A stretch of 64,000 nt of DNA, from the NCBI GenBank assembly GCA_014804265.1, contig JAAVAC010000021.1, positions 700 to 64,699 of the forward strand. Reading direction: 5' to 3'. The notes under the pieces were generated by a model. It was not told the DNA's origin. It saw nothing but the letters and a program-made list of their open reading frames with translations, and did no database searches. The position numbers and the translations under genes are program-made. Positions 1 through 64,000 of this stretch are shown here, one piece after another. Each line of letters starts with the position of its first letter. Positions within the stretch are counted from its first letter, which is position 1. This DNA is from Lachnospiraceae bacterium. Lineage in GTDB: Bacteria; Bacillota; Clostridia; Lachnospirales; Lachnospiraceae.

Positions 1-370
1 TTCTTTCTTTTTTAATAAAAGAAGCATAACAAGAAATAATAAAGATTTCATGAAGATTTATAGTTTTAGAAATATCCCGTGCTTCTCGCCAGACTTTCAC
101 ATATTTTCGTATTCCAATATATGGCACCTGCACAAGTAGCAACAGGAGCAGGATATTTACTGGCAATATCACTTTTATCAATTTTCCAAAGTAATTAATA
201 AATGCGACGCTTGCCAACGTTACCACATCAGCAATCATATTGCAACATTTTTTCTTATATAGTTCTGTAACCTTTACTCCCGCAAACACCCTCAATATTC
301 CGATACCTGCCATACATCCTCCAACAATCAATATCATAATCAGCCAGTACACGATTCCTCCAATGACCAT
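1..370 (-). CDS. hypothetical small membrane protein, partial (runs off the window start)
   Basis: Own minus-strand translation: ATG at 370-368 gives MVIGGIVYWLIMILIVGGCMAGIGIL... and stays open to base 1. It is absent from the supplied track because no stop lies in the window. Hydrophobic N-terminus; no family recognised. Confidence 0.3.
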   Translation of the reverse strand, partial: MVIGGIVYWLIMILIVGGCMAGIGILRVFAGVKVTELYKKKCCNMIADVVTLASVAFINYFGKLIKVILPVNILLLLLLVQVPYIGIRKYVKVWREARDISKTINLHEIFIISCYASFIKKER

Positions 371-773
371 ATTAGGGATTCCGCTACTGATCTGTGCAAC
401 AAACTTTCCGGCAGGAATAATTTATTCTCTTATTGTCTGTATGAAGGATGACATAGTAGCAAAGAACACTCCACAATCGAAAATGAACACTTCCAACTGT
501 ACCGCCTGAAAGAGAGTTGTAGTCATCTCTCCACAAATTCCGATTGTTTTTCTTCTGTCAGGCTCCCAAACATACCTTTATAGCCTTTCTCCAATATCGG
601 AGTACCTTTTGCCACTTCTCACTCTACTTATTTTGGGCAAAACCCAATTTACCAACAATTCACTTCATGAAACATGTTCACAGCATAAAATCCTAAACTG
701 TTCTCAATCATCCCAAAACCAAACAGCATTTCGATGTCCAGTATAAGCCGGCATATCTCAATGCCCCACTATC

Positions 774-1403
774 CTAATCTCCATCCACTTCCTCCACCAC
801 AAGTAACAACACCCCTTCTTTCACACAAACTTCACTTTCCACTCCCAAAAACTCATTGCTGACTCCTACCGGATAATCCATCCCAAGCACAGCATCCGTA
901 AGAGGATATTTCAGATTCTTCAAAGTAACTCCCTTTGCCTCTCCGTCAAAAGCAAACACGGAAAGATACCCTTTTTTCTCTTCTCCAAATGTAATACTTC
1001 CATTTCTCACTGCCGTAATCATCACGTTTTTATGAAACAAAAACCCCTTTGCCCCTCTTTTCAAAAGCCACACAAGGCATTGGAAATTGGCAATGGTATG
1101 GGAAATCCTTCCACCCAGACCTCCATAAATATGAAAGGTCCTGTAGCCAAGCTCCATTCCCTGCCGCAAGGCCGCCAGCATATCTGTGTCATCCTTTTCC
1201 GGTGCAAGCCGTATCAAGTTGGAGTGCAGGGGACTTTGCTTTACAGAATCAAAATCCCCCAGCACCAGGTTTGGCGTCAGCTTCATATTCTTTAAATATT
1301 CAAAACCCCCGTCCACTCCGATTATATAATCGGTTTCCTTCGGCTTTAACTTGGGATAGTCAAATTCTCCTGCCCCTATAATATAACAAATGCCCTCTTC
1401 CAT
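774..1403 (-). CDS. thiamine diphosphokinase (thiamine pyrophosphokinase)
   Basis: ORF 774..1496 has YIIGAGEF, LVLGDFDS and EKDDTD motifs typical of TPK. Start moved to the internal ATG (MEEGICYIIGAG), which is preceded by an AAAGGA RBS. Confidence 0.8.
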   Translation of the reverse strand: MEEGICYIIGAGEFDYPKLKPKETDYIIGVDGGFEYLKNMKLTPNLVLGDFDSVKQSPLHSNLIRLAPEKDDTDMLAALRQGMELGYRTFHIYGGLGGRISHTIANFQCLVWLLKRGAKGFLFHKNVMITAVRNGSITFGEEKKGYLSVFAFDGEAKGVTLKNLKYPLTDAVLGMDYPVGVSNEFLGVESEVCVKEGVLLLVVEEVDGD

Positions 1404-1508
1404 TTTCTTATCCTTTCCCCAGCAGATATTCTTCCCATGCCCGATGATTTTTCCATATCCGGAGAAATCCGGTTCTGTTTCCCCTCTGCAATTCACGTTC
1501 CATAACCA

Positions 1509-3185
1509 TTACCTTGAAATTTCTTCCAAAACAACCGCCTGACAAGGCTGCAAAACAAGCCTTCCGCCAAAAGCCTCGGCTCCATCCATATTGGAAAGAA
1601 GCACCTTGTAGTTATCACTTGCTAACTCTAACTCCATGGCATCCTTACCAAAGTTAGCCGCTGCCAATACCCTTTTTTCATTCAGGCTCCGGTAATAAGC
1701 ATATATCTTCTCCTTATTCCCATAAGCCGGTTCAAAGTTGCCATAGGTAAACAACTCCTTATATTCCTCTGACTTTCTAAGGGCAATCAGCCTTTTATAG
1801 TAATTCAGCACAGATTCCTGATCCGCAAGCTCATCCTCCACATTCACCTGTCTGTAATTGGGATTTATCTTCAGCCATGGTTTCCCTGTGGTAAAGCCTG
1901 CCTGCTCTTTGCTGCTCCATTGCATAGGCGTCCTTGCATTATCCCTGCTATGCTTGTAACATACTTCCAGCGCTTCCTCTTTGGAACATCCTGCTTCTAA
2001 AGCAGTCTTATATTGATTTTTCGTATCAATATCATCATATTCCTCAATGCTTTCCATCCTGCAGTTCTGCATTCCGATTTCCTGTCCCTGATAGATAAAA
2101 GGAATTCCCCTTAACAGTATATTGACAGTAGCCAGCATTTTAAACCCATCTGTATTTTGAGCATAAGAAGGCAGATACGTATTGATCCCCCTCGGTTCAT
2201 CATGATTTTCAATAATGTTCGCTAAAAACCCGATTCCCTCACATCTTTTTTGAGACTCAAAAGTAATCTCCCTCCAAGCATCAAACTCTACTTCCTTAGC
2301 ATCATACCAGCCATGCTCTCCAAAGGTCAGCATATGGGCCGAGAAATCAAACATGGTGGAAAAATGGCCGTTTTCTCCTACAAATTCCTCCAGCTCCTCT
2401 TCTTTCATATTAAATACTTCCGCTACGGTAAAAGCCTGATATTTTTCAAAGGTAGCTTCCTTTAATTCCTCTAACAGCTCCCCTACTCCATCCACTTCTT
2501 CCACCATTTTAGTAGCCCTCACCAGCCCATCCGGACCGTCCGGCTCATAGGAAGGAAAATCCAGATCCTTCTTTATATTGATGATGGCATCAATCCGGAA
2601 GCCTGCCAGTCCTTTCTCCAGCCACCAGTTGACCATTTGAAACAATTCTTTTTTCATCTTTGGATTGTTCCAGTTCAAGTCCGGCTGTTCCTTGGCGAAA
2701 AAGTGCAGATAATAGAGCTCCGTTCCCTCTACCTTCTCCCATGCGCTTCCTCCAAAGTAAGAGCGGTAATTGCTGGGGGGATTTCCGTCCTTTCCTTTCC
2801 GGAAATAGAAATAATCCCCATACTCTCCTTCCGGGTCTGCCAATGCCTTTTGAAACCATTCATGCTGATCGGAGCAATGATTGATTACCAGGTCCATAAC
2901 AATCCCCATATCCCGTTTCTTTGCTTCCAAAAGCAGCTCATCAAACTCCTCCATGGTGCCGAATTTTGGATCGATTTTATAATAATCCGAAATGTCATAG
3001 CCCTGATCCACAAAGGGAGATTGATAAATAGGAGAAATCCAGATAATATCAATTCCCAAGTCCTTTAAATAATCCAGCTTTTCCATGATTCCCCGAATGT
3101 CTCCAATTCCGTCTCCATTTGTGTCATAAAAGCTCTTTGGATAAATTTGATACGCTACCTTTCCGTGCCACCATTTTTTTGTCAT
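1509..3185 (-). CDS. GH13 alpha-glucosidase / oligo-1,6-glucosidase family hydrolase
   Basis: 558 aa. The N-terminus WWHGKVAYQIYPKSFYDTNGDGIGDIRGI and the DLVINHCS and GFRIDAI blocks are characteristic of GH13 subfamily glucosidases. Confidence 0.9.
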   Translation of the reverse strand: MTKKWWHGKVAYQIYPKSFYDTNGDGIGDIRGIMEKLDYLKDLGIDIIWISPIYQSPFVDQGYDISDYYKIDPKFGTMEEFDELLLEAKKRDMGIVMDLVINHCSDQHEWFQKALADPEGEYGDYFYFRKGKDGNPPSNYRSYFGGSAWEKVEGTELYYLHFFAKEQPDLNWNNPKMKKELFQMVNWWLEKGLAGFRIDAIINIKKDLDFPSYEPDGPDGLVRATKMVEEVDGVGELLEELKEATFEKYQAFTVAEVFNMKEEELEEFVGENGHFSTMFDFSAHMLTFGEHGWYDAKEVEFDAWREITFESQKRCEGIGFLANIIENHDEPRGINTYLPSYAQNTDGFKMLATVNILLRGIPFIYQGQEIGMQNCRMESIEEYDDIDTKNQYKTALEAGCSKEEALEVCYKHSRDNARTPMQWSSKEQAGFTTGKPWLKINPNYRQVNVEDELADQESVLNYYKRLIALRKSEEYKELFTYGNFEPAYGNKEKIYAYYRSLNEKRVLAAANFGKDAMELELASDNYKVLLSNMDGAEAFGGRLVLQPCQAVVLEEISR

Positions 3186-4390
3186 AAGAAACTCCTTTCC
3201 ACTTTTCTGTTCAGACCTTCCACCGCACCTATCATCACCAACAGGATCAGTCCCAAATAAAAGGGAAACAGCTTATAGCTCACATGCTTTGCCAGAAATC
3301 CCAACAGGGGCGGCATAAAAGTGGTGCCCACATAGGCACATGCCATTTGAATCCCCATGATTCCCTGAGAATACTTACTTCCGAAATTGTCCGGTGTGGC
3401 ATGGAGCATGGAGGGATAAATAGGCGCACAGCCCAGCCCTATGAAAAAAAGCCCCAAAAGCTGTACCGTAAGTCCAAAGGGAAGCAATAAGAATACTACC
3501 CCCATGCCGGCAACTCCCTGCCCCAGACGCACCATCTGTCTGTTGGAAAGCTTTATGGTTAAAAATCCGGACAAGAATCTTCCAAAGGTAATTCCAAAAT
3601 AAAACAAAGCAATCCACTTTGCCGCCTGCTCAGGGAAAACTCCTTTTTCCATGACCAGATAGCTGCTGCCCCACAGCCCTGCGGAGGCTTCCAGGGCACA
3701 ATAACAGAAAAATCCCACTAATGCCTGCTTCGCTCCCTTTAACTTCAACATTCCCAAAATGCCCGGATTTACCTTTTCTTCCGTTTGATTTTTTCCCGTT
3801 TCACTCTCTTTTTCCTGTTCTTTTTTCTCTTCTGTTCCTTCCACTTTTTTCCACAGGGAAATGGAACAGAACAAACATACCACCAGGCAAAATTGAATCA
3901 GGCTGATCACTCCGTAACCAGACTGCCAGTTTCCCCCATCCCTAAGACAGAAGGAAATTATCACGGGACCTGTAGTTGCGCCGACTCCCCAAAAGCAATG
4001 GAGCCAGCTCATATGCCTTGCTTTATAATGAAGGGCCACAAAGTTATTTAATGCTGTATCCACGCTACCACCACCTAATCCTAAAGGAATTGCCAAAAAA
4101 CACAGCATCCAATATTCCTTACTTACGGAAAATCCCAAAAGGGCAACTGCCGTCATAAGCACACTGATTCCGGTAGTCCATCCCGTTCCCAGCTTTTTTA
4201 TGATCTTACTGCTAAACAGGCTGGAAACAATCGTCCCCCCTGAAATAATCATGGAAATAATTCCTCCATAGGAAATGGGAACATTCATTTCCTGATAAAT
4301 AGAAGGCCATGCCGAGCCCAAAAGGGAGTCCGGCAGCCCCAGACTGATAAATGCCAGATAAATAATAATAAGTAAAACCGTTAAAAACAT
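3182..4390 (-). CDS. MFS transporter
   Basis: 402 aa, about 12 hydrophobic segments split by a charged central loop (EEKKEQEKESETGK). Overlaps the glucosidase start by 4 nt. Confidence 0.8.
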   Translation of the reverse strand: MFLTVLLIIIYLAFISLGLPDSLLGSAWPSIYQEMNVPISYGGIISMIISGGTIVSSLFSSKIIKKLGTGWTTGISVLMTAVALLGFSVSKEYWMLCFLAIPLGLGGGSVDTALNNFVALHYKARHMSWLHCFWGVGATTGPVIISFCLRDGGNWQSGYGVISLIQFCLVVCLFCSISLWKKVEGTEEKKEQEKESETGKNQTEEKVNPGILGMLKLKGAKQALVGFFCYCALEASAGLWGSSYLVMEKGVFPEQAAKWIALFYFGITFGRFLSGFLTIKLSNRQMVRLGQGVAGMGVVFLLLPFGLTVQLLGLFFIGLGCAPIYPSMLHATPDNFGSKYSQGIMGIQMACAYVGTTFMPPLLGFLAKHVSYKLFPFYLGLILLVMIGAVEGLNRKVERSFL

Positions 4391-5415
4391 CTTTCTTCCC
4401 CTTCTTTCCTGATTTGTTTTTCCAACTCGTCCAAAGCAAGCTTTATCATTCCCTGCTCAAAGTCCTTTTCCAGATCATCCGAGAAAACCAGCTTTGCCTC
4501 ATACTGTCCTTGTAATGAATTTTCCACTGCTTCCTTCAGCCCTCTTTTGATTTCCTCCGTCCAGAAATCCCCATATAGTACAAAAAAATCCGGCGCCAGC
4601 ACACAAATGCAGATTACAAGGAGCTGTCCCATAGACTTTATTACCTGATATACGTTAGCATAATCTAACTCCTTCCAGGAGTAAGCAACGGGTATCCGGG
4701 AAAGCTCTCCCGCAAAGTTATGGACTCCTCTATAGATTTCTCCGTTAATGATGATTCCTGCTCCGGGGTCATAAATCCTCGGAAAATAGATACCCACCAT
4801 ATGGTCCGCCTCTCTGGAAATCCCATAGGAATAATATCCGATTACCGCCGCATTGATATCATTTTCAAAAATTACGGGCACTCCATATGTGTTTCGGTAA
4901 TGCTCCATGAATTCCCTTCCTACTATATCCGGATAATCATTGATGGTAATCATGCCGTCCACTTCTTCTCCCGGCAGTCCGAAAGCAATCAGCCCTGCTT
5001 TTTTCCCATATTTCTCAAATATCTCAGAAAACCAGGAATCAAAGCTGTTCACTTCCACTTTGGCAAAATACTTCTCTTTCCGCTCCACACACTGTCCCAG
5101 CAGATTGATGACCAAAAGCTGGATCAGGTTCTGGTCTTTCTTCTGATGTCCGTATATGATTACTGCGTACCGGTAGTCCTCATTAAAGATATATTGCAGC
5201 GAGGGACGACCTCCATTGGAGGGAATGTTCTCGCCTTTTTTGATTTCTCCGTTTTTTACCAGCTCTTCAAGCAGGGAATTTACTGTGACCACGCTGAGTT
5301 CTGTTTTGGCTGCAAGCTCTGGCTTGGTGGCCTTTCCCATAAGCTTTAGTTGTTTTCTTACGTTGTTTTTGTTGATTTCTTTCATTAGCAGGGTGTCTGC
5401 TTTCCTGTTTTTCAC
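4381..5415 (-). CDS. ROK family transcriptional regulator
   Basis: 344 aa. N-terminal winged-helix segment (ELAAKTELSVVTVNSLLEELVKNGEI) followed by a ROK sugar-kinase-like body. First gene of the MFS/GH13 operon. Confidence 0.8.
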   Translation of the reverse strand: MKNRKADTLLMKEINKNNVRKQLKLMGKATKPELAAKTELSVVTVNSLLEELVKNGEIKKGENIPSNGGRPSLQYIFNEDYRYAVIIYGHQKKDQNLIQLLVINLLGQCVERKEKYFAKVEVNSFDSWFSEIFEKYGKKAGLIAFGLPGEEVDGMITINDYPDIVGREFMEHYRNTYGVPVIFENDINAAVIGYYSYGISREADHMVGIYFPRIYDPGAGIIINGEIYRGVHNFAGELSRIPVAYSWKELDYANVYQVIKSMGQLLVICICVLAPDFFVLYGDFWTEEIKRGLKEAVENSLQGQYEAKLVFSDDLEKDFEQGMIKLALDELEKQIRKEGEERCF

Positions 5416-5677
5416 CCTTTGGCCTCCTTTCCTGTTTCCAGGCGCTTTCTGCTATTTTGTGCTTGTTTTTGTTGTTTGTTTTTCGCTTTCTGATTTTTTG
5501 TTTTTTCTTTTTCCTGTTGCTTTGTATTTATTTTAGCTTATCTTTTTCTCTTTGTAAAGATACTTTTTAAAGCTTCTTTTTAAAGCGGGTATGGGGCTGC
5601 ATTTTTTGTTCTATTCTAGGGTCTATAAGTGGTTTTGGATCCTGCTGCTTCTCCTATACTGTTTTATCTTTGCTTCC

Positions 5678-6310
5678 TTACTTTATACTATGATCCGATT
5701 CGTCAGCAAATAAGACCTTTAACGCATCTAACCATTTTTCAATATTTTGTTTTACAGTAATATCTCTTACTTTATCAATATTTAAATATTCTTCTTCAAA
5801 AGCACTACCTGCAATAGGAAAACATGAATAATCCCAGGCACCATCACCTGAATATATCATTCCATCCGTTATAACAGCTATAGCAATGGCTAAATAACCA
5901 TAATACAAACTTACTATGGCTGGTTGCCCCATTGTTCTTTTCACACTCCAAGAATATCCTATTTCTAGATTAGCCTCTATCTTTTCTTTCATAAATTGAA
6001 CATTCTTATTTACCTGCGCCTCTTCATTCCAAAACTCTTTATCCAGCTCTGTTAACTCATGATAGAATACATATACTTCACCTTCCTCATTCAAATTGAA
6101 CACTGTATAACAATTCTCCTTCGCCACCAAAGAAAGAGGATTCGCATGTACGCTATTATCAGCAGATACTTCTCTGGTAGTAATATCAATACCCTGCGAT
6201 ATCTTTTCCTTTTTCATAAATTCTTTAAATAGCTGAACAGAGTATTTAATTATCTCATCACATTCAGGCTTCTTTATCTTTGTTGGAAATACTTCAAAAC
6301 TCATACTCAT
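5678..6310 (-). CDS. hypothetical protein (no family recognised)
   Basis: Clean 210-aa ORF with an AGGAGA RBS. Its start overlaps the stop of a 32-codon upstream ORF (ATGA). Confidence 0.5.
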   Translation of the reverse strand: MSMSFEVFPTKIKKPECDEIIKYSVQLFKEFMKKEKISQGIDITTREVSADNSVHANPLSLVAKENCYTVFNLNEEGEVYVFYHELTELDKEFWNEEAQVNKNVQFMKEKIEANLEIGYSWSVKRTMGQPAIVSLYYGYLAIAIAVITDGMIYSGDGAWDYSCFPIAGSAFEEEYLNIDKVRDITVKQNIEKWLDALKVLFADESDHSIK

Positions 6311-6543
6311 TTTTCTTCATCTCCTACAGCTTCTGCTCTTTCTTTTGCTACCTTAGTTGTTGCTCCGGCTGATTTATCCCTACTGTTTTGTCTCACTTCT
6401 GCCATACAATCTCTAACCCGCCCTTCAGCTATAAAAATTAATTCATTATGTTCTCATAATCCTGTAATTCATGAAAAATATTTCCACAAAAACAGTATTT
6501 CCTACGATTCGATAGAGCATAAAATATCTATGGGATAAAAAGT

Positions 6544-6801
6544 TTATACGTCTGTATCTTGATACTTTCCATGTTCCCTGGATTTCTTCAGTTTTTCAAG
6601 CATCTCTTCTTCTGCCATCGGCGCATATGGATTAGCCTCTGCTGTCTGCCTTTTTATCTCAAAAGGAAATCCATTCGCCGCAACCGCCTGTATCAAAAAC
6701 ATTCTTATAGCAGTTGTTGTATCAGTTCCCAAATCTCTAAACAACGAATCTGATTTTTTCTTTAAATCATCCTCTACTCTTACTTGAATTGTACTAGCCA
6801 T
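6544..6801 (-). CDS. RelB/DinJ family antitoxin
   Basis: MASTIQVRVEDDLKKKSDSLFRDLGTDTTTAIRMFLIQAVAANGFPFEIK matches the DinJ ribbon-helix-helix pattern. Start set at the ATG preceded by GGAGGTG. Confidence 0.75.
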   Translation of the reverse strand: MASTIQVRVEDDLKKKSDSLFRDLGTDTTTAIRMFLIQAVAANGFPFEIKRQTAEANPYAPMAEEEMLEKLKKSREHGKYQDTDV

Positions 6802-6918
6802 GAATAGCACCTCCATTCCTCTTTTATTATAATGCCATCTCATTGCTAATTCAATACAATTGTACTGTTTTTGCACAATGAAAACTTATTCAATGCAAAG
6901 TATCTGACCGTCAGCTTA

Positions 6919-7107
6919 TCATCTACGCATCTCTACAACATAAGCGCTCAACCCACTTGAAAAGGCAAAATGATTTTCATTCAAAATCTCACATGATTGA
7001 ATCAAATCCCCCTTCTTGGCATTGTAACAGAATATTACTTCATTATTGCACGAATCAATTACAATTAAGTCCGAGTCATATACAACAACAAATTTGTCAT
7101 CCCACAT
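6919..7107 (-). CDS. hypothetical 62-aa ORF, possibly a gene fragment
   Basis: ORF track only. Beta-strand-like repeats. Directly preceded by a 55-codon ORF (7114..7281) of similar character. Confidence 0.25.
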   Translation of the reverse strand: MWDDKFVVVYDSDLIVIDSCNNEVIFCYNAKKGDLIQSCEILNENHFAFSSGLSAYVVEMRR

Positions 7108-7316
7108 AATTATTTAGGCTGGTTTCGTGACAAAACAGGTTGGATGGAATATGCCACAATCTAATATTAAATAAATCAATGGTGTATGCAAGATTTTCTC
7201 TATGGATTTATCTCTTTGGATTTTTAATAATAAATCATCCTTTATTGCAAAAAATATCTGCTTTTCAAATGAATATGTCATGCCTCGTTTCCATACTCCT
7301 TACTATTTCCACCTTC

Positions 7317-9140
7317 TCAATCTACAAAAGCCATCTCCAACAATTCCGAAGCCACTTTCCTATCCTTTACTCTTATCAGATTATCCCACGCATCTTCCTT
7401 TCCCAGCAGATTCATTCCTCCATGCCATACTAAAGAACCATCAATCACCGCAAAATGCTCCATATCCTCCTCTGCAGTCTTAACGTTAATCCCCACCTCC
7501 TTCATCTGCTCCATAAGCGTATACAAAAATGCTGCATTTCCATAAGCTGCACTTTCCGGATTTTTTGTCATCACCGTTACTTTGACACCTGCCTCCTGTC
7601 TGGGCTTTATAAGATAAAGAAAGCGTGCGATTTTTTCCCTTGTGATTCCCGGACTGGAAATCACAATTTCCTGTTCCGCCTCAACCAGGTCTTGCTCAAA
7701 GATATCCATATAATTTCCGGAATCGTAAATGGCATTCACGTCCTGTTTATTTTCAATCGAATCAGACATCATGCGGAATCCAATCTTTTTGTATGTCCGA
7801 AGCCGCTTCAAATACATATTGTCAAAAACGGGAACATGCGAATCAATATAATCATATACAATAACGTCCCTCTTTCCTTCATAGTCCCGATTCAATCTTC
7901 CTACATATTGCTCCAAACGTCCGGTAAATGAAACAGGTGATGCCAATATAAGCGTATCCAGTCTGGGATAATCAAATCCTTCCCCTATCTTCTGCCCTGT
8001 AGCAACAAGTATCAACGATTTATCACGAGGCACATCTTTCAGTTGTCTTCTTATGGTTTCATTTTCTTTATTGGAATTATCTCCATACAAAATAAAAGCA
8101 TAATCGGCAGTCCCCTGGACATTATCATAAATAAATTTCGCATGCTCCTTATATTTCGTGAGTACTACGGGTGTTCTGCCCTTTTTTATGCATTCCCTTA
8201 TATCATCCAGAATCTGCGCATTTCTCACATCGCTATTGCTCACAAGAACATACGCCTCATTGATATCATTTTTATTGGCAGCAGTACTGATCACCCGGGT
8301 ATATCGAGGGATCACTAAATGGTCTATACCTTGCTCCACTGTTCTTTCTAATGCTGTATATTGGTGCCGCACCGGTCCTAACAGCATATAATTGATTTTT
8401 TCAAGCTGATCGCTTCTCATAGGTGTGGCAGAGACTCCATAAACATACTTTGCATTTACCTTTTTCAAGATTTCCTGCGCTGTAGCGGAAGCTGCATGAT
8501 GACATTCATCCATAATAACCATTCCATAGGAATTCAGTCTCTCATGAAAAGCGCCTTTTTTGTATAAGGAGCCAATCATAGCAATATCAACAATGCCTGT
8601 CATCGTATCTTTTCCACCTTTTAGTGTTCCAATAACGCTTGTACGTTTCTTTACCCGGCCCGTCTTTGTTTCATATGCTGGCGGTTCTTCATCCACTCTT
8701 AAGAAGCGGTTTAATTCATCCTCCCACTGTGATATGAGATCCGTACTCTCCAGCAAAATCAGAGTATTTACTTTTCTCTTTGCAATTAAATAACTGCATA
8801 CTACCGTCTTGCCGAAAGCAGTTGCCGCACTGAGAATTCCACAATCAAACTTCAGCAGGCGCTGGGCTGCCAGGTCCTTCTGCATTTTTAATTCTCCCTG
8901 AAACAAGACACGAACCGGCCGGCCTTTTTCTCTTCGGTCTTCTATATCATAATCAATTTCCGACTTCTCGCATTTATGGATTACTGCTTCCAGCAATCCT
9001 CTTGGAATCTTAATATAGCCCTCTATATCCATCCCTAAATAAATCATACTGAAATTATAATAATTGGAATATCCCAGACGCTTGTTCTTATAAAAAACAG
9101 GATTATCAAACGTGGCCATACAGCGTATCTGATTTTGCAA
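7317..9140 (-). CDS. SF2 (DExH) helicase with C-terminal PLD-like domain; C-terminal part of a frameshifted AEP-helicase gene
   Basis: Helicase motifs are present: AATAFGKT (I), MDECHH (II), SATP (III), QYVGRLNR (VI). The C-terminal ~170 aa follow a PLD-fold pattern ending EHFAVIDGSLVWHGGMNLLG. The ORF opens with TTG inside the upstream ORF. Confidence 0.8.
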   Translation of the reverse strand: MQNQIRCMATFDNPVFYKNKRLGYSNYYNFSMIYLGMDIEGYIKIPRGLLEAVIHKCEKSEIDYDIEDRREKGRPVRVLFQGELKMQKDLAAQRLLKFDCGILSAATAFGKTVVCSYLIAKRKVNTLILLESTDLISQWEDELNRFLRVDEEPPAYETKTGRVKKRTSVIGTLKGGKDTMTGIVDIAMIGSLYKKGAFHERLNSYGMVIMDECHHAASATAQEILKKVNAKYVYGVSATPMRSDQLEKINYMLLGPVRHQYTALERTVEQGIDHLVIPRYTRVISTAANKNDINEAYVLVSNSDVRNAQILDDIRECIKKGRTPVVLTKYKEHAKFIYDNVQGTADYAFILYGDNSNKENETIRRQLKDVPRDKSLILVATGQKIGEGFDYPRLDTLILASPVSFTGRLEQYVGRLNRDYEGKRDVIVYDYIDSHVPVFDNMYLKRLRTYKKIGFRMMSDSIENKQDVNAIYDSGNYMDIFEQDLVEAEQEIVISSPGITREKIARFLYLIKPRQEAGVKVTVMTKNPESAAYGNAAFLYTLMEQMKEVGINVKTAEEDMEHFAVIDGSLVWHGGMNLLGKEDAWDNLIRVKDRKVASELLEMAFVD

Positions 9141-10260
9141 ACGGGGGTTTCAGATTTAATGCATCGATATAGATCCCATCTGCAAGAACGATATGTAATT
9201 TCCCCGTCACATCAGATGCTGCAAAATCATCCTGTTTTTTCCACGGTTTGAGACGCTTTGCAGTATTTAAATAGTGGGAAGTTCCATGCCGGATAAATAG
9301 TTCCCCTTGCCATTTTGTAATATATTGTTCCACTTCATCCTGGGACAATTTTCTTGTTTGAAGCAGTCGTTCCCACTGGTTTGGATACGCATTCCAATTT
9401 TCATCTACAAAAGCACTGTTTCCATTTTTGAGAGCCTGTCCCTGAAGAGGTAAGGCAATCAGGTTTCCGATAGAATTGATTTCATCCTGGGATGGATACA
9501 TGCGGTCATAATAACGAAAGGATTTTAGATTAATGGTAGTTGCCCCTTTATCAAGAAGCAAAAAGCCAAAATTTCTCGCTGTTTCAGCCGAAATCGCTTT
9601 CCGGAAGAAAATCCATATATGTGCGCCTCTCCCTGAACGGGAACGCTCTACAAGGGCATCAATCCCATTCTGACTGCATATTAAGCGGAGCGCATCCACC
9701 TCATCATGCCAGGCCCCATCCTCATTTGCGAAATCCTTCTTTTCCGCATCCTTTTCATGATTATCAAAATCGAATACCAGAAACCTGCAGGTTCCATCCA
9801 AAAGCAGCGGATATACGCCTATCACATCCGTCCTATCCTCTCGGTAACCAACCAGATGGTTCACAAGAATATCTGGTGTCAGCTTCATCCAGCTTTTAGA
9901 TTCACAATCTTCACAATACCTCTTTTCACCCTTTTGCTTCGGGCACAGCGCATGATTCCAGCGGTTATTGCATTGTGGATAATAATTGCCGTTTTTAGCT
10001 CTCCTTGCAAATACATCCTCCCTTCCCCAGAACATAGAAAAAAATCGGGTCGCCACATTTTTGTCAATATACTGCTGAACAATTCTGGCACCCTGGTCTA
10101 ATTCATATTCCTCTGCCCTGAAAGGAGTATCTTGAAATACTTCACTGGCAGCATATGGTATATTTTCTTTTTTAAGAAGTTCCCTGAGTTCTTTGTTTTC
10201 TCTTTGTAACTCTCTGACTATTTTCCTAAGGGAGTCCAAATTATAAGATTCTATATTCAT
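9106..10260 (-). CDS. archaeo-eukaryotic primase (AEP / Prim-Pol) domain protein; N-terminal part of the same frameshifted gene
   Basis: AEP motifs are present: FLVFDFDNH (DxD), SGRGAHIWIFF (sGxGxH), YYDRMYPSQD...LIALPLQG. A Cys-rich segment (CNNRWNHALC...YCEDC) lies upstream. N-terminal coiled coil. Confidence 0.75.
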   Translation of the reverse strand: MNIESYNLDSLRKIVRELQRENKELRELLKKENIPYAASEVFQDTPFRAEEYELDQGARIVQQYIDKNVATRFFSMFWGREDVFARRAKNGNYYPQCNNRWNHALCPKQKGEKRYCEDCESKSWMKLTPDILVNHLVGYREDRTDVIGVYPLLLDGTCRFLVFDFDNHEKDAEKKDFANEDGAWHDEVDALRLICSQNGIDALVERSRSGRGAHIWIFFRKAISAETARNFGFLLLDKGATTINLKSFRYYDRMYPSQDEINSIGNLIALPLQGQALKNGNSAFVDENWNAYPNQWERLLQTRKLSQDEVEQYITKWQGELFIRHGTSHYLNTAKRLKPWKKQDDFAASDVTGKLHIVLADGIYIDALNLKPPFAKSDTLYGHV

Positions 10261-10701
10261 TTACATCTCCATCCACTGTACAAATGCCGTCTTATCAGAA
10301 CTATTATACCCGGCATTCCTATAAAAATTTAAAGTTTCCTCTTCTTTCGATCCGGTGAGCAGCATCATTTTATAGCAGTTATTGCTCTCTGCAATCTGCC
10401 TCGCATAATTTAAGCACGCAGTAGCATAACCTTTCTTACGATAGTCCTTATGGGTCACCACATTCTCGATAAATGCATATGGCCTCACATTCCTTGTTAA
10501 ATTCGGTATTATCACGCAGACACAGGAGGCCACGATTTTGCCCTCCGCTTCGCAAACGATAAGATGATGGTTTTCGTCTCCAATAATATAATTCCAAGTC
10601 TTATTTAATCGCTCCGACTCTTCTGGTACACTTGTTTCATGAAGACACAAATATAGCTGTAAAATTTCTTTCAAATCATTTTTATCCGCTTCTCTAATCA
10701 T
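10261..10701 (-). CDS. GNAT family N-acetyltransferase
   Basis: 146 aa. The acetyl-CoA binding pattern VVTHKDYRKKGYATACL is typical of GNATs. Its stop codon directly abuts the ATG of the AEP gene. Confidence 0.85.
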   Translation of the reverse strand: MIREADKNDLKEILQLYLCLHETSVPEESERLNKTWNYIIGDENHHLIVCEAEGKIVASCVCVIIPNLTRNVRPYAFIENVVTHKDYRKKGYATACLNYARQIAESNNCYKMMLLTGSKEEETLNFYRNAGYNSSDKTAFVQWMEM

Positions 10702-10808
10702 AATAACCCCCGCAATTCGTTTTTCATTTTTTATTCACATTGTTATTATCAACTCTGCTCGACTTAACAAGATCATTTTCCCTTATATCCACTGCTTCAA
10801 GAAATCAC

Positions 10809-11096
10809 CTACAGCTTCTTCGTAAAGCAAATAATCCTATTTACCTCTTCAAATCCCACATGTAAATGAAATCTCAAACTATCTTCATTCATTATCTCAC
10901 AATCACTTGCAAATTCTCCACACCCTTGTTCCTGTGCCCATTTCTGACAGTTCTTTAACAATTCTTTTGCAATCCCCCTTTTTCTATATTTTTCCATTAC
11001 AAAGATACCCTCCAGGTAGCCTACCGGACTGCTGTCTGTGCCTTCTACATAGTCATGCCGCAATCCGCATGCATTCTCTAACATTCCCACCTGCAT
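10809..11096 (-). pseudogene. truncated AAC(6')-I-like aminoglycoside N-acetyltransferase (C-terminal ~2/3 only)
   Basis: RHDYVEGTDSSPVGYLEGIFVMEKYRKRGIAKELL...EFASDCEIMNEDSLRFHLHVGFEE fits my memory of AAC(6')-I C-terminal halves. The N-terminal ~50 aa have no room because the upstream MGMT gene overlaps the ORF start. Confidence 0.5.
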
Positions 11097-11386
11097 TTTT
11101 TCATATCCACATGGGTATCATCCTTCCATGCCACACCCTCCTCAAGCAGCAAAGCCTTTTGCTCATAAAAATGGGGCGCCAGCCTTCCTGCATGATTCAC
11201 AACACGATGGCAGGGATATTCTCCATAATATTCCGCCATGCTAAGGACTCTGCCCACAAGCCTTGCGTTTTTATCCCTTCCAATCAGCTTTGCTATCTGC
11301 CCATAGGAAGCAACCTTTCCTTCCGGTATTTCTTCCACTACCGATAGTATTTCGTAAATCAATTCTTCTGTAAGAATCCCAGACAT
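11078..11386 (-). CDS. MGMT family protein (short, DNA-binding/active-site domain only)
   Basis: About 102 aa from MSGILTEE. VASYGQIA and PCHRVV motifs of the O6-alkylguanine transferase C-terminal domain. Confidence 0.75.
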   Translation of the reverse strand: MSGILTEELIYEILSVVEEIPEGKVASYGQIAKLIGRDKNARLVGRVLSMAEYYGEYPCHRVVNHAGRLAPHFYEQKALLLEEGVAWKDDTHVDMKKCRWEC

Positions 11387-11402
11387 ATTCCCACTCCTTA
11401 CC

Positions 11403-11936
11403 TTATAAAGCTGTTCCCCGGACAGGAATAAAAAAGGCTGACATATCCACTTTCTCCATGGAAAGAAGCTGCACCTTCTTATCAATCCCGCCCGCATAGC
11501 CCGTCAGGCTTCCGCCCGCTCCAACGACTCTATGGCATGGTATGATCAGAGAAATAGCATTGTGCCCCACCGCAGAGCCCACTGCCTGGGCAGACATTTT
11601 TTTAAGACCCTTTTTCTTTGCAATTTTCTCTGCAATTTCTCCGTAAGTCATTGTCTTTCCAAAAGGAATCTGAAGCAGGATTTCCCACACGGCTTTCCGG
11701 AAAGGCGTTGTTTTCATAACCAACGGCGGGATAAAACCCAGGTCTCTTCCACAGAAATAAATATCCAGCCATTGGCGTGCCTGTTCAAAAACCGGCAGCT
11801 CCTTTTGCTCACAGCCCTCTGCTAAAGTGGCACCAAAATATTTCTGTCCGTCGAACCATAGGCCTGTCAAGGCCTCCCCGTCGCTGGCAAGAGTAATCCC
11901 TCCAAGGGGTGAGTCATAGTGATTTGTATATTCCAT
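11403..11936 (-). CDS. ogt: methylated-DNA--protein-cysteine methyltransferase
   Basis: 177 aa. Full two-domain layout with the IIPCHRVVGAGGSLTGYAGG active site. Confidence 0.85.
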   Translation of the reverse strand: MEYTNHYDSPLGGITLASDGEALTGLWFDGQKYFGATLAEGCEQKELPVFEQARQWLDIYFCGRDLGFIPPLVMKTTPFRKAVWEILLQIPFGKTMTYGEIAEKIAKKKGLKKMSAQAVGSAVGHNAISLIIPCHRVVGAGGSLTGYAGGIDKKVQLLSMEKVDMSAFFIPVRGTAL

Positions 11937-11995
11937 TGCCGAACCTCCAAATATATATCTATGTACAATCTATACATATCTGTTATTCCTGACTA

Positions 11996-12700
11996 TTATT
12001 CCTTACTGTTATCTTTGCCTTCCTGTCCATGCCCCAGCATACCACCCTGCTTCACAGTGAATTTCCCCCGCATGGCAAGCAGCGCTTCCACCTGTCCCTC
12101 TGACAAAAGATTCTGCTTTCCCAAAATCTTATCTGTAATCAGCAAAATGTTAGCATAATACTCCATGGACTCCAGCCGGTAATAAGCCGTATACGCATCA
12201 CTTCCCCATGTGACCGCCCCGTGATTTGCAAGGAGAATACCGTTATGGGTATGGAGATAAGGTGCAATGGCTTCCGGCACCTCTTTACTGCCAAGCTCTG
12301 CATAGGGCGCTACTGGCACATCCCCCAGGGTAATAATGGCTTCTGCCAGCACCGGCGCATTCAGCGGTATTCCCGCAACGGCAAAGCAGGTACAAATGGG
12401 CGGGTGGGCATGACACACAGACAGAATATCCGGATTGTCCCGATAGGCGCGCAAATGCATCTTCAGCTCGGAAGAAGGCCGATTGCTTCCCTCTAACACG
12501 TTGCCGTCCAAATCCACCTTTACCAGCATTTTTTTCTTCATAAAGCCCTTTGATACACCGGTAGGCGTGGCCCACACTTCATTATCTCCTGTCCGAACGG
12601 AAATATTTCCATCGTTAGCAGCCACAAACCCTCGCACATACATGCGCTGCCCAATATCAATGATTGCTTTCTTTGCCTGCTTCTCTGTCATATAGTCCAT
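11996..12700 (-). CDS. class II aldolase/adducin family protein (candidate methylthioribulose-1-P / 5-deoxyribulose-1-P aldolase)
   Basis: Class II aldolase N-terminus pattern GFVAANDGNISVR and His-rich metal site CHAHP. Start set at MDYMTEKQ after AAAGGTGGA. Lies directly downstream of mtnA. Confidence 0.75.
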   Translation of the reverse strand: MDYMTEKQAKKAIIDIGQRMYVRGFVAANDGNISVRTGDNEVWATPTGVSKGFMKKKMLVKVDLDGNVLEGSNRPSSELKMHLRAYRDNPDILSVCHAHPPICTCFAVAGIPLNAPVLAEAIITLGDVPVAPYAELGSKEVPEAIAPYLHTHNGILLANHGAVTWGSDAYTAYYRLESMEYYANILLITDKILGKQNLLSEGQVEALLAMRGKFTVKQGGMLGHGQEGKDNSKE

Positions 12701-12807
12701 GTTGATCCACCTTTTCGTTACCCGTTTTTCTTTTTCTATTTCAAAAAATTGTGTTATTACACTTTTTTTATTGCTAAAAATTTCCATCTCCACCGGAAGC
12801 CTCCCCG

Positions 12808-13896
12808 TTAAATCCTGTCTGCCGCCTGCTTCTTACGGAAAATCTCTTTGAGCGACTCCGTATAAGGCGCTCTGGCAATCCCATATTCCGTGACGATACC
12901 TGCAATCAAATCATGGTCTGTCACATCAAAGGCCGGATTATATACCTTGATTCCTTCCGGTGCCATCCTCTTTTCATACCACATATCCGTCACCTCATGC
13001 TGGGGACGCTGCTCAATTGTAATTTCTGCTCCCGTTGGTGTCTCCAGGTCAATTGTGGAGGTAGGGGCACAAACATAGACAGGTACGTGATAACGGGCTG
13101 CCACGGCTGCTACCACCGAAGTTCCGATCTTGTTGGCAGTGTCACCGTTTGCCGCCACCCGGTCACAGCCTACGAACACTGCATTTACCCATCCGTTTCT
13201 CATAACTGCCCCAGACATGTTATCACAAATCAAAGTCACATCCACACCGGAGGCTGACAACTCATAAGCCGTCAGTCTTGCTCCCTGCAGAAGGGGCCTT
13301 GTTTCATCCGCAAAGACACGGAAATGATATCCCCTCTCCTGTCCCAGATAAATGGGTGCCGTGGCAGTTCCGTACTTACAGGTAGCAAGCTGTCCCGCAT
13401 TGCAGTGGGTTAAAATGCCGTCCCCTTCCTTTACCAGAGTCAGTCCGTATTCCCCAATAGCTTTACAGACACGAATATCCTCTTCCTTCATGGCGATGGC
13501 TTCTTTCTTTAATGCTTCTTTAATCTGTGCAACGGGCTTTTGGGCATTTTCCACACAAACCTGCTCCATCCTATTTAATGCCCAGGACAGGTTCACCGCC
13601 GTAGGTCTTGCCGAATTCAGGTATTCCTTCTGACGGCCGAATTCCTTGTAAAAAACCTCATAATCTTCCGTATCCACCTGTTTTGCAAGCAGATAAATCC
13701 CAAAGGCCGCTGCAATGCCGATAGCCGGCGCTCCCCGGACCTTCAGCAGATAAATGGCATTCCAGATTTCCTCTCCCGTCTGCAGGGATATGATTTCCGC
13801 TTTTCCCGGAAGCTTTGTCTGGTCAAGCAGCTTCAGTGCGCTGTTTTCATCATCCAGTTCTACTGTTTCATATTCCATAATGCTTTTATCGCTCAT
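12808..13896 (-). CDS. mtnA: S-methyl-5-thioribose-1-phosphate isomerase
   Basis: eIF-2B/MtnA family blocks (VRGAPAIGIAAAFG, THCNAGQLAT, VGCDRVAANGDTANKIGT). Start at MSDKSIMEY after AAGGAGA. Confidence 0.85.
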   Translation of the reverse strand: MSDKSIMEYETVELDDENSALKLLDQTKLPGKAEIISLQTGEEIWNAIYLLKVRGAPAIGIAAAFGIYLLAKQVDTEDYEVFYKEFGRQKEYLNSARPTAVNLSWALNRMEQVCVENAQKPVAQIKEALKKEAIAMKEEDIRVCKAIGEYGLTLVKEGDGILTHCNAGQLATCKYGTATAPIYLGQERGYHFRVFADETRPLLQGARLTAYELSASGVDVTLICDNMSGAVMRNGWVNAVFVGCDRVAANGDTANKIGTSVVAAVAARYHVPVYVCAPTSTIDLETPTGAEITIEQRPQHEVTDMWYEKRMAPEGIKVYNPAFDVTDHDLIAGIVTEYGIARAPYTESLKEIFRKKQAADRI

Positions 13897-13931
13897 GTTG
13901 TTCTCCTTGCTATTGTAATTGTTCTTAAAAG

Positions 13932-14549
13932 TTATATTAGCATTTTTCTGTTGGTATCGTCTAGGAATAGTTTGGTGGCTTTTTCCATAACCTCCCGATA
14001 CCGGAAACATCCCTCCTGATGGTCATTGATGATTCCACATGCCTGCAGGTGGGAATACACAGTAATGGAACCCAGGTATTTGAATCCCCTCTTTTTTAAA
14101 TCTCTGCTTATCCTGTCCGAAAGGTCATTCTTTGCCGGAAGGTTCCCATTTTGATGCTCCATATACAAAATTGTTTTTCCCTTTGAAAATCCCCATAAAT
14201 AATCACTGAACGTACCAAATTCCTCCCGTACATTCAAAAAGCACCTTGCATTGTGGATAACCGCCTCAACCTTCCTCCGTGACCGGATCATCCCTTCTGT
14301 TTCCATGATCCGCTGGATATCCTCTTCTTTGTAAGCTGCCACCTTCTGATAGTCAAATCCATCAAAACACTTCCGGAATATCTCCCTTTTTTGTATCATC
14401 ATGTTCCAGTTCAAACCGCACTGCATGACTTCCATCATCAAAAATTCAAACTGTTTTCGATCCTCATGCAAAGGAACTCCCCATTCCTCATCATGGTATT
14501 TTATCATCTTTTCATTACACAGACACCACGCACACCGTTCCATTTCCAA
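13932..14549 (-). CDS. tag: DNA-3-methyladenine glycosylase I
   Basis: The CAWC...YHDEEWGVP...FEFLMMEVMQCGLNW pattern is typical of Tag. Confidence 0.85.
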   Translation of the reverse strand: MEMERCAWCLCNEKMIKYHDEEWGVPLHEDRKQFEFLMMEVMQCGLNWNMMIQKREIFRKCFDGFDYQKVAAYKEEDIQRIMETEGMIRSRRKVEAVIHNARCFLNVREEFGTFSDYLWGFSKGKTILYMEHQNGNLPAKNDLSDRISRDLKKRGFKYLGSITVYSHLQACGIINDHQEGCFRYREVMEKATKLFLDDTNRKMLI

Positions 14550-14575
14550 CCTCCCTGCAACAATTTTTCCGTATG

Positions 14576-15067
14576 CTATTTGTTATCTTTCTCCATGACA
14601 TAATTCGTCAGGGAAATTCCTCCTCTGATAACCTGCTGTTCTTTCCTTATTTCATATCCTCTGGACATAAAAAACGGTTTTGCCGTAACGGAAGCATATA
14701 CCGTTATTTTGTCCACATCTACCACCTTTTCCAACTCCTTACAGATAGCAGTGGCAATTCCCTGGTTTTGATAATCCTTGTGGACATACAGTCTGTCAAG
14801 ATATCCTGTTGTATCAATGTCACCAAATCCAACGATTCTATTATCCTTAACAGCAACGATCGTATCATGTTCTGAGAAAGTCCTGTTCCATTCTTCCAAA
14901 TCCACACTGCCGGATGCCCATGCGTCCAACTGCTCCTTTGTATAATCCTTGGCATTTACAGTATGGACAGTGTGGTAAAACAGCTCTGCTAAATACTCAC
15001 AATCTGATGGTGCATATTTTCTAATGACCAATCTCTTTTCCCTCCTGTCTTTTATACAGATTGTCAA
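14576..15067 (-). CDS. GNAT family N-acetyltransferase
   Basis: 163 aa. LYVHKDYQNQGIATAICKELE acetyl-CoA motif. Confidence 0.8.
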   Translation of the reverse strand: MTICIKDRREKRLVIRKYAPSDCEYLAELFYHTVHTVNAKDYTKEQLDAWASGSVDLEEWNRTFSEHDTIVAVKDNRIVGFGDIDTTGYLDRLYVHKDYQNQGIATAICKELEKVVDVDKITVYASVTAKPFFMSRGYEIRKEQQVIRGGISLTNYVMEKDNK

Positions 15068-15310
15068 TCAAATAACCACCCTACCCTTCCGGTTATAGAT
15101 AGCGTATCGTTCTTGATTCTGCATGTCAAGCAGTTTGTATGGAGGTGCAACCCTGCGACACAACAATATCTGTCAAAGCACCCTTCTCCTTTCTCTGCAT
15201 CCCCTCCTCAGTTTTCTTTACATGAAAAACTCCCTCTAGACAATTCCTCCATTTTTTCATAAAATAATCTCAAAACAAGACAAAAAATCATATTTAAGGG
15301 GACAAAAGAA

Positions 15311-17308
15311 ATGAAGAGTTTAAAAGGACGTTTAGTAAGCATTACCTGTATCATCATGCTGCTCTGTCTGGCACTGACAGCTTCTATCAGCTATGGCATT
15401 GCTTCCAGGCAGATACAGACAGAATCCGTGGACCGATACAGCCTCTTAACAGAAATGACCTCCTCCAAGATTAATGCCTGGCTTGCAGAGCAGGCCCAGC
15501 TTGTGACCAATCAGAAAAATGCCATGGAAATCACCGGCAATTATGACATTGACTATCTGATTTCCTATCTGACACCTATCGTGGAGGATTACAATCCGGA
15601 TGGCTACATCTATGATCTATATTTTACTTCTACGGATAACCAAATGGCTTCCGGCTCCGGCTATGTGCCTGACGGAACAACCGATTTTACAAAAAGGGAC
15701 TGGTATGTGGGCGCCTGTGAGACGGACGGCCTGTACTTTTCCACTCCTTACCGGGACACAGACTCAGGCAAGATCGTCATTACCATTTCCACTAAAGTCA
15801 TGAATGGCGACACCCTTATGGGCGTGCTTGCCACGGATATTTTTGTAGATACCCTGATTGAAATCGTAAACGGACAGCAAACTGTGGAAAACAGTTATCT
15901 GTTTATCGTGGACAGCAAAAACGGCATTGTGAATCATCCAAATGAAGCCTATGGATATGTAGAGGATGAACCGATTTCCCTAAATGATGTGGAAAGCAAT
16001 CTTTATGACAGCTTGATTGTGTTTATTGACAGTGAAAAAAGGACCCCCGTATCCATCAAAGACTATGATGGGACTTCCAGAAGCTTTTTTACCCATAGTG
16101 TGGACAGCTGTGGGTGGCATGTAGTTGCTGCTATCAGCAATCAGGTCATAAATCAGTCCCGCAGCTCCATTATGATGGGATTTCTGATTGCCCTGGTTAT
16201 TTCCATTGTACTTGGAGTTTCCATTACGATAGTGATGGCTTCCAGAATCGTTAAGCCGATTTCCCTCTTGTCTGCTAAAATCGCCTCGGGAGATTTCTCA
16301 AAGGATGTTCCCGTGACAAGCCGTGATGAGATTGGTGCTTTGGCCCAAGGCTTCAACGTACTTATGCAAAAAATGCGGGCTTTGCTCGAAATAACTATAA
16401 ACAGTGTAGAAAGCATCCAATCCTTTGCCAAGGACTTAAATCAGGTAGCTGACCAGCTTGTAACAAATGCCGGAAAAGTAAATACAGAAATGGAATCCAT
16501 TACAGGTGCCATGGAAGTTCAATTCAGCAGTGTGGAACAGGGAAAGGTTCAGCTTACCAAGTTTGATGAACATATTAAAGCCTTTAACGAAAGCTACCGC
16601 AGCATGGAACAGACCATCGAAGACGTGCTTGGCAAATTAAATGATTCCGTTGTAGTAGCAAAAAATTTAGAGACCTCCACAAAGGACTCCAAGGAAAATA
16701 TGCAGGCAATTTTTCAGGATATCCGGGAACTGGAAAAACTGTCGGAAAGCATTACGGAAATCGTATCCACCATCAGCAGCATTTCCGGACAGACTAATCT
16801 GCTGGCATTGAACGCTTCCATCGAAGCGGCAAGAGCCGGAGAGGTTGGAAGAGGCTTTGCCGTGGTTGCAGAGGAAATCCGGGTACTATCGGAACAGACC
16901 TCTACTGCCACCACCAATATTTCAGAGCTGATTTCCAATATCCGAAACCGTATCAGCCAGACAGTTTCCTCTATTAACGTTTCCACGGAATCCTTTGCCA
17001 ATAATACGGAAAATTCCCAAATGGTTCTTTCCGTATTCACTCAGTTGAAGGACTGTCTGGAAAACATCGGCAGGATAAACCAGACCCTTTCTTCCGCCAT
17101 GACTGTTTTCATTGACAGCAAGGAGCATATCAACCAGTCCTTTGGCAAGATTGATGACAATGTCCAGACCTGTCTTTCCTCCACTACTGATGCAAAAACG
17201 CTGTCAAAGGAACAGGCAGACTGGGTAGGCAGTCTGGAAGCCCAATCCACCACGCTCAAAGAGCTTGCCGGACAATTAAAAGAAAGCACCCGGCCCTTTA
17301 CCGTTTAA
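15311..17308 (+). CDS. methyl-accepting chemotaxis protein (Cache-type sensor, HAMP, MA domain)
   Basis: 665 aa. Two TM segments flank a periplasmic sensor. HAMP segment ([26 protein letters not shown]). The highly conserved signalling hairpin [33 protein letters not shown] is present. Confidence 0.9.
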
Positions 17309-17321
17309 CCGATTATCCAAA

Positions 17322-17368
17322 ATCCGGAGCAGTAAGCTTTTTTCAAGCCTGCCGCTCCGGATTTTTTC
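17322..17368. terminator. bidirectional intrinsic terminator between the MCP gene and the ABC ATPase gene
   Basis: atccggagc (17322-17330) pairs with gctccggat (17354-17362). The hairpin is followed by a T-run on plus and preceded by an A-run (a T-run on minus). Confidence 0.6.
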
Positions 17369-17369
17369 T

Positions 17370-18245
17370 TTACCCAGTCATATAAATATACGCATCCTCT
17401 AACCCCGCCCCTATAGGGCTGCAGGATAATCCGGGCTTTTTTTCACTGATAATCCTAAGCTGCAGCCCTCTTTCCGTATAAATCTTGGAGGATATCCGAT
17501 ACTCTTTCATCAACTCACCTGCCTCTTCCTCCTTAATCCCCTCACAAAGCCATACATGGCCTTTTGCTTTCTCCATGAGCTTTTTCATTTCTCCCTCATA
17601 AACCATCCTTCCCTTTTTCATGATGGCAAGCTGATTGCAGGTTGCAGCCAGATCCTCCACCACATGGGTGGAAAACAGCACGATCCTTTCCCTGGAAAAA
17701 TCCACCAAAAGATTTCGTATCCGGATTCTCTCCTCCGGGTCTAATCCGGTAGTGGGCTCATCGATGACAAGTACCTGTGGGTCGTGCAAAAGGGCCTGAA
17801 TCAGCCCTACCCGTCTTTTCATTCCTCCGGAAAGCTGTCTGTTCTTTTTATTCCGGTGTTCGCTAAGACTTGTTTTCTCCAGATAATAATCCAGCCGTTC
17901 CCTGCACTGTGCCTTTGACATACCAGCAAGCCCTCCCATATATTCCAACGTCTCCCTGACGGTCAGGTTGGGATAGAGCCCAAGCTCCTGAGGCAGATAT
18001 CCTATTTCCCTCCGGATTTTCTCATAGCTTTCTTCCTTATATTCCATGTCATTTAACAATACCGTCCCTTCCCTGGGCTTTAACAAAGTGGTAAGCACCC
18101 TCATCAATGTGGTCTTCCCTGCACCGTTTTCTCCAAGCAGTCCATAAATGCCCTTTTCGATTTGAAAGCTTACATGATCCACCGCCCTTGTTCCATTTTG
18201 AAATGTTACTGTAATATCTCTTCCTTTTATTGCCATATCCGTCAC
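17370..18245 (-). CDS. ABC transporter ATP-binding protein
   Basis: Walker A GENGAGKTT, signature LSGGMKRR, Walker B VLVIDEP. Confidence 0.9.
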   Translation of the reverse strand: MTDMAIKGRDITVTFQNGTRAVDHVSFQIEKGIYGLLGENGAGKTTLMRVLTTLLKPREGTVLLNDMEYKEESYEKIRREIGYLPQELGLYPNLTVRETLEYMGGLAGMSKAQCRERLDYYLEKTSLSEHRNKKNRQLSGGMKRRVGLIQALLHDPQVLVIDEPTTGLDPEERIRIRNLLVDFSRERIVLFSTHVVEDLAATCNQLAIMKKGRMVYEGEMKKLMEKAKGHVWLCEGIKEEEAGELMKEYRISSKIYTERGLQLRIISEKKPGLSCSPIGAGLEDAYIYMTG

Positions 18246-18396
18246 CCTGCTTTCTGTTTCTTTTCATTTCTCACTTTCGATTATTGGATGGTATTCCTCT
18301 TAATCCATTTCTGACTTCTGATTACATGATGATATCTCTCATAATTGTTTTCTCATTTCCGCTTGCACGATGATGCCCTTCATGCTTCCTGTTTTC

Positions 18397-19071
18397 CTAT
18401 CTGGGAATCCATACCTTCTTTTTCACTTTCCAGCCCCCTAAGAGCAATAAAATGCTTCCAAGCAGCATTGCACTAAGCTTTCCCCAAATCCAGTTTCCTT
18501 TTAAGCTGCTGTCCAAAAAGCCCGTTTCCTTTGCTCCATAGGCAAACACATAAAGCGCCTCCGGAAGCTTCTGTCCCGTAGTGGAGTTTAAAAGGCTCCA
18601 GACAATTACCGAAATTCCAAGACCTGCCCACAGATTATTCCAAAGATTTACCAGAGTGAAAGACAGGATTCCGAAAAAGAATATGCTCCCGATTGCCGCA
18701 AATCCAAACCAAAGCCATAAAACCATATCGGAAGTCTCAAAGGACTTTTCCGGCCTTTGCCAGTAAAAGACAAAATAACCTGCCATGGCAATGATGGTCA
18801 GCCAGATTACCTGCAGAAAAAAACGCTGCAGCAAAGTCTGCCATTTTCTTTTTCCGGGACATAGTTGAAACACTTCCCATCTGCCTCCGGAAAACTCCTG
18901 ATAATAGCCGTCTGCACAAAATACCATAGCCAACAGCGCTACGTTAGCATCCATTGCCGCTCCAATTTCCCTTACATCAGATATCCCTCTGACAAAGGCT
19001 AAAATAATCACGAACAGGATGGAATATACCCCTTTATAAAAAGGAACCGCTATTTTCACATTGTATTTCAC
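18397..19071 (-). CDS. polytopic membrane protein (probable second permease of the ABC-2 system)
   Basis: About 6 hydrophobic segments. Start set at a GTG overlapping the upstream stop (GTGA), after AAGGAGG. Confidence 0.5.
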   Translation of the reverse strand: MKYNVKIAVPFYKGVYSILFVIILAFVRGISDVREIGAAMDANVALLAMVFCADGYYQEFSGGRWEVFQLCPGKRKWQTLLQRFFLQVIWLTIIAMAGYFVFYWQRPEKSFETSDMVLWLWFGFAAIGSIFFFGILSFTLVNLWNNLWAGLGISVIVWSLLNSTTGQKLPEALYVFAYGAKETGFLDSSLKGNWIWGKLSAMLLGSILLLLGGWKVKKKVWIPR

Positions 19072-20140
19072 CAGACCTTCCTCCTTTTCCACAAAAGAAT
19101 GCAAACTCCTGTCAATATAACGGAAAACAGTAAAAGTGCCGCCTGGTTCACTGCTGCCATGGGAGGGGGCGCTATTTCCAAAAAGCTCCCCGGAAAACGC
19201 ACCATAATGGCAAGAGGCCTTCCATAATATCCATAGACTCCTTCCTCATTCCAGCTTCCCATATTGGAATAGACTGCATACAAAATCAATGCCGGAACAG
19301 CCGGAAGAGGACTTTTAAATGCCAGGGAAACTGCACCGTATACGCATACAATCACCAAAAGATTGGGAAGGTTATACATGCCTACCGCTTTCCATATATC
19401 AAGGGCATTTACCGGAAATCCTGCCTGCCTTCCCCATTGCAGGCTTATCTGCCAGAATATGGCGGTTATGATAAACGTAACTGCCAGCATAGCCGCCATA
19501 CCCCGCAGATTTTTCCAAGCACATACTGTACCGCACTGACAGGCTTTGTATGAAGCAGCTCGTAGGTATTTTTCTTCATATCCTCCCAAAAAAGAAATGC
19601 CAGCAGGATGATTGCATAAAACACCATAAAAAGCCCGAAAAAATCCGCATATTTCTCCGCAAAATAGTGGGTATAGCAGGCTTCCTCCATTTTTTTCTCT
19701 ATATAACGGTTTACTTCCTGTAAAGTGCCTTTTTTTAGATCAAAATACGAAAAATAACCTTCGCCTTCGCGGATAATAAAGGAATACTCCTGCTCCAAAT
19801 AAGCGACCGCTTCTTTTTCAGACATATGCTCCATAGAGGCAACCACCTCTTCTGCCTCCTGCCTGCTCATTCCAAAGAACGGACTCTGAAGATCCTGTTC
19901 AATCTGTTTTAACGCTACACCATACCGTTCTTCCTGGCTGCAAGGAATATAGCCGCCTTCCACCCCCTCGTTTCCAAATTGCTCCTCTGCTTTTGCAAGC
20001 TCTTTTTCATCTGTAAAATAGTGTAGCTGTAAATAAGGCTTAAGCTGCATATATACCCCTAGAAATACAAGGATGGCTCCTATATAAAAAACAGGGTTTT
20101 TGAGATAATTTTTCCATTCTCTTTTTACAATGCTCCACAT
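19068..20140 (-). pseudogene. ABC-2-type membrane permease interrupted by a 1-nt frameshift
   Basis: ORFs 19466..20140 and 19068..19589 overlap in different frames. Adding one A to the coding-strand A5 run (plus-strand T5 at 19510-19514) joins ...AVQYVLGK to NLRGMAAMLAVTFII... as one ~357-aa protein. Confidence 0.6.
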
Positions 20141-20239
20141 AATCTGCCTCCTTTCAAAAAAAATTGTTTTTCCCTGCTCCTATATCGTAGCAAAGGAAAA
20201 ACAATGAAATCACAACCGCAGAAAAACAAGCTGTATATT

Positions 20240-21427
20240 TTAATATTTTATGGAAAAATATGCCCTGGCATATGCACCTCCCTTTTCCTTGTTGCCAAGA
20301 CTTAATTTTCCTCCATGGGCTTCGCAGAAAACTCTGCACAAATAAAGGCCCAGTCCAAAATGTGTCAAAGAATCCGCCTCTTTTCCATGATAATAAGACT
20401 TTGTAAGAGTTTCAAAGGATTCTAAAAAACCTTCTCCGTCATCTGACACTTCTATGACAAAAAAGGACCGTTCTGTATACAAGGCAATTTGAATTTCCTC
20501 TCTGGCATACCGGATTCCGTTTGTAAGAAGATTTTCCAATACCTCCAGCATGATGGAGTCATCCCCGTATAATTCATTGACCTCTACCTGTTCTCTAAGC
20601 TTCCATCTAATTCCCTTTTCCTTACACAACATCCTGACCGTGAAAAGCAGCTTCTTTTTCAGCGCTTCATAGGAAACCGCTTTATATTCCGGCTTTCTTT
20701 CCTCCAGCTTAGACATTGCCCGGGTAATATCCAAAAAGTCATTCAGCCGTTCCATCTGCTTCATTTCCTCTTTGAGCATTTCCTGAATCCTTTCTTTCTC
20801 AAGCTCCTTCTCTCCCACAAGCTCTAAAAGCATTTCCTGATATCCCTTCATGACTGCCAGAGGCGCCCGCATGTCATGGGAAATGGCTGCTCTTAAGTTC
20901 TTTTCATTTTCCACCATCTGCCACATCCTTTGATTATTTTCCAATAGCTGGCCTCGCATTTTTTCAAAGGAACGGCATACCTGCCCCATTTCATCCTGAT
21001 TGTCATACTCGATAGTAAAATCCAGTGTATTTTCCCTGATTTTTTCCGAGCCTTCCATGAGAATTTTTAAAGGATATCTTAATTTATTCCGGTAAAACAA
21101 AAACATTGCCATGACACAGCCTGCAACAGAAAGAATCAACACATCCCATGTACTGATAAAATCACAGGCTTCCACGATTACATTGTCCATATCCGCCATA
21201 TAATAGCTGCCGACCCGGCTCACCTCACCCGTGAATTCCGGTATCTGCTCTTCCATTTCTATCTGCTTTAAAACTGTCTCTTCGTCTATATATTGACTCC
21301 ATATTCTTTTTTGGGTCCTTTCCGCAAAATACGTAAGTCCCACGGAAAGAAAAAAGCTGCTCATCAGGGCAATGCATAAATAAAGGACCATTGTTTTTTT
21401 TAAGGTAAGATTTCTTATTTGTTCCAT
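20240..21427 (-). CDS. sensor histidine kinase
   Basis: Two TM segments, H-box ISHDMRAPLAVMKGY, and a HATPase_c domain (GLGLYLCRVFCEAHGGKLSL). Confidence 0.85.
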   Translation of the reverse strand: MEQIRNLTLKKTMVLYLCIALMSSFFLSVGLTYFAERTQKRIWSQYIDEETVLKQIEMEEQIPEFTGEVSRVGSYYMADMDNVIVEACDFISTWDVLILSVAGCVMAMFLFYRNKLRYPLKILMEGSEKIRENTLDFTIEYDNQDEMGQVCRSFEKMRGQLLENNQRMWQMVENEKNLRAAISHDMRAPLAVMKGYQEMLLELVGEKELEKERIQEMLKEEMKQMERLNDFLDITRAMSKLEERKPEYKAVSYEALKKKLLFTVRMLCKEKGIRWKLREQVEVNELYGDDSIMLEVLENLLTNGIRYAREEIQIALYTERSFFVIEVSDDGEGFLESFETLTKSYYHGKEADSLTHFGLGLYLCRVFCEAHGGKLSLGNKEKGGAYARAYFSIKY

Positions 21428-22092
21428 TTATAACCGCACCCCCAGACCGTTTCTATCCATTCCCTCTCAGAGTATTGGGAAAGCTTGTTCCGAATGCGTC
21501 GTATCAGCTCCGTCACGACTCTACTGTCTCCCTCGCCTTCATAGGAGCAGACCCTTTCATAAATCGTTTCCTTATCATAGACATATCCTGCATTTCCTGC
21601 CAGAAATTCAATAATCTCATATTCCATTTTCGTAAACTCGATTTCCTCTTCTCCCCATGTAACAGTCCTTCCGGCAAAATCAATGCCAAGCTCTCCAAAG
21701 AAACGGATCTTTGCTTTTTGCCCGTGACGTTCTTCCCGTTTTAAATGGGCTATGATCCTTGCTTCCAGCTCCTTTAGGCTAAAAGGCTTTCCAATATAAT
21801 CATCCCCGCCGGAAAGCAATCCATTGATCCGGTCCTGCTCCTCAATTTTTGCCGTTAAAAAAAGAATGGGGCAGCTTACTTTGTCCCGGATGAGCTTACA
21901 TAGGGAAAGTCCGTCCAGTCTGGGCATATTGATGTCCAATAAAATGATGTCCGGTTCTGTTTCTATTTTCTTTAAGGCTTCTATTCCGTTTTCTGCCTGG
22001 TAAACCAGATAGCCTTTTTTGTCAAAATATAGTTTTAGCATTTTTAACAGATCTTGATCATCGTCTACCAGTAGGATTTTGTATTGGGTCAT
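21415..22092 (-). CDS. OmpR-family response regulator
   Basis: Receiver domain (KILLVDDD...DIILLDINMP) plus a winged-helix output (VWGCGYKW). Start set at MTQYKILLVDDD after AGGAGG. Confidence 0.9.
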   Translation of the reverse strand: MTQYKILLVDDDQDLLKMLKLYFDKKGYLVYQAENGIEALKKIETEPDIILLDINMPRLDGLSLCKLIRDKVSCPILFLTAKIEEQDRINGLLSGGDDYIGKPFSLKELEARIIAHLKREERHGQKAKIRFFGELGIDFAGRTVTWGEEEIEFTKMEYEIIEFLAGNAGYVYDKETIYERVCSYEGEGDSRVVTELIRRIRNKLSQYSEREWIETVWGCGYKWNK

Positions 22093-22166
22093 GGGAAATG
22101 CCTCCTGTTGTTTTGGGGAGTTTGTACTGGGGTTGCTGGTTTTGGGAAGGTGGTGGCGGGGCGGAC

Positions 22167-22394
22167 GCAAAAGAGGGATGTGGGTGGATTCCAGGCGGTG
22201 TTTTTGATGGAGTTTTTCCTAAACAGCCTGATTTAAGGTGTTGGTACCGGTCGGGTCGGCATATAGCGCCGTCCGTGGCGCAATATGCCTAAAATTGCCG
22301 TCCATGGCAATTTTCCCCTGGGTTCGTGGACAGGCTGTTAAGGAAAAGCACCATCAAAAACAATGCCTGGAATCCACCCACATCCCTCTTTTGC
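22167..22394. repeat. 228-nt foldback: 30-bp perfect inverted repeat extended to ~64-nt arms around a 100-nt centre
   Basis: 22167-22196 (gcaaaagagggatgtgggtggattccaggc) is the exact reverse complement of 22365-22394. The next 34 nt inward pair with 5 mismatches. The centre holds small hairpins with GTCCGT and GTCCAT loops. Confidence 0.85.
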
Positions 22395-22460
22395 TGTTTC
22401 GTTTCTGCCTGTACGCTTTGCTAAGCTGTTGCCGCCTTTTAAAGTAGGGGCAAGGCTTTT

Positions 22461-22700
22461 CAAGGTATTCCGCAGATAAAGTAACATTTGCTTTTTTAAT
22501 TGTTTCCAAAAAGTTCCAGGTTATTCCGAAGATATTATAACGCTTGGTTTTAAATTATTTTCAGAGAGCTTCAGGTTGTTTTAAATAAAATATCAATTGC
22601 TTTTAAATCTCAAAAGAGTTCCAGATTATTTTATTCCAATCATAAATATCATCCGCTTTTAAATCCCTTCCAAGTCGTTAAAATCATTACAAAAGAATAA
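22461..22700. repeat. degenerate AT-rich tandem repeats (about four units of ~50-58 nt)
   Basis: Recurring units by eye: tyCAGgTTatt...GCTTTTAAAT...AAAAGaGTT. Confidence 0.5.
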
Positions 22701-22733
22701 GCCTTTAGTATAGCAGAGGGCTTTCGATACCCA

Positions 22734-22881
22734 GTAGGAACTGGCATATCATCTAGTAGTCTTCTGGGCCTTGGCAAAGTCGCCAGCACTTACGCACCGT
22801 ATTTGGGTGCGTTAGTACTGCTGCGTCTTTGCAGAGCGAGAGCGTGCCCAGAAGACTACTAGATGATATGCCAGTTCCTAC
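22734..22881. repeat. 148-nt long hairpin element, copy A (unclassified; candidate structured RNA or DNA palindrome)
   Basis: 22734-22769 is the exact reverse complement of 22846-22881. The conserved 76-nt interior is shared with 63192-63267. Confidence 0.85.
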
Positions 22882-23010
22882 GTCCTCCTATCCAAAACCC
22901 TTCCCCCCTTTCCCAAAATTATAGCATGAAAATCCCAACAAAAAAACAACAGTCCCAACTAATTAAGCAAATATATAAAATTTGTTTTTTTACAGACATA
23001 AATATCCCTC

Positions 23011-23039
23011 TTGCCCCTTCCCCCACCCTGTGCTATAAT
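23011..23039 (+). promoter_or_regulatory. sigma-A-type promoter for the preQ1 riboswitch operon
   Basis: TTGCCC (23011-16), 17-nt spacer, and an extended -10 TGcTATAAT (23031-39). Lies ~20 nt upstream of the aptamer. Confidence 0.55.
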
Positions 23040-23061
23040 AACCATACTTTACAAGTACATA

Positions 23062-23101
23062 AGACAGTTCGTGACCATCCTGTCTCTAAACAAAACTAGG
23101 G
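23062..23101 (+). promoter_or_regulatory. preQ1-I riboswitch aptamer
   Basis: AGACAG-UUCGUGACCAUC-CUGUCU-CUAAACAAAACUAGGG parallels B. subtilis queC AGAGG-UUCUAGCUACAC-CCUCU-AUAAAAAACUAAGG. Shared features are a short P1, UUC after P1, a C before the P1 3' strand, and an A-rich tail ending ACUAGG. The downstream genes are queuosine-related. Confidence 0.75.
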
Positions 23102-23157
23102 ATTTCAAGAAGGCTTTGCGCAAAAGGCGCACAGGCTGTTTCTTTTGCATGAAGATG

Positions 23158-23188
23158 GACACGTGAAAACGTGTCCTTTTCTATTTTA
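23158..23188 (+). terminator. intrinsic terminator (riboswitch expression platform)
   Basis: ggacacgt-gaaa-acgtgtcc followed by ttttctatttt. Located between the aptamer and the radical-SAM start codon. Confidence 0.65.
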
Positions 23189-23244
23189 TATTGCAGGATT
23201 TCTGCAATCCTATCCGATTCTTGGAACATCCCGGAAAGGAACTT

Positions 23245-23979
23245 ATGAAAATGGATTTTGAACCAAACCGCTATTCTGTTATTGAAGAAAAAAATCCAAG
23301 GGAAATTGTTATGCTTCGGGGAAAGGGTTGTGCCTGGAGGCGCTGCCGCTTTTGTGATTATCATTTGGACTCTTCCCCGGATGAAGCCGCCAATTTTGCC
23401 CTGAACCGGGAACAACTTTTAAAGATCACCGGCATCCATCACAAGCTGGAAGTCATCAATTCCGGCAGCTTTGTGGATTTGGACGAACCCACCATTGCCC
23501 TGATTGAACAGGTCTGCCAAAGTCATGGGATTTTGGAGGTACATTTTGAGTGCCACTGGTGTCACAGGGAAGAAATTCCGGCCTTTCGTGCCCGCTTTGC
23601 CAAAAAGGGAATGACTCTGAAAATAAAAATCGGTGTGGAAACCTTTGATTCCCTTTTTCGGGAAAGCTATTTGGATAAAGGCATTGATACGGATAATCCA
23701 GAGGAAATTGCCGCTTATTTTGATGAAGTATGTCTTTTACAGGGCATTCCCGGACAGACCGTAGAAAGCATGGACCGGGACATTCAGACAGGTCTTGCTT
23801 ATTTTGAACGGGTATGTATCAATATCATGCAGGAAAATAGAAAACCTATTAAGCCAGACCCAGAGGTGATTGCTGCTTTTACAAGGGAGCTTTATCCCAA
23901 ATATGAATCAAACAAACGAATTGATATTTTAATGGAAAACACCGCTTTTGGTGTGGGAGGAGTTGTGGAACATGCGTAA
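23245..23979 (+). CDS. radical SAM protein (candidate queuine/queuosine-salvage enzyme)
   Basis: Cys triad GCAWRRCRFCDY near the N-terminus. Start set at the ATG after GGAAAGGA. Its stop overlaps the start of the YhhQ gene. Under preQ1 riboswitch control. Confidence 0.7.
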   Translation: MKMDFEPNRYSVIEEKNPREIVMLRGKGCAWRRCRFCDYHLDSSPDEAANFALNREQLLKITGIHHKLEVINSGSFVDLDEPTIALIEQVCQSHGILEVHFECHWCHREEIPAFRARFAKKGMTLKIKIGVETFDSLFRESYLDKGIDTDNPEEIAAYFDEVCLLQGIPGQTVESMDRDIQTGLAYFERVCINIMQENRKPIKPDPEVIAAFTRELYPKYESNKRIDILMENTAFGVGGVVEHA

Positions 23980-24670
23980 TGAAATATTATTGATTGTATC
24001 TTTATTGATTACTTTTTCTGCTGTTATTATCTTACTTAGACTGTTTAAAGAACAAGGCTTATATCTATGGACCGTAATCGCTACGATTGCGGCTAACATT
24101 GAAGTGCTGATCGTAGTAAATGCTTTTGGTATGGAAATGACATTAGGAAATATTCTATTTGCATCCACTTTTTTAGTGACGGATATTCTCAGTGAGTTAT
24201 ACGGAAAAAAGGCGGCGCAGACTGCCGTATGGCTTGGAATCGCCACCTCTGTGGCCTTTATTGCCATCAGCCAGTCATGGCTTTTGTACATACCAAATGA
24301 GAATGATTTTGCCATGCCCTCTATCCGGGCTGTCTTTTCCAATACGCCAAGGCTTATGCTGGTAGGTATTGTAGTATATGTAATCGTCCAGCTTTTTGAC
24401 GTGTGGGCTTACCATAAATGGTGGGCATTTACCAACCGGAAATTCGGTGATAAGAAGAAATTCCTATGGCTTAGGAATAATGGCTCTACTTTGGTTTCCC
24501 AACTGCTGAATACCGTTCTGTTTACCTGGGGAGCCTTCCTTGGAACCCATAATACAGCTACTCTGATTTCCATTGCTGTTTCCAGCTATGTGATTTTTAT
24601 TGTTACCAGCCTTTTGGACACTCCTTTTATCTATCTCGCCCGATATATATTTGAAAAAGAAACTGCGTGA
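23972..24670 (+). CDS. queuosine precursor transporter (YhhQ / VUT family)
   Basis: FASTFLVTDILSELYGKKAA and LRNNGSTLVSQLLNTVLF blocks are typical of the YhhQ/DUF165 family. ATG after GGAGGAG, overlapping the upstream stop (ATGCGTAA). Confidence 0.85.
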   Translation: MRNEILLIVSLLITFSAVIILLRLFKEQGLYLWTVIATIAANIEVLIVVNAFGMEMTLGNILFASTFLVTDILSELYGKKAAQTAVWLGIATSVAFIAISQSWLLYIPNENDFAMPSIRAVFSNTPRLMLVGIVVYVIVQLFDVWAYHKWWAFTNRKFGDKKKFLWLRNNGSTLVSQLLNTVLFTWGAFLGTHNTATLISIAVSSYVIFIVTSLLDTPFIYLARYIFEKETA

Positions 24671-24690
24671 AAGGGCTTTTGACATCTAAA

Positions 24691-24724
24691 AAAGAACCTT
24701 GATTCCTTTCAAGGTTCTTTTATC
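24691..24724 (+). terminator. intrinsic terminator after the YhhQ gene
   Basis: aaagaaccttga / tcaaggttcttt hairpin, followed by a short T-containing tract (tatcc). Confidence 0.7.
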
Positions 24725-24774
24725 CTTTAAATAGTTCTATGTACATCGGTCATAATCGCTCGGAATGTACTCAT

Positions 24775-24915
24775 TTACTTTTTTAATGGATACTTGTCAG
24801 CTACTGCCTTGCATGAGCGCATTCTTTCATCAGATACAACCGCTTCCTTGCTTTCGTTCTTATCGTTTTTCTTTGCTTTTACCACATAAGCATAATTTTT
24901 TGCCAGTGCCGACAT
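24775..24915 (-). CDS. hypothetical 46-aa Lys-rich protein
   Basis: Internal ATG (MSALAKNYAYVVKAKK...) preceded by AAGGAGA at good spacing. No homology recognised. Confidence 0.3.
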   Translation of the reverse strand: MSALAKNYAYVVKAKKNDKNESKEAVVSDERMRSCKAVADKYPLKK

Positions 24916-25167
24916 AGTATCATCTCCTTTTTTCTTCTTTTTGTACAAACAATTGAATAACCTCTTCATAAAAGCATCACCCCATAAATAGTATGAATCT
25001 TCATAAAAAAATTATTCTAATATGCAAAGCTTCTTATATCTATCATTATTTTAATACATCATTGTCATTTCTTCAACCACTACATCTAGTAGAAAATGTA
25101 CAAAAAAGTAAAAAACACGACTATTTCCTATATCTTGTATCAATCATTATACTCCCCATATATCCAC

Positions 25168-26451
25168 CTACTCCATAGGCACCATTACCCATTGCAGGTT
25201 ATCCCCCCATGTTTCCTTTTCCATTCCTGTCAATGGTACAAAAAATTTAGCTCCATCCTTTTTAGCGCCTTCCTTTTCCAGTTCCTCTTTTGTCCAATAG
25301 CAAGAACACCCCTTTTCTCCCGATGACAGCCTCTTAAAACTACTATTATCAATAAAGTATTGCATATCATACACGATACCATTCTCCATCTGAAAATAGT
25401 AATATATGATTCTTGCTCCCCCTTCGGGTATTTCCTTTCCGCCCATATCAGCCATATATTGGTATCCGCTGCTTATCATTTCCATATCAGAACCTAAAAT
25501 ATCCTCAAGAATCGCTTTTGCCTTTTTATAATTAGCAGAATATAATTGTTCAAACTCCTGATTAATTTCAACTGCATTCCTCGTTTGATAGTCATAGTCA
25601 TTGTCATGGACATAAATCCATTCGATCTGTCCCATCCCCATAGCTATCATCACAGTATAAAACACAGTGCTTTCTGATTTTTCACTCAAATACACATAAT
25701 AGGAGCCCGCTCCGTTATAATCTACTTCCTTATCCATGGATGAAGCATCCAGATCAAACATTTTTTCTACCGCAGAACCTGCTATTTCCATTGCTTCATC
25801 CTCTTCCACTTTGTCGGAAGAATCCTCGGCAGCTTTACTTAGCTCTTCACTCCTCTGACTCACAGCAGCTGACAGCTTATATTCAAAATCTATCATCCGT
25901 AACAAGTCCTCATCCGTCAATGTCCGCTTAGGCAGAAAATATTCATGGTTCCAAATTTCAAAAACGGGATGTTCCACCTCCCTGCCAGTATCTTCCATCT
26001 TATCAACAATATCTATTTCCTCTTTCGGAGTCAGTCCCCCCTCCTCATATCTATCCTGTAAATCCCTCCAACGTGCCTGTTCTTCCTCTGACATTTCTCT
26101 GGAAAAACATATTCCTTCCGTCATGTGTTCTTTCGTTATCTTATCGGAATCAATCGTTTCCAAATATCGTTCATAACTGTTCTTATTCCCTTTTGCCGCC
26201 TTTTCACCCTGACTGCTAACCGGACTCCCTGCCGTCTCTTCCCATCTGTTAACCGACTCATCTGCCGCTTCCACCCCACTGCTGACCGATTCTTCTTCCA
26301 CTTCCTCTTTTCTGTCACCGCCATATTTTTTTACGGCATTACAGGCTGAAAAAACAGCCACTGCCAACATCGCACAAAGAAAGATCCCCCCAAAAAGAAG
26401 CCTGTTCTGATTTCTTTTTTTCTTTGCCTCATCGGCTTTCTCCTGCTTCAT
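25168..26451 (-). CDS. putative lipoprotein, paralog of the anti-sigma extracytoplasmic domain (copy 1)
   Basis: Start at MKQEKADE after GGGAGGAGAAGG. Signal peptide ending VFSAC (lipobox-like). Shares blocks such as EHPVFEIWNHEYFLPKRTLTDEDLL with ORFs 26475.. and 27945... Confidence 0.6.
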   Translation of the reverse strand: MKQEKADEAKKKRNQNRLLFGGIFLCAMLAVAVFSACNAVKKYGGDRKEEVEEESVSSGVEAADESVNRWEETAGSPVSSQGEKAAKGNKNSYERYLETIDSDKITKEHMTEGICFSREMSEEEQARWRDLQDRYEEGGLTPKEEIDIVDKMEDTGREVEHPVFEIWNHEYFLPKRTLTDEDLLRMIDFEYKLSAAVSQRSEELSKAAEDSSDKVEEDEAMEIAGSAVEKMFDLDASSMDKEVDYNGAGSYYVYLSEKSESTVFYTVMIAMGMGQIEWIYVHDNDYDYQTRNAVEINQEFEQLYSANYKKAKAILEDILGSDMEMISSGYQYMADMGGKEIPEGGARIIYYYFQMENGIVYDMQYFIDNSSFKRLSSGEKGCSCYWTKEELEKEGAKKDGAKFFVPLTGMEKETWGDNLQWVMVPME

Positions 26452-26474
26452 AAAAACCTTCTCCTCCCATCTTC

Positions 26475-27719
26475 TTACTCCATAGGCACCACTATCCATT
26501 GTAAGTTTTCATTCCTGTATGCTTCCTTTTCCGCTCCTGTCAATGGTACAATGAATTTATCCCCCGCCTTTTGGGCTCCTTCCTTTTCCAGTTCCTCTTT
26601 TGTCCGATAGGCAGAATACTTCTTTTCTTCCTCTGACAGCGCATGAAAACTGTTTTTATCAACGAAATATTTTATATGATACACCATACCGTCCTCCATT
26701 TGAAAATAGTAATGTATGATTCCCGGTTCCCCCTTGGGCATTTCCTTTCCTCCTATATCTGTCCAGTATTGACAGCCGCTGCTTACCATTTTCATATCAG
26801 AACCTAAAATATCCTCTAGAATCGTTTTTGCCTTTTTATAATTGGCAGAATATAATTGTTCAAACTCCTGATTGATTTCAACTGCATTCTCCATGCCAAA
26901 CTCATTGACATGGTCATCAATCCCTTCAACCCTTCCCGTCTCTACAGCAATCATCACAGTATACGCAGTACTTTCTGATTTTTCACCAAGAAATACTAGA
27001 TAGGAAGCCACCCCATTAAAGAGTATTTCTTTATCCATGGATGAAGCATCTACCCCAAACATTTTCTCTATCGCATAACCGGCTATTTCCATTGCTTCAT
27101 CCTCTTCCACTTTGTGGGGAGAAGATAAAACAGCCTTCCTCTTCTCTTCATTCCTTTGCATCTGGGCAGCCAACAGCTTATACTGGAAATCCACCATCTG
27201 TAGCAAATCCTCATCCGTCAATGTCCGTTTTGGCAGAAAATATTCATGGTTCCAAATTTCAAAAACGGGATGCTCCACCTCCCTGTCACTATCTTCCATC
27301 TTGTCAACAATCTCTATTTCCTCTTCTGGAGCAAGCCCGTCCTCTTCATATCTATCCTGAAAATCCTGATAACGTGCCAATTCTTCCTCTGACATCTCTC
27401 TGGAAAAACACGCAGCTTCTGTTGCATGTTCCTTTGTTATCTTTTCCTGATCAGTTACTTCTAAATACCGTTCCATACTGTTCTTATTCCCTTTTACCGC
27501 CTTTTCTTCCTGGCTGTTAACCGAACCCTCTGATGCTTCTTCCCGACTGCTGGCTGGACTCTCAGCCATTTCTTCTTTTCCGCCATCCCCATATTTTTTT
27601 ACGGCATTACATGCTGAAAAAAATGCCACTGACAACATCACACAAAGAAACATGCCCACAAAAAGAAGCATGCTCTTATTCCTTTTTTTCTTCACTTCAC
27701 CGAATTTCTCCTGCTTCAT
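26475..27719 (-). CDS. putative lipoprotein, paralog of the anti-sigma extracytoplasmic domain (copy 2)
   Basis: Start at MKQEKFGE after AGGAGGAG. Signal peptide ending FFSAC. Tandem duplicate of 25168..26451. Confidence 0.6.
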   Translation of the reverse strand: MKQEKFGEVKKKRNKSMLLFVGMFLCVMLSVAFFSACNAVKKYGDGGKEEMAESPASSREEASEGSVNSQEEKAVKGNKNSMERYLEVTDQEKITKEHATEAACFSREMSEEELARYQDFQDRYEEDGLAPEEEIEIVDKMEDSDREVEHPVFEIWNHEYFLPKRTLTDEDLLQMVDFQYKLLAAQMQRNEEKRKAVLSSPHKVEEDEAMEIAGYAIEKMFGVDASSMDKEILFNGVASYLVFLGEKSESTAYTVMIAVETGRVEGIDDHVNEFGMENAVEINQEFEQLYSANYKKAKTILEDILGSDMKMVSSGCQYWTDIGGKEMPKGEPGIIHYYFQMEDGMVYHIKYFVDKNSFHALSEEEKKYSAYRTKEELEKEGAQKAGDKFIVPLTGAEKEAYRNENLQWIVVPME

Positions 27720-27944
27720 AAGAACCATTCTCCTCCTGTCTTTTTCTCCCCTGCCTGCCACATTGCATGTGCTGCAAACCAGCTTCTCTCCGCTTATGAA
27801 AAAAACAATATTCGTCAATTACGGTTGCAAGGTGTTTCCCAATTGACCTGAAACAATATAGACAGTACCATAGCTGCTTTCAACTATGGCACTGTCAACA
27901 TTGATTAGAGCATTTACAATAAATTTACTATCTCAAACCCCCTT

Positions 27945-29234
27945 CTACCTTAACTGTTTTTTTACTACTTCATAATTCAAGACACCTTTTTGGGCAAGCT
28001 CTTTATCTGTCTCCCAATTCTTTTGCCATGTCTCATAGTCTTGTACCTTATATACTTCCAGGACTCCGTCTATACAATCCAAGCCAACCACATAGACTTG
28101 TTCATCTTCCATAACAAATTGAAAGACCATCATATTCAATAAGACCGTATTGTTCTCGTCCGTGTTATATGCGTAGTATACTTCCTTACACTCTTCTGAA
28201 ATGCCAAATATATCTCTTAAATATTTCTCTGCTGTCTGGCTTAAAGCTTCTGCTTTCGCCTCACCATCAGATACGGACATTTCTTCAGCAAGGAATTCTT
28301 TACCCGAATACAACACCTCTATCAGGCTTCCGTCTGCAGCATCCACGGAAAATGTATACGTATCTACATCTGCAAAGGAAAATTGAATCTCATAGGCAGG
28401 TGATTCCTTTGTACCGAGTCCATTCGTATCCATATAGCATGACACTTCCATATCTTCCGTTGTTTTTCCATACACCTTATCCATCCATTCCTGTGCTTTT
28501 GCTACTGCCTCTTCTTCCGTAATTCCTCCATCTGTTTCAACTTCCTGTTTTGTTTCTTCTTCGGCTGCCTTCTGGGCTGCTATCTCTTCTGCATATGCTT
28601 CCTCATACCGTTCCTGCAATGCATAATTCACTTTGTTCTGATAATCGATGATCTGCAAAAGCTCTTCGTCGGTAAGGGCTCTTTCCGGAAGATAGAAATA
28701 GAGAGACTCTGGTGCAAAGCAAAGCATATCTCTGTCCACTTCACTTTCATCCTCTACTCTTTTCAGTTCTCCTTCCGGAAACCTTCCGTCCTGATGATAA
28801 GCAATGCTCAGCTCTCTTTCCCGTTCTTTTTCCTCTTGTGTAAGTTCTCTGGAATACGTGCTTGCATTCTCCTGCATGGCAGAATCCACTTCCTCCACGT
28901 ATTGTGTCTTTTCTTCCTGTGACATACTCTCCATACGGGCTTTTACCAGAGAGTCCACTACTGCATGAACAGTAAAGCCTCCGACTCCCACTACTGCCAG
29001 GGCAAGCGCTGCCGCCGCTGCTTTTTTCTGCCATCCATACATTTTTCGTCCATGATTGTCCTTCTGTTCTATATTTCTCAAATCCATTTCCTCCTTTTGA
29101 TTATAAACTACTATTTCCTTCCGTTCTTCATCGCCTGCAGTTTCCACAGTTTCTTTCATATTTTCCCTGACTACCTGCAGCACTTTTTTTGTAAATGAAT
29201 CCGGCGTCTGCGGAAACCTCCAATTATCATACAT
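27945..29234 (-). CDS. putative anti-sigma factor (single-pass membrane protein)
   Basis: Overlaps the stop of the ECF sigma gene by 8 nt. Short cytoplasmic N-terminus and one TM segment (AAAAALALAVVGVGGFTVHAVV). The large external domain is homologous to the two downstream lipoproteins. Confidence 0.6.
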   Translation of the reverse strand: MYDNWRFPQTPDSFTKKVLQVVRENMKETVETAGDEERKEIVVYNQKEEMDLRNIEQKDNHGRKMYGWQKKAAAAALALAVVGVGGFTVHAVVDSLVKARMESMSQEEKTQYVEEVDSAMQENASTYSRELTQEEKERERELSIAYHQDGRFPEGELKRVEDESEVDRDMLCFAPESLYFYLPERALTDEELLQIIDYQNKVNYALQERYEEAYAEEIAAQKAAEEETKQEVETDGGITEEEAVAKAQEWMDKVYGKTTEDMEVSCYMDTNGLGTKESPAYEIQFSFADVDTYTFSVDAADGSLIEVLYSGKEFLAEEMSVSDGEAKAEALSQTAEKYLRDIFGISEECKEVYYAYNTDENNTVLLNMMVFQFVMEDEQVYVVGLDCIDGVLEVYKVQDYETWQKNWETDKELAQKGVLNYEVVKKQLR

Positions 29235-29736
29235 AAGACTCCTCCTCCTTTAAAAATGATTTTAGCTGATTTCTGGCTCTGCCCAGCCGGCTTTTCACGG
29301 TTCCCTGTGTTATCCCCAGGATTGCCGCAATCTCTTTGATTGAATATCCCTCGTAGTAAAAAAGAGTAATCACAAGCCTTTGATTTTCCTTTAACTGTTC
29401 CATAGCCTCATATAAATCAGAATAGCTTTCCACATCCATATAACATTTGTTTCCTCTATATCCCTCATAATTCCAGACAGCTTCACTATCATCAGAAACC
29501 AATGTTATTCTGCTTTGCTGTTTCCGTATATGATAACATTCATGTATCAGTATCCGGGTCAGCCAGGTCTTGGCATATTCATCTTTTTTTAAAGAAGACA
29601 GCTTTTGAAATGCAATCGTAATCGCTTCGCCCACTGCATCCTCACAATCAGAATCATTTCTTAAAATGGACTTGCTAACCCGGTACAGGCTATCCGTAGA
29701 ATCAATCACCAGCCTGGCAAATGTTTCTTTATTCAA
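29227..29736 (-). CDS. ECF-type RNA polymerase sigma-70 family factor
   Basis: Region 2 (EDAVGEAITIAFQKL...WLTRILIHECYHIRK) and region 4 (EGYSIKEIAAILGITQGTVKSRLGRAR). Start set at an in-frame TTG after GGAGGAAGGAGA. Confidence 0.8.
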   Translation of the reverse strand: MNKETFARLVIDSTDSLYRVSKSILRNDSDCEDAVGEAITIAFQKLSSLKKDEYAKTWLTRILIHECYHIRKQQSRITLVSDDSEAVWNYEGYRGNKCYMDVESYSDLYEAMEQLKENQRLVITLFYYEGYSIKEIAAILGITQGTVKSRLGRARNQLKSFLKEEESYV

Positions 29737-29960
29737 GACATATCTCCTTCCTCCAGCAGTAGATTTACAAATAAAGTACACAACAACCTGTCATGCAAAA
29801 ATATGATTTGAAGTGTTGCAACAACTTCCTGCTAAATACATACATTATACACTACAATGCAATTTATTTAGCTTTCTATTTATTAGAGGATTCGACAAAT
29901 AAAAAGGTTCCCTAAAAACATACATTTTTTTATCTGATATAAATGCACCTGCTCTGCACA

Positions 29961-29993
29961 CAAAAAAGAACCCTGATTTTTTCAAGGTTCCTT
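29961..29993 (-). terminator. intrinsic terminator after the upstream sigma / anti-sigma pair
   Basis: gaaccctga / tcaaggttc hairpin (one mismatch). A6 precedes it on plus, which is T6 after it on minus. Confidence 0.5.
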
Positions 29994-30272
29994 TTCCTTC
30001 ATTGCCATATCACATATCCTGTTTGTTTTGCTTCTCTATCGGATAACCATTTCCCTGCTGGTCGGCAGAGGGTGTTGCGGTATTGTTTTTCTTTTTGTCC
30101 CGAACCGGTCTGCTGCTTTCCCAGACGCCTTTTGGGATAGTATCAATGGGCTTCTTTTTATCTGTAATCTTCATAAGGACCTCCAATGTTTTTATTAGTA
30201 TTGGAATATTGGGAAAGAAATATTCGGATTTTCTTCCTTGGTATGCCTTATTTAACAGCCCTCATGTAAGTC

Positions 30273-31460
30273 TTAATACAAATCAACTATATAACATTCC
30301 TTTTCTGTTATCTCATGCTCACCCGTAACTGCACTATCCTCTTTTAAGAATAATAGGCTTTGTACGTTTTCTGGATTGATAACTCTTGATAGGTTTATTT
30401 GAGCAATATATATGGAAGTGTCGGCACTTTCATACCCACAAGTGCCACCATCAAACATTCCAGTATACACAGTTCCATCCTTCATTTTCACTCCAACAAA
30501 TCTAGGTGGTTCTGAAAAGTCTGTATATTCTATTGTATTGCCATTTTCATCTACATCGGTATCCACAATTTCCCTCTTTGCAAAATCATAATATATATCA
30601 ATTGATATTGGAGACACTTTTACAACAGTGACGGTTGCTCCTGAATTTCCTAATGCTTCATTTAATTTTGCTTCTACCGATGTATCCGTACCGCCTAATG
30701 TCCATTCCAATGTCCATGTTCCCGTATGCTCCCCAAAGTTTTGCAGGAAAACAGTAATCACTCGTCCATTCAGGGCAGAAATACTTTTTCCGTTTTCATC
30801 CACAGGAGACATGTTTAGGTCAATTTCCATCTTTCCATCTGCAATTCGATAATTAGGAATAATTTCTCCCTCTGCATTTTCCAGCACAGGAGAACCATCT
30901 GCCATAACTGGTTCTTTATTATCCGTCCAATCAATCCCAGAATAAAAGTACCAATCGTAATTGTTTGCCGGCTGACCATCCAGCAAAATATTCAGATATT
31001 CAAGCTCAGGCTCCACGCTGTTTTCCAACTCATATCCATCCACATAAAATGCCAGCCGAATATTACTTTCATCTACTAAGCACTGTGCTACTGAAACAGT
31101 AATGCCATCCTGGGTATCAGATACTGCCGGAAAGCTTAAAAGACTATCGTCCGTGTTCTGCAATTCCGCCGTCTGTTCATCGGAAATATTCATATGAGAC
31201 TGCATACCACCACTTAAGTGTATATATGTTGCAGCCAAAGCAGTAAGGCTTCCACCTCCTAAAATAACTGCTAATGCTGCAGCTGCAGCTCTTGTCTGCC
31301 AAAAATGCTTATTTTTCTTTCCTGCCTTCTCTTGATTCATATTATCTTCCTCTTCCCTTGCCTCCCAACGGATTTTCGTAAATGCATCCTGGGCTTTTTT
31401 TTGTACGATATCCGGAATTTCTATATCCTGCATCAAAATATCCACATTGTTTTTGCTCAT
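30273..31460 (-). CDS. putative anti-sigma factor (DUF4179-like single-pass membrane protein)
   Basis: 4-nt overlap with the sigma gene. Cytoplasmic N-terminus and a TM segment (AAAAALAVILGGGSLTALAATYI). Beta-rich external domain. Confidence 0.6.
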   Translation of the reverse strand: MSKNNVDILMQDIEIPDIVQKKAQDAFTKIRWEAREEEDNMNQEKAGKKNKHFWQTRAAAAALAVILGGGSLTALAATYIHLSGGMQSHMNISDEQTAELQNTDDSLLSFPAVSDTQDGITVSVAQCLVDESNIRLAFYVDGYELENSVEPELEYLNILLDGQPANNYDWYFYSGIDWTDNKEPVMADGSPVLENAEGEIIPNYRIADGKMEIDLNMSPVDENGKSISALNGRVITVFLQNFGEHTGTWTLEWTLGGTDTSVEAKLNEALGNSGATVTVVKVSPISIDIYYDFAKREIVDTDVDENGNTIEYTDFSEPPRFVGVKMKDGTVYTGMFDGGTCGYESADTSIYIAQINLSRVINPENVQSLLFLKEDSAVTGEHEITEKECYIVDLY

Positions 31461-32020
31461 ATTACCCGCTCCTTTCCCACAGCAGACTCCTCTCTATAGT
31501 ATTCGGCTAACTGTTTCCTTCCCCGGGACAACCTGGTCCTTACTGTACTGCTTGGAATTTTTAACATTCTGGCAATTTCATCTGTACGAAATCCTTCCCC
31601 ATAGTAAAGGATCAATACCAGACGATATTTCTCATCTAAATTTTCCATTGCTTCATTCCACTCTAAATTACTGTTATCCATCTCTATACTACCTTCCGGC
31701 AGCTCCTGTATATATGAAATTTTCTGATTTTCCCTTATGATTTCATAGCACTTATTGATTAGAATTCTTGTCATCCAAGTCCGAAAATACTTGTCTTCCT
31801 TTAAATCCTTCAGCTTTTCCCAGCATACAAGAATTGTTTCCTGAATAGCATCCGCCGAATCCTCATCATTCATCAAAATTGCTCTTGCAGTCCGATACAT
31901 ATTCTGCATTTGTGATTGCATCAATTCCGTAAATGCATTCGGCTCTTTTCTTTTTGCCCTCTCTATTAAAGTTTCCATACTTTGTTCAAACCAAACGGTC
32001 TCCTTTCTTTGTGCGCACAA
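31457..32020 (-). CDS. ECF-type RNA polymerase sigma-70 family factor
   Basis: Region 2 (ADAIQETILVCWEKL...WMTRILINKCYEIIR) and region 4 (EGFRTDEIARMLKIPSSTVRTRLSRGR). The start codon is uncertain (TTG at 32020 or ATG at 31978). Confidence 0.8.
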   Translation of the reverse strand: MCAQRKETVWFEQSMETLIERAKRKEPNAFTELMQSQMQNMYRTARAILMNDEDSADAIQETILVCWEKLKDLKEDKYFRTWMTRILINKCYEIIRENQKISYIQELPEGSIEMDNSNLEWNEAMENLDEKYRLVLILYYGEGFRTDEIARMLKIPSSTVRTRLSRGRKQLAEYYREESAVGKERVI

Positions 32021-32275
32021 TTATCTTCCGGCTAATCGGTTATCCTCTTTGCCTTACATATATTAGATGGAAAAATCAGAAAAAATGTTGCAAACAGAAT
32101 CAAATCTTTCAATAAAAATACCGGGCTTAAATCACTTTTGACTTTTCCCTTTAAATGCGAAAGAAGAAACGTAACCCCCTTCTTTATCCTTATGGACAAA
32201 AAGAAAAGCCCCATAAACACTAAGTTTACAGGACTTATCAATCTCAATGATATTCTTTTCTCTTGGAATCCGCTA

Positions 32276-33613
<1,338 letters not shown>

Positions 33614-33877
33614 TCATGTCCTCCTTTAGTTAGTATAAACAGACCCCATTGCCCAAGCAATATTATATAACGTGACATTAAAAAGCACAAGTATTTTATC
33701 GCATTAACGCATTGACAAATTCACAAAATTTGTTAATTTACATGGACAGGAGTAAATAATAACCAAATTTCCTCTATGGTTTTCGATAAACATGATGGGA
33801 AAGCTGCTTTTGGGAAAGAGCAATTCTTCTGCTTCTATAAAAAAAGGAGCCGTGATTTCTCACTGCCCCTTAAAATC

Positions 33878-35194
33878 TTACTCTAAATATTCTGATTTGA
33901 TATATCCTGTCTGTCCGTTATATTTAATTTTCGTCCAACCATCTGCCTGCTTCATGATAAGCTCGAATTTCTCGCCCATATAAACGGTTCCCAATACTTC
34001 CCCATCCGTGCTGGCTGATTTACGCACCCTTACGGTTTCCTTTACCGTTACCTTCTCACCGCTTGAAGAAGCATTATTGTCTGTGGAAGAGGTTTCCTTC
34101 TGCTGCACGGGTTCGGGAACAGTGCCGTCATCCACTTTCAGGTATTCGCTCTTTACATAAGCTTCCTGTCCGTTATAATCAATCCGGCTCCATCCGTTTT
34201 CCTTAGCCTCATGTCTGGTTACCTTCGTGCCCACTTCCAGCTTACCCAGCTTGTCTGCATTTTCACTGTCGGAACTTCTGACATTTACTGTATCTGTAGC
34301 CACTACCGTTTCCGATGTCTGGCTGGAGGATTCTGCCTGCTGCTGTTCTCCATTCTCTTCCGTTGTTCCTTCTGCCTGCTCCTGCCTCTGTGCCATTTCG
34401 GCCTTCACTTCCGCTTCCAGTCTGTCGGAAAGTCCATCCATAAATGCCTTTAACTCCGGATCCTGATCCAATGCCTCATTGTATTTTACCTTTACCTTAT
34501 CAAATAAAGCTACGATTTCCTCTGTCACTGCCAGTTCTTTAATGTAATCAATCACTGACTCGTCCAGCTGCTCGTCCAACTGTCCGTCATAGATATAAAG
34601 ATTTCCATCTTCTCCAGTACTCATGTAAAGCGTAATCAGTCCCGGTGCGGCAGTATTTAAATCCTTGAACTTGATTTCATAATACACAAATGCCACATAA
34701 GAACTATCCACCGGTCCCGGCTTTGTATACACATCTACGTTTTCAAAGCTCTCAATATAAGCGCTTCTTTTCTCAATTTTTAATAATTCTTCTTCTTCAC
34801 TGTGATTCTTAATTGCTTTAATGGTACTGATATCACCGGAAGTTAAGGAATCAAAATAAGTAACCACCAGATTATTCACAATATCCATAGGATTGACTGC
34901 CTCATCTGTACCGGGAACATTCTCCGCTCCCTCTGGCTCCAAAGCTGCTCCACTTCCTAGCCCATTGGCGCTTACTTCATTGTCCGACACGGTTCCGCCT
35001 TCTCCCGTTTCGTCCTTTTTCTTGCCTGCAAATACGAAAATCAGCACAATAATGACAATCACTGCCAAGATACTGCCGCCTACAATTGCAGCAAATTTTT
35101 TATCATCTCTTAAACGGTCCGCAAAATCATTCACAGCAGACTGATTCTTTTTTGTATTTCCACGATTACTCTGGTTTTGTTTCTTTTCACTCAT
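33878..35194 (-). CDS. membrane-anchored protein with two C-terminal SH3b domains
   Basis: N-terminal TM segment. Two repeats of the pattern VNVRSS...G..V.....NGWSRIDYNGQEAYVKSEYL. Confidence 0.7.
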   Translation of the reverse strand: MSEKKQNQSNRGNTKKNQSAVNDFADRLRDDKKFAAIVGGSILAVIVIIVLIFVFAGKKKDETGEGGTVSDNEVSANGLGSGAALEPEGAENVPGTDEAVNPMDIVNNLVVTYFDSLTSGDISTIKAIKNHSEEEELLKIEKRSAYIESFENVDVYTKPGPVDSSYVAFVYYEIKFKDLNTAAPGLITLYMSTGEDGNLYIYDGQLDEQLDESVIDYIKELAVTEEIVALFDKVKVKYNEALDQDPELKAFMDGLSDRLEAEVKAEMAQRQEQAEGTTEENGEQQQAESSSQTSETVVATDTVNVRSSDSENADKLGKLEVGTKVTRHEAKENGWSRIDYNGQEAYVKSEYLKVDDGTVPEPVQQKETSSTDNNASSSGEKVTVKETVRVRKSASTDGEVLGTVYMGEKFELIMKQADGWTKIKYNGQTGYIKSEYLE

Positions 35195-35229
35195 AATGTT
35201 CCTTTCTAATGGCTTTCCTACAGTACCCT

Positions 35230-35264
35230 AAAAAATTTAAGCGGATGTCCAGTTGCAATCCGCC
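35230..35264 (-). terminator. probable terminator downstream of tRNA-Arg
   Basis: gcggat (35241-46) / atccgc (35258-63) hairpin, followed on the minus strand by ttaaatttttt. Confidence 0.45.
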
Positions 35265-35305
35265 TTTTCCTGTCTGGGAACCGGTACAAGTACCGGCCCC
35301 GAAAA

Positions 35306-35377
35306 CGTACCCGAGAGGAATCGAACCCCCATCGGCTGAACCGGAATCAGCTGTTCTATCCGTTAAACTACGGGTAC
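35306..35377 (-). tRNA. tRNA-Arg (anticodon CCG)
   Basis: Hand-folded cloverleaf: acceptor GTACCCG/CGGGTAC, D-arm GTTT-AACGGATA-GAAC, anticodon arm GCTGA-TTCCGGT-TCAGC, T-loop GGTTCGATTCC. CCA is not encoded. Confidence 0.85.
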
Positions 35378-35457
35378 ACAGATGTTACAAATTTGTTACA
35401 TCTTTGTCATCATAGCACACTTTCCCAAACATATCAAGTAAACTTTTTCTTTTTCTT

Positions 35458-37227
35458 CTATTTTAGCTCATTGGCCGTCATATAGTACTGGTAATATATT
35501 CCTTTTTTGGCAAGAAGAGACTCATGATTCCCCTCTTCTGCTATTCCATCATCCGTCAGCACCAATATCCGGTCAGAGTTTTTAATGCTAGAAAGCCTGT
35601 GGGCAATCGTCAAGGTCGTCCTTCCTTCAGAAAGCGCCGCCAACGATCTGGCTACTTCAAATTCGCTCTCATTGTCCAAAGCGCTGGTTGCTTCATCCAA
35701 AATAATAATGGGAGGATTTTTTAAAAACACCCGGGCAATGCTGATTCGCTGCTTCTGTCCTCCGGAAAGCTTTACTCCACGTTCACCCACATAGGTGTCA
35801 TATCCATCCTTAAGCTCCCGGATAAATCCATCCGCTCCGGCCCTTTTTGCCGCCTCTGCTACTTCTTCTCTGGTAGCCTCCTTCTTTCCATAAGCAATGT
35901 TTTCAAAAACCGTGCCTGAAAATAAATAGACATCCTGTTGTACCATTCCAATACTTTCCCGCAGGCTTTTTAACGTATATTCTTTTATATCATTTCCATC
36001 CAGTGTAATCTTCCCCTCCGTCACATCGTAAAAACGTGGAATCAAATTGCAAAGCGTTGTTTTGCCTCCGCCTGAGGGTCCTACGATTGCTACTTTTTCT
36101 CCTGCCCTTATGGAAAGATTCAGATGTGCAAACACCTGATTATGGTCATCCGGATATTCAAACGTAACATCCTGAAACCGGATATTTCCTTTTGGAGCCT
36201 TCAATTCTCTTGCATCCTTTTCATCAAAAATCTCTATATCCGCATCCATGATTTCCAGAAATCTTGCAATTCCCGTCATCCCCCGCTGAAACTGCTCCGT
36301 AAATTCAATGATTTTCCGTATGGTGGCAATCAGCGTAGTAACATAAAGCATATAGGCTACCAGATCCCCCGGATCTATCAGTCCCTTAACCATGAAAATA
36401 CCTCCTGCCACTAAAACGGCAAGATACATGATTCCGTCAAACAGTCTGGTAGATGTCTGGAAAGCAGCCATATAACGGTAGCCTTCCTTTTTTGTCTTTA
36501 AAAAAATCTGATTATCTTTATCAAATTTTTCCTTTTCTAACTCTTCATTGGCAAATGCCTTTACTACCTTTTGTCCTAAAAGGCTGTCCTCGATTCTGGC
36601 ATTCAGCTCCCCAATCTGTTTTCTCTGTTTTGCAAAAGCCGCTTTCATCCCTTTCCTGAGAGTCAGGCTCACTAAAAGCATAACAGGTACGATAGCAAAG
36701 ATGATAATTGTCAGCAAAAAATTGATTCTTGCCAGAATCAAAAAGCCGATTGCAGTCTTAATGCCTGCAATAAAAAATTCCTCCGGACAATGATGGGAAA
36801 ATTCTGTAACATCAAACAAATCGTTTGTAATCCTCCCCATAATCTGGCCTACTTTTGTATTGTTGTAGTAAGTATTGGACAACTGCTGCAGATGGGCATA
36901 AGCATCCCTTCTCATATCGGTTTCCAGCTTTGCTCCCATTACGTGGCCCATATCCGCCATATAATAATTGGCAATACAGTCCACAATCCGCAGGCCCAAA
37001 TAAACCAGCCCTAAAAGGAGTATGGTCCTGATGGAAAGCGCCGCCATGTTTCTTATTCCTTCATTGGTAATGTATCGCATGATAAGCGGCAGGATCAATT
37101 CGCAAAGAGTTGTAAGCGCCGCACAGAACAAATCCAGAAACAGTGTTTTTTTATATGGTTTGTAATAAGGTAAGAACCTCTTGAATAATTCTTTTGTAGT
37201 ATATTCTTCTTCTGCTTGTTTTTTCAT
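35458..37227 (-). CDS. ABC transporter ATP-binding/permease fusion (MsbA-like exporter)
   Basis: 589 aa. Six-TM N-terminal domain plus NBD (GPSGGGKTT, LSGGQKQRISIAR, IIILDEATSALD). Confidence 0.9.
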   Translation of the reverse strand: MKKQAEEEYTTKELFKRFLPYYKPYKKTLFLDLFCAALTTLCELILPLIMRYITNEGIRNMAALSIRTILLLGLVYLGLRIVDCIANYYMADMGHVMGAKLETDMRRDAYAHLQQLSNTYYNNTKVGQIMGRITNDLFDVTEFSHHCPEEFFIAGIKTAIGFLILARINFLLTIIIFAIVPVMLLVSLTLRKGMKAAFAKQRKQIGELNARIEDSLLGQKVVKAFANEELEKEKFDKDNQIFLKTKKEGYRYMAAFQTSTRLFDGIMYLAVLVAGGIFMVKGLIDPGDLVAYMLYVTTLIATIRKIIEFTEQFQRGMTGIARFLEIMDADIEIFDEKDARELKAPKGNIRFQDVTFEYPDDHNQVFAHLNLSIRAGEKVAIVGPSGGGKTTLCNLIPRFYDVTEGKITLDGNDIKEYTLKSLRESIGMVQQDVYLFSGTVFENIAYGKKEATREEVAEAAKRAGADGFIRELKDGYDTYVGERGVKLSGGQKQRISIARVFLKNPPIIILDEATSALDNESEFEVARSLAALSEGRTTLTIAHRLSSIKNSDRILVLTDDGIAEEGNHESLLAKKGIYYQYYMTANELK

Positions 37228-37372
37228 ATTCCTCTCCTGACCTTTCTCTACAAAGCTGTCTGCTTCTTTTCCCTTCCCAAATCTACATACGATTTATAAA
37301 AGCATGGAAAAGTATATCATAAAATTCTCTGCCGCACAAAAAAAGCGGCAGAGAATGTCATATATCAGGTTG

Positions 37373-38302
37373 CTATTCAAAAAGGATCCTTTCTTCCTCC
37401 TTATCATAATAGTATGCGTGATCCGAAAGAATTTCTTCTCTGGCAACCTCCAATTCGTTGATTTCCTTTACCATCTCCGACATGCCTTCTAAGTCCTTAC
37501 TGTCGTATTCCGGTACCAGAATCACTTCATGGACACTGCTTGGCAGGATATAAAAATCCCTGCCGCATGCAATGGCAAAATTCTTTAGCAAATTGGGATA
37601 TAATATAGAAGCCGCCCCATATAGCTTTTCCTGATTGGACAGTACATACATGGATACTTGCTCCGAGGCCGGCCTTACCATGTCCATTGTCTCCCGGATT
37701 TCCTTCTTTCCCTGCCCGGACAGCTCTTTTTCAAATTGCTCTCCCATGATTTCTTCTATGGACTTTATAAAATAAGGCAGAAGGATAGGGGTGTTTTTGG
37801 ATGCCTGTTCATATAGCTCCTCTTCTGTCACATTCCACAGTTCCATGTGCTCTTTATGAATCAGAATCGTAGCATTGCCGTATTCCTGCCTGAAGACAAT
37901 ACAATAAAATACAATAGCCAGATCCAGATACGGAATATAGGGAACATCCTCTAACAGCTCCCGGTTCCGTTCCTTATGGATTAATTTGTATACTACCCGG
38001 TTTTTCACCTGTTCATAATCCGAAAAAAACTCCGCATCCTCCAAAGGATGATTCTTACAGCTTTTATATATGGTATCAATTTCTTTTATCACGTCTTCTA
38101 TTTCCATTCCCTGAAGAAAACGTTCATAAAAACAGTTTAAATAAATGGTAGGAGCAATCCTTTCTCCATTTTCCCTGATTACCAGGCCTTCCATTTTTAC
38201 ACCGTTGTTTTTTTGTATGGTGCTTATATGGACTTCTGCTTTTTTGCCTAAATAAGCGCTCATTTCCTTTTCTACTTCTTTTGTGAATTCATAAAATCTC
38301 AT
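37373..38302 (-). CDS. conserved hypothetical protein (I recall similar Lachnospiraceae proteins as DUF5688; unverified)
   Basis: Clean 309-aa ORF. The family name is from memory only. Confidence 0.5.
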   Translation of the reverse strand: MRFYEFTKEVEKEMSAYLGKKAEVHISTIQKNNGVKMEGLVIRENGERIAPTIYLNCFYERFLQGMEIEDVIKEIDTIYKSCKNHPLEDAEFFSDYEQVKNRVVYKLIHKERNRELLEDVPYIPYLDLAIVFYCIVFRQEYGNATILIHKEHMELWNVTEEELYEQASKNTPILLPYFIKSIEEIMGEQFEKELSGQGKKEIRETMDMVRPASEQVSMYVLSNQEKLYGAASILYPNLLKNFAIACGRDFYILPSSVHEVILVPEYDSKDLEGMSEMVKEINELEVAREEILSDHAYYYDKEEERILFE

Positions 38303-38383
38303 AAAGGTTCCTCTTTTCTTTTAAACTTTTACCGATTGCTTGTGAAATAGGCGAGAGAGTGCCTTGATCTGGCAAAGTTTTTG

Positions 38384-38421
38384 AAAAAAGAAAAGACAAT
38401 AGAAGCATGTCCTATTGTCTT
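38384..38421 (-). terminator. intrinsic terminator after efp
   Basis: agacaatag (38394-38402) / ctattgtct (38412-38420), followed on minus by tttctttttt. Confidence 0.7.
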
Positions 38422-38455
38422 GCAGCCTTTTTGATATGGAATGCTGTCCGGAGTC

Positions 38456-39013
38456 CTATACTCTTGACAAATATTCTCCGGTTCTGGTATCGATCTTGAT
38501 TACATCGTTCTGCTCTACGAATAATGGAACGTAAACGGTTGCACCAGTCTCCACCACTGCCGGCTTTGTAGCACCTGTAGCCGTATCGCCTTTAAAGCCC
38601 GGTTCCGTTTCTGTAATCTCTAATTCGACAAAAAGAGGCGGTTCAATGGCAAATACACTTCCGTTGTGGGAACATACTTTTACCATTTCATTTTCTTTTA
38701 CGAACTTTAAGGCATCTCCGATCGTCTCCTTATTCAAGGCAATCTGTTCGAAGCTTTCGGTATCCATAAAATTAAATAAGTCGCCATCAGAATATAAATA
38801 TTGCATTTCTTTTCTATCAATACGCGCCTGTGGACATTTTTCTGTGGGTCTGAAGGTTTTTTCCACTACACCGCCGCTTTTGATGTTTTTTAATTTCGTG
38901 CGGACGAATGCAGCACCTTTACCCGGTTTTACATGTTGAAATTCAATGATCTGAAAAATATTGCCATCATATTCGATGGTAATACCATTTCTGAAATCAC
39001 CAGCTGAAATCAT
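38456..39013 (-). CDS. efp: elongation factor P
   Basis: 185 aa. [43 protein letters not shown] is near-canonical EF-P. Confidence 0.95.
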
Positions 39014-39083
39014 AATCTATTCCTCCTAAATATTCCTCGTTATAATTCTTTTCTAGTTTATAATAAAAATAAGCATTTTTCAA

Positions 39084-39515
39084 CTATTTTTTTATCAAAT
39101 AGTCGATGGCTTGCAAATATCCTTCCAAACCCATGCCATAAATCTGATGATCACAGGCATCCTTTGTGACAGATTCTTTTCTAAATTCTTCTCTTTTGGT
39201 AATGTCCGAAATGTGGATTTCTACTTTTGGAATGGTGGTTATGCTGGCAAGGGCATCCCGGATAGCATAGCTGTAGTGGGTATATGCACCCGGATTAATC
39301 ACGATTCCTTCGGTTCCGTCAAAATAGGCATCCTGTATCCGGTCAATGATGGCTCCTTCATGATTGCTTTGAAAGACCTCTATCTGACAATGCACCTCTT
39401 CTCCTTTTTTGGCAATCATTTCAAGAAGTCCGTCATAATTTGTGGTGCCATAGATTCCTTTTTCACGAATCCCCAAAAAATTCAAATTGGGGCCATTGAT
39501 GACTAATATGTTCAT
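39084..39515 (-). CDS. aroQ: type II 3-dehydroquinate dehydratase
   Basis: MNILVINGPNLNFLGIRE...SNHEGAIID...INPGAYTHYS pattern. Confidence 0.9.
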   Translation of the reverse strand: MNILVINGPNLNFLGIREKGIYGTTNYDGLLEMIAKKGEEVHCQIEVFQSNHEGAIIDRIQDAYFDGTEGIVINPGAYTHYSYAIRDALASITTIPKVEIHISDITKREEFRKESVTKDACDHQIYGMGLEGYLQAIDYLIKK

Positions 39516-40018
39516 AAAACCTTTTCTCCTATTTCCTTTACGATTTCCTCAAAGTCCTTCCCATCCACATCCACTATGATCTGCGCAGCCTCTTCATAGA
39601 CTGTTGCCCGTTCACCCATCATAGTTCTTATCTTTTCCCGGGGATTATTTCCCTGAAGCAAAGGCCTTGTGCTGTCCTTTTTCAGTCTTTCATATATGGT
39701 ATCCGGCATAGCCCGCAAGTATATGACTCTTCCAAGTTCCTTCAAAAGCCTTCTGTTTTCACTGCGCAGCGCCAGGCCTCCTCCTGCTGCTATGATATAT
39801 TCTCCAGTATCCTTTATCAGTTCCTTTATGCAGGCGGTCTCCATGTCACGGAAATATTCTTCCCCTTTTCTTTCAAACAGCTCCGATATGGTCATATCCG
39901 CTTTCTTTTCTATAATTTTGTCCGTATCCAGAAAAGGCTTTCTAAAAGCATAAGAAAGCCTTTTTCCAATCGTGCTTTTGCCGCATCCCATAAATCCGAT
40001 TAAAATTATGTTACTCAT
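39512..40018 (-). CDS. aroK: shikimate kinase
   Basis: 168 aa. Walker A GFMGCGKSTIGK, small AroK-size protein, within the aro cluster. Confidence 0.85.
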   Translation of the reverse strand: MSNIILIGFMGCGKSTIGKRLSYAFRKPFLDTDKIIEKKADMTISELFERKGEEYFRDMETACIKELIKDTGEYIIAAGGGLALRSENRRLLKELGRVIYLRAMPDTIYERLKKDSTRPLLQGNNPREKIRTMMGERATVYEEAAQIIVDVDGKDFEEIVKEIGEKVL

Positions 40019-40883
40019 GTATCTTCAATTCTTCTTTCATCTTTATTAGTATTTCTTCTGCCGTTTCTTCTAAAATCTTTACCTCATTCCACAGTTCATA
40101 TGCAATGATTCCCTGATATAAAAGCATTTTCAGCCCATTCATGGCTTTGCCCCCGTGAGCCTTTACCATAGACATGAACCTGGTTTCGTATGGATTATAA
40201 ATCAAATCCACCGCTGCCGCTATCCTGTCATAAAATGCTTCCTCTAAAATAACTGCATCCCGGATATTCGGATAAAGTCCCACGCTGGTTGCCTGAATGG
40301 CAAGATATTTTCTTTCCGGCAATTTCCTGTAATCAGACAGCGCCATAGGAATTATCTTATTTTCTTTATAAATTCCATTTACCTCTTTTGCCACTGCCAT
40401 TGCCTTTTCTACAGAACGGTTTAATAGGAATATTTCCTTTGCCTCCTGCTCCATACAAAGCATGGCTACTGCCCTTGCGGCTCCTCCCGCACCAAGCAGG
40501 ATAACCGACTCTCCCTTTATGGTATAGTTTTCCGTTTCCATTGCCCTAAGCAGCCCCGGCATGTCCGTATTATAGCCTTTAAAGCCGTTTTCTGTCCTTA
40601 CGAGAGTATTCACAGCCCCAATATTCTCAGCCAGCTTATCCATTTCCGTTAAATAAGGGATGACTGCACTTTTATAGGGCACTGTTACATTCAGTCCATG
40701 TATATTCAGGGCATAAGCGCCTTCTACCGCTTCCTTGACCCGGTCCTTTTCTACCAAAAAGGGAACATATACCAGATTCCTGTTTTCTGTTTTTGCCAGA
40801 TGATTATGTATGACCGGCGAAAGGGTATGCTCCACCGGATTCCCAATTAATCCACAAGTCCTTGTTTTTCCGTTGATTTTCAT
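40011..40883 (-). CDS. aroE: shikimate dehydrogenase
   Basis: The start at MKINGKTRTCGLIGNPVEHTLSPVIHN is a typical AroE N-terminus. GAGGAARAV NADP site. ATGA overlap with the yqeG stop. Confidence 0.85.
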   Translation of the reverse strand: MKINGKTRTCGLIGNPVEHTLSPVIHNHLAKTENRNLVYVPFLVEKDRVKEAVEGAYALNIHGLNVTVPYKSAVIPYLTEMDKLAENIGAVNTLVRTENGFKGYNTDMPGLLRAMETENYTIKGESVILLGAGGAARAVAMLCMEQEAKEIFLLNRSVEKAMAVAKEVNGIYKENKIIPMALSDYRKLPERKYLAIQATSVGLYPNIRDAVILEEAFYDRIAAAVDLIYNPYETRFMSMVKAHGGKAMNGLKMLLYQGIIAYELWNEVKILEETAEEILIKMKEELKIHE

Positions 40884-41479
40884 TTCCGCCCGCCTTCCCC
40901 CTTTTCCTTTTTGCCAAGGTTCTTTTGATAGAAGTAAAGCACAATCCACTCCAGCCGCCGTTTCAATACAATCTGGATTTCCTCTTTCGGATGGATGGGT
41001 TTTACCAGATAATTGGTAATGCCGGCTCTTTTGGCTCCCCATACGTCCGTAAAAAGCTGATCGCCTACAAATAGAGTAGTTTTTTCATCTGTCCCCATCA
41101 GCTCCATTGCTTTTCGGTAATTTTTTACAGCAGGCTTTCCCGCCTTATAAATATAACTTGTGTGCACCTGCTCTGCGAAAGATCTTACTCTCGGCTCCTT
41201 ATTATTCGACAACAACATGGTCTGTATTCCCAGCTTATGAAGCCGCAAAAACAACGCCCTGCTTCTTTCATCGGCGGGGGCGCCATGAGGCACCAATGTA
41301 TTGTCTATATCAAATATGACTCCCCCGATTCCCTGGCTTTTCAGCTGTTCAAAATCAATCTGGTAAGTGGAGTCTATGTAGTTGTCCGGATAAAATTGTT
41401 TCCATATGCTCATGGTTCTAGTATAAAAAACAGTTGGAGGAATTGCAAGGTATAATTCATTTTTTTCACGGAAATCCAT
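40880..41479 (-). CDS. YqeG-family HAD-IIIA phosphatase
   Basis: GVIFDIDNTLVPH, LLSNN, and GDQLFTDVWGAKRAG motifs. Homologs would favour the internal start MSIWKQF at 41413, but neither start has a strong RBS. Confidence 0.75.
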   Translation of the reverse strand: MDFREKNELYLAIPPTVFYTRTMSIWKQFYPDNYIDSTYQIDFEQLKSQGIGGVIFDIDNTLVPHGAPADERSRALFLRLHKLGIQTMLLSNNKEPRVRSFAEQVHTSYIYKAGKPAVKNYRKAMELMGTDEKTTLFVGDQLFTDVWGAKRAGITNYLVKPIHPKEEIQIVLKRRLEWIVLYFYQKNLGKKEKGEGGRK

Positions 41480-41633
41480 TATCCATCAGAGGCTCTCTCC
41501 GCAGGTACCAGGTACCGGAACGTGCTCCTCACGTAGAATATTTCTACGTCGCCATGCTTTCGCTGTAGAAATAATATCTTTATATTGCTACATCATCATT
41601 TATTTAAATTTCCTCCAGTTTCTTATAGGTAAG

Positions 41634-41678
41634 TAAAAGAATGCCCCTCCTCTTTCACCAGCAAGTAAAGAGAAGGGG
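41634..41678 (-). terminator. intrinsic terminator after nrdR
   Basis: 12-bp stem ccccttctcttt / aaagaggagggg (minus strand), followed by cattctttt. Confidence 0.7.
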
Positions 41679-41684
41679 ATCTGC

Positions 41685-42137
41685 TTATCTGTCAAGAACG
41701 CTTTTTAGTTCATCCATAAAGGTATTGATATCCTTAAATTCACGATAAACAGAAGCAAATCTTACATAAGCAACTGCTTCCAGGTCTTTTAATTTATTCA
41801 TAACCAGCTCGCCGATAACCGTACTGGAAATTTCTTTTTCTTCCATATTAAAGATTTCGGTTTCCACCTCATCTATCAATTGATTGATCTGATTGGCACT
41901 GATAGGACGTTTATGGCAGGCTCTTAATACTCCAGCCTCAATCTTGGAACGGTCGTAGGTTTCCCTGTTATTATCCTTCTTAATAATAATAAGAGGTATG
42001 GTTTCCACCTTTTCATAGGTTGTAAATCTCTTGCTACATTCATCGCAGACCCGACGCCTTCTGATGGAATTGTTTTCTTCAGCTGGTCTTGAGTCGATTA
42101 CCCTCGTATTCTCATGACCACAAAACGGACACTTCAT
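41685..42137 (-). CDS. nrdR: transcriptional repressor NrdR
   Basis: MKCPFCGHENTRVIDSRP zinc ribbon plus an ATP-cone. Confidence 0.95.
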   Translation of the reverse strand: MKCPFCGHENTRVIDSRPAEENNSIRRRRVCDECSKRFTTYEKVETIPLIIIKKDNNRETYDRSKIEAGVLRACHKRPISANQINQLIDEVETEIFNMEEKEISSTVIGELVMNKLKDLEAVAYVRFASVYREFKDINTFMDELKSVLDR

Positions 42138-42285
42138 ATGTGTTCCCCCTTATCCTATTCTTTATGGAAGCAGATACCCTGTATTCGATTCTCAGATATC
42201 AGGAATTCTCACCACAAGTATAAATCCATTATAAGGGATAAAGTGCTTTATGTCAACTATTTAGTGGGAACCATTGTACGAATTT

Positions 42286-42519
42286 TTATATATTCACCAG
42301 AATGATATCCGGTCCAATCTGCTTAATATCCTTAAAAGGAATGACGGTTTCATCACTGCCATTAAAGAAGCCGCAGAAGCAGAAAGCTTGTTTTACTATA
42401 ATTTTACAGATGCAGCCATTGCAAGGATCAAATTCCAGATCTTTCACATGCCCCAGCTTTCTACAGTCCCGTACACTGATTACTTCTTTTTCACACAGTT
42501 CGCTAAAGCGCATAAGCAT
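42286..42519 (-). CDS. YlmC/YmxH family sporulation protein (PRC-barrel)
   Basis: MRFSELCEKEVISVRDCRKLGHVKDLEFD pattern. Confidence 0.8.
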   Translation of the reverse strand: MLMRFSELCEKEVISVRDCRKLGHVKDLEFDPCNGCICKIIVKQAFCFCGFFNGSDETVIPFKDIKQIGPDIILVNI

Positions 42520-42626
42520 AAAACCACCTGACCGCTTTTTCTTATTTTATGCTGATTTTACCTTTTGGTTCCTTTTCATATGGCAAAAGAGCGGCATTTT
42601 ACCGTCAGTATAACTATATCCGGATT

Positions 42627-43166
42627 TCATTCCGAGGCAATTTCATAAAACCGTTCCAGAAAACGTTTCTCCACAACCGCAAATTCTTCCGTAATAAATT
42701 CCGGATTGCTTTTTAATTCCGGTTTCTCGTCAAACAATGCCTCATGCATATAATGAAAGAATTCATGGTATAATAAATCATCATCCACACTTTTTACCTG
42801 CTCTGCCTCTTTCTCAGTTAAAGGTGTCTTTAAATATTTTTCATAGATTGCCCCTTGCAGTCCGGCTTCTATTTCCAGATACCCCGGCAGATGCTTTTTT
42901 ATGGGACGTATAATATCCGCCATATAAGCCTCACTGCCATCATGAAGCAGGCAGGCTAACTGGACTCTTTTGCTCAATCCTCTTGCCTTTGCTTCCTCCA
43001 GACAATGAATACTATGCTGCCCTACCGAATAAAACTCCGGGAACTGTCCGTTTGCCCTTGTCATAAAAGAAAGTGCATGGGCAATATCTTTTATCTGAAT
43101 CTGCTCCTTCTTAGGGGAAAGAGGAGTCAGATGTATCTTACTTCCTGTAGTCAAATAATCTTCCAT
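42627..43166 (-). CDS. HD domain phosphohydrolase
   Basis: H...HD...D metal motif (HSIHCL, LLHDGSEAYMADI). Confidence 0.7.
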   Translation of the reverse strand: MEDYLTTGSKIHLTPLSPKKEQIQIKDIAHALSFMTRANGQFPEFYSVGQHSIHCLEEAKARGLSKRVQLACLLHDGSEAYMADIIRPIKKHLPGYLEIEAGLQGAIYEKYLKTPLTEKEAEQVKSVDDDLLYHEFFHYMHEALFDEKPELKSNPEFITEEFAVVEKRFLERFYEIASE

Positions 43167-43221
43167 GATGATAAAAATGCTCCTTTTTCAATATATTGTC
43201 CCGGCAGATCCTCCATCTGCC

Positions 43222-45733
<2,512 letters not shown>

Positions 45734-45993
45734 ATTCTTTTCCTTCCCGCAGGAAGTCCCATTTTTTGAAAATCCCTGCTCTTATTCATAATTTGTGGAT
45801 GAAAGCATAGATTTTCTGAAATGGTTTAGAATCATAGAATGTTATGTTCAAAATTTAGATGTATGCTTTGTGGATATGGTAGCATATGTTTCATCGTTTT
45901 GCAAGCATGAAATTTACGGAATAAAGTTATCTTGACACAGTACTTTCCTTATATTATTGTATTATATATATGACACAGTTTGGAGGTTTTTTT

Positions 45994-46698
45994 ATGTTAG
46001 AGGTTTCCCATCTTACAAAAAAATTCGGAAAGGTTACAGCCAATTCCGATATCAGCTTTTTCCTTCCCGATAGAAGCATTACTATACTGCTTGGTCCCAA
46101 CGGTGCGGGAAAAAGCACTGCCATAAAATCCATTATCGGCTTCTTGAAATATGAAGGTTCTATTCTGGTCAATCATATTCCCAACAAGAGCTTAGAGGCC
46201 AAACGCCTGATAGGCTATGTACCGGAATTTCCTGCACTCTATCCTAACTTAACGGTTGCAGAACACTTAGAATTCATTGCAAGGGCTTACAAGCTGAAAG
46301 ACTACAAGGAATATGCAGAAGAACTTTTGACCCGTTTTGAGCTGATAGACAAAAAAGCAAAATTCGGTGATGAGCTTTCCAAAGGGATGCAGCAGAAATT
46401 GAGCATTTGCTGTGCCCTGCTCCCAAGACCCCAGGTTCTTTTGTTTGATGAACCGATGGTGGGGCTTGATCCCCATGCCATCAAGGAGCTAAAGCTCCTT
46501 TTTGAAGAACTAAAGGCAAAAGGCGCTTCTTTACTGATCAGCACTCACATGATCGACAGCGTGGATACCTTATGGGATGAAACGCTGATCATGAAAGCCG
46601 GACAGGTGATTGCCCATGTCCGAAAGGATGAGTTGAAACAGACCGGTCAGACTTTAGAAGATATCTTCTTTGAAAAAACAGAAAAGGAGTTGTCCTGA
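45994..46698 (+). CDS. ABC transporter ATP-binding protein
   Basis: Start at MLEVSHLTKKFG after GGAGG. GPNGAGKST, LSKGMQQKLSI, and LLFDEPMVGLD motifs. Confidence 0.9.
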   Translation: MLEVSHLTKKFGKVTANSDISFFLPDRSITILLGPNGAGKSTAIKSIIGFLKYEGSILVNHIPNKSLEAKRLIGYVPEFPALYPNLTVAEHLEFIARAYKLKDYKEYAEELLTRFELIDKKAKFGDELSKGMQQKLSICCALLPRPQVLLFDEPMVGLDPHAIKELKLLFEELKAKGASLLISTHMIDSVDTLWDETLIMKAGQVIAHVRKDELKQTGQTLEDIFFEKTEKELS

Positions 46699-46699
46699 T

Positions 46700-48364
46700 A
46701 TGCGTTTATTCTTTTATTATGTCTCCCATACATTTATCAACTCTATGAAAAAGCTGTTCCGTACCTGGGTAGCTGTCCTCATTGCTTCTATGGTGTTATT
46801 AGGAGTTTTTATAGGACTGGGCAGTGCAGGGATAATTACCTTTTTGGAAAAAAATAATGTGATTGAAGACTCTGATGAGGTCTATGAGGAAGAAAACGAA
46901 GATCTTGAAGAGGCGGAAGCGCCAATGGACCCGGAGGTAAAGCAGATGGTTTTGCAGATTCTCAACCTTGCCATTACAGGGTTTATTTTTCTTGCAATCA
47001 TTTACCATATTTACACTGCTGATAAGGGTGGGACCAATATTTTTTCAATGCCCGACGTAAACTTGCTTTTTCCGGCTCCCAAAAAGCCGCAATCCGTACT
47101 ATTATTTAAAATATTACTGCAAATGGGACTGTTATTGGCAGCCTCCCTGTATCTGCTGTTTCAGCTGCCTAACCTGATCCTCAATTTGGGATTAAGCCTT
47201 TGTTCTGCACTCCTTTTGTTCCTTAGTTATATATTGACTCTGGCGTTTTGCAAATTAGTAACGATTTTTACTTATACCTTAACAGCAACCCACTCTTTTC
47301 TCCGTACCTATACAAAACCATTTGCAATCGGTCTCCTTTTTCTGCCGGTATTGCTTTTTTTCATCGTCCACAGGTTTTCCCATAAGGGACTTTATGAAAC
47401 AGCACTTTTATTGTTTGCTTCCAAAGGTTTTTTTGCCATTCCCATGTTAGGATGGCTTACGGGACTTGCTTCCAGCGCTTTTTCCCAAAATCATAAGATG
47501 GCGCTTTTGTTCTTTTGCCTGATTCTTGCCGGCCTGGCTTTCCTTATTTACCTGATTTGGAATATGAAAGCAGACTTTTACGAGGATGCCCTTACCAGCG
47601 CCTGGGAAAATACGGAAAAACTGGAAGCTGCAAAAAAAGGCATGACAAAGAAAAAGCATCATAAAAAAACAAAAACGATGAAAGACTTTACCGATACTCC
47701 ACTATTTGGGGAAGGCGCAAAAGCTTTCTTGGATAAGATCCTTTATAACAGAAAGCGGTTTGCAAAGCTTGGCATTTTTTCCAATACTGCCCTCTTGTAT
47801 TTGGTTCCCCCTGTTGTAATATCCATTCTGGACGCAAAGATCCATTTCGGTGGGCACAGCCTGACCATCATCGGCTGTATACTGGCTGCTTTCGTTTTTT
47901 TCCGGAACTTTGGAAATCCTCTGGAAACAGAATTTCAAACAAACTATCTGTTCCTTGTGCCGGAAAATCCCTATCGAAAAGTATTTTACTCCCTTCTCGG
48001 CTGCACCTGCGAATGTTTCCTGGATATCCTCTCTGGCATGTTAATTGCCTGGATTGCTTCACAGGATAAGATTTATATGGTATGTTTCTGGGTCTTATTC
48101 ATTGTCTCATTGGATTTTATGGCATCCGCAACCGGTTTTTTTGTAGAAATGACTCTTCCCATTTCCATCAATGAAACCATAAAAGGGATATTCCAGCTAT
48201 TCTTAAAAATACTGGCGCTCCTTCCCTTCCTCATTTCCCTGATTATCTGTGTACTGCTTTCACAGATTGGCATGACCCTGCTTCTTTCCGCTGTTTTGAA
48301 CATTGTCTTTGCTGCTGTCATTACCTGCGCCTCTGCCTCCTTCCTTCACTCCGGAAGGAGTTGA
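46700..48364 (+). CDS. large polytopic ABC-exporter-type permease
   Basis: About 554 aa, many TM segments. ATG lies 1 nt after the ATPase stop. Confidence 0.65.
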   Translation: MRLFFYYVSHTFINSMKKLFRTWVAVLIASMVLLGVFIGLGSAGIITFLEKNNVIEDSDEVYEEENEDLEEAEAPMDPEVKQMVLQILNLAITGFIFLAIIYHIYTADKGGTNIFSMPDVNLLFPAPKKPQSVLLFKILLQMGLLLAASLYLLFQLPNLILNLGLSLCSALLLFLSYILTLAFCKLVTIFTYTLTATHSFLRTYTKPFAIGLLFLPVLLFFIVHRFSHKGLYETALLLFASKGFFAIPMLGWLTGLASSAFSQNHKMALLFFCLILAGLAFLIYLIWNMKADFYEDALTSAWENTEKLEAAKKGMTKKKHHKKTKTMKDFTDTPLFGEGAKAFLDKILYNRKRFAKLGIFSNTALLYLVPPVVISILDAKIHFGGHSLTIIGCILAAFVFFRNFGNPLETEFQTNYLFLVPENPYRKVFYSLLGCTCECFLDILSGMLIAWIASQDKIYMVCFWVLFIVSLDFMASATGFFVEMTLPISINETIKGIFQLFLKILALLPFLISLIICVLLSQIGMTLLLSAVLNIVFAAVITCASASFLHSGRS

Positions 48365-48367
48365 TCC

Positions 48368-49147
48368 TCAGCCTTCCAGATAACTGCGCATGATTTTCAA
48401 GGCATTTTTCTCCAGGCGGCTTACCTGGGCCTGGGAAATGCCTATGATTTCCGATACTTCGATCTGAGTCTTTCCTTCAAAAAAGCGCATGCTGATGATC
48501 TCATATTCTCTCTCATTCAGTTTTTTCATTGCTTCAAACAAAGAGATATGTTCCACCCACAATTCCTCTTTATTTTTTTTGTCGCTGATCTGATCCATTA
48601 CATAAAGGGTATCTCCCCCTTCCGTATAAATGGGTTCATAAAGGCTCATGGGGTTTTGAATGGCATCTAATGCATAAACGATGTCCTCCTTGGAAATGCC
48701 GATTTCCGTTGCGATTTCGGCTATGGTAGGCTCTACCAGATTTTTTTTTGTCATGGCTTCCTTCGTATAAATTGCCTTATAAGCTGTATCCTTTAAGGAA
48801 CGGCTCACCCGGATGCTGTTGTTATCCCGCAAATATCTTCTTATTTCTCCGATGATCATAGGTACGGCATAGGTGGAAAATTTGACCCCCAGCTCAGAAT
48901 TGAAATTATCAATTGCTTTCATAAGACCGATGCACCCTATCTGAAACAAATCATCCACATTTTCATTGCTTCCCGAAAAGCGTTTGATGATACTAAGCAC
49001 AAGCCTTAAATTTCCCTCAATATATTTCTCTCTTGCGGCGGTATCGCCCTCACCGATCTTCGCAAATAAAGCTTCCTTTTCTTCATTTTTCAGAAGAGGA
49101 AGCTTTGCCGTATTCACACCACATATTTCCACTTTTCCCATTGCCAT
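48368..49147 (-). CDS. sigG: sporulation sigma factor SigG
   Basis: The KVEICGVNTAKLPLLKNEEKEALF N-terminus plus its position downstream of sigE are typical of SigG. Confidence 0.9.
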   Translation of the reverse strand: MAMGKVEICGVNTAKLPLLKNEEKEALFAKIGEGDTAAREKYIEGNLRLVLSIIKRFSGSNENVDDLFQIGCIGLMKAIDNFNSELGVKFSTYAVPMIIGEIRRYLRDNNSIRVSRSLKDTAYKAIYTKEAMTKKNLVEPTIAEIATEIGISKEDIVYALDAIQNPMSLYEPIYTEGGDTLYVMDQISDKKNKEELWVEHISLFEAMKKLNEREYEIISMRFFEGKTQIEVSEIIGISQAQVSRLEKNALKIMRSYLEG

Positions 49148-49204
49148 CTTCTTCTATCCTCCCAGCAGCGTTTATACTAAAAGGATTTACAAAAGGCCGG
49201 GATT

Positions 49205-49945
49205 TTATACCTCTTTTGCCATTTCTCTTTTCAGTCTTTTCATGATTTTTTTCTCCAGCCTGGATATGTAGGATTGGGAAATGCCAAGAAGCGTGGCCAC
49301 CTCTTTCTGGGTCATTTCCTCGCCATCTTCTCTGTTTAATCCAAACCGCAGATTTACGATGGTTCTTTCCCGTTCCGACAATTTACTGATTGCCTTTTTT
49401 AATACATTTCTTTCTACTTCATCTTCGATATCCCTATAGATCACATCCTCTTCCGTGCCAAGTATATCCGACAATAAAAGTTCATTTCCGTCCCAATCCA
49501 CGTTCAGGGGCTCATCAATGGAAACTTCCATTTTTGTTTTATTATTTCTTCTAAGATACATTAAAATCTCATTTTCAATACATCTGGAAGCATATGTGGC
49601 AAGCTTTATGTTTTTATCCGGATTATAGGTATTGATGGATTTGATCAGTCCTATGGTTCCTATGGAAATCAAATCTTCTACCCCGATTCCCGTATTGTCG
49701 AATTTTTTGGCTATATATACTACCAGACGCAGGTTATGTTCGATTAAGGTTGCCTTTGCACTGTCTTCCTCCTCTGTGCCCAGATTCCTTATCATCTCTC
49801 CTTCTTCTTCCGCCTCTAAAGGCGGCGGAAGCACTTCCGCACCTCCTATATAATGAATATCGCCTTGCTTTCCCATTAGAAATCGGGGTTCTTTTTTTAC
49901 CAGTCGAAATTGTACCTTTCCCGGAATGGCTACTTTTAAAATCAT
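49205..49945 (-). CDS. sigE: sporulation sigma factor SigE (pro-sigma-E)
   Basis: Pro-sequence followed by [14 protein letters not shown] and [16 protein letters not shown]. Directly follows spoIIGA. Confidence 0.9.
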
Positions 49946-49956
49946 GTACTCTCCTC

Positions 49957-50760
49957 CTATAACATTGGGTTTAAAATCAGGGAATACTCCCCTTTCATGC
50001 TTAATTTCTCTTCACAAACTCCTATCATGACCTGCTGCATCTTCCTTGAATCCTGCTCACTCCCAATTGTGATTTCCTCTGCAATAAATCCCCGCATGAT
50101 TCCAGCCTTATTTCCAATGGAATGATAAGGAATGGCATAAAAATTGCTTTCTAAAAGACAAATCCCTTCCCGGTTAAGAAGCTCTCTTTCTACAATAATT
50201 ACAGGCTTTTGACTGATAGGCTCTTTTAAATGATTTCCGGTATCCATAAGACCTGTAGCAAAAATACTTTTTTCCCCGATTCGAAGCATGACCGGAAGAT
50301 AAATCTGCTTTTCCCTAAAATTATCCCTGATAATCTCAATTCCTTTTCTCATGAACATACAGACAAATACAAGAGCCGCAAAAAAAGTCAATAGTTGGTG
50401 CCCACTTTGCCTAAGGACAGGAAATTTTTCATACAGAAAGTGGAAAAATCCTCCTGCCAGAAAATTGATTCCTAAAAAAAGCCCCAACGTCTTTAAAAAT
50501 TTCTGCCATGTGCCTCTTCCAAATGCAACCCTTATGGTCAAAACCGGAAAGAAAATGTATTCAAAAAAAATCACTGCCGCTCTTGGCAGAGACACTGGAA
50601 ATACATAAGGAAAAATACCTCCTATTCCGCTGATGAGAGCTCCAAGAAATATGTCCAACGAACCTTTTGAACCCTTCAGCGCTTTCTTTAACACAAACAA
50701 GAGGGCAAAATCCAATATAAAATATTTAAAGAATATTACATCTATGTATACGGTTACAAT
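49957..50760 (-). CDS. spoIIGA: sigma-E processing peptidase SpoIIGA
   Basis: Five-TM N-terminal half and a C-terminal aspartic protease half ([14 protein letters not shown]). The start is uncertain: homologs begin about where [11 protein letters not shown] lies, and there is only an ATT codon there, after AAAGGAGAG. Confidence 0.75.
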
Positions 50761-50944
50761 CCTTCTCTCTCCTTTCCTTCCATAAACAATGTGGATTTTG
50801 TTTATGAAACTAGTATAAGGAATTTCTTTTACAATTGCTGTCGAAAGTAAGGAAGCAACCGCATTTTTTTCTCGACATTTTTGTACAAAAAAAGACTGCT
50901 TCACGAAGAAAACAGTCTCTGCTATTGAAAACAGCCACAAAACT

Positions 50945-52132
50945 CTATTTATTTCTCTGTAAGAAATCCGGAATCTTCAAGGACTGGGACTCTACATTGC
51001 TTTTTACCGCCTCCGGCTTCTGGATTCCCTGCAAAGGCTTCATTGGTGTAATGGAAGGAATGGGGCCGGTACCTGCATTTGGATTTTGTCCTAAAATACT
51101 GGTAGGAACCGGTTTCTTCCCAGCCTGTCCCACACCATTATGTACAAATCCATTGGAAAACTTGGTGGCAGGCATTGCAACAGGCTGCTCTAAGCCGGTA
51201 GCAATTACCGTAATGGTACAGGTATCTGTCTGGGTTTCATCATACATGGCACCAAAGATAATATTCACATCTTCTCCTGCAAGATCCTGTACATAGCTTG
51301 CTGCATCCGATGCATCTGCCAGTGTAATGTCTCCGGATACATTAATGATAACATGGGTAGCGCCGGATATGGTAGTCTCAAGAAGGGGAGAAGCAACTGC
51401 CATCTTCACAGCTTCGCTTGCCTTATCATCTCCCTTGCCCACACCAATGCCGATATGTGCGATTCCTTTATCCTTCATAACCGTCTGTACATCTGCAAAG
51501 TCCAGATTGATAACTGCAGGCACATTGATCAAATCGGTAATGCCCTGTACTGCCTGCTGCAATACTTCATCTGCTTTCTTTAACGCATCCGGCATGGTAG
51601 TTCTCCTGTCTACGATTTCTAATAGCTTGTCATTTGGTATGACGATCAGCGTATCCACGCTTTCTTTTAGCTTCTCAATACCGCTTACTGCATTTTCCAT
51701 GCGGGTCCTTGCCTCGAATTTAAAAGGCTTCGTCACTACGCCAACCGTTAAGATTCCCATCTCTTTTGCTGCCTTGGCAACTACAGGAGCCGCACCGGTT
51801 CCGGTACCGCCTCCCATTCCGCATGTAACAAATACCATATCGGAACCCTTTAAAGAAGCGGTTATCTCTTCAATGCTTTCCTCAGCGGCTTTTTCACCGA
51901 TTTCAGGCTTTGCCCCGGCACCAAGCCCCTTTGTAAGCTTTTCACCGATTTGCAACAGCTTTGGAGCCTTACACAGCTGAAGTGCCTGCTTGTCCGTATT
52001 CACTCCAACAAAATCAACTCCATCAATATTTTCATCAACCATTCTATTTACAGCATTATTTCCTGCACCACCAACACCAACAACGATGATCTTAGCTGCA
52101 GCATCTGCATCATTTGACTTAATTTCCAGCAA
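50945..52132 (-). CDS. ftsZ: cell division protein FtsZ
   Basis: [14 protein letters not shown] and [15 protein letters not shown] tubulin signatures. Confidence 0.97.
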
Positions 52133-52245
52133 GGTTCTTCCTCCTCCAAATCCCTTTTAAAATTCCATATACTCTATCATATAATTTTTTAAGAAATTTA
52201 TCAACCTGTATTTTTATTTTTTTTCGTATTTTAATTGTTTTTTTT

Positions 52246-52986
52246 CTATTCAGGCTTAAAAGATACTCTCTCTGTACCCTCCCCATAATCTTCCATATGA
52301 AGTACTCCGGATTTTCCTTCCAGTTCAGGCAAAATATGGCTTAATTGCATGACTTTCTGGTCTATATTTTCCTTTGTGCCCAAAGCCGCTCTTGCTTCAC
52401 CAAAATACAAAGTCATATTTCCTGCCTTATCGAAATGAAGCTTATCGGCATCAATCTCATACTTTTCCAGAAGCTGGGTCATACTCAGTATTTCTTTGAA
52501 AATATCCTCATTCTCCACGGGAAGCTTTTCGTATAGTACGATATATCCATAAGACAGACCGGTTATCTGGGGAATTCCCCGGGTAGTTTCCGATGCGCTT
52601 TCCACCACGATGCCCTCTCTGTCAAAATACATATATTTCCCCAGATATTCCACACAACCTGCCAATGCTTTTTCATACACCGTGATCTTTATGGAATGGG
52701 ACGATACCACTTCCACAGACATAGACTCGATAAAGGGTATATCCGCAATTTCCCTGTTATGGTATTTCAAAGCAAGAAACAGGGAATTTTCCGAAAGTCC
52801 GTCTTTTACTATCATTTCCTGTATCTCTTCTTTTGTATAATGCTCATTTCCTGTCACTTCCACTTCCGTTACCTTATAGTAACTGGTCAGAAACAGGATC
52901 CCAAAGCAGAACAGAGCGATACATGCCAGAGCAAACGATATCCTTATTCGGTTTTTCATAAAAAAATGTACATTAACTTTTTTCAA
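52246..52986 (-). CDS. ftsQ: cell division protein FtsQ/DivIB
   Basis: Single TM segment plus a POTRA-like segment (YKVTEVEVTGNEHYTKEEI). Position is upstream of ftsZ. Confidence 0.75.
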   Translation of the reverse strand: MKKVNVHFFMKNRIRISFALACIALFCFGILFLTSYYKVTEVEVTGNEHYTKEEIQEMIVKDGLSENSLFLALKYHNREIADIPFIESMSVEVVSSHSIKITVYEKALAGCVEYLGKYMYFDREGIVVESASETTRGIPQITGLSYGYIVLYEKLPVENEDIFKEILSMTQLLEKYEIDADKLHFDKAGNMTLYFGEARAALGTKENIDQKVMQLSHILPELEGKSGVLHMEDYGEGTERVSFKPE

Positions 52987-54223
52987 TCTTGGCTCCTAAG
53001 CATTTTAAATCTCTTACAATGTCTTCATAGCCTCTCTCTATATAAGAAAGACCGTCAATCTTTGTTTTTCCCTGGGCTAAAAGACCAGCAATTACCAGTG
53101 CTGCTCCTCCCCGCAGCTCCTCCGCCTTCACATCCATTCCACTAAGCCTTTCCACACCATAGATCAATGCCTGGTTTTCCTTAAGGAAAATTCTGGCGCC
53201 CATCCGGTTTAACTCCTTTGCCACGCGAAAACGGTTTTCAAAAATAGTCTCCCGTATGATGCTGATTCCATCCGCTCTGGCCAGGACTGCCATCAGGGGG
53301 GATTGTAAATCCGTAGGGAATCCAGGGTATACTTTTGTTTCCATAAAGGGAATGGCTCGATCCGCCTCTTCTCCATTCAAAAAGATACAATCCTGTTCCA
53401 CATGAAGTTTTGCTCCCATGTTCCTTAACATAAGAAGCAGGGAATCCATTTGATGTACCGGGGCATTTTCCAAAAGGACCGCACCTCTTGTAGCTGCTCC
53501 AGCCAACAGGTAAGTACCGGCTACGATTCTATCAGGCACTACGGTAAATTCCGTTTCCTTTAGGGAGTCCACGCCCTCAATTTCCAATGTTTCCGTACCG
53601 ATTCCGTGAATCCTTGCACCTGCCTTTTGCAAAAATCGGCAGACTTCCGTCACTTCCGGTTCCTTTGCTGCTCCCTTTATAACTGTGACGCCTTCCGCAA
53701 ATACGGCTGCCAGAACAATATTCTGGGTGGCTCCTACACTGGGAAAGGGAAGAAAAATCTCATTTCCCTTAAGCTTCCCTGCGTTTGCCCGTATCGTCTC
53801 CTCTGCTTCCGTAAATTCCACTCCAAGCCTTTCTAAAGCTCCAAGATGCATATCAATAGGACGTTCTCCGATTACGCAGCCACCCGGATAATGGATGGAC
53901 ACTTCTTTTTTTCTTGCAAGCATGGCGCCTATAAAAATAATGGAGGAGCGCATTACTTTCACATATTCCTCCGGCAGTGCAGTACTTGTGATATCTTTTG
54001 CATCTATTTCCAGGCAATGCCCTGTGAACCTTACCTTGCAGCCTATGCTTTCCAATATTTTAATCATGGAAAATATATCTGATATCCTTGGACAGTTATG
54101 TATCACTGACACACCCTTTATCAGTACAGATGCCGCCAACAAAGGCAGCGCTGCATTCTTTGAGCCTTGTATGGCCACTTCTCCGCATAAGGTATTTCCA
54201 CCTGTGATATCAATAGACTTCAT
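52973..54223 (-). CDS. murA: UDP-N-acetylglucosamine 1-carboxyvinyltransferase
   Basis: 416 aa. GEVAIQGSKNAALPLLAA and the GGCVIGERPID active-site Cys loop. Confidence 0.92.
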   Translation of the reverse strand: MKSIDITGGNTLCGEVAIQGSKNAALPLLAASVLIKGVSVIHNCPRISDIFSMIKILESIGCKVRFTGHCLEIDAKDITSTALPEEYVKVMRSSIIFIGAMLARKKEVSIHYPGGCVIGERPIDMHLGALERLGVEFTEAEETIRANAGKLKGNEIFLPFPSVGATQNIVLAAVFAEGVTVIKGAAKEPEVTEVCRFLQKAGARIHGIGTETLEIEGVDSLKETEFTVVPDRIVAGTYLLAGAATRGAVLLENAPVHQMDSLLLMLRNMGAKLHVEQDCIFLNGEEADRAIPFMETKVYPGFPTDLQSPLMAVLARADGISIIRETIFENRFRVAKELNRMGARIFLKENQALIYGVERLSGMDVKAEELRGGAALVIAGLLAQGKTKIDGLSYIERGYEDIVRDLKCLGAKIEKS

Positions 54224-54311
54224 ATTCCACCTTCTAAGTATTTTTTAGTCAAGGAAATCCAAATCTATTTCTATCCTATGCGGATTTTTTTTAAATGTGT
54301 CTTTTTTCTCA

Positions 54312-55502
54312 CTATCCTACATCATTTAACCGAATGCCCTTTGATACACTGAGCACAAGCCCGATTTCTGAAAGCAGAAACAAAACCGAAGTACCTCCGT
54401 AGCTGATGAACGGCAGAGAGATTCCCGTATTCGGTATGGTATTGGTCACTACCGCAATATTCAAAATAACCTGAATGGCGATATGGCCTAACACTCCTAC
54501 TACTAAAAGAGCTCCAAATAAATCGGTGGCATTATTGGCAATTACCATAAACCGCCATATCAGCAGAATAAAAAGCAAAATAATGGACAAGGCTCCAAAA
54601 AGCCCCAGTTCCTCACATATAATGGAGAAAATCATATCGTTCTGGGCTTCCGGCAGAAATCCAAGCTTCTGCATGGAACGGCCTAACCCTTTGCCAAACA
54701 GATTGCCAGATCCAATGGCATATAATGCCTGCAGGGTCTGAAAGCCTTCATCGGAAGCATATTTTTCCGGATCCAGCCATGCAATGATACGATCACCACG
54801 AAACCCTGCGTCCGACTGTATTCCGCCATCTGCTGCCGCATCTGCCTGGCCCTCCGCATTTTTTACGATTACAAATACAATAAGAGCAGCCGCTGCACAG
54901 ACAGCCAGCGCCATCAGCACGAACCTTTTATAATCCGGTGCAGCCACAAATACCATCAGAACTGCAATGCCGCCAACAATAATGGCAGAGCTTAAATTAT
55001 TGGTCACTTTCCAGATCAAAAGACAAATAGGGGCTGCCGCACCTACTGCCAGGCCAAAGCCTTTCCATGTACGGATTCCTTTTCCCATTTTGCATACTAA
55101 AACCGCCAGGAATAAAATCATGGCAAGCTTTGCGATTTCCGCAGGCTGTAAAGATAACGGCCCAAGCCGGAGCCATCTTCTTGCCCCCTTTACTTCATGT
55201 CCTAAAGGCGAAAGCACCATTAATATCAACACTACCGCCGCTATGTAACCAATCACCGCAAATTTTTCCCAAACATGATAATTAATCTTGGATACTACCA
55301 GCATACAGAATATTCCAAGGGCAGTGGACATCAGCTGCTTTTTCAAATAATAGGCAGAATCTCCATAATCCAGAGCTGCCTCATAGGAACTGGTGGAATA
55401 GAGCATTACTAATCCAAAACCAAGCAAAAACAGTACAATAAACAACAGTGTGTAGTCGAAAAAATATTCATTTTGTTTTCTGTTCTTCCTTCTTCCTGCC
55501 AC
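54312..55502 (-). CDS. FtsW/RodA/SpoVE family peptidoglycan polymerase
   Basis: About 10 TM segments. SEGFQTLQALYAIGSGNLFGKGLG and PFISYGGTS blocks. Confidence 0.88.
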   Translation of the reverse strand: MAGRRKNRKQNEYFFDYTLLFIVLFLLGFGLVMLYSTSSYEAALDYGDSAYYLKKQLMSTALGIFCMLVVSKINYHVWEKFAVIGYIAAVVLILMVLSPLGHEVKGARRWLRLGPLSLQPAEIAKLAMILFLAVLVCKMGKGIRTWKGFGLAVGAAAPICLLIWKVTNNLSSAIIVGGIAVLMVFVAAPDYKRFVLMALAVCAAAALIVFVIVKNAEGQADAAADGGIQSDAGFRGDRIIAWLDPEKYASDEGFQTLQALYAIGSGNLFGKGLGRSMQKLGFLPEAQNDMIFSIICEELGLFGALSIILLFILLIWRFMVIANNATDLFGALLVVGVLGHIAIQVILNIAVVTNTIPNTGISLPFISYGGTSVLFLLSEIGLVLSVSKGIRLNDVG

Positions 55503-55527
55503 AAACCTTCCTCTTTTCTCATCATTC

Positions 55528-56484
55528 TTAAACGCCCATCAATGCAATCAGGCATAAAATTGCAGTTACTATGGAAAATACCGCAACTACTTTTGTTTCC
55601 TTCCATCCGCAAAGTTCAAAGTGATGATGGATAGGAGCCATTTTAAAAATACGTTTGCCCCCAGTAAGCTTAAAGTAACTAACCTGCAGAATAACGGATA
55701 CGACCTCAATCAGATAAATAAAACCTACGATTACGATAAACAGGGGCATCTGCATCATATATGCCGCTGCTGCCACAAAGCCTCCAAGGGCAAGAGAGCC
55801 TGTATCACCCATAAATACGCTGGCAGGATGCACATTGAACAGCAAGAAGCCCAAAAGCGCCCCTACGGTAGCGCAGGTAATAGGTTCTATTCCGCTTCCT
55901 GTCCCCACTGCAACCACGGTAAAGAAAGTAGCTACCAAAATGGTGACGCTGGTTGCAAGGCCGTCCAGTCCATCCGTAAAATTAGTGCCGTTTACCGTTG
56001 CAATCATGACAAAAAATAAAAATGGTACATTCAGGATGCCTAAATCCATATAGCTTCCTTTGAAAAAAGGAATCTTCATGGAAAGGCTGATGCCTAACAC
56101 ATTTACTACATAATAAGCGAATACTGCAGTTACGATGAACTGGAGCAGCATCTTCTGCCAGGCCCTCAGCCCCATGGAACGCTTCAACACTACTTTAATA
56201 TAATCATCTATAAATCCAATGAGCCCAAATCCCAGTGTAGAAAATAAAATGGGCAGAAGCTTTGGATAATCCTTTACATAAATAAGCGAAGTGACGGTAA
56301 TCGCTGCCAGAATTATAATGCCTCCCATGGTGGGGGTTCCTGTTTTCTTCAGATGGCTTTCCGGTCCCTCTTCCCTGACAGTCTGACCTGCCTTGACCTT
56401 CCGCAAAAAAGGAATCATAATGGGACCAAGCGCTGCGCTGATTATAAATGCTATCAAAACCGGTATTATAATTCTGTTCATCAT
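55528..56484 (-). CDS. mraY: phospho-N-acetylmuramoyl-pentapeptide transferase
   Basis: KKTGTPTMGGI, NFTDGLDGLA, and MGDTGSLALGG motifs. Confidence 0.95.
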   Translation of the reverse strand: MMNRIIIPVLIAFIISAALGPIMIPFLRKVKAGQTVREEGPESHLKKTGTPTMGGIIILAAITVTSLIYVKDYPKLLPILFSTLGFGLIGFIDDYIKVVLKRSMGLRAWQKMLLQFIVTAVFAYYVVNVLGISLSMKIPFFKGSYMDLGILNVPFLFFVMIATVNGTNFTDGLDGLATSVTILVATFFTVVAVGTGSGIEPITCATVGALLGFLLFNVHPASVFMGDTGSLALGGFVAAAAYMMQMPLFIVIVGFIYLIEVVSVILQVSYFKLTGGKRIFKMAPIHHHFELCGWKETKVVAVFSIVTAILCLIALMGV

Positions 56485-56539
56485 GTTCTTACTTTCCTTT
56501 CACATCTTATCCACTTTTGGGAGGCTGGTGCCACACATA

Positions 56540-58252
56540 CTATTTAGTATAATCTATTTTATCCAAATAAGGAAGAATATTTTCAAAAAGCTTTTTTACT
56601 ACCGGTGCAGCGATCTGACCGCCATAATAGATACCCTTTGGATTATTGATGACTACAAGAGCCAGCACCTGGGGATCATCTGCCGGATAAAAACCAAGAA
56701 AGGAAGAAATGTATTTTCCGCTTCCTCTTGGAAGGGTCTGGCTGGTGGCCGTTTTCCCTCCTATGGCAAAGCCTTCTATCTTAGCCTTCTGTCCTCCGCC
56801 GTTTTCCACAACCTGTTCTAAGATCATCCTCATAGTCTCCGAAGTTTCCTTGGAAACGATACCTTTTTTCACAGGATAGGTAAAGGTTTCTACTGTATTT
56901 CCGTCTGCATCCTTTGCCTCTACCCCAAAATGGGGGGTAATGCGGTTTCCGCCATTGATAATGGAACTTACGGTAGTCGCCAGCTGGATAGGTGTAATCT
57001 GAAAGGACTGACCGAAGGAAACGGTTGCCAGCTCTACCAGTCCCATATTTTCCTTTTTGTGCATAATCGTGCCCGCTTCACCCGGAAGATCCACCCCTGT
57101 TTTTTCTAAAAGCCCAAATTGTTGAAAGTATGAATAATACCTGTCCACCCCAAGCCTCAGTCCCACATCCACAAATACCGGATTGCAGGAATTCATGGTT
57201 GCCTGTATGAAATTTTCTCCGCCATGGCCGCTTGTTTTATGACATCTGATTTTCCTGTCTTCCACGATGATGAACCCCGGGCAGGAAAAGGTATCGTTTA
57301 TCGTTACCGCTCCTGCCTCTAAAGCTGCCGTAGCAGTTATGATCTTAAAGGTAGAGCCCGGCTCATAAGTATCATTAATGACTCCGTTTCTCCACATCTG
57401 GTTCAGGGCATCCTGAGTGGCTTCCCCTTCTGTCAACAATGTAAAGGGATCGTTTAAATGAAACTCCGGCAAATTTACCATGGCCAGTATTTCACCGTTT
57501 TTAGGATTCATGACAAGCATGGATACCGCATCTGCTTCTTTTGCCTCCATGACCTGTTCACAAAGCTGCGTGGCATAGGACTGAATATTAAAATCCATGC
57601 TGATGTATAAATCGTTTCCCGGTACGGGCTCTTTTCTGTTTTCTCCCTCCTTGTCGATTTCCACACCTCTTGCATCGGTTATGGTATAGATAATTCCGTC
57701 TTCGCCCTTTAAATAGTCCTCATATTTTACTTCCAGACCGATAATGCCCTGATTGTCGCTTCCTGTAAAGCCAAGGACCTTGCTGGCAAGGTCATCAAAA
57801 GGATAATATCTTTTATAATCTTCATCTACCTTGACTCCTGCCAGATTGTATTCTCTGATAATATCTCCCACTTCCTTGCTAACATTGCTTTTTATCTTCT
57901 CAATGGCTGATATTTTCTCTACTTTTTTCTTTGCGGTTTCCTCGGATATGCCAAGCTCCTTTACGAGCATCGCCGCAACCTGGTCCGGTTCTTCTATCTG
58001 GCTGTGGATGACCGATATGGTGCAGACTGTCCGATTGGTAGCAAGCACCTGTCCAGTTGAATCTATAATCCTTCCTCTGGCTGCCTTAATGGACCTTTCT
58101 CTTTCATGAAGATCCTCCGCCAACGTAGTATAGTATTCACCCTGATAAATCATCAGATAGACCAGCCTGCCTCCCAGCCCTAAAAGAGCCAGAGTACAGC
58201 ATAGAAACAGCACAACGATCTTCTTTCGATTATAAGTTTTATATCCCCGCAT
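56540..58252 (-). CDS. class B penicillin-binding protein (FtsI/SpoVD-like transpeptidase)
   Basis: N-terminal TM segment, dimerisation domain, and transpeptidase motifs STFK, SCN, KTAT. Confidence 0.9.
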   Translation of the reverse strand: MRGYKTYNRKKIVVLFLCCTLALLGLGGRLVYLMIYQGEYYTTLAEDLHERERSIKAARGRIIDSTGQVLATNRTVCTISVIHSQIEEPDQVAAMLVKELGISEETAKKKVEKISAIEKIKSNVSKEVGDIIREYNLAGVKVDEDYKRYYPFDDLASKVLGFTGSDNQGIIGLEVKYEDYLKGEDGIIYTITDARGVEIDKEGENRKEPVPGNDLYISMDFNIQSYATQLCEQVMEAKEADAVSMLVMNPKNGEILAMVNLPEFHLNDPFTLLTEGEATQDALNQMWRNGVINDTYEPGSTFKIITATAALEAGAVTINDTFSCPGFIIVEDRKIRCHKTSGHGGENFIQATMNSCNPVFVDVGLRLGVDRYYSYFQQFGLLEKTGVDLPGEAGTIMHKKENMGLVELATVSFGQSFQITPIQLATTVSSIINGGNRITPHFGVEAKDADGNTVETFTYPVKKGIVSKETSETMRMILEQVVENGGGQKAKIEGFAIGGKTATSQTLPRGSGKYISSFLGFYPADDPQVLALVVINNPKGIYYGGQIAAPVVKKLFENILPYLDKIDYTK

Positions 58253-58327
58253 ACAGTCCCCGTGAAATATTCTTACTTATAATCTATTGTAGTATTTCCT
58301 TTCTTATTCCAGTATTCCACTTATCTT

Positions 58328-60736
58328 CTATTCTTCATACCCTTCACTTCCGCCTGAATCCTCCTGCTCATTCTCACTTGGGGTTCCAGATATATCTCCA
58401 ATAGCTGAAAACTGTGGGTCTGCATATTCCATCGTATCAGGGTCTACCTGATAACCGGTAAGGGGATCGATAATATTTCCGGTATTGTCATCATAGGTAT
58501 ATTCCGGCTTCTCTGCTTCCTCCTCCTGTTCAGTTTCTTCTTCCGACTCTTCCTCTTCTGTTCCTTCCTCTGTAGAATTGCCGCTGACAGTGCCCAGTAT
58601 CTGTAACCTTCGCAACTCCTCCTCCTGTTCTTCTGTCAACTGCTCCGTGCGGAAAATATTCATATAGGGAAGAATTTCCGTAAAAATTCCTTTTGCGATT
58701 TCCTGGGCAAAAGTGGAATGGGGCTGATCCGCTACATTCGGCCGATCCACCACTACATATACTACCACCTGGGGATCATCAGCTGGCGCATATCCGATAA
58801 AGGATACTACATATTGTCCCTGCTTACGGGGGTAGGTTTCTGCTGTCCCCGTTTTGCCGCCAATCAGATAGCCTGCCGGTACTGCTGTTGTCGCCGTTCC
58901 TGTTACACAGACTGCATTCAGATAAGTCTTCATCTTTTCGGATGTCTCTGTAGATACTACCTGCTTCAGCACTCTTGGCGCTATCGTTTCTGCAGTAGAG
59001 CCGTCGGGATTTTGAATTTCCGTAGCAATATGGGGTTCATAATAATATCCTCCGTTAATAATAGAACAGAATGCGCTTGCCAACTGTATCATCGTCACCT
59101 TATATCCCTGTCCAAAAGTAGAAATAGCCAAATCGGATCTTACCATGGAATCCACATCATAAATCAGATTGGCAGTTCTGGCTTCTCCCGCCAGATCTAT
59201 ATTTGTTTTCAGCCCTACATTAAAATTGGTCAGATATTTCATGAATGTTTCCGTCCCAATAGCATCTCCTATATGCATCAGCGCCACATTGCAGGACTGC
59301 TCTAAGGCACCTGACACATTTAAGTTTCCATGCCCGTTTGTTTTATGGCAATGAATATGATGGCCGCTTACCTCCAGCTGACCGGAACAATCATAATATT
59401 CATTGCCTGTTATTTTTCCGGAGTCCAATCCAGTCGCAATTGTCATTGTCTTTGCGGTGGAACCGGGCTCATAGGCATCCTGGATACAATAATTTCTCCA
59501 CAATGTCTGCAATGTATCAAGATAGGTATCCTCTTCTTCCATTTTTGCAATTTCTGTGTCGGAATAATAAGCGGAAATATCTCTTGGATTGTTCAGATCG
59601 TAATCCGGATAGGCTGCCATTGCCATAACATTTCCTGTTTTTGGATTCATAACGATTACACCTGTATGTTTGCTTCCAAGCTCGCCCTGTCTGAATTCCC
59701 CTTTATGCTCTTCATTAAACTGTTTAATATATTTTTCCACAATCTTCTGAATATTGACATCTAAAGAGGTAACCACGTTTTTTCCATCCACTGCCGCCTT
59801 CGTAGTACGTTCCAGCTCGGAATCATCATTTAAATATCCGTATTCCCTTCCGTTGGTACCGTTTAAGGTATCACTGTAATATGCTTCCAGTCCATTTGTG
59901 CCGATATTGTCCCTGCTTGTAAAGCCTAATACATGACAGGCAAGGCTTCCATAAGGATATACTCTTTTGTATTCTTCCTCAAACCAGATCCCCTTAACAT
60001 TGGCCCCCTTTTCTTTATCCTTCTGCAATTCTAAAAAAGGACTGATTTCTTCATAGGTAAGCTGTTTTTTTACTACAAAGTATTTATCATTGGGCTTTTC
60101 TGCCAGATGGTTCCTGATTTCATTGGCATCCACTCCAAAACAGGTATTCAGGGCAGTTACCGTAGGCTCCACATATGCCTGCTTGGAATTGATGACACTG
60201 GCATCCACCACTAAATTGTATACCTTTTCGCTATATGCCAGCCTTGTTCCTTTCGCATCAATAATGTCCCCTCTTTTATATGGAAGTACTTTGCTACTAT
60301 ATTCCTGTTGGGAAAGCACCTGTTTCTTATAATTTTCGCTGTCTTCTCGATTGATTGCATAAAGCCTCAGGCTTAAACCTAGGAAAGCTAACAGTACTAC
60401 GATAAATAGCACTGCTAGCTTTTTCTGCATTCTTATGGTAAATCTTGCGGCGATTCCCTTTAAAGCTGTTTCCTGCCGCCGGGCAAACCTATCCTGCGAA
60501 TTCATTCTTCCTGGAATGCTTCTGTTTTCCGGGTTCCTGCCGTTTCTTTCCGCTCTTGTGTCTTCCCGATTCCGGATGCTTCTTTCCGGCCTTCTATTTT
60601 CCTGATTCCGGATGCTTCTTTCCAGCCTTCTATCGTCTAAATTCCGGATGTTCCTTTCCACTCTTCTATCATCCAGATTCCGGATGTTTCTTTGAGGGTT
60701 TCGATTTCTTTGATGATTTCTATTTTCTATACTCAT
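58328..60736 (-). CDS. class B penicillin-binding protein with repeat-containing N-terminal extension and acidic C-terminal tail
   Basis: Transpeptidase motifs STAK, SCN, KTGT. About 100-aa Arg/Asn-rich cytoplasmic extension with 13-aa tandem repeats. C-terminal Glu-rich tail. Confidence 0.9.
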   Translation of the reverse strand: MSIENRNHQRNRNPQRNIRNLDDRRVERNIRNLDDRRLERSIRNQENRRPERSIRNREDTRAERNGRNPENRSIPGRMNSQDRFARRQETALKGIAARFTIRMQKKLAVLFIVVLLAFLGLSLRLYAINREDSENYKKQVLSQQEYSSKVLPYKRGDIIDAKGTRLAYSEKVYNLVVDASVINSKQAYVEPTVTALNTCFGVDANEIRNHLAEKPNDKYFVVKKQLTYEEISPFLELQKDKEKGANVKGIWFEEEYKRVYPYGSLACHVLGFTSRDNIGTNGLEAYYSDTLNGTNGREYGYLNDDSELERTTKAAVDGKNVVTSLDVNIQKIVEKYIKQFNEEHKGEFRQGELGSKHTGVIVMNPKTGNVMAMAAYPDYDLNNPRDISAYYSDTEIAKMEEEDTYLDTLQTLWRNYCIQDAYEPGSTAKTMTIATGLDSGKITGNEYYDCSGQLEVSGHHIHCHKTNGHGNLNVSGALEQSCNVALMHIGDAIGTETFMKYLTNFNVGLKTNIDLAGEARTANLIYDVDSMVRSDLAISTFGQGYKVTMIQLASAFCSIINGGYYYEPHIATEIQNPDGSTAETIAPRVLKQVVSTETSEKMKTYLNAVCVTGTATTAVPAGYLIGGKTGTAETYPRKQGQYVVSFIGYAPADDPQVVVYVVVDRPNVADQPHSTFAQEIAKGIFTEILPYMNIFRTEQLTEEQEEELRRLQILGTVSGNSTEEGTEEEESEEETEQEEEAEKPEYTYDDNTGNIIDPLTGYQVDPDTMEYADPQFSAIGDISGTPSENEQEDSGGSEGYEE

Positions 60737-60753
60737 GCATTTTCCCTTCAGAT

Positions 60754-61251
60754 TTACGGCATTTCGGTGTACTGGCGAACATAGTCGTCCTTTGCACCTT
60801 CCACCTTGATTACTTGTCCTTCTTCTGCATACTTCATACCCAATTCCTCAATGGCTATCCTTTTCACTTCTTCTAAATCCACATTGCTGACAGCCCTGCT
60901 GTACTCTTCATTATTCTTTAAACGCAGATCATTTAATTCGCTTTCCATGGCTGCGATTTTCTCCATAGCCATTGTATTATCCGACTGAAGCCGGATATAT
61001 CCAATCAGGACACCGGCCGCCACCATCATGGCCATTGCCAGAAACAGCACATATCCTAAGCTCATCCTTGCCGCTTTCTCTCTGTTCTTCCTTGCGGTAT
61101 GACTCAGCTTTTTTATAGGTTCTTCTTCAATAGCTGTGGTAACGTCCAGTCTTCTTACAGTATTTCCATATACGTAGGAACTGTTTCCCCTTGTCCTTCC
61201 ATCGTATGTATTTCTTCTTTGATGATTTGTTCTAACTTGTCTTGCTGTCAT
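60754..61251 (-). CDS. ftsL: FtsL-like cell division protein
   Basis: Basic N-terminus, one TM segment (GYVLFLAMAMMVAAGVLIGYI), and a coiled-coil ectodomain. Position is between rsmH and the PBP. Start at MTARQ after AAGGAAA. Confidence 0.75.
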   Translation of the reverse strand: MTARQVRTNHQRRNTYDGRTRGNSSYVYGNTVRRLDVTTAIEEEPIKKLSHTARKNREKAARMSLGYVLFLAMAMMVAAGVLIGYIRLQSDNTMAMEKIAAMESELNDLRLKNNEEYSRAVSNVDLEEVKRIAIEELGMKYAEEGQVIKVEGAKDDYVRQYTEMP

Positions 61252-61255
61252 ATTT

Positions 61256-62191
61256 CTATTTCCTTTTCTCAAAAATTCTTAGCTTTGCGCTTTTGGAACG
61301 TTTATTCTCTTCCATTTCTTCTTTCCCCGGAAGGATTGGCTTTCTTGTTATCACCTTTCCCTTAGATTGTTTTCCACACACGCATACTGGAAAATCAGGA
61401 GGACATGTACACGGAACTTCACTTCTGCGGTACGCATTTTTGACTATGCGATCCTCTAAGGAATGGAATGTAATAATGCAAAGCCTTCCGCCCGGATTCA
61501 ACAGGTCTATCATGTCATCCAATGTATCTCTTAACACGTCCAATTCTCTGTTACAGGCAATCCGAATCGCCTGAAAGGTTTTCTTAGAAGGATGTCCGCT
61601 GCCCGCCCGCATTTTGGCTGGTATTGCCGCCTTAATGACTTCATTTAACTGGTATGTGGTCAGAATCGGCTCCTTTTCTCTTTCTCTTACAATATGCTTT
61701 GCAATGTTTTTGGCAAAGCTGTCTTCTCCATAATCTTTTATCATATGATACAACTCTGTTTCCGAGTATCCATTGACGATATCCTTTGCAGTCAGGCTCT
61801 GTCTTCTATCCATGCGCATGTCAAGCTCTGTATCATATTTATAGGAAAAGCCTCTTTCTAACGTATCCAATTGGTAAGAGGACACTCCTAAATCCAGTAC
61901 GATACCGTCCACGGATAATATTTCCTGTTCTTTCAGAACCTGCTTCATCGACTCATAATTGCTTCTTACAATGGTAACGTTATCAGAAAATTCCTTTAAC
62001 CGCTCACCCGCCGCCATAATAGCAGCTTCATCCTGGTCGATTCCTATCAGCCTTCCGCTTTTCAACTGTCTGGCTATTTCATAAGCATGTCCCCCGCCGC
62101 CTAAGGTGCCATCCACATAAATGCCATCCGGCTTTACTTTCAATCCTTCAATTGTTTCTTTTAATAGCACCGATTTATGTGAAAATGTCAT
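61256..62191 (-). CDS. rsmH: 16S rRNA (cytosine1402-N4)-methyltransferase
   Basis: Start at [12 protein letters not shown] after [26 protein letters not shown], and ITFHSLEDR motifs. Confidence 0.95.
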
Positions 62192-62241
62192 GTTCTCCTC
62201 TGCTTTTATGGGTCTCTTGAATGGAATCTGCCTTTCATCCA

Positions 62242-62673
62242 TTAAATGCTAAATCCCAATTCCGCCATATGTTCTGCGATTTCTTCCATATCGTCATAAT
62301 TGCATGTGCCTTCAAATCTTTCCCTGCTCCAGATTTCTATCCGGCTTCCCACACCAATCAGTGTCACATCCTTCTCTAAATCTGCAAATTCCCGGAGCAC
62401 ATTGGGTACAAGAATCCTTCCCTGCTTGTCCACTTCCACGCTGGCCGCTCCTGCCAGGAAGAAACGTACGAATTGTCTGGCATCTTTATTGGTGATGGGC
62501 AGTGATTTCAGCTTTTCTTCAAAAGCGCTCCATTCATTTTGGTCATACACAAAGAGACATCCGTCCAAACCTTTCGTCACTACAAATTCATCACCAAGTG
62601 CATCACGAAATTTTGAAGGGACAATGAGTCGGCCTTTTGCATCAATTGTATGACTGTACTCTCCCATGAACAT
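62242..62673 (-). CDS. mraZ: transcriptional regulator MraZ
   Basis: [23 protein letters not shown] plus a second SpoVT/AbrB-like repeat ([10 protein letters not shown]). ATG lies 5 nt after AGGTGA. Confidence 0.95.
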
Positions 62674-62718
62674 AATAATCACCTACGTGGTGTGGTTTTA
62701 ATAAATATGGGGTATATT

Positions 62719-62760
62719 TACCACTCTCTACCACTTTATACCACTTTCCACCACTTATGT
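62719..62760 (-). promoter_or_regulatory. candidate MraZ operator: four direct AGTGGT repeats at exact 10-bp spacing
   Basis: Minus strand reads ATAAGTGGTG GAAAGTGGTA TAAAGTGGTA GAGAGTGGTA. A TATAAA hexamer lies just upstream, and the site ends 46 nt before the mraZ ATG. Confidence 0.65.
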
Positions 62761-62980
62761 GACCATTTTATACTATTGAGAGTGGTATTACAAGCTTTTT
62801 TTTAGAATTCTGGGCAAAAAAAAATACGCCTGATTCGGCATATTTTTCATGGGTTCTATATGTTGTGGGAACGTGTTTTCGGTGTGCTATATGCTGGGAA
62901 ATGGTTTAGAAGGGGGGATAGACGGATGCGGATGCGGAAGAGGGATGTGGGTGGATTTGCCTGTACCTTCTGTGAAAGCA

Positions 62981-63105
62981 GATGCCTTGATTTAGATATG
63001 CTATATAAAAATGCGCTTATTTAAAATATGCATATTTAAAGTACATCATTTTAAGATGCGCTATTTTAAGATACACTTATTTTAAAATTCACCGATATAA
63101 AGATA
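62981..63105. repeat. about eight tandem ~15-nt AT-rich repeats (consensus ryrcnwATTTAArAT)
   Basis: Read by eye: gcgcttatttaaaat / atgcatatttaaagt / acatcattttaagat / gcgctattttaagat / acacttattttaaaatt ... Confidence 0.6.
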
Positions 63106-63160
63106 CTCCTAAACAGCAAACATCTCATCAATTATGAAATGCCGGCCTTTACGATACACA

Positions 63161-63298
63161 GTAGGAGCTGCCATATAGTAGCCTTAGGGGCCTTGGCAAA
63201 GTCGCCGGCACTTACGCACCGTATTTTGGTGCGTTAGTACCGCTGCGTCTTTGCAGAGCGAAAGCGTGCCCCAAAGACTACTATATGGCAGCTCCTAC
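63161..63298. repeat. 138-nt long hairpin element, copy B
   Basis: 63161-63181 is the exact reverse complement of 63278-63298. The interior 63192-63267 differs from copy A at only 4 positions. Confidence 0.85.
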
Positions 63299-63327
63299 GT
63301 CCCCCCGCCAAAAGCCCCATCCAATTT

Positions 63328-64000
63328 TCATACCATCTTTTCCATCTTTTTCATACGAATCCTCACCACCACATCAACAGCCACTGCCACCACAAACATG
63401 GTAATCCCCAGCATTTGGGAAACTGCAATATTGGTATGGGGGAGTAAAAGCTGGTCGGTACGCAGTCCTTCAATCCAGAATCGTCCCAGTCCATATCCAC
63501 CAAGATAAACCAAGGCTAACTCACCATTGAATTTCTTGTGCTTTCTGTAAAGCATCATAAAGGTAAGAATGCCCACATTCCAAAGGCTTTCGTAGAGGAA
63601 AGTGGGATGAACCTGGATGTAATTGGTTCCTTCTGCTATATGGGCAGACAGATCTGCCGATATATCGGACTTTCTTACAGCTTCTATGGGAAGGCGCATG
63701 GCAAGGGGATTGTCCGTGTATCCGCCAAAGCATTCCCGATTCATGAAATTCGCCCAGCGTCCGATAATCTGTCCTAAAATCAATGCCGGCACTCCTGTAT
63801 CCGCCATTAAGAAGGGGGAAACTTTTTTAATCTTCGCATATATGAACAAGGTGGTGAAGGCACCGATTACCGTTCCATAAATGGCTATGCCTCCTTCCCT
63901 TAAATTGAAAATGCTCAGCAGATTATCTTTATAATTGTCCCAGGAAAAGATAACATAGTAGGTTCTTGAGCCACAGATGGAAAAGAAAATGGCATACATG
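63328..64000 (-). CDS. lgt: prolipoprotein diacylglyceryl transferase (5' end beyond the window)
   Basis: GGIAIYGTVIG, GRWANFMNRECFG, and HPTFLYESLWN blocks. The ORF is open to the window end. Confidence 0.9.
   Translation of the reverse strand, partial: MYAIFFSICGSRTYYVIFSWDNYKDNLLSIFNLREGGIAIYGTVIGAFTTLFIYAKIKKVSPFLMADTGVPALILGQIIGRWANFMNRECFGGYTDNPLAMRLPIEAVRKSDISADLSAHIAEGTNYIQVHPTFLYESLWNVGILTFMMLYRKHKKFNGELALVYLGGYGLGRFWIEGLRTDQLLLPHTNIAVSQMLGITMFVVAVAVDVVVRIRMKKMEKMV

What the first reader, a model, noticed from the sequence alone, without database searches (positions are those of the whole stretch)
7317..10260. AEP primase-polymerase, SF2 helicase and PLD-like domain in one ~980-aa gene: a conflict-system-type protein in a small accessory islet
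The N-terminal ORF carries all three AEP motifs (FDFD, SGRGAHIW, YYDRM...PLQG) and a Cys-rich module. The C-terminal ORF carries complete DExH helicase motifs and a PLD-fold tail. The neighbourhood is accessory: GNAT upstream, orphan antitoxin and small hypothetical ORFs downstream, with no replication or plasmid genes. I recall NCBI annotating similar fusions as TOTE conflict system AEP-domain proteins. That label is from memory and unverified, and no experimentally defined function is known to me.
Basis: partly seen in the sequence, partly recalled or inferred. Interest (0 to 1): 0.65.

Follow-up and report, generated by a model that had tools for sequence, protein, structure and literature searches.

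The report
Broken primase-helicase accessory gene
This is a frameshifted copy of a widespread but untested gut-Clostridia gene that fuses a DNA primase-polymerase, an XPB-like helicase and a disabled nuclease-like domain; it looks like mobile "conflict" cargo, not a housekeeping or phage gene.

Summary
Window 7317-10260 (minus strand) carries two overlapping ORFs that become one 980-aa protein if one C is removed from a C5 run (9143-9147). All ~97%-identical relatives have C4 there.

Domains, in order:
- coiled coil
- 4-Cys module
- CAPP-like AEP primase-polymerase (Pfam PF22548 "AEP-TOTE", E 2.6e-74)
- XPB/UvsW-like SF2 helicase
- PLD-fold tail

The tail has the Nuc/Zucchini fold but lacks the catalytic His and Lys, so it is probably not a nuclease.

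The family is large: at least 590 species genomes, mostly Lachnospiraceae, usually intact at ~980 aa. It has no conserved partner gene. No TPR-OB or TBP gene lies nearby, so this is not a canonical TOTE operon. CRISPR is adjacent in only 1 of 80 loci. The family is absent from viral contigs.

Neighbours are toxin-antitoxin, Abi, STAND and Fic genes, plus large serine recombinases at island edges.

Every copy sampled from this species is damaged, each in a different way. dN/dS of 0.14 nevertheless shows selection until recently.

Best reading: a stand-alone conflict or defence-type cargo gene, now inactivated. The function is inferred, not shown. The main rival is a helper for mobile-element replication or transposition.

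The parts
7317..10260 (-). Whole gene. It encodes a 980-aa AEP primase-polymerase / SF2 helicase / PLD-fold fusion, interrupted by a +1 frameshift.
9106..10260 (-). ORF 1 (384 aa): residues 1-372 of the protein, followed by 12 out-of-frame codons.
7317..9140 (-). ORF 2 (607 aa): residues 374-980 of the protein. The TTG 'start' is really internal Leu374.
9143..9147 (-). C5 homopolymer that causes the frameshift. All close relatives have C4.
   Evidence: (one letter left out at 9143 in all 4 runs)
10168..10239 (-). N-terminal long helix (aa 8-31), a putative coiled coil.
   Evidence: model secondary structure; conserved
9886..9984 (-). Four-cysteine module (C97, C106, C116, C119; CX8CX9CX2C), a putative Zn-binding primase accessory element.
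   Evidence: all four Cys invariant in 54 sequences; lies inside the Pfam AEP-TOTE match
9325..10050 (-). AEP primase-polymerase domain (aa 71-312), with motifs I D164xD166, II S207..H214 and III D252.
   Evidence: PF22548, E 2.6e-74; PADLOC PrimPol, 4.4e-57; CAPP Prim-Pol 7nqd/7nqe, TM 0.76-0.82
8895..9213 (-). Domain preceding the helicase core (aa ~350-455). It is included in the structural alignments to XPB and UvsW and is probably a DRD-like DNA-binding domain.
   Evidence: UvsW/XPB matches begin near aa 350
7770..8894 (-). SF2 helicase core (aa 456-830): motif I GKT 483-485, motif II DECHH 584-588, motif III SAT 610-612, a RED-like R615-x-D617, and motif VI Q784..R791.
   Evidence: XPB/Ssl2, archaeal XPB, UvsW
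7320..7742 (-). PLD-fold C-terminal domain (aa ~840-980) with a degenerate HKD motif. The catalytic His and Lys are absent; D940 and G947-G-x-N950 are retained.
   Evidence: PLDc_2, 27.4 bits; alignment to Zucchini; NucT, Nuc, Zucchini; also the non-catalytic TrmBL2 and FAM83
10261..10701 (-). GNAT acetyltransferase gene abutting the start codon with a 0-nt gap. In a conspecific strain this slot holds a MazE/PemK cassette instead.
10809..11096 (-). 5'-truncated remnant of an AAC(6')-type aminoglycoside acetyltransferase gene.
   Evidence: matches model positions 50-140 of 140
6918..7281 (-). Two small ORFs (55 and 62 aa). They are the broken remnant of a 154-aa gene that is intact in a conspecific strain.
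6544..6876 (-). RelB/DinJ-family antitoxin gene with no recognisable toxin partner.
5678..6310 (-). 210-aa ORF with no match in any family library. It marks the end of the islet, before the conserved ROK/MFS genes.

Best explanation
What it is. The locus is an inactivated copy of a stand-alone, horizontally mobile accessory gene. The family is catalogued as Pfam AEP-TOTE and as 'non-CRISPR CAPP-helicase' proteins.

Shown here. The intact protein has, in order: an N-terminal helix; a 4-Cys module; a CAPP-like AEP primase-polymerase with all catalytic residues; an XPB/UvsW-like SF2 DNA translocase-helicase with all ATPase motifs; and a PLD-fold domain that has lost the catalytic His and Lys.

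Inferred mechanism.
- The XPB-like motor binds and opens or translocates on DNA.
- The tethered primase-polymerase then starts and extends DNA on the exposed strand.
- The pseudo-PLD domain acts as a dimerisation or DNA-binding module rather than as a nuclease.

Inferred role. Gene context suggests that this unscheduled priming and unwinding is aimed at foreign or replicating DNA, which would make it a single-gene defence or conflict function. No partner gene is required.

State in this strain. A one-base insertion (C4 to C5) splits the gene. Other strains of the same species carry different lesions, so the gene is being lost in this lineage after a period of purifying selection.
For: Architecture and catalytic residues.

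PLD fold without the HKD motif.

No conserved partner. Across 80 species-level loci, the commonest neighbour cluster occurs in only 15 of 80 and is a generic ABC ATPase.

Conflict-type neighbours:
- AbiEi/AbiEii directly upstream in 5 loci, plus two further AbiEii neighbours
- Abi_2/AbiD, ToxN, ParE, PemK and Fic
- Schlafen-like AlbA_2/HATPase_c_4 proteins
- STAND-TPR NTPases
- SocA/Panacea

Strain-variable islet. The upstream GNAT is swapped for MazE/PemK in conspecific strains. Many MAG contigs break within 1 kb of the gene.

Not phage-borne. There is no full-length homolog in 2.9 million IMG/VR contigs or in GenBank phages.

Not a plasmid replicase. Distant plasmid homologs sit on plasmids that have their own typed replicons.

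Precise presence/absence of the gene next to a large serine recombinase in L038.

Precedent for PrimPol domains in defence proteins. PADLOC's DRT UG10 models match aa 155-295.

Recent loss. There are five different lesions among conspecific copies, yet dN/dS is 0.14, the same as the flanking genes.
Against: - No member of this family has been tested experimentally. No paper on it was found in seven literature searches.
- The defence reading rests on gene neighbourhood only, and there is no background control for neighbour enrichment.
- No complete known defence system is recognised by PADLOC models.
- Primase-plus-helicase is the classic make-up of mobile-element replication modules.
- 11 of 80 loci have a large serine recombinase within 7 kb, directly downstream of the gene in seven.
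- Distant homologs are the last gene of TniB-TniQ transposon operons or lie in conjugative-plasmid leading regions.
- An effector without a nuclease leaves the killing or blocking step unexplained.
- The frameshift could be an assembly error, since reads of this strain were not available.
Confidence: 0.5

Rival explanations
1. Mobile-element helper. The protein primes and unwinds DNA for the element that carries it. Candidate roles are replication of an excised serine-recombinase island, second-strand or gap synthesis during replicative transposition, or establishment after conjugative transfer. It would benefit the element rather than defend the host.
For: - A 4.76-kb block made of this gene plus a large serine recombinase is 95-97.5% identical at nucleotide level between Blautia, Dorea and an unclassified MAG, and 92% identical in Parablautia. 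The block ends about 50 nt before the recombinase stop codon.
- A recombinase lies within 7 kb in 11 of 80 loci.
- In Sphingobium pTB1 a 35%-identical homolog is the last, overlapping gene of a TniB-TniQ operon. In Sinorhizobium a TniQ gene lies directly upstream.
- In an Agrobacterium conjugative plasmid the homolog sits among ParB-N, ArdC-like zincin and DUF736 genes.
- Zabrady et al. [quoted passage not shown]
Against: - The helicase is SF2 and XPB-like, not one of the hexameric SF3, SF4 or SF6 types usual for replicative primase-helicases.
- 69 of 80 loci have no recombinase within 7 kb.
- In L038 a second recombinase copy lacks the gene precisely, so the recombinase element does not need it.
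- The island between two recombinases in L039 holds toxin-antitoxin, kinase, STAND and IS66 genes. It has no origin, relaxase or other replication genes.
- In the window and its conspecifics the gene sits in a fixed chromosomal slot with no recombinase or transposase.
- The plasmids that carry distant homologs have other typed replicons.
- The Tni and leading-region contexts concern homologs that are only ~35% identical and lack the PLD tail.
Confidence: 0.3
2. Host DNA repair or damage-tolerance enzyme. The PrimPol domain would reprime or perform translesion synthesis, coupled to an XPB-like motor. The analogy is with XPB-Bax1 and with PrimPol repair polymerases.
For: - The best structural matches of the helicase are NER/TFIIH XPB and archaeal XPB, which pairs with the Bax1 nuclease, and UvsW.
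- In this species the gene lies next to two Ogt/MGMT-type alkyl-transferase genes.
- MGE-derived PrimPols can carry out repair reactions (PMC11724360 abstract).
Against: - The MGMT neighbourhood is specific to this species. Other contexts are unrelated.
- The distribution is patchy and strain-variable, transfer is horizontal, and disruption is frequent: 7 of 80 species representatives and all conspecific copies. This is not the pattern of a core repair gene.
- No repair genes recur among the neighbours.
Confidence: 0.08
3. CRISPR adaptation accessory, that is, a 'CAPP-helicase' that makes or processes prespacers for Cas1-Cas2.
For: - The AEP domain matches the CRISPR-associated PrimPol models and structures.
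- Zabrady et al. 2021 define a CAPP-Helicase type.
- One related locus, L073, has a 38-repeat CRISPR array starting about 300 nt downstream of the gene.
Against: - There is no CRISPR array in the 64-kb window and no Cas Pfam family in any ORF scanned between 3182 and 11936.
- Only 1 of 80 related loci has an array within 10 kb.
- No Cas1 or Cas2 family appears among the commonest neighbour families.
- The NCBIfam equivalog for CRISPR-associated PrimPol A1 scores 92 bits against a cutoff of 200.
Confidence: 0.03
4. The frameshift is a sequencing or assembly error in a homopolymer, and the gene is intact and functional in this strain. This concerns the state of the gene, not its function.
For: - The lesion is a single extra base in a C run, a typical error type.
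- All relatives have C4.
- There is no other stop codon or lesion in the 980 codons.
- dN/dS of 0.14 shows no sign of long-term neutral decay.
Against: - No reads of this strain were found; the best run shares only 39% of k-mers. The error therefore cannot be demonstrated.
- Every other conspecific copy examined is independently damaged: a 203-bp deletion; a 5' truncation; a 5.7-kb insertion with deletions; and a 2.59-kb deletion.
- Loss of this gene is therefore the norm in this species.
- The islet also contains other gene remnants.
Confidence: 0.3

Closest known systems
CRISPR-associated Prim-Pol (CAPP), especially the 'CAPP-Helicase' type and its non-CRISPR relatives (Zabrady et al. 2021, PMC8211822; structures 7NQD/7NQE/7NQF/7P9J)
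   Same: - The AEP catalytic domain is the closest solved relative by sequence (E 2.6e-9) and by fold (TM 0.76-0.82 over the CAPP domain).
- A PrimPol followed by a helicase is the architecture those authors call most prevalent among non-CRISPR homologs.
   Different: - No CRISPR-Cas is nearby.
- The score is below the NCBIfam equivalog cutoff.
- This protein has an N-terminal 4-Cys module instead of TPR and PriCT.
- It has an extra PLD-fold tail.
- Only the TPR-type CAPP has been studied biochemically.
TOTE (TPR, OB, TBP, Effector) conflict systems of Aravind, Iyer and Burroughs 2022; Pfam PF22548 AEP-TOTE
   Same: The AEP domain is a full-length, very strong match to the Pfam model named after these systems (250 bits, model positions 4-229 of 230).
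   Different: - The defining TPR-OB(CSD) and TBP genes are absent from the window islet. Neither family appears in the lists of commonest Pfam families among the immediate neighbours at 80 related loci.
- The gene stands alone.
- The original description could not be read. The definition is taken from a citing preprint.
XPB/Ssl2/Rad25 and archaeal XPB-Bax1; phage T4 UvsW
   Same: - These are the best sequence and structure matches for aa ~350-830.
- The protein has DExH motifs and a conserved R-x-D after motif III, at the position of XPB's RED motif.
- Like XPB-Bax1, the motor is paired with a nuclease-fold module.
   Different: - Identity is only 15-18%.
- It is fused to a primase-polymerase.
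- The nuclease-fold partner is PLD-type, catalytically degenerate, and fused rather than a separate subunit.
- The XPB thumb motif was not examined.
PLD-plus-SF2-helicase restriction and defence proteins: SauUSI (7CLG), PADLOC mREase_IV, PbeA, Mokosh MkoC, DISARM DrmC/DrmD
   Same: The helicase and PLD regions hit these models at domain level. All share the overall logic of a translocase tethered to a PLD-fold domain.
   Different: - Those proteins have an intact HKD nuclease site; this one does not.
- None carries a primase-polymerase.
- Matches are partial and far from full length.
DRT7 / UG10 PrimPol-reverse transcriptase defence proteins
   Same: - They contain an AEP PrimPol domain that PADLOC models align to aa 155-295 here.
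- They are a single-polypeptide defence in which a PrimPol is part of the effector. Abstracts of bioRxiv 10.64898/2026.04.18.719102 and PMC12439943 were seen.
   Different: - The partner domain there is a reverse transcriptase, not an SF2 helicase.
- The match is weak (E ~1e-5).
Replicative primase-helicases of plasmids, satellites and integrated elements
   Same: A primase-polymerase is fused to a helicase. The gene is carried by mobile DNA, sometimes next to the element's recombinase.
   Different: - The helicase class is SF2, not SF3, SF4 or MCM.
- The gene is not the replicon of the plasmids that carry distant homologs.
- It is dispensable for the recombinase element.

Membership tests
AEP (archaeo-eukaryotic primase) superfamily / Pfam PF22548 AEP-TOTE | Profile match above the curated cutoff over the whole domain | tested here: met
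   250.1 bits against a cutoff of 27; model positions 4-229 of 230
AEP (archaeo-eukaryotic primase) superfamily / Pfam PF22548 AEP-TOTE | Catalytic motifs I (DxD), II (sGxGxH) and III (hD) conserved | tested here: met
   D164, D166, S207, S209, G212, H214 and D252 are invariant in 54 homologs. The fold matches the CAPP Prim-Pol domain.
AEP (archaeo-eukaryotic primase) superfamily / Pfam PF22548 AEP-TOTE | Primase and polymerase activity | not testable with these tools
   Requires biochemistry.
TOTE conflict system (TPR, OB, TBP, Effector) | Adjacent TPR-OB (cold-shock/S1) fusion protein | tested here: not met
   No such domain in window ORFs 3182-11936. Neither family appears in the 25 commonest-family lists for 250 immediate neighbours at 80 loci. 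The only TPR protein seen is a STAND NTPase without an OB fold, in a few Blautia/Dorea islands.
TOTE conflict system (TPR, OB, TBP, Effector) | Adjacent TBP-domain protein | tested here: not met
   Same searches. Partners encoded elsewhere in the genome could not be checked.
CRISPR-associated Prim-Pol (CAPP) | Genomic association with a CRISPR array and cas1/cas2 | tested here: not met
   No array in the window. 1 of 80 related loci has an array within 10 kb.
CRISPR-associated Prim-Pol (CAPP) | NCBIfam equivalog NF040561 (PrimPol type A1) cutoff | tested here: not met
   92.1 bits against a cutoff of 200
SF2 helicases, XPB/UvsW-like branch | Walker A, DExH, motif III and motif VI arginines | tested here: met
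   G483-K484-T485, D584-E585-C586-H587-H588, A611-T612, and Q784/R788/R791 are invariant. ResIII scores 63.6 bits.
SF2 helicases, XPB/UvsW-like branch | Closest fold is XPB; RED-type motif after motif III | tested here: met
   Foldseek top hits are XPB/Ssl2, archaeal XPB and UvsW, with E 1e-17 to 1e-14. R615 and D617 are invariant and align with the ERDD of S. tokodaii XPBII.
SF2 helicases, XPB/UvsW-like branch | XPB thumb (ThM) insertion | not tested
   Not examined.
PLD-superfamily nucleases (Nuc/Zucchini type) | PLD fold | tested here: met
   PLDc_2 scores 27.4 bits against a cutoff of 27. The tail model has pLDDT 80. Foldseek hits are NucT, Nuc (TM 0.67) and Zucchini.
PLD-superfamily nucleases (Nuc/Zucchini type) | HxK(x)4D(x)6GSxN catalytic motif with the nucleophilic His | tested here: not met
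   In the profile alignment to Zucchini, the catalytic His aligns with a variable residue (M933 here, T in the consensus) and the Lys aligns with H935. Only D940 and G947-G-x-N950 are kept.
Replicative primase-helicase of a plasmid or phage | Encoded in a phage or plasmid as its replication module | tested here: not met
   No plasmid hit reaches 60% identity. The plasmid homologs inspected sit on plasmids with other typed replicons; the Sphingobium record has none typed. No full-length phage or IMG/VR homolog was found.
Known anti-phage systems in PADLOC-DB v2 | Full-length match to a system's protein set | tested here: not met
   Only domain-level partial hits: PrimPol, PbeA, mREase_IV, MkoC and Cas3.

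The most novel reading that the evidence does not exclude
The intact family is a new type of single-protein immunity in which DNA synthesis, rather than cleavage, is the effector.
- An XPB-like motor opens invader or replication-intermediate DNA.
- The tethered primase-polymerase lays down unscheduled primers or DNA. These could stall or derail the invader's replication, or could feed other immune pathways.
- A catalytically dead PLD domain acts as the sensor or dimerisation module.
- Recurrent independent inactivation within one species would then reflect the cost of such an enzyme to its host.
Probability: 0.22. Interest if true: 0.75.

Novelty: new member of a known kind. Interest (0 to 1): 0.45.

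Why it matters
The family is abundant in human and animal gut Clostridia. It matched at least 590 species-level genomes, and the AEP domain alone defines about 400 clusters at 50% identity with E <= 1e-30. It is nevertheless known only from a Pfam name and a one-line mention in a CAPP paper, and no member has been tested.

This analysis narrows what to test:
- The protein works alone, with no TOTE partners and no CRISPR.
- Its motor is XPB-like.
- Its 'nuclease' is probably dead.
- It travels either as a cassette in toxin-antitoxin/Abi-rich islets or as a compact two-gene unit with a serine recombinase.

If it proves to be a defence protein, it would show a primase-polymerase used as an immune effector without a nuclease. 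If it is a mobile-element helper, it would be an unusual SF2-based replication or transposition aid.

The copy in this window is itself of low value, because it is broken.

Tried and rejected
- Programmed frameshift or phase variation at the C run. Rejected: all relatives are in frame with C4, and a 4-5 nt tract is too short for phase variation (the tract-length argument rests on general knowledge). A +1 slip on CCC-C would give the correct protein, but nothing indicates that this is used.
- Active PLD nuclease effector. Rejected on the Zucchini alignment and on conservation.
- Canonical TOTE operon. Rejected: no TPR-OB or TBP partner was found.
- CRISPR linkage. Rejected for this locus.
- Prophage origin. 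Rejected. The single 'Bacteriophage sp.' hit, MT836552, is a 9.7-kb fecal contig that ends inside the gene.
- Flanking repeats, att sites or terminal inverted repeats around the window islet. None were found.
- Promoter and terminator scans. Uninformative: counts fell within about one to 1.3 standard deviations of the shuffled means.
- Reading the original TOTE description (Aravind et al. 2022). The paper is not held.
- Literature searches for an experimental study of this fusion. Seven searches found none, and a recent domain-centric defence screen does not mention it.
- Finding reads of the source strain. The best run shares only 39% of k-mers.

Full report
**1. What is in the sequence**

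On the minus strand, ORF 9106-10260 (384 aa) and ORF 7317-9140 (607 aa) overlap by 35 nt. The overlap contains the run CTGAAACCCCCGTTTGCA, and the five C's lie at 9143-9147. Deleting one C joins the ORFs into a 980-aa protein with no other stop codon.

The repaired junction peptide, LNLKPRLQNQIRCM, is invariant in full-length homologs. Five loci that are ~97% identical at nucleotide level have C4 at this position. Contigs from four metagenome runs show the same single-base difference at 9143.

**2. Domains**

- Pfam finds PF22548 'TOTE conflict system, Archaeo-Eukaryotic Primase domain' at aa 71-312 (E 2.6e-74). It also finds ResIII/DEAD at aa 470-614, a weak Helicase_C match at aa 687-791, and PLDc_2 at aa 857-974 with 27.4 bits, just above its cutoff of 27.
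- PADLOC's CRISPR-associated PrimPol model scores 4.4e-57. The other PADLOC hits (PbeA, type IV restriction helicase, MkoC, Cas3, DRT-UG10) are partial, domain-level matches.
- NCBIfam's CRISPR PrimPol A1 equivalog scores 92 bits against a cutoff of 200.
- The following residues are invariant across 54 homologs: four cysteines (C97, C106, C116, C119), AEP residues D164, D166, S207, S209, G212, H214 and D252, and helicase residues G483-K484-T485, DECHH 584-588, A611-T612, R615, D617, Q784, R788 and R791.
- An AlphaFold model of the whole protein has mean pLDDT 71.6. Its helicase module matches XPB/Ssl2, archaeal XPB (the partner of the Bax1 nuclease) and T4 UvsW, with E 1e-17 to 1e-14. Its AEP domain matches the CAPP Prim-Pol domain with TM 0.76-0.82 normalised to the target.
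- A separate model of aa 826-980 has pLDDT 80. It matches NucT, Nuc (TM 0.67) and Zucchini. It also matches non-catalytic PLD-like domains in TrmBL2 and FAM83.
- In a profile alignment to Zucchini, the catalytic His of the HxK motif aligns with a variable position (M933 here). The catalytic Lys aligns with H935. Only D940 and the GGxN element are conserved.

The tail therefore has the PLD fold but is very probably not a PLD nuclease. H946 is present in at least 90% of homologs and is unexplained.

**3. The family**

A search of 5.8 billion proteins returned the maximum number of candidates. The best 120 are nearly all 968-1006 aa, have the same architecture, and are 66-79% identical to the query; about ten are shorter. 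Those that carry a name come from Lachnospiraceae or Clostridiales MAGs and are called only 'DEAD/DEAH box helicase'.

In one-genome-per-species GTDB contigs, at least 590 stretches encode a relative. The best 80 are almost all Lachnospiraceae or other Clostridia. Of those 80, 69 are intact at 950 aa or more and 7 are disrupted away from contig ends.

The AEP domain alone finds about 400 clusters at 50% identity with E <= 1e-30. Complete proteins among them are mostly 940-1030 aa.

Distant homologs (34-36% identity) occur on plasmids of the Bacillus cereus group, Acinetobacter and Rhizobiaceae. The proteobacterial ones stop near aa 830 and so lack the PLD tail.

Phage records match only the helicase part. 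IMG/VR viral contigs hold no full-length relative.

**4. Context**

In the window the gene sits in a low-GC islet. On one side are two Ogt/MGMT-like genes, and on the other a ROK regulator and an MFS transporter. A GNAT gene abuts its start codon with no gap. Further upstream lies a 5'-truncated AAC(6')-like remnant. Downstream are the broken remains of a 154-aa gene, a RelB/DinJ antitoxin with no toxin, and an orphan 210-aa ORF.

Conspecific loci keep the same chromosomal slot but swap the cargo. L007 and L018 carry MazE/PemK where the window has GNAT.

I clustered the neighbours within 7 kb at the 80 species-level loci. No partner is conserved: the commonest cluster occurs in 15 of 80 loci and is a generic ABC ATPase. 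The recurring neighbours are:
- large serine recombinases (11 loci, directly downstream on the same strand in seven)
- AbiEi/AbiEii (directly upstream in five loci)
- Schlafen-like AlbA_2/HATPase_c_4 proteins
- Abi_2/AbiD, ToxN, ParE, PemK, Fic and GNATs
- STAND-TPR NTPases and SocA/Panacea

No TPR-OB or TBP family appears in the commonest-family lists, and only one locus has a CRISPR array within 10 kb.

**5. Mobility**

A 4.76-kb block made of the gene plus a large serine recombinase is 95-97.5% identical at nucleotide level between Blautia acetigignens, Blautia sp., an unclassified MAG and Dorea hominis, and 92% identical in Parablautia. It starts about 135 nt upstream of the gene. It ends about 50 nt before the recombinase stop codon, which is typical of an element edge.

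In L038 a second recombinase copy has the same upstream and downstream sequence but lacks the gene precisely. The segment between two recombinases in L039 carries Panacea toxin-antitoxin, IS66, a Ser/Thr kinase, a STAND NTPase and this gene. It has no replication or transfer genes.

In the distant proteobacterial branch the homolog is the last gene of a TniB-TniQ operon in Sphingobium. It follows TniQ in Sinorhizobium. It lies among ParB-N, ArdC-like and DUF736 genes in an Agrobacterium plasmid, and it follows HigBA in Acinetobacter.

**6. State of the gene in this species**

Besides the window's frameshift, other conspecific copies carry four further lesions:
- a 203-bp deletion (window 9950-10148) in L018 and run X2
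- replacement of codons 1-77 by a MazE/PemK cassette in L007-L009
- a ~5.7-kb insertion plus deletions in L059
- a 2,590-bp deletion (7311-9900) in a high-depth contig of run X1

The L007-L009 copy keeps an open frame from codon 78, so it may not be dead. Even so, dN/dS between the window copy and the L007 copy is 0.14, within the range of the flanking chromosomal genes (0.04-0.21). The gene was therefore under purifying selection until recently and is now being lost repeatedly.

This makes a genuine frameshift plausible. Without reads of this strain, an assembly error cannot be excluded.

**7. Interpretation**

Shown:
- the architecture
- the catalytic-residue conservation in the primase and helicase
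- the degenerate PLD site
- the stand-alone, horizontally mobile and strain-variable nature of the gene
- the absence of TOTE partners, CRISPR and phage carriage

Inferred:
- The XPB-like motor opens or tracks DNA so that the tethered primase-polymerase can initiate synthesis.
- The pseudo-PLD domain serves dimerisation or DNA binding. PLD nucleases act as dimers (established knowledge), and non-catalytic PLD folds such as TrmBL2 bind DNA.

The biological role is not established. Gene context favours a conflict or defence function (confidence ~0.5). A mobile-element helper role, in replication, transposition or establishment, is a serious rival (~0.3). Repair (~0.08) and CRISPR adaptation (~0.03) are unlikely.

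**8. Comparison with what is known**

- The closest described entities are the non-CRISPR relatives of CAPP with a fused helicase. Zabrady et al. 2021 mention them but did not study them.
- The Pfam AEP-TOTE domain comes from Aravind et al. 2022. TOTE stands for TPR, OB, TBP, Effector, as quoted in PMC12458937.
- The gene is a member of the AEP-TOTE domain family. It is not a member of a TOTE system as defined, not a CAPP in the genomic sense, and not a PLD nuclease.
- No experimental paper on this fusion was found.

**9. Verdict**

The gene is a new, and here broken, member of a catalogued but functionally untested family. Interest is moderate: the family deserves an experiment, but this particular copy does not.

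Noticed in passing
window 10809-11096 (-): The 95-aa ORF is the C-terminal two-thirds of an AAC(6')-type aminoglycoside 6'-N-acetyltransferase. It matches NCBIfam AAC_6p_group_E at model positions 50-140 of 140 with 147.8 bits. It is a 5'-truncated remnant of a resistance gene, and it overlaps the end of the neighbouring Ogt-like ORF.
   Followed up: partly
window 11078-11936 (-): Two Ogt/MGMT-type ORFs lie in tandem and overlap. The first (177 aa) has both domains. The second (139 aa) has only the DNA-binding/active-site domain. The same pair is present in conspecific loci.
   Followed up: no
window 6918-7281 (-): The 55-aa and 62-aa ORFs are the broken remains of a 154-aa gene of unknown function. 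That gene is intact in L007 at 13295-13759. Together with the other remnants, this makes the islet look degenerate.
   Followed up: partly
window 5678-6876 (-): A RelB/DinJ antitoxin gene (TIGR02384, 57.5 bits) has no recognisable toxin. About 230 nt further on lies a 210-aa ORF with no match in Pfam, NCBIfam or PADLOC. This could be an orphan antitoxin or an unrecognised toxin-antitoxin pair.
   Followed up: no
L038 9865-14623; L039, L047, L049, L040, L032: A compact 4.76-kb unit (this gene plus a large serine recombinase) is 95-97.5% identical at nucleotide level between Blautia, Dorea and an unclassified MAG, 92% in Parablautia and 85% in a second Blautia (L032). The motif GTTGGGACA occurs about 45 nt upstream of the gene and again near the right end, inside the 3' end of the recombinase gene. 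It may be related to an att site or a recombinase binding site.
   Followed up: partly
L101 (Sphingobium pTB1) 670-8262; L100 (Sinorhizobium pMl1) 4673-8310: In these plasmids the AEP-helicase homolog (35% identity, no PLD tail) is the last, overlapping gene of a TniB-TniQ transposition operon in Sphingobium. In Sinorhizobium it directly follows TniQ. This suggests a primase-helicase recruited by Tn5053/Tn7-like transposons.
   Followed up: no
L073 13226-17246: One related locus, labelled as an Anaerolineaceae MAG, has a CRISPR-like array of about 38 repeats. The array starts about 300 nt downstream of the homolog. This is the only CRISPR-adjacent case among the 80 loci.
   Followed up: no
L038 5293-7605 (-), L047, L039, L049: A 770-aa STAND (nSTAND/NB-ARC) NTPase with C-terminal TPR repeats lies upstream of the gene on the opposite strand in several Blautia and Dorea islands. 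It is full-length in some and fragmentary in others. Abi and unknown cassettes are swapped in between it and the gene.
   Followed up: partly
window 22197-22364 (-): A full-length TwoAYGGAY RNA motif (Rfam RF01731, 95 bits) is present.
   Followed up: no
window 60519-60693: An imperfect tandem repeat of a 36-nt unit (4.2 copies, 80% matches) is present, probably inside a coding region.
   Followed up: no
window 9950-10148 and 7311-9900: Population variants were seen in metagenome contigs of the same species. One is a 203-bp deletion in the 5' part of the gene. The other is a 2,590-bp deletion that removes most of the gene, in a contig at ~80x depth.
   Followed up: yes

Follow-up and report, generated by a model that had tools for sequence, protein, structure and literature searches.

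A repeated intergenic module of Lachnospiraceae as a probable composite foldback MITE with a conserved three-helix apex

Two long intergenic regions of the window (the whole 64-kb stretch of DNA analysed) carry modules built from the same parts. Locus A (22144–22930) lies beside a response-regulator gene, and locus B (62912–63330) adjoins lgt, whose stop codon (63328–63330, minus strand) is overlapped by the end of the module. An earlier note had described a colinear module at both loci, and all the parts it listed were found with minor corrections, the common order running from a G-rich left arm through a 20-mer, TGCCTGTAC and an AT-rich spacer to a CGATAC box, and closing with a long hairpin followed by a C-rich tail. 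Its judgement that no credible ORF is present also stands, since only spurious ORFs of at most 78 aa overlap locus A; simple and composite members of the wider element family likewise contain no ORF. Locus A is made up as follows.

22144–22169, no strand assigned: G-rich left-arm remnant GGGAAGGTGGTGGCGGGGCGGACGCA, the inverted counterpart of the C-rich tail.
22167–22394, minus strand: TwoAYGGAY foldback, comprising the RF01731 match and an extended outer stem.
22393–22414, no strand assigned: linker GCTGTTTCGTTTC plus TGCCTGTAC, conserved among composite copies.
22415–22717, no strand assigned: hypervariable AT-rich spacer, in which 22465–22665 holds some four tandem repeats of ~55 nt.
22718–22733, no strand assigned: pre-hairpin box GGGCTTTCGATACCCA, preceding the long hairpin.
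22734–22881, plus strand: long hairpin, with P1 arms 22734–22769 and 22846–22881 (36 bp, 100% complementary).
22882–22930, no strand assigned: C-rich right-arm remnant (tail) CGTCCTCCTATCCAAAACCC..., its terminal repeat decayed.

The corresponding parts of locus B are these.

62912–62937, no strand assigned: G-rich left-arm remnant GGGGGGATAGACGGATGCGGATGCGG, aligning with that of A.
62938–62966, no strand assigned: solo 20-mer joined directly to TGCCTGTAC, lacking A 22191–22405.
62967–63143, no strand assigned: AT-rich spacer, with 15/30-nt tandem units at 63003–63102.
63144–63160, no strand assigned: pre-hairpin box GGCCTTTACGATACACA, aligned with that of A.
63161–63298, plus strand: long hairpin, with P1 arms 63161–63191 and 63268–63298 (31 bp, 94% complementary).
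63299–63330, no strand assigned: C-rich tail CGTCCCCCCGCCAAAAGCCCCATCC..., running into the lgt stop codon.

Pairwise alignment, proposed in the earlier note as a check, extends the similarity of A and B past the hairpin to the box, tail and left arm; the sequence leading into the hairpin (box gcctttNcgatacNca) and the tail (cgtccYcc...CCAAAAsCCC) align as had been described. The reported G-rich 19-mer, AGAGGGATGTGGGTGGATT, is present at both loci, its coordinates in A having been given one position too low. It occurs at 22172–22190 (+), 22371–22389 (−) and 62939–62957 (+), the chance expectation being 0.05 matches with three mismatches tolerated, and the identity runs on to 20 nt, AAGAGGGATGTGGGTGGATT. 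The 9-mer TGCCTGTAC follows the 20-mer directly in B (62958–62966) and lies downstream of the foldback in A (22406–22414). The 215-nt insertion ascribed to A is exact, 22191–22405 being absent from B, and the entire foldback spans 22167–22394.

Each part can also be traced in paralogous copies elsewhere. The left-arm remnant of A shares homology with the outer 5′ arm found in simple foldback copies, and GG.GTGGCT.AG.GGACGC stands immediately 5′ of TwoAYGGAY in paralogous composite copies; GGATAGACGGATGCG, in the left arm of B, is the same as the outer 5′ arm seen in long-stem copies L012, L030, L069 and L075. A linker consensus, GCTGTTT(C/T)GT.TCAGCC.(G/A)TAC, opens the spacer in at least 20 composite copies, and every composite (‘type 1’) copy has the box (G)GCTTTCGATAC(A/C)CAG upstream of its hairpin. 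The tail consensus is CGTCC....ATCCAAA.CCCC, extending to ...TTGACAAAACAGGCTGAACTGTTAC in the better-kept copies L016, L017, L070 and L026:5420–5477. Copy A in the window has no recognisable terminal inverted repeat.

The foldback of locus A corresponds to a catalogued RNA motif. A cmscan search, also suggested in the earlier note, matched 22197–22364 on the minus strand to Rfam TwoAYGGAY (RF01731) with 95.1 bits against a gathering score of 43, covering model positions 1–168 of 168 and giving terminal loops AUGGAC and ACGGAC; the long hairpin found no Rfam match. The outer stem (22167–22230 / 22331–22394, arms of 64 nt, 92% complementary) incorporates the 20-mer at 22171–22190 and its inverted copy at 22371–22390. 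In 18 paralogous loci there are 16 further RF01731 matches above the gathering score, all at the same relative position, 5′ of the hairpin apex and on the opposite strand. The solo 20-mer of B is the 5′ outer-stem strand of a deleted TwoAYGGAY, and partial TwoAYGGAY deletions are seen in L030, L058 and L074 as well. The motif is absent from the gut-metagenome subfamilies of the hairpin. In a wobble-pair test on TwoAYGGAY the few G:T cells represented one inherited position. TwoAYGGAY was described from human gut, gamma-Proteobacteria and Clostridiales, with function unknown (Weinberg et al. 2010, PMC2864571), and our literature search found nothing on TwoAYGGAY function or on Lachnospiraceae MITEs.

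The AT-rich block behaves quite differently. TTTAAA-core tandem units do occur at both loci, as had been noted, but the blocks of A and B do not align and show no homology. Direct-repeat families D1–D5 recur in the A spacer at spacings of 50–56 nt. Across the family the spacer varies from 45 to 325 nt with no sequence conserved among copies, and a motif search across spacers returned only loosely recurring GC(W)TTTTAA(R) words. Copy L019 (MAG JAAUZH01), orthologous to locus B, entirely lacks the equivalent of window 62953–63144, so that the spacer is absent in this sister strain. Because the spacer is hypervariable and the two blocks cannot be aligned, what the loci have in common here is position and composition, not conserved sequence.

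The long hairpin, in contrast to the spacer, is strongly conserved, and was correctly recognised at both loci, where each copy encloses 76 nt. In A the three-helix apex occupies 22770–22845 (covariance-model match 22762–22853), the fold reaches −110.9 kcal/mol (z = −11.4), and our covariance model R1 scores 104.5 bits on the plus strand against 27.6 on the minus strand. In B the apex lies at 63192–63267 (match 63184–63275), with z = −8.7 and 105.1 bits, again on the plus strand. The two are 91% identical over 22750–22865 and 63172–63287, with compensated differences in the arms and a 5-bp indel on both arms. Rfam gave no match to the hairpin at the gathering threshold, none over 22100–23100 at E up to 10, and none in 11 metagenome loci carrying the apex motif. 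The ~90-nt apex is thus a previously uncatalogued, strongly conserved folded motif. It is laid out as a three-way junction of P1, P2 and P3. P2 is a long interrupted helix with an A-rich:T-rich base, an invariant CGC:GCG, a tip of 7 bp closed by the loop GTATTTT, and conserved irregularities comprising a C.A mismatch, two U.U mismatches and a CU bulge. P3 is a GC-GNRA-GC mini-hairpin (GCGAGAGC on the plus strand in A). This apex is common to all subfamilies, including unrelated ones from gut metagenomes.

Covariation was assessed in two non-overlapping family sets, with statistics that are cell-based, not event-based, and in both the observed score exceeded all 500 shuffles and all controls with slid partners. 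In the seed alignment both sides change in 24 of 31 pairs, and the score is 0.343 against 0.151 when shuffled (reached in 0 of 500) and at most 0.129 with slid partners. Independent metagenome families show double changes in 20 of 23 P2 pairs, with 95% of cells paired and a score of 0.279 against a control of 0.118. The P3 loop is GAAA, GAGA, GGGA or GCAA in 79 of 81 distinct sequences, and one P3 stem variant, GT-GCGA-AC, is compensated. Among 3045 P1 pairs, 2943 are Watson-Crick, 29 G:T, 43 A:C and 30 other. Wobble pairs, examined as a mark of RNA versus DNA and of strand, showed no bias in P1 or apex; G:U makes up ~1–1.5% of apex pairs, with no strand preference and no excess over A:C. The arms behave like DNA palindromes, and their complementarity would be maintained by intrastrand template switching and/or selection for pairing, as opposed to RNA-type covariation. 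The apex appears to be the part under sequence selection. Since it is kept across subfamilies that otherwise share only termini, and in situ between species, it would be expected to act in a single-stranded, folded form, the main candidates being a terminator-like RNA element that is transcribed and resists nucleases, and a site in folded single-stranded DNA.

The copy census proposed earlier identifies the hairpin as a multi-copy interspersed repeat, in support of a mobile element. A 22-nt core pattern matches 71 loci in five Lachnospiraceae MAGs, which together hold at least 80 complete copies. Complete apexes in the retrieved loci number at least 51 in JAAUZH01, 13 in CAMWWJ01, 11 in JAMPFB01, four in CAJUEX01 and one in JAAVHB01. 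Model R1 finds two copies within the 64-kb window, and the apex motif recurs in hundreds of copies across gut Clostridia. Many copies sit at contig ends, and public contigs carrying the window’s response regulator are broken within the module. Phage and plasmid collections yielded no BLAST match to it, no copies were found on phage-like contigs, and of two pattern scans of viral contigs one gave two chance hits in high-GC coding sequence and the other none.

Members fall into two size classes, simple (196–234 bp) and composite (~400–800 bp). The basic element is a near-perfect palindrome of ~232 bp in which two ~78-bp arms close on the asymmetric 76-nt apex, and in 18 simple elements of 230–234 bp the ends form the inverted repeats GTAACAGTTCAGCC / GGCTGAACTGTTAC. 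Inspection of flanks, as the earlier note had advised, revealed 8-bp target-site duplications at these simple members: the 8-bp flanks are identical in 4/18, agree at seven or more of eight positions in 7/18 and at six or more in 11/18, while mismatched flank pairings reach 7/8 in 2%. No other duplication length tested on the 18 elements fits. The duplications are 75% A+T, and a metagenome family has the same end, GTAACAGTTCGGCC, with a perfect ATCACAAG duplication (L106). In the window and other composite copies neither a terminal repeat pair nor a target duplication could be recovered, at most the right end surviving, so the mobility of these copies themselves is suggested by homology and copy number only. 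Structural polymorphism takes the form of a spacer indel between strains and internal TwoAYGGAY deletions among copies.

Taken together, the MITE reading is well supported, and loci A and B are very probably old, partly decayed copies of a composite non-autonomous foldback MITE abundant in Lachnospiraceae. Their colinearity would then reflect descent from a common master copy and not a shared gene or operator. Of the three origins offered in the earlier note (a large ncRNA, a non-autonomous mobile element or a regulatory cassette) the mobile element fits, and a single large ncRNA does not: the module is a mosaic of an Rfam motif on the opposite strand, a hypervariable spacer, foldback arms and a conserved apex. 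The ncRNA and cassette ideas nevertheless keep some substance, in view of the covariation of the apex, the purifying selection on the hairpin at orthologous sites and the non-random orientation of composite copies towards the downstream gene. Comparison of copies shows that in the composite subtype the opposite-strand TwoAYGGAY, the linker, the fast-evolving AT-rich spacer and the CGATAC box interrupt the left arm; most of TwoAYGGAY has been deleted from copy B, and from a sister strain the spacer too. A classical MITE conserves its termini while its centre is free to drift. In this element conservation is instead highest at the centre, and composite copies stand at the same sites in different species under constraint, which is unexpected for a purely selfish relic. 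Nor does the MITE reading account for the orientation of composite copies, 29 of 40 of which turn their tail side to a gene start.

The element would be mobilised in trans by a DDE transposase, and as its family we would guess IS66, given that the ends of that family begin with GTAA and its duplications are 8 bp long. Indeed, IS66-family inverted repeats start GTAAGCG with direct repeats of 8 bp (PMC11946415), and IS66-related MITEs are described in Pseudomonas syringae (PMC3189936). The likeness of the ends is limited to GTAA, the remainder of the element consensus GTAACAG differing from GTAAGCG; the end of copy L051, ATAAGCGTTCAGCC, carries ATAAGCG. The earlier note would have taken a classic IS or MITE with an identifiable transposase partner as a refutation, and this holds by half, as the MITE hallmarks were found but the partner was not: no transposase with matching ends was present in ~1.4 Mb of retrieved sequence searched for end pairs 0.7–6 kb apart, no gene for an IS66-type transposase (TnpC) occurs in the retrieved loci, and solo ends proved to be truncated copies. 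The 1.6-kb IS in L013 and L033 was considered as the parent and rejected: its ends (ATGCCATTAAG...) are unlike those of the element, it duplicates ~11 bp, its transposase is of the IS4 type (DDE_Tnp_1), and it entered the apex secondarily. A group II intron in L061, which diverges right after GGTGCGT, was likewise rejected, the insert (3722–3881) being a nested 160-bp element with its own ~20-bp inverted ends. L063 also diverges right after GGTGCGT, and its insert extends beyond the locus.

Between orthologous sites, 819 of 828 hairpin positions are identical (98.9%), compared with 1801/1925 and 1064/1142 (~93%) in the flanks, a roughly six-fold slower evolution which suggests that P1 and apex are under purifying selection in place. 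The positions of the copies relative to genes are also uneven. Of 40 composite copies, 29 have the tail side directed at the start of a gene on the same strand, the genes downstream being diverse housekeeping genes (rpsL, gap, valS, purM, murE and others) with their -35/-10 hexamers 60–100 nt beyond the tail. Locus B has the opposite arrangement, its tail abutting the end of lgt. Convergent genes flank 2 of 25 composite copies and 25 of 57 simple foldbacks with both neighbours known, and in metagenomes simple foldbacks lie between convergent genes in 25 cases and divergent genes in two. Promoter and terminator scans of both loci found nothing inside the modules beyond chance, and no terminator-like site for lgt other than the hairpin was found in locus B. 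GC skew around copies has no consistent sign (27:17, 11:19, 37:39).

These observations bear on several other readings. It is conceivable, and we put it forward only tentatively, that the whole module, or the hairpin if nothing more, is a family of structured RNAs with a function for the host, the MITE being only its vehicle and now domesticated; RNase III could free the apex RNA from P1, or the apex could work in cis within a 3′ or 5′ UTR, for example as a bidirectional terminator, an insulator or an mRNA-stabilising element. Strong covariation, a GNRA-type loop whose third position is R in all variants, and purifying selection in place on P1 and apex are all consistent with this, and TwoAYGGAY is itself a predicted RNA. 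The A-rich tract, GC-rich stem and TTTTTAT run of most families resemble an intrinsic terminator on both strands, in keeping with the convergent setting of simple metagenome foldbacks and with lgt at locus B having no other terminator-like site, but the T run is degraded to TCTTTGC in the window’s family, P3 and the P1 3′ arm are conserved although downstream of the putative termination point, and neither window copy showed a conserved promoter or a terminator-like site. Enrichment at 3′ ends is also expected from tolerated insertions, and perfect stems of 31–78 bp are atypical of functional bacterial RNAs. The scarcity of G:U, without strand bias, speaks against RNA, unless both strands must fold, which would explain the intolerance. 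A second possibility, which we consider unlikely, is that the apex folds as single-stranded DNA, with the plus strand active, to provide a priming or protein-recognition site in replication or transposition, much as ssi/sso signals or the phage G4 complementary-strand origin do. The P3 sequences GCGAAAGC, GCGAGAGC, GCGCAAGC and GCGGGAGC fall within the GCGNNAGC class of DNA mini-hairpins, described as extraordinarily stable; three of them have measured Tm values of 71.5–76.5 °C, and GCGAAAGC occurs at the phage G4 priming site, ssiA having a related CCGAAGG mini-hairpin (PMC13037366). Pairing that is almost wholly Watson-Crick, with G:T no commoner than A:C, would suit DNA, as would mismatches and a bulge conserved despite the self-correcting tendency of palindromes, and an apex that forms an insertion hotspot (IS4-type elements in L013 and L033, the nested element in L061). 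Yet the third loop position is always a purine, as an RNA GNRA loop needs and a DNA mini-hairpin does not (PMC13037366), the absence of clear GC-skew polarity departs from IS200/IS605-type elements, phage-like contigs lack copies, and the 8-bp duplications with terminal inverted repeats indicate a DDE mechanism acting on double-stranded DNA.

The regulatory cassette of the earlier note, understood as an insulator or UP-like element upstream of promoters or as a divergent antisense unit making TwoAYGGAY RNA, we regard as rather improbable. The orientation of tails towards same-strand starts of diverse housekeeping genes, whose own hexamers follow 60–100 nt beyond the tail, the retention of sites across species and the rarity of composite copies in convergent settings compared with simple ones would all suit a cassette. 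The same positional bias could nevertheless arise from AT-rich target preference and selection against harmful insertions; moreover locus B is reversed, sister strains and paralogs can lack the spacer and TwoAYGGAY through deletion, no conserved promoter-like site lies within the module, and the downstream genes share no functional theme. Finally, high-copy intergenic hairpins with a GTAG/GTGG motif at the base of P1, whose conservation depends on structure, recall REP/RAYT-like or IS200/IS605-derived palindromes moved by an HUH single-strand transposase that recognises the hairpin. This reading is disfavoured by the target duplications and we think it very improbable, as HUH elements make neither terminal inverted repeats nor 8-bp duplications, the copies have no strand polarity with respect to GC skew, and elements of 230–800 bp far exceed REPs of ~35 bp.

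If, as seems best supported, the loci are MITE copies, ordinary transposon biology accounts for the duplicated module, and annotators are warned that such long intergenic regions, and the contig breaks within them, are repeat-driven. TwoAYGGAY gains a genomic context, as a fixed but deletable mobile-element component in these genomes, which redirects hypotheses about its function. The uncatalogued motif is defined by a working covariance model with covariation in every variable helix, and its slow evolution in place suggests that the host keeps MITE-borne structures. We would cautiously entertain a further proposal in two parts: that the apex represents a widespread type of structured nucleic acid with a function, new to science, spread by MITEs in gut Firmicutes and retained by hosts, and, jointly with this, that in the genomes examined these elements may carry TwoAYGGAY as a passenger module, as opposed to a free-standing sRNA gene. 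The apex is indeed nearly invariant, and the copy-specific stem intact, at orthologous sites across species; possible roles would include a bidirectional terminator or insulator, or a small RNA processed from dozens of loci. If the apex is a terminator, insulator or single-stranded DNA priming site, a transposon would be distributing a ready-made functional nucleic-acid module in abundant gut bacteria.

Comparison with known systems helps to place the element. As in TwoAYGGAY RNA (RF01731), the foldback of A is full-length with two AYGGAY loops, but here it forms a constant part within a larger repeated element, always ~45–325 nt from the long hairpin and on the opposite strand, with an outer stem 26 bp longer than the Rfam model, and the element can do without it, as the deletions in locus B and in other copies show. 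P3 exactly matches four of the GCGNNAGC DNA mini-hairpins (PMC13037366), on one strand only, but in a chromosomal interspersed repeat and not a phage or plasmid origin; its loop variants also fit an RNA GNRA tetraloop, whereas GCGATAGC exemplifies a non-GNRA (GATA) loop still fitting a DNA mini-hairpin. Most subfamilies share with bidirectional intrinsic terminators the A-tract, GC-rich interrupted stem-loop and TTTTTAT, as well as enrichment between convergent genes (25 versus two divergent); the window subfamily differs in its degraded TCTTTGC, the conserved P3 and P1 exceed what a terminator needs, and the terminator scan called neither window copy.

The closest parallel in mobility is with IS66-type MITEs, which are likewise short, non-coding, multi-copy and intergenic, with ends starting GTAA, an AT-rich duplication of exactly 8 bp, breaks in short-read assemblies, and nested and decayed copies; here, however, the element resides in a Firmicute (Lachnospiraceae), it forms a near-perfect palindrome over its full length, and the structured centre, not the ends, is most conserved. 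Foldback or structured MITE-like repeats are familiar in bacteria as Correia (Neisseria), RUP and BOX (pneumococcus), bcr1 (Bacillus cereus) and ERIC, which are modular, intergenic, co-transcribed hairpins that can act as terminators or RNase III substrates, BOX having a variable number of internal units and Correia a conserved central IHF site. The present element resembles them as a modular intergenic hairpin repeat with variable internal units and a conserved central site, but its ends differ, its duplication is 8 bp as against TA or none, its stems are much longer, and its apex is a covarying three-helix motif found across otherwise unrelated subfamilies.

The two colinear modules, locus A (22144-22930) and locus B (62912-63330), are very probably decayed copies of a composite foldback family of MITEs (small non-autonomous transposable elements). 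Direct reading and pairwise alignment of both loci confirm the shared order of parts described in the earlier note. The G-rich 19-mer is present in both, its locus A coordinates needing a one-base correction: the window has three matches to AGAGGGATGTGGGTGGATT (22172-22190 and 62939-62957 on the plus strand, 22371-22389 on the minus strand; 0.05 expected by chance), the surrounding identity extending to 20 nt in full. After TGCCTGTAC (22406-22414 in A, 62958-62966 in B) both loci have an AT-rich stretch; the claim of a common repeat block held in so far as both contain tandem units (about 55 nt in A, 15/30 nt in B), and failed in that the blocks cannot be aligned with each other. The box (G)GC(C)TTT(A)CGATAC(A/C)CA then leads into a very stable hairpin, whose long outer stem (P1) is 36 bp and perfect in A (folding z-score -11.4), and 31 bp and 94% complementary in B (z-score -8.7), each enclosing the 76 nt of the apex, and a C-rich tail ends the module at both loci. 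The inner 116 nt of the hairpin are 91% identical between A and B, and between the lower stems there are compensated substitutions and an indel of 5 bp affecting both arms. The neighbours are:

Locus A, left: response-regulator gene, start at 22092, minus strand
Locus A, right: promoter and preQ1 leader of an operon, plus strand
Locus B: lgt (stop at 63328) and the promoter/MraZ-box region of mraZ, both genes on the minus strand

The label of preQ1 promoter beside locus A is backed by a strong promoter-like site (23011-23039, TTGCCC-17-TGnTATAAT) upstream of a sub-threshold PreQ1 riboswitch match (23059-23100; 20 bits, truncated where the searched stretch ends), downstream of which lies a terminator-like hairpin (23157-23176). 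Outside the element, immediately upstream of mraZ and on the opposite strand, TACCACTTTC is repeated 3.8 times with 10-nt spacing (62719-62756), and these look like MraZ operator repeats. Elsewhere in the window, a 36-nt tandem repeat at 60519-60698 (about 4-5 copies, 67-80% identity, CTTCT.T.TTCC.GATTCCGGATG.TTCTTTCC...) is probably within a coding region, and the adjacent segments 25162-26510 and 26469-27730 (each about 1.3 kb, about 80% identity) look like a tandem paralogous gene pair on the minus strand.

The 215-nt foldback noted earlier in locus A is the orphan RNA motif TwoAYGGAY (Rfam RF01731): a minus-strand cmscan match at 22197-22364 covers the whole model and scores 95.1 bits, where the gathering score is 43, with the loops AUGGAC and ACGGAC; the sole other window match above an Rfam gathering score is a tRNA gene (35306-35377, minus strand, 57 bits). 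The outer stem extends beyond the Rfam model (22167-22230 with 22331-22394), the 20-mer supplying one strand of this extension. Locus B retains just the 5' strand of the outer stem, joined to TGCCTGTAC, and lacks exactly 22191-22405 of A, identifying B as a deletion derivative. TwoAYGGAY was first described in 2010, from the human gut, gamma-Proteobacteria and Clostridiales, and classed as probably RNA and not cis-regulatory (PMC2864571). In the genomes examined here it is an internal module of the composite element.

The long hairpin has no Rfam match by cmscan, and the module has none in phage and plasmid collections. In a collection of species-representative genomes a 22-nt core pattern finds 71 loci, all within five Lachnospiraceae MAGs (JAAUZH01, 'Mgla_MAG_0-bin_6'; CAMWWJ01; Robinsoniella sp. 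JAMPFB01; Butyrivibrio sp. JAAVHB01; CAJUEX01). Both window loci have orthologues in JAAUZH01 (database loci L013 for A and L019 for B), with flanks about 93% identical, which marks the source of the window as closely related to that MAG. The 76-nt apex hardly changes among 66 distinct copies, while the stem beneath it differs between copies but remains complementary (2943 Watson-Crick pairs, 29 G:T, 43 A:C and 30 other). Many hairpin copies in the MAGs are no more than 70 nt from a contig end, and the only two public contigs encoding the window's response regulator (L003:1-197 and L004:1-189) both stop inside the TwoAYGGAY foldback; the elements systematically break short-read assemblies. A relaxed pattern in metagenome contigs yields 109 loci, none from the window's subfamily, nearly all with the same architecture and different sequences, a few being chance pattern matches. 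One short-stem metagenome subfamily (P1 about 22 bp, tip AATCCGC:GCGGATT) has many copies per long contig (e.g. OIWU01000001.1, OLGE01000001.1), with at least six fetched from each of two 400-650 kb contigs, implying a very high copy number in certain gut bacteria.

At least 25 loci are composite, or type 1, copies with an interrupted 5' arm, and they run as follows:

Left-arm piece: GG.GTGGCT.AG.GGACGC, the tail's inverted counterpart
TwoAYGGAY: strand always opposite to that of the apex; above the gathering score 16 times in 18 loci
Linker: GCTGTTT.GT.TCAGCC.(G/A)TAC
Spacer: 45-325 nt, essentially unconserved, with frequent private tandem duplications
CGATAC box
P1 of 31-43 bp, with the apex
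Tail: CGTCC....ATCCAAA.CCCC, extending to ...TTGACAAAACAGGCTGAACTGTTAC in well-kept copies

Paired ends or a target duplication are unrecognisable in composite copies, both window copies included. Several must be old, since they share a site between species (window A = L013 = L026; window B = L019; L010 = L023, L025 = L036, L015 = L059 and L027 = L072). Internal TwoAYGGAY deletions are found in L030, L058, L074 and window B, and the JAAUZH01 orthologue of locus B (L019:6180-6620) is without the whole 192-nt AT-rich block (window 62953-63144), the junction of this mraZ-lgt spacer deletion reading GGGATGTG joined to GGCCTTTGCGATAC. In a sister subfamily of the apex, 'Y', P2a is ATGAAG:CTTCAT and GGTCC replaces GGCAC (L053:2888-2979, minus strand; L010:3350-3441; L052:2619-2710; L067:3482-3573). 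In L053 it is accompanied by TwoAYGGAY at 3271-3438 (plus strand) in the identical TwoAYGGAY and spacer layout, and the composite architecture is therefore not limited to one apex variant.

The apex fold, on the window's plus strand, comprises:

P1, then the junction (C)TT(N)
P2a: A-rich 5' strand with T-rich 3' strand, 6-7 bp; GCAAAG:CTTTGC in the window, elsewhere ATGAAG:CTTCAT, ATAAAAA:TTTTTAT, GCAAGGA:TCCTTGC and others
P2: invariant CGC:GCG
P2: C(A/G)G:C(T/C)G with a CT or TT bulge
P2: conserved C.A mismatch, then 3 bp, then a T.T mismatch
P2 tip: 7 bp, fully exchangeable in sequence (ACGCACC:GGTGCGT, AATCCGC:GCGGATT, AGATTGC:GCAATCT and others)
Loop: GTATTTT or a close variant
3' part: AGA, P3 (GC-GNRA-GC), GT, P1'

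In the seed alignment of 36 sequences both sides change in 24 of 31 pairs, with a covariation score of 0.343 against 0.151 in shuffles (attained by 0/500) and at most 0.129 for slid partners. R1, our covariance model of the fold, has exactly two matches in the window (22762-22853 and 63184-63275, both plus strand, about 105 bits, the reverse strand scoring about 28 bits there) and about 95 forward-strand matches above 45 bits in the genome loci. Among 98 metagenome matches P2 is 95% paired, a percentage inflated by fitting the alignment to the model; pair-type diversity, which is not inflated, shows double changes in 20 of 23 pairs (covariation score 0.279 against 0.118, 0/500). The P3 loop is GAAA (51), GAGA (14), GGGA (8) or GCAA (6) in 79 of 81 distinct sequences, the other two being an AAAA loop and a copy carrying an insertion, and one copy has a compensated P3 variant, GT-GCGA-AC. 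The asymmetry of P3 makes the window's plus strand the folding strand. This covarying three-helix centre is common to many otherwise unrelated foldback families of gut bacteria, and the motif is not in Rfam 15.

The apex itself looks like an insertion hotspot, given nested small elements and an IS of about 1.6 kb. The same IS (ends ATGCCATTAAGTTAAGAAAAAAG, a 438-aa IS4-type DDE_Tnp_1 transposase, and a duplication of about 11 bp, GCACTTACGCA) lies in two hairpin copies, L013:400-1997 and L033 (junction near plus coordinate 202), at the identical position between ACTTACGCA and ATGCC..., suggesting that it prefers the apex motif as target. Just after GGTGCGT, L061 holds a 160-bp nested element (3722-3881; inverted ends of about 20 bp, AAGGAACTGTA(T/C)GAAAATAAC), and L063 an insert (7030-7115) that extends past the end of the locus.

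Roughly half the copies (type 2) are simple, near-perfect palindromes of 230-234 bp with arms of about 78 bp and the termini GTAACAGTTCAGCC ... GGCTGAACTGTTAC. Outside these ends, 8-bp direct repeats are identical in 4 of 18 cases, agree at 7/8 positions or better in 7 and at 6/8 or better in 11, while 2% of mismatched control pairings attain 7/8. Eight is the sole length with exact repeats, and the duplications are 75% A+T; in the metagenome member L106, which has the end GTAACAGTTCGGCC, the duplication ATCACAAG is perfect. The same ends, with different arms, occur in sister families of 196-220 bp, and truncated and nested copies exist. The ends and duplications are hallmarks of DDE-type transposition. 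Among the options raised in the earlier note, the non-autonomous mobile element is thereby upheld, the family being multi-copy and its simple members having terminal repeats and 8-bp duplications.

In six clear interspecies orthologous pairs, P1 and the apex are identical at 819 of 828 positions (98.9%), compared with 1064/1142 and 1801/1925 (93-94%) in the sequences on either side, promoters and coding starts included; between window A and L013 the hairpin is identical at 138/138 positions and each flank differs by about 7-9%. Conversion from other copies is ruled out as the cause, because P1 is copy-specific. Hairpin mutations are being removed in situ, by purifying selection on the apex motif and stem at fixed chromosomal sites, which is not expected of a purely selfish relic. 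The placement of composite copies is likewise non-random: their tail side points toward a same-strand gene start in 29 of 40, a rule obeyed by locus A and not by locus B. The genes it faces have varied housekeeping roles, and -35/-10 hexamers of their own lie 60-100 nt past the tail; this placement may reflect either function or a bias of insertion and retention. Upstream of gene starts, a stretch of 60-120 nt is strikingly rich in C and poor in G on the coding strand (window 22093-22170, e.g. CCCCAAAACAACAGGAGG before the response regulator; downstream of the tail in many loci, such as L025 and L062), which appears to be a genome-wide property reaching past the element's tail.

What the apex does we infer from these patterns. 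The complementarity of the arms is no proof of RNA, because intrastrand template switching can correct quasipalindromes (PMC7202029), and a folded single-stranded DNA site is the second most likely reading. G:U-type pairs are no commoner than A:C, although this rarity is equally expected if both transcripts must fold; GCGNNAGC is an 'extraordinarily stable mini-hairpin DNA' (Tm 71-76 C), and GCGAAAGC is present at the phage G4 single-strand priming site (PMC13037366). A role confined to the element's own transposition ranks third. The orientation of copies, independent of GC skew, argues against a single-strand transposition mechanism. Most likely the apex is a transcribed terminator-like or stabilising RNA element: the third base of the P3 loop is always a purine, a GNRA requirement; most subfamilies have an A-tract, a GC-rich stem and TTTTTAT, resembling an intrinsic terminator usable on both strands; and of the simple foldbacks in metagenomes, 25 have convergent neighbouring genes and only 2 have divergent ones.

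Beyond the ordinary are TwoAYGGAY as an element module, the covarying centre absent from Rfam 15 and the purifying selection at fixed sites. As to ancestry, about 1.4 Mb of sequence fetched around copies contains no transposase with matching ends, so that assignment to the IS66 family is a lead rather than a result. That family is marked by GTAA-initial ends and 8-bp duplications (PMC11946415), and the simple members likewise have GTAA ends, one copy reading ATAAGCG, and duplications of 8 bp.

Follow-up and report, generated by a model that had tools for sequence, protein, structure and literature searches.

The window analysed here, a 64,000-nucleotide stretch of a Lachnospiraceae genome (GCA_014804265.1, JAAVAC010000021.1:700-64699), shares 95-96% identity with CAMWWJ010000003.1 and synteny with JAAUZH010000009.1. 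Two copies of a long hairpin lie within it in the same orientation, and the genes nearest to them are ordinary ones: those of an OmpR-type response regulator and a histidine kinase, an ORF without a Pfam match, lgt, mraZ and rsmH. A reading made from the sequence alone (hereafter the sequence-only reading) had described a perfect outer stem and a second copy at 63161-63298 with an interior differing at 4 of 76 positions, and both descriptions were confirmed (Table 1). Inverted repeats of this class numbered three in the window: the two copies and an element of the TwoAYGGAY family (RF01731) that adjoins copy 1. The apical hairpin pattern was matched twice in the window, against 0 expected. The folding energy of the 199-nt unit of copy 1 was -110.6 kcal/mol, compared with -52.9 ± 4.3 kcal/mol for dinucleotide shuffles (z = -13.5).

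Table 1. Positions of the hairpin copies, their parts and the adjoining elements, counted from the first letter of the window.
Feature	Position	Strand	Remarks
TwoAYGGAY (RF01731) partner module of copy 1	22167-22394	-	RNA at 22197-22364; 95.1 bits against a gathering score of 43
Outer stem of partner module	22365-22394 with 22167-22196	-	perfect, 30 bp; junctions AACA-stem-GTCC as in the hairpin
AT-rich spacer between head-to-head modules	22395-22717	.	about three repeats of roughly 55 nt at 22505-22665
Copy 1, 5' inner flank GGGCTTTCGATACCCA	22718-22733	+	faces the spacer and the partner module
Copy 1, outer-stem 5' arm	22734-22769	+	exact reverse complement of 22846-22881
Copy 1, conserved 76-nt core	22770-22845	+	three-way junction: GGCAAAG/CTTTGC + CGC/GCG + CAG/CTG helix, apical hairpin, GNRA mini-hairpin
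Copy 1, apical hairpin CTTACGCACC-GTATTTG-GGTGCGTTAG	22789-22815	+	conserved T·T mismatch; invariant in 47 copies
Copy 1, GC-GAGA-GC mini-hairpin	22836-22843	+	GNRA tetraloop
Copy 1, outer-stem 3' arm	22846-22881	+	complements 22734-22769
Copy 1, outer 3' tail	22882-22915	+	GTCC, then C-rich and G-poor; terminal inverted repeat no longer recognisable
Copy 2, left-partner remnant GGAAGAGGGATGTGGGTGGATTTGCC	62936-62961	+	near-identical to an outer-stem arm of the TwoAYGGAY beside copy 1
AT-rich block between remnant and copy 2	62952-63143	.	window-specific; 15-nt-period repeats at 62988-63102
Copy 2, full type-A unit	63146-63317	+	nhmmer 176 bits
Copy 2, outer-stem arms	63161-63191 / 63268-63298	+	
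Copy 2, core	63192-63267	+	
Copy 2, GC-GAAA-GC mini-hairpin	63258-63265	+	GNRA

All four interior differences between the copies are structure-neutral: CAG/CTG is replaced in copy 2 by CGG/CCG, a compensated pair, the GAGA loop becomes GAAA within the GNRA pattern, and one change lies in the apical loop. The arms of copy 2 are 31 nt long and 94% complementary. The changes in them had been described as paired, and paired substitutions and a mirrored 5-nt deletion were indeed seen, but two mismatches besides are uncompensated. The likeness between the copies reaches past the hairpin in both directions: CGATACMCA stands ahead of it (5'), and GTCC with a C-rich tail comes after it (3').

Other features of the neighborhood were also recorded. 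The response regulator/histidine kinase operon (21415-22170, 20240-21427) has its likely ATG 75 nt downstream of the TwoAYGGAY element that adjoins copy 1. On the plus strand at 23011-23105, what looks like a strong promoter (TTGCCC-17-TATAAT, TG upstream) precedes a preQ1-riboswitch match that stays below threshold (27.3 bits against 39, E = 0.0045), and a 262-aa ORF without a Pfam match lies downstream (23191-23979); a divergent preQ1-I aptamer with a transporter under its control is a possible reading of the match. Four GTGGT repeats on the minus strand with 10-nt spacing (62719-62756), just upstream of mraZ (62242-62682), are probably the MraZ operator boxes of the dcw-cluster promoter.

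The hairpin family and its conserved core

The sequence-only reading implied a novel structured RNA with two copies; the hairpin is instead a dispersed repeat of about 140 copies. The further copies that it had envisaged were found by two routes. An exact-pattern scan for the apical hairpin, covering one genome per species, gave at least 93 stretches among the matches listed from eight Lachnospiraceae genomes, and an nhmmer profile search of those loci gave at least 141 copies (eight genomes). JAAUZH01 holds at least 35 copies and CAMWWJ01 at least 25; the other carriers among the matches listed were a Robinsoniella MAG, CAJUEX01, CANCYR01, CAMWLB01, an Eisenbergiella MAG and Eubacterium sp. 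MSJ-13. All copies are intergenic, in co-directional, divergent and convergent gene contexts, and their orientation relative to neighboring genes shows no significant bias (26 co-oriented, 17 opposed). Many lie at contig ends: a high-copy repeat family of gut Lachnospiraceae such as this one breaks metagenome assemblies.

No known family could be assigned from the sequence alone, and searches of Rfam 15 with both copies and with the type B and type C relatives described below likewise returned none, at gathering scores or at E ≤ 10. The only Rfam matches, all sub-threshold, were to plant miRNA hairpin models and were rejected as artefacts of shape. The RF01731 covariance model did not match either hairpin copy, even at E ≤ 10 (threshold 43 bits), and the element was not found in phage, plasmid or viral-contig collections. 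The family is undescribed in Rfam and in the literature searched, where no description of it was found.

The presence of individual copies differs between related genomes. The window contains an empty site at 29943-29961, where locus L022 (JAAUZH010000009.1) holds a type-B copy just after an intrinsic terminator; a copy present in L081 is lacking from L040, and L064 and L068 form another presence/absence pair. The type-B copy of L022 (291-2136) is itself broken in its apical hairpin by an unrelated 1.6-kb IS4-like element with a 438-aa transposase and a duplication of about GCACTTACGCA. A 160-nt insertion lies at the apical hairpin of L039 too, and this hairpin may be a preferred target of other mobile elements.

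The copies occur in several forms. Type A, to which both window copies belong, is recognized by polar flanks, GGCnTTTCGATACMCA before the stem and GTCC with a C-rich tail after it. In an alignment of 47 type-A copies the consensus GGCnTTtCGATACaCA stood directly 5' of the stem, and GTCC stood directly 3' of it in 45 of the 47, with a C-rich consensus beyond; the tail of some other copies finishes in GGCTGAACTGTTAC. Type B is a perfect palindrome of 190-240 bp, and type C resembles it except that its core, though related, shows compensated changes in the apical stem.

The core helix consists across copies of GGCAAAG/CTTTGC, CGC/GCG and a third segment, CRG/CYG. What the sequence-only reading had taken for an asymmetric AGAGCGAGAGCGU bulge is actually the GC-GAGA-GC mini-hairpin, and a GNRA loop is found at this place in 99 of 100 non-redundant copies (GAAA 44, GAGA 40, GGGA 10, GCAA 4, GCGA 1). 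In two copies the closing pair of the mini-hairpin has changed from C:G to U:A. The conservation of the GNRA loop together with this change of the closing pair indicates that the plus strand of the window is the sense strand. The folding energies of the two strands are equally good.

Between orthologous loci the core differed at 5 of 587 nt, while the flanks had diverged by about 7-8%. Relative to the flanks, the core was in the forward orientation in 51 units and inverted in none. The conservation of the core, its retained asymmetries and its fixed polarity together indicate that it is under purifying selection. A sub-family (L013, the L027/L031 locus, L028, L036, L037, L061 and L078) is marked by an additional hairpin of 35 nt, GTCCCCGATACAAGATCGGGG, inserted into the core helix on its 5' strand. 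The orthologous loci L027 and L031 differ in this respect, with a plain core in one genome and the extra-hairpin variant in the other between identical outer stems, which suggests that cores are exchanged between copies.

Terminal repeats and the two-module unit

Terminal repeats and target-site duplications were not recognizable at either window copy, nor at most type-A copies, and the status of all these copies as MITEs rests on their homology to copies that have both. The loss of the termini, with orthologous positions kept in related genomes, argues that both window units are old and probably immobile.

The ends are better preserved in the relatives. Type B and type C elements terminate in GT-AACAGTTCAGCC...GGCTGAACTGTT-AC with 8-bp direct repeats outside, and the long palindromic relatives have the ends GTAACAGTTCAGCC...GGCTGAACTGTTAC. 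Among 19 single-module elements, the 8-bp flanks were identical at eight of eight positions in six, at seven in four and at six in four (14 of 19 at 6/8 or better), whereas control windows shifted outwards reached 5/8 at most. A DNA-level palindrome or MITE had been named as the alternative to an RNA in the sequence-only reading, and these relatives, with terminal inverted repeats and 8-bp duplications, favor it. Terminal inverted repeats of ISBst12 type were recognized in the type B and type C relatives and in some type-A tails (GTAACAGTTCAGCC compared with ISGka4, ISDge4 and L127-L129). The ends of ISGka4 on pHTA426 read GTATCTATTCAGCCC...GGGCTGAATAGTTAC, with GACGAGTT as its duplication, and ISDge4 has the end GTAACTGCTCAGCA and an 8-bp direct repeat (PMC12898284). 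Three metagenomic IS66-family homologues have termini of the same kind, none of them identical to those of the MITE.

The units are 150-500 bp long and non-coding, with no recurrent ORF in or beside the copies. About 1 Mb of fetched loci yielded neither an IS66-type transposase nor an autonomous insertion sequence bearing these exact termini, and all-against-all clustering of 611 neighboring ORFs, in which a nearby mobility gene was sought, gave common paralogous families only. The earlier observation that no transposase or reverse transcriptase lies near the hairpin thus stood, as ORF clustering and homology search gave none. A terminus-like pair at L082 encloses trpE and was rejected as an insertion sequence. 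Mini-palindromes of 40-50 nt that lack a core and consist of two terminal repeats only (GTAACAGTTCAG...CTGAACTGTTAC) were seen at L017 7331-7380, L025 3131-3170 and L026 76-115, and are apparently collapsed elements.

The association of copy 1 with TwoAYGGAY recurs. In about 32 of 94 loci a TwoAYGGAY element stands head to head with the hairpin, and the geometry is always the same: on the 5' side of the hairpin, on the opposite strand and 120-430 nt from the apical hairpin, with a spacer that varies between loci from about 10 to 340 nt. The outer stem of TwoAYGGAY in these genomes is copy-specific, near-perfect and 30-36 bp long; its very large P1 stem was noted before by Weinberg et al. At L016 one 8-bp duplication, CTCTCCAA, surrounds a left terminus, a module on the minus strand, an AT-rich spacer, a type-A hairpin on the plus strand, its C-rich tail and a right terminus. 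This single duplication implies that the head-to-head pair is one transposable unit, and the polar flanks of type A are then no more than the two sides, inner and outer, of one long terminal arm. A clean duplication around TwoAYGGAY-hairpin pairs was not found at L042 or L043, and L016 is the only two-module unit that shows one.

Copy 1 is thus a right-hand module with TwoAYGGAY as its left-hand module, and of the partner of copy 2 only a remnant survives, preceded by a G-rich stretch that is the tail in reverse complement. At L047, the JAAUZH orthologue, the remnant abuts the 5' flank of the hairpin and the AT-rich block of the window is absent. AT-rich tandem repeats lie on the inner (5') side of both window copies, and similar low-complexity spacers were seen at many further loci (L004, L040, L043, L048 and L091); the central spacer seems prone to repeat expansion.

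No hairpin copy was found on 32 metagenome contigs with TwoAYGGAY (L094-L125), which argues that the link between TwoAYGGAY and the hairpin is specific to this clade. On these contigs from other taxa, TwoAYGGAY elements often form head-to-head pairs of their own, 156-330 nt apart (for example L102 1988-2581), each element with its own long perfect outer stem of up to about 70 bp. A head-to-head arrangement of modules is a general feature. TwoAYGGAY is an orphan Rfam motif known since 2010. In these genomes it has the transposon-like chassis of the hairpin and makes up a single transposable unit with it. In this clade the motif has the look of a MITE module rather than of a small-RNA gene standing on its own. 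Functional models of TwoAYGGAY must reckon with such a chassis.

Complementarity of the outer stem

The sequence-only reading had concluded that the fold itself is maintained. As a description this holds: across the 47 type-A copies 98.9% of cells were paired, and 35 of 60 pairs changed on both sides, in 380 cells. None of 500 shuffles reached the observed pairing values, and slid registers came nowhere close. The outer stem varies between copies and is perfect within 52 of 83 non-redundant copies. A reading of this pattern as selection on an RNA helix is not supported. Both arms carry exact mirror images of insertions as long as about 30 nt and of tandem duplications (L015, L020, L084, L025 and L055), and paired indels of this length cannot come from independent compensatory mutation. 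Mismatches between the arms were A·C in 29 cases and G·T in 24, with no excess of G·U; an excess of 17 to 8 in a first alignment, considered for choosing the strand by wobble pairs, vanished in the larger outer-arm set (24 to 29). Every helix of the element is also a DNA inverted repeat and open to copying from arm to arm. The mirrored indels and the lack of a G·U excess argue for such DNA-level copying between the arms rather than for selection on an RNA helix.

Between orthologous copies about 8% diverged, changes in both arms (about 4 independent events) were as frequent as changes in a single arm, against about 0.05-0.15 events expected from independent mutation. Intramolecular template switching is a known route from quasipalindromes to perfect palindromes (PMC7202029, PMC8604942, PMC5941160). 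Correction of this kind accounts for perfect arms, mirrored indels and substitutions in both arms without selection. Unlike what is seen here, it also predicts an occasional inversion of the spacer, and it would wipe out the asymmetries of the core, so that selection must oppose the switching there.

We propose that the arms are kept complementary mainly by copying one arm from the other at the DNA level, by the mechanism known from quasipalindromes (intramolecular template switching or hairpin-directed repair). Whatever mutation or indel befell one arm would be either erased or mirrored. The asymmetric core, with its GNRA mini-hairpin, T·T mismatch and junction bases, would escape homogenization through purifying selection, presumably as a folded single strand in the plus sense that is recognized by some protein, either as RNA or as single-stranded DNA in the course of transposition or replication. 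Selection for pairing could add to the complementarity of the arms. For the discovery of RNA motifs these stems are a caution: hundreds of "compensatory" changes, paired indels included, can come from copying between the arms of a palindrome, and covariation alone would wrongly certify an RNA here.

Interpretation and related systems

The family is dispersed in many copies and polymorphic between genomes, with ISBst12-type termini, 8-bp duplications and, at one locus, a single duplication around a two-module unit. We consider it probable, at roughly four in five, that the hairpin is a palindromic module inside a non-autonomous MITE of the type moved by ISBst12-group (IS66-family) DDE transposases. 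In its single-module form such an element would be a palindrome of about 190-240 bp with arms running from the termini GTAACAGTTCAGCC and GGCTGAACTGTTAC to the conserved core. In its two-module form, modules would stand head to head around an AT-rich spacer, each with its C-rich tail running outwards to a terminal repeat, and both window copies would be the right-hand modules of old two-module elements whose terminal repeats have decayed. By itself the MITE model leaves the conservation of the central core unexplained, since a transposase needs the termini only. The GNRA mini-hairpin in particular is not explained by a transposon model, and it offers a concrete experimental target.

In an alternative reading, the element would be first of all a gene for a structured small RNA, with the plus strand as sense, that MITE-like spread merely distributes. 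Its perfect stem would serve as a helix for processing, by RNase III for example, and so free the three-way-junction core, and its C-rich 3' tail would be a Rho-dependent terminator or a seed pairing with Shine-Dalgarno sequences. In favor of this are the near-invariant GNRA tetraloop with its compensated closing pair, the asymmetries conserved within an otherwise self-correcting palindrome, and a core about 10 times better conserved than the flanks between orthologues. The fixed polarity relative to the flanks (51 to 0) and the tail that is C-rich and G-poor on one strand only point the same way. Against it, a conserved promoter or intrinsic terminator was looked for at the copies and not found, and the orientation to neighboring genes is unbiased. 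The outer stem lacks a G·U excess, both strands fold equally well, and mini-hairpins of the GCGAAAGC type are unusually stable in single-stranded DNA too. We regard a small-RNA gene as possible yet doubtful, and it is compatible with the MITE explanation as an added layer.

The sister module adds to the case for RNA, as TwoAYGGAY has been judged probably an RNA and put forward as a candidate sponge for CsrA (PMC2864571; PMC4333381). In a broader version, a shade more tentative again, the core and TwoAYGGAY would both be functional structured RNAs on a common ISBst12-type MITE chassis, for instance protein-sequestering or RNase III-processed small RNAs. If so, a transposon framework would be spreading interchangeable small-RNA modules through Lachnospiraceae genomes, and the long self-correcting stems would be processing helices.

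A cis-regulatory element of the host, acting as a bidirectional terminator, a stabilizer of mRNA 3' ends or an invertible promoter switch, is improbable. Many copies do lie 8-76 nt past the stop codon of a convergent gene, copy 2 after lgt among them, and perfect inverted repeats around a short segment recall invertons. However, no T-run comes after the stem on either strand, copies are found whether the flanking genes are divergent, convergent or co-directional, and their presence differs between related genomes. A terminator scan gave no intrinsic terminator at either window copy, and an inverton was rejected on the count of 51 forward cores with none inverted. Least probable of all is a REP/REPIN-like element moved through single-stranded hairpins by a RAYT (IS200/IS605-like Y1) transposase: the stem begins with GTAGG or GTGGG, which recalls the GTAG of REPs, and the palindromes are intergenic, multi-copy and clustered in alternating orientation like BIMEs, but arms of 36-95 bp around a 76-nt core far exceed a REP (a 20-40-nt palindrome), no Y1 transposase recurs near the copies, and the relatives carry 8-bp target-site duplications and IS66-type termini, neither of which is known for REP/RAYT elements.

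Among known systems, TwoAYGGAY is like the hairpin in its long copy-specific stem, in the junctions ACA-stem-GTCC and in a C-rich tail that sometimes finishes in GGCTAAACTGTTAC. It differs in its core, which has two AYGGAY-loop hairpins in place of a three-way junction with a GNRA loop, and it is far more widespread. The ERIC/IRU elements and the Correia/nemis elements of Neisseria are imperfect palindromes of about 100-150 bp, intergenic and multi-copy, that can form long hairpins in mRNA, and Correia hairpins are substrates of RNase III. The hairpin family resembles them in being palindromic over its whole length, intergenic, multi-copy and capable of a hairpin in mRNA. In those elements, however, the conserved part is the terminal repeats, a GNRA-bearing core and pairing with a second kind of module are not known, and the target duplications and transposase families are others.

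The closest likeness is to MITEs of the ISBst12 group. The termini GTAAC..TTCAGCC match ISGka4 at 13 of 15 positions and ISDge4 at 11 of 14, the target-site duplications are 8 bp in AT-rich targets, and the elements are short, non-coding and multi-copy, with a presence that varies between genomes. The hairpin family is probably a bacterial MITE of the IS66/ISBst12 type; it is not RF01731, REP/RAYT, a terminator or an inverton. Unlike other MITEs of that group, it is best conserved in a central structured core and not in its termini alone, and its arms between termini and core diverge fast yet remain perfectly complementary. It also has a two-module head-to-head build, and the window copies are without termini. 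The departures from ordinary MITEs are the strongly conserved GNRA-bearing central core and the chassis held in common with TwoAYGGAY.
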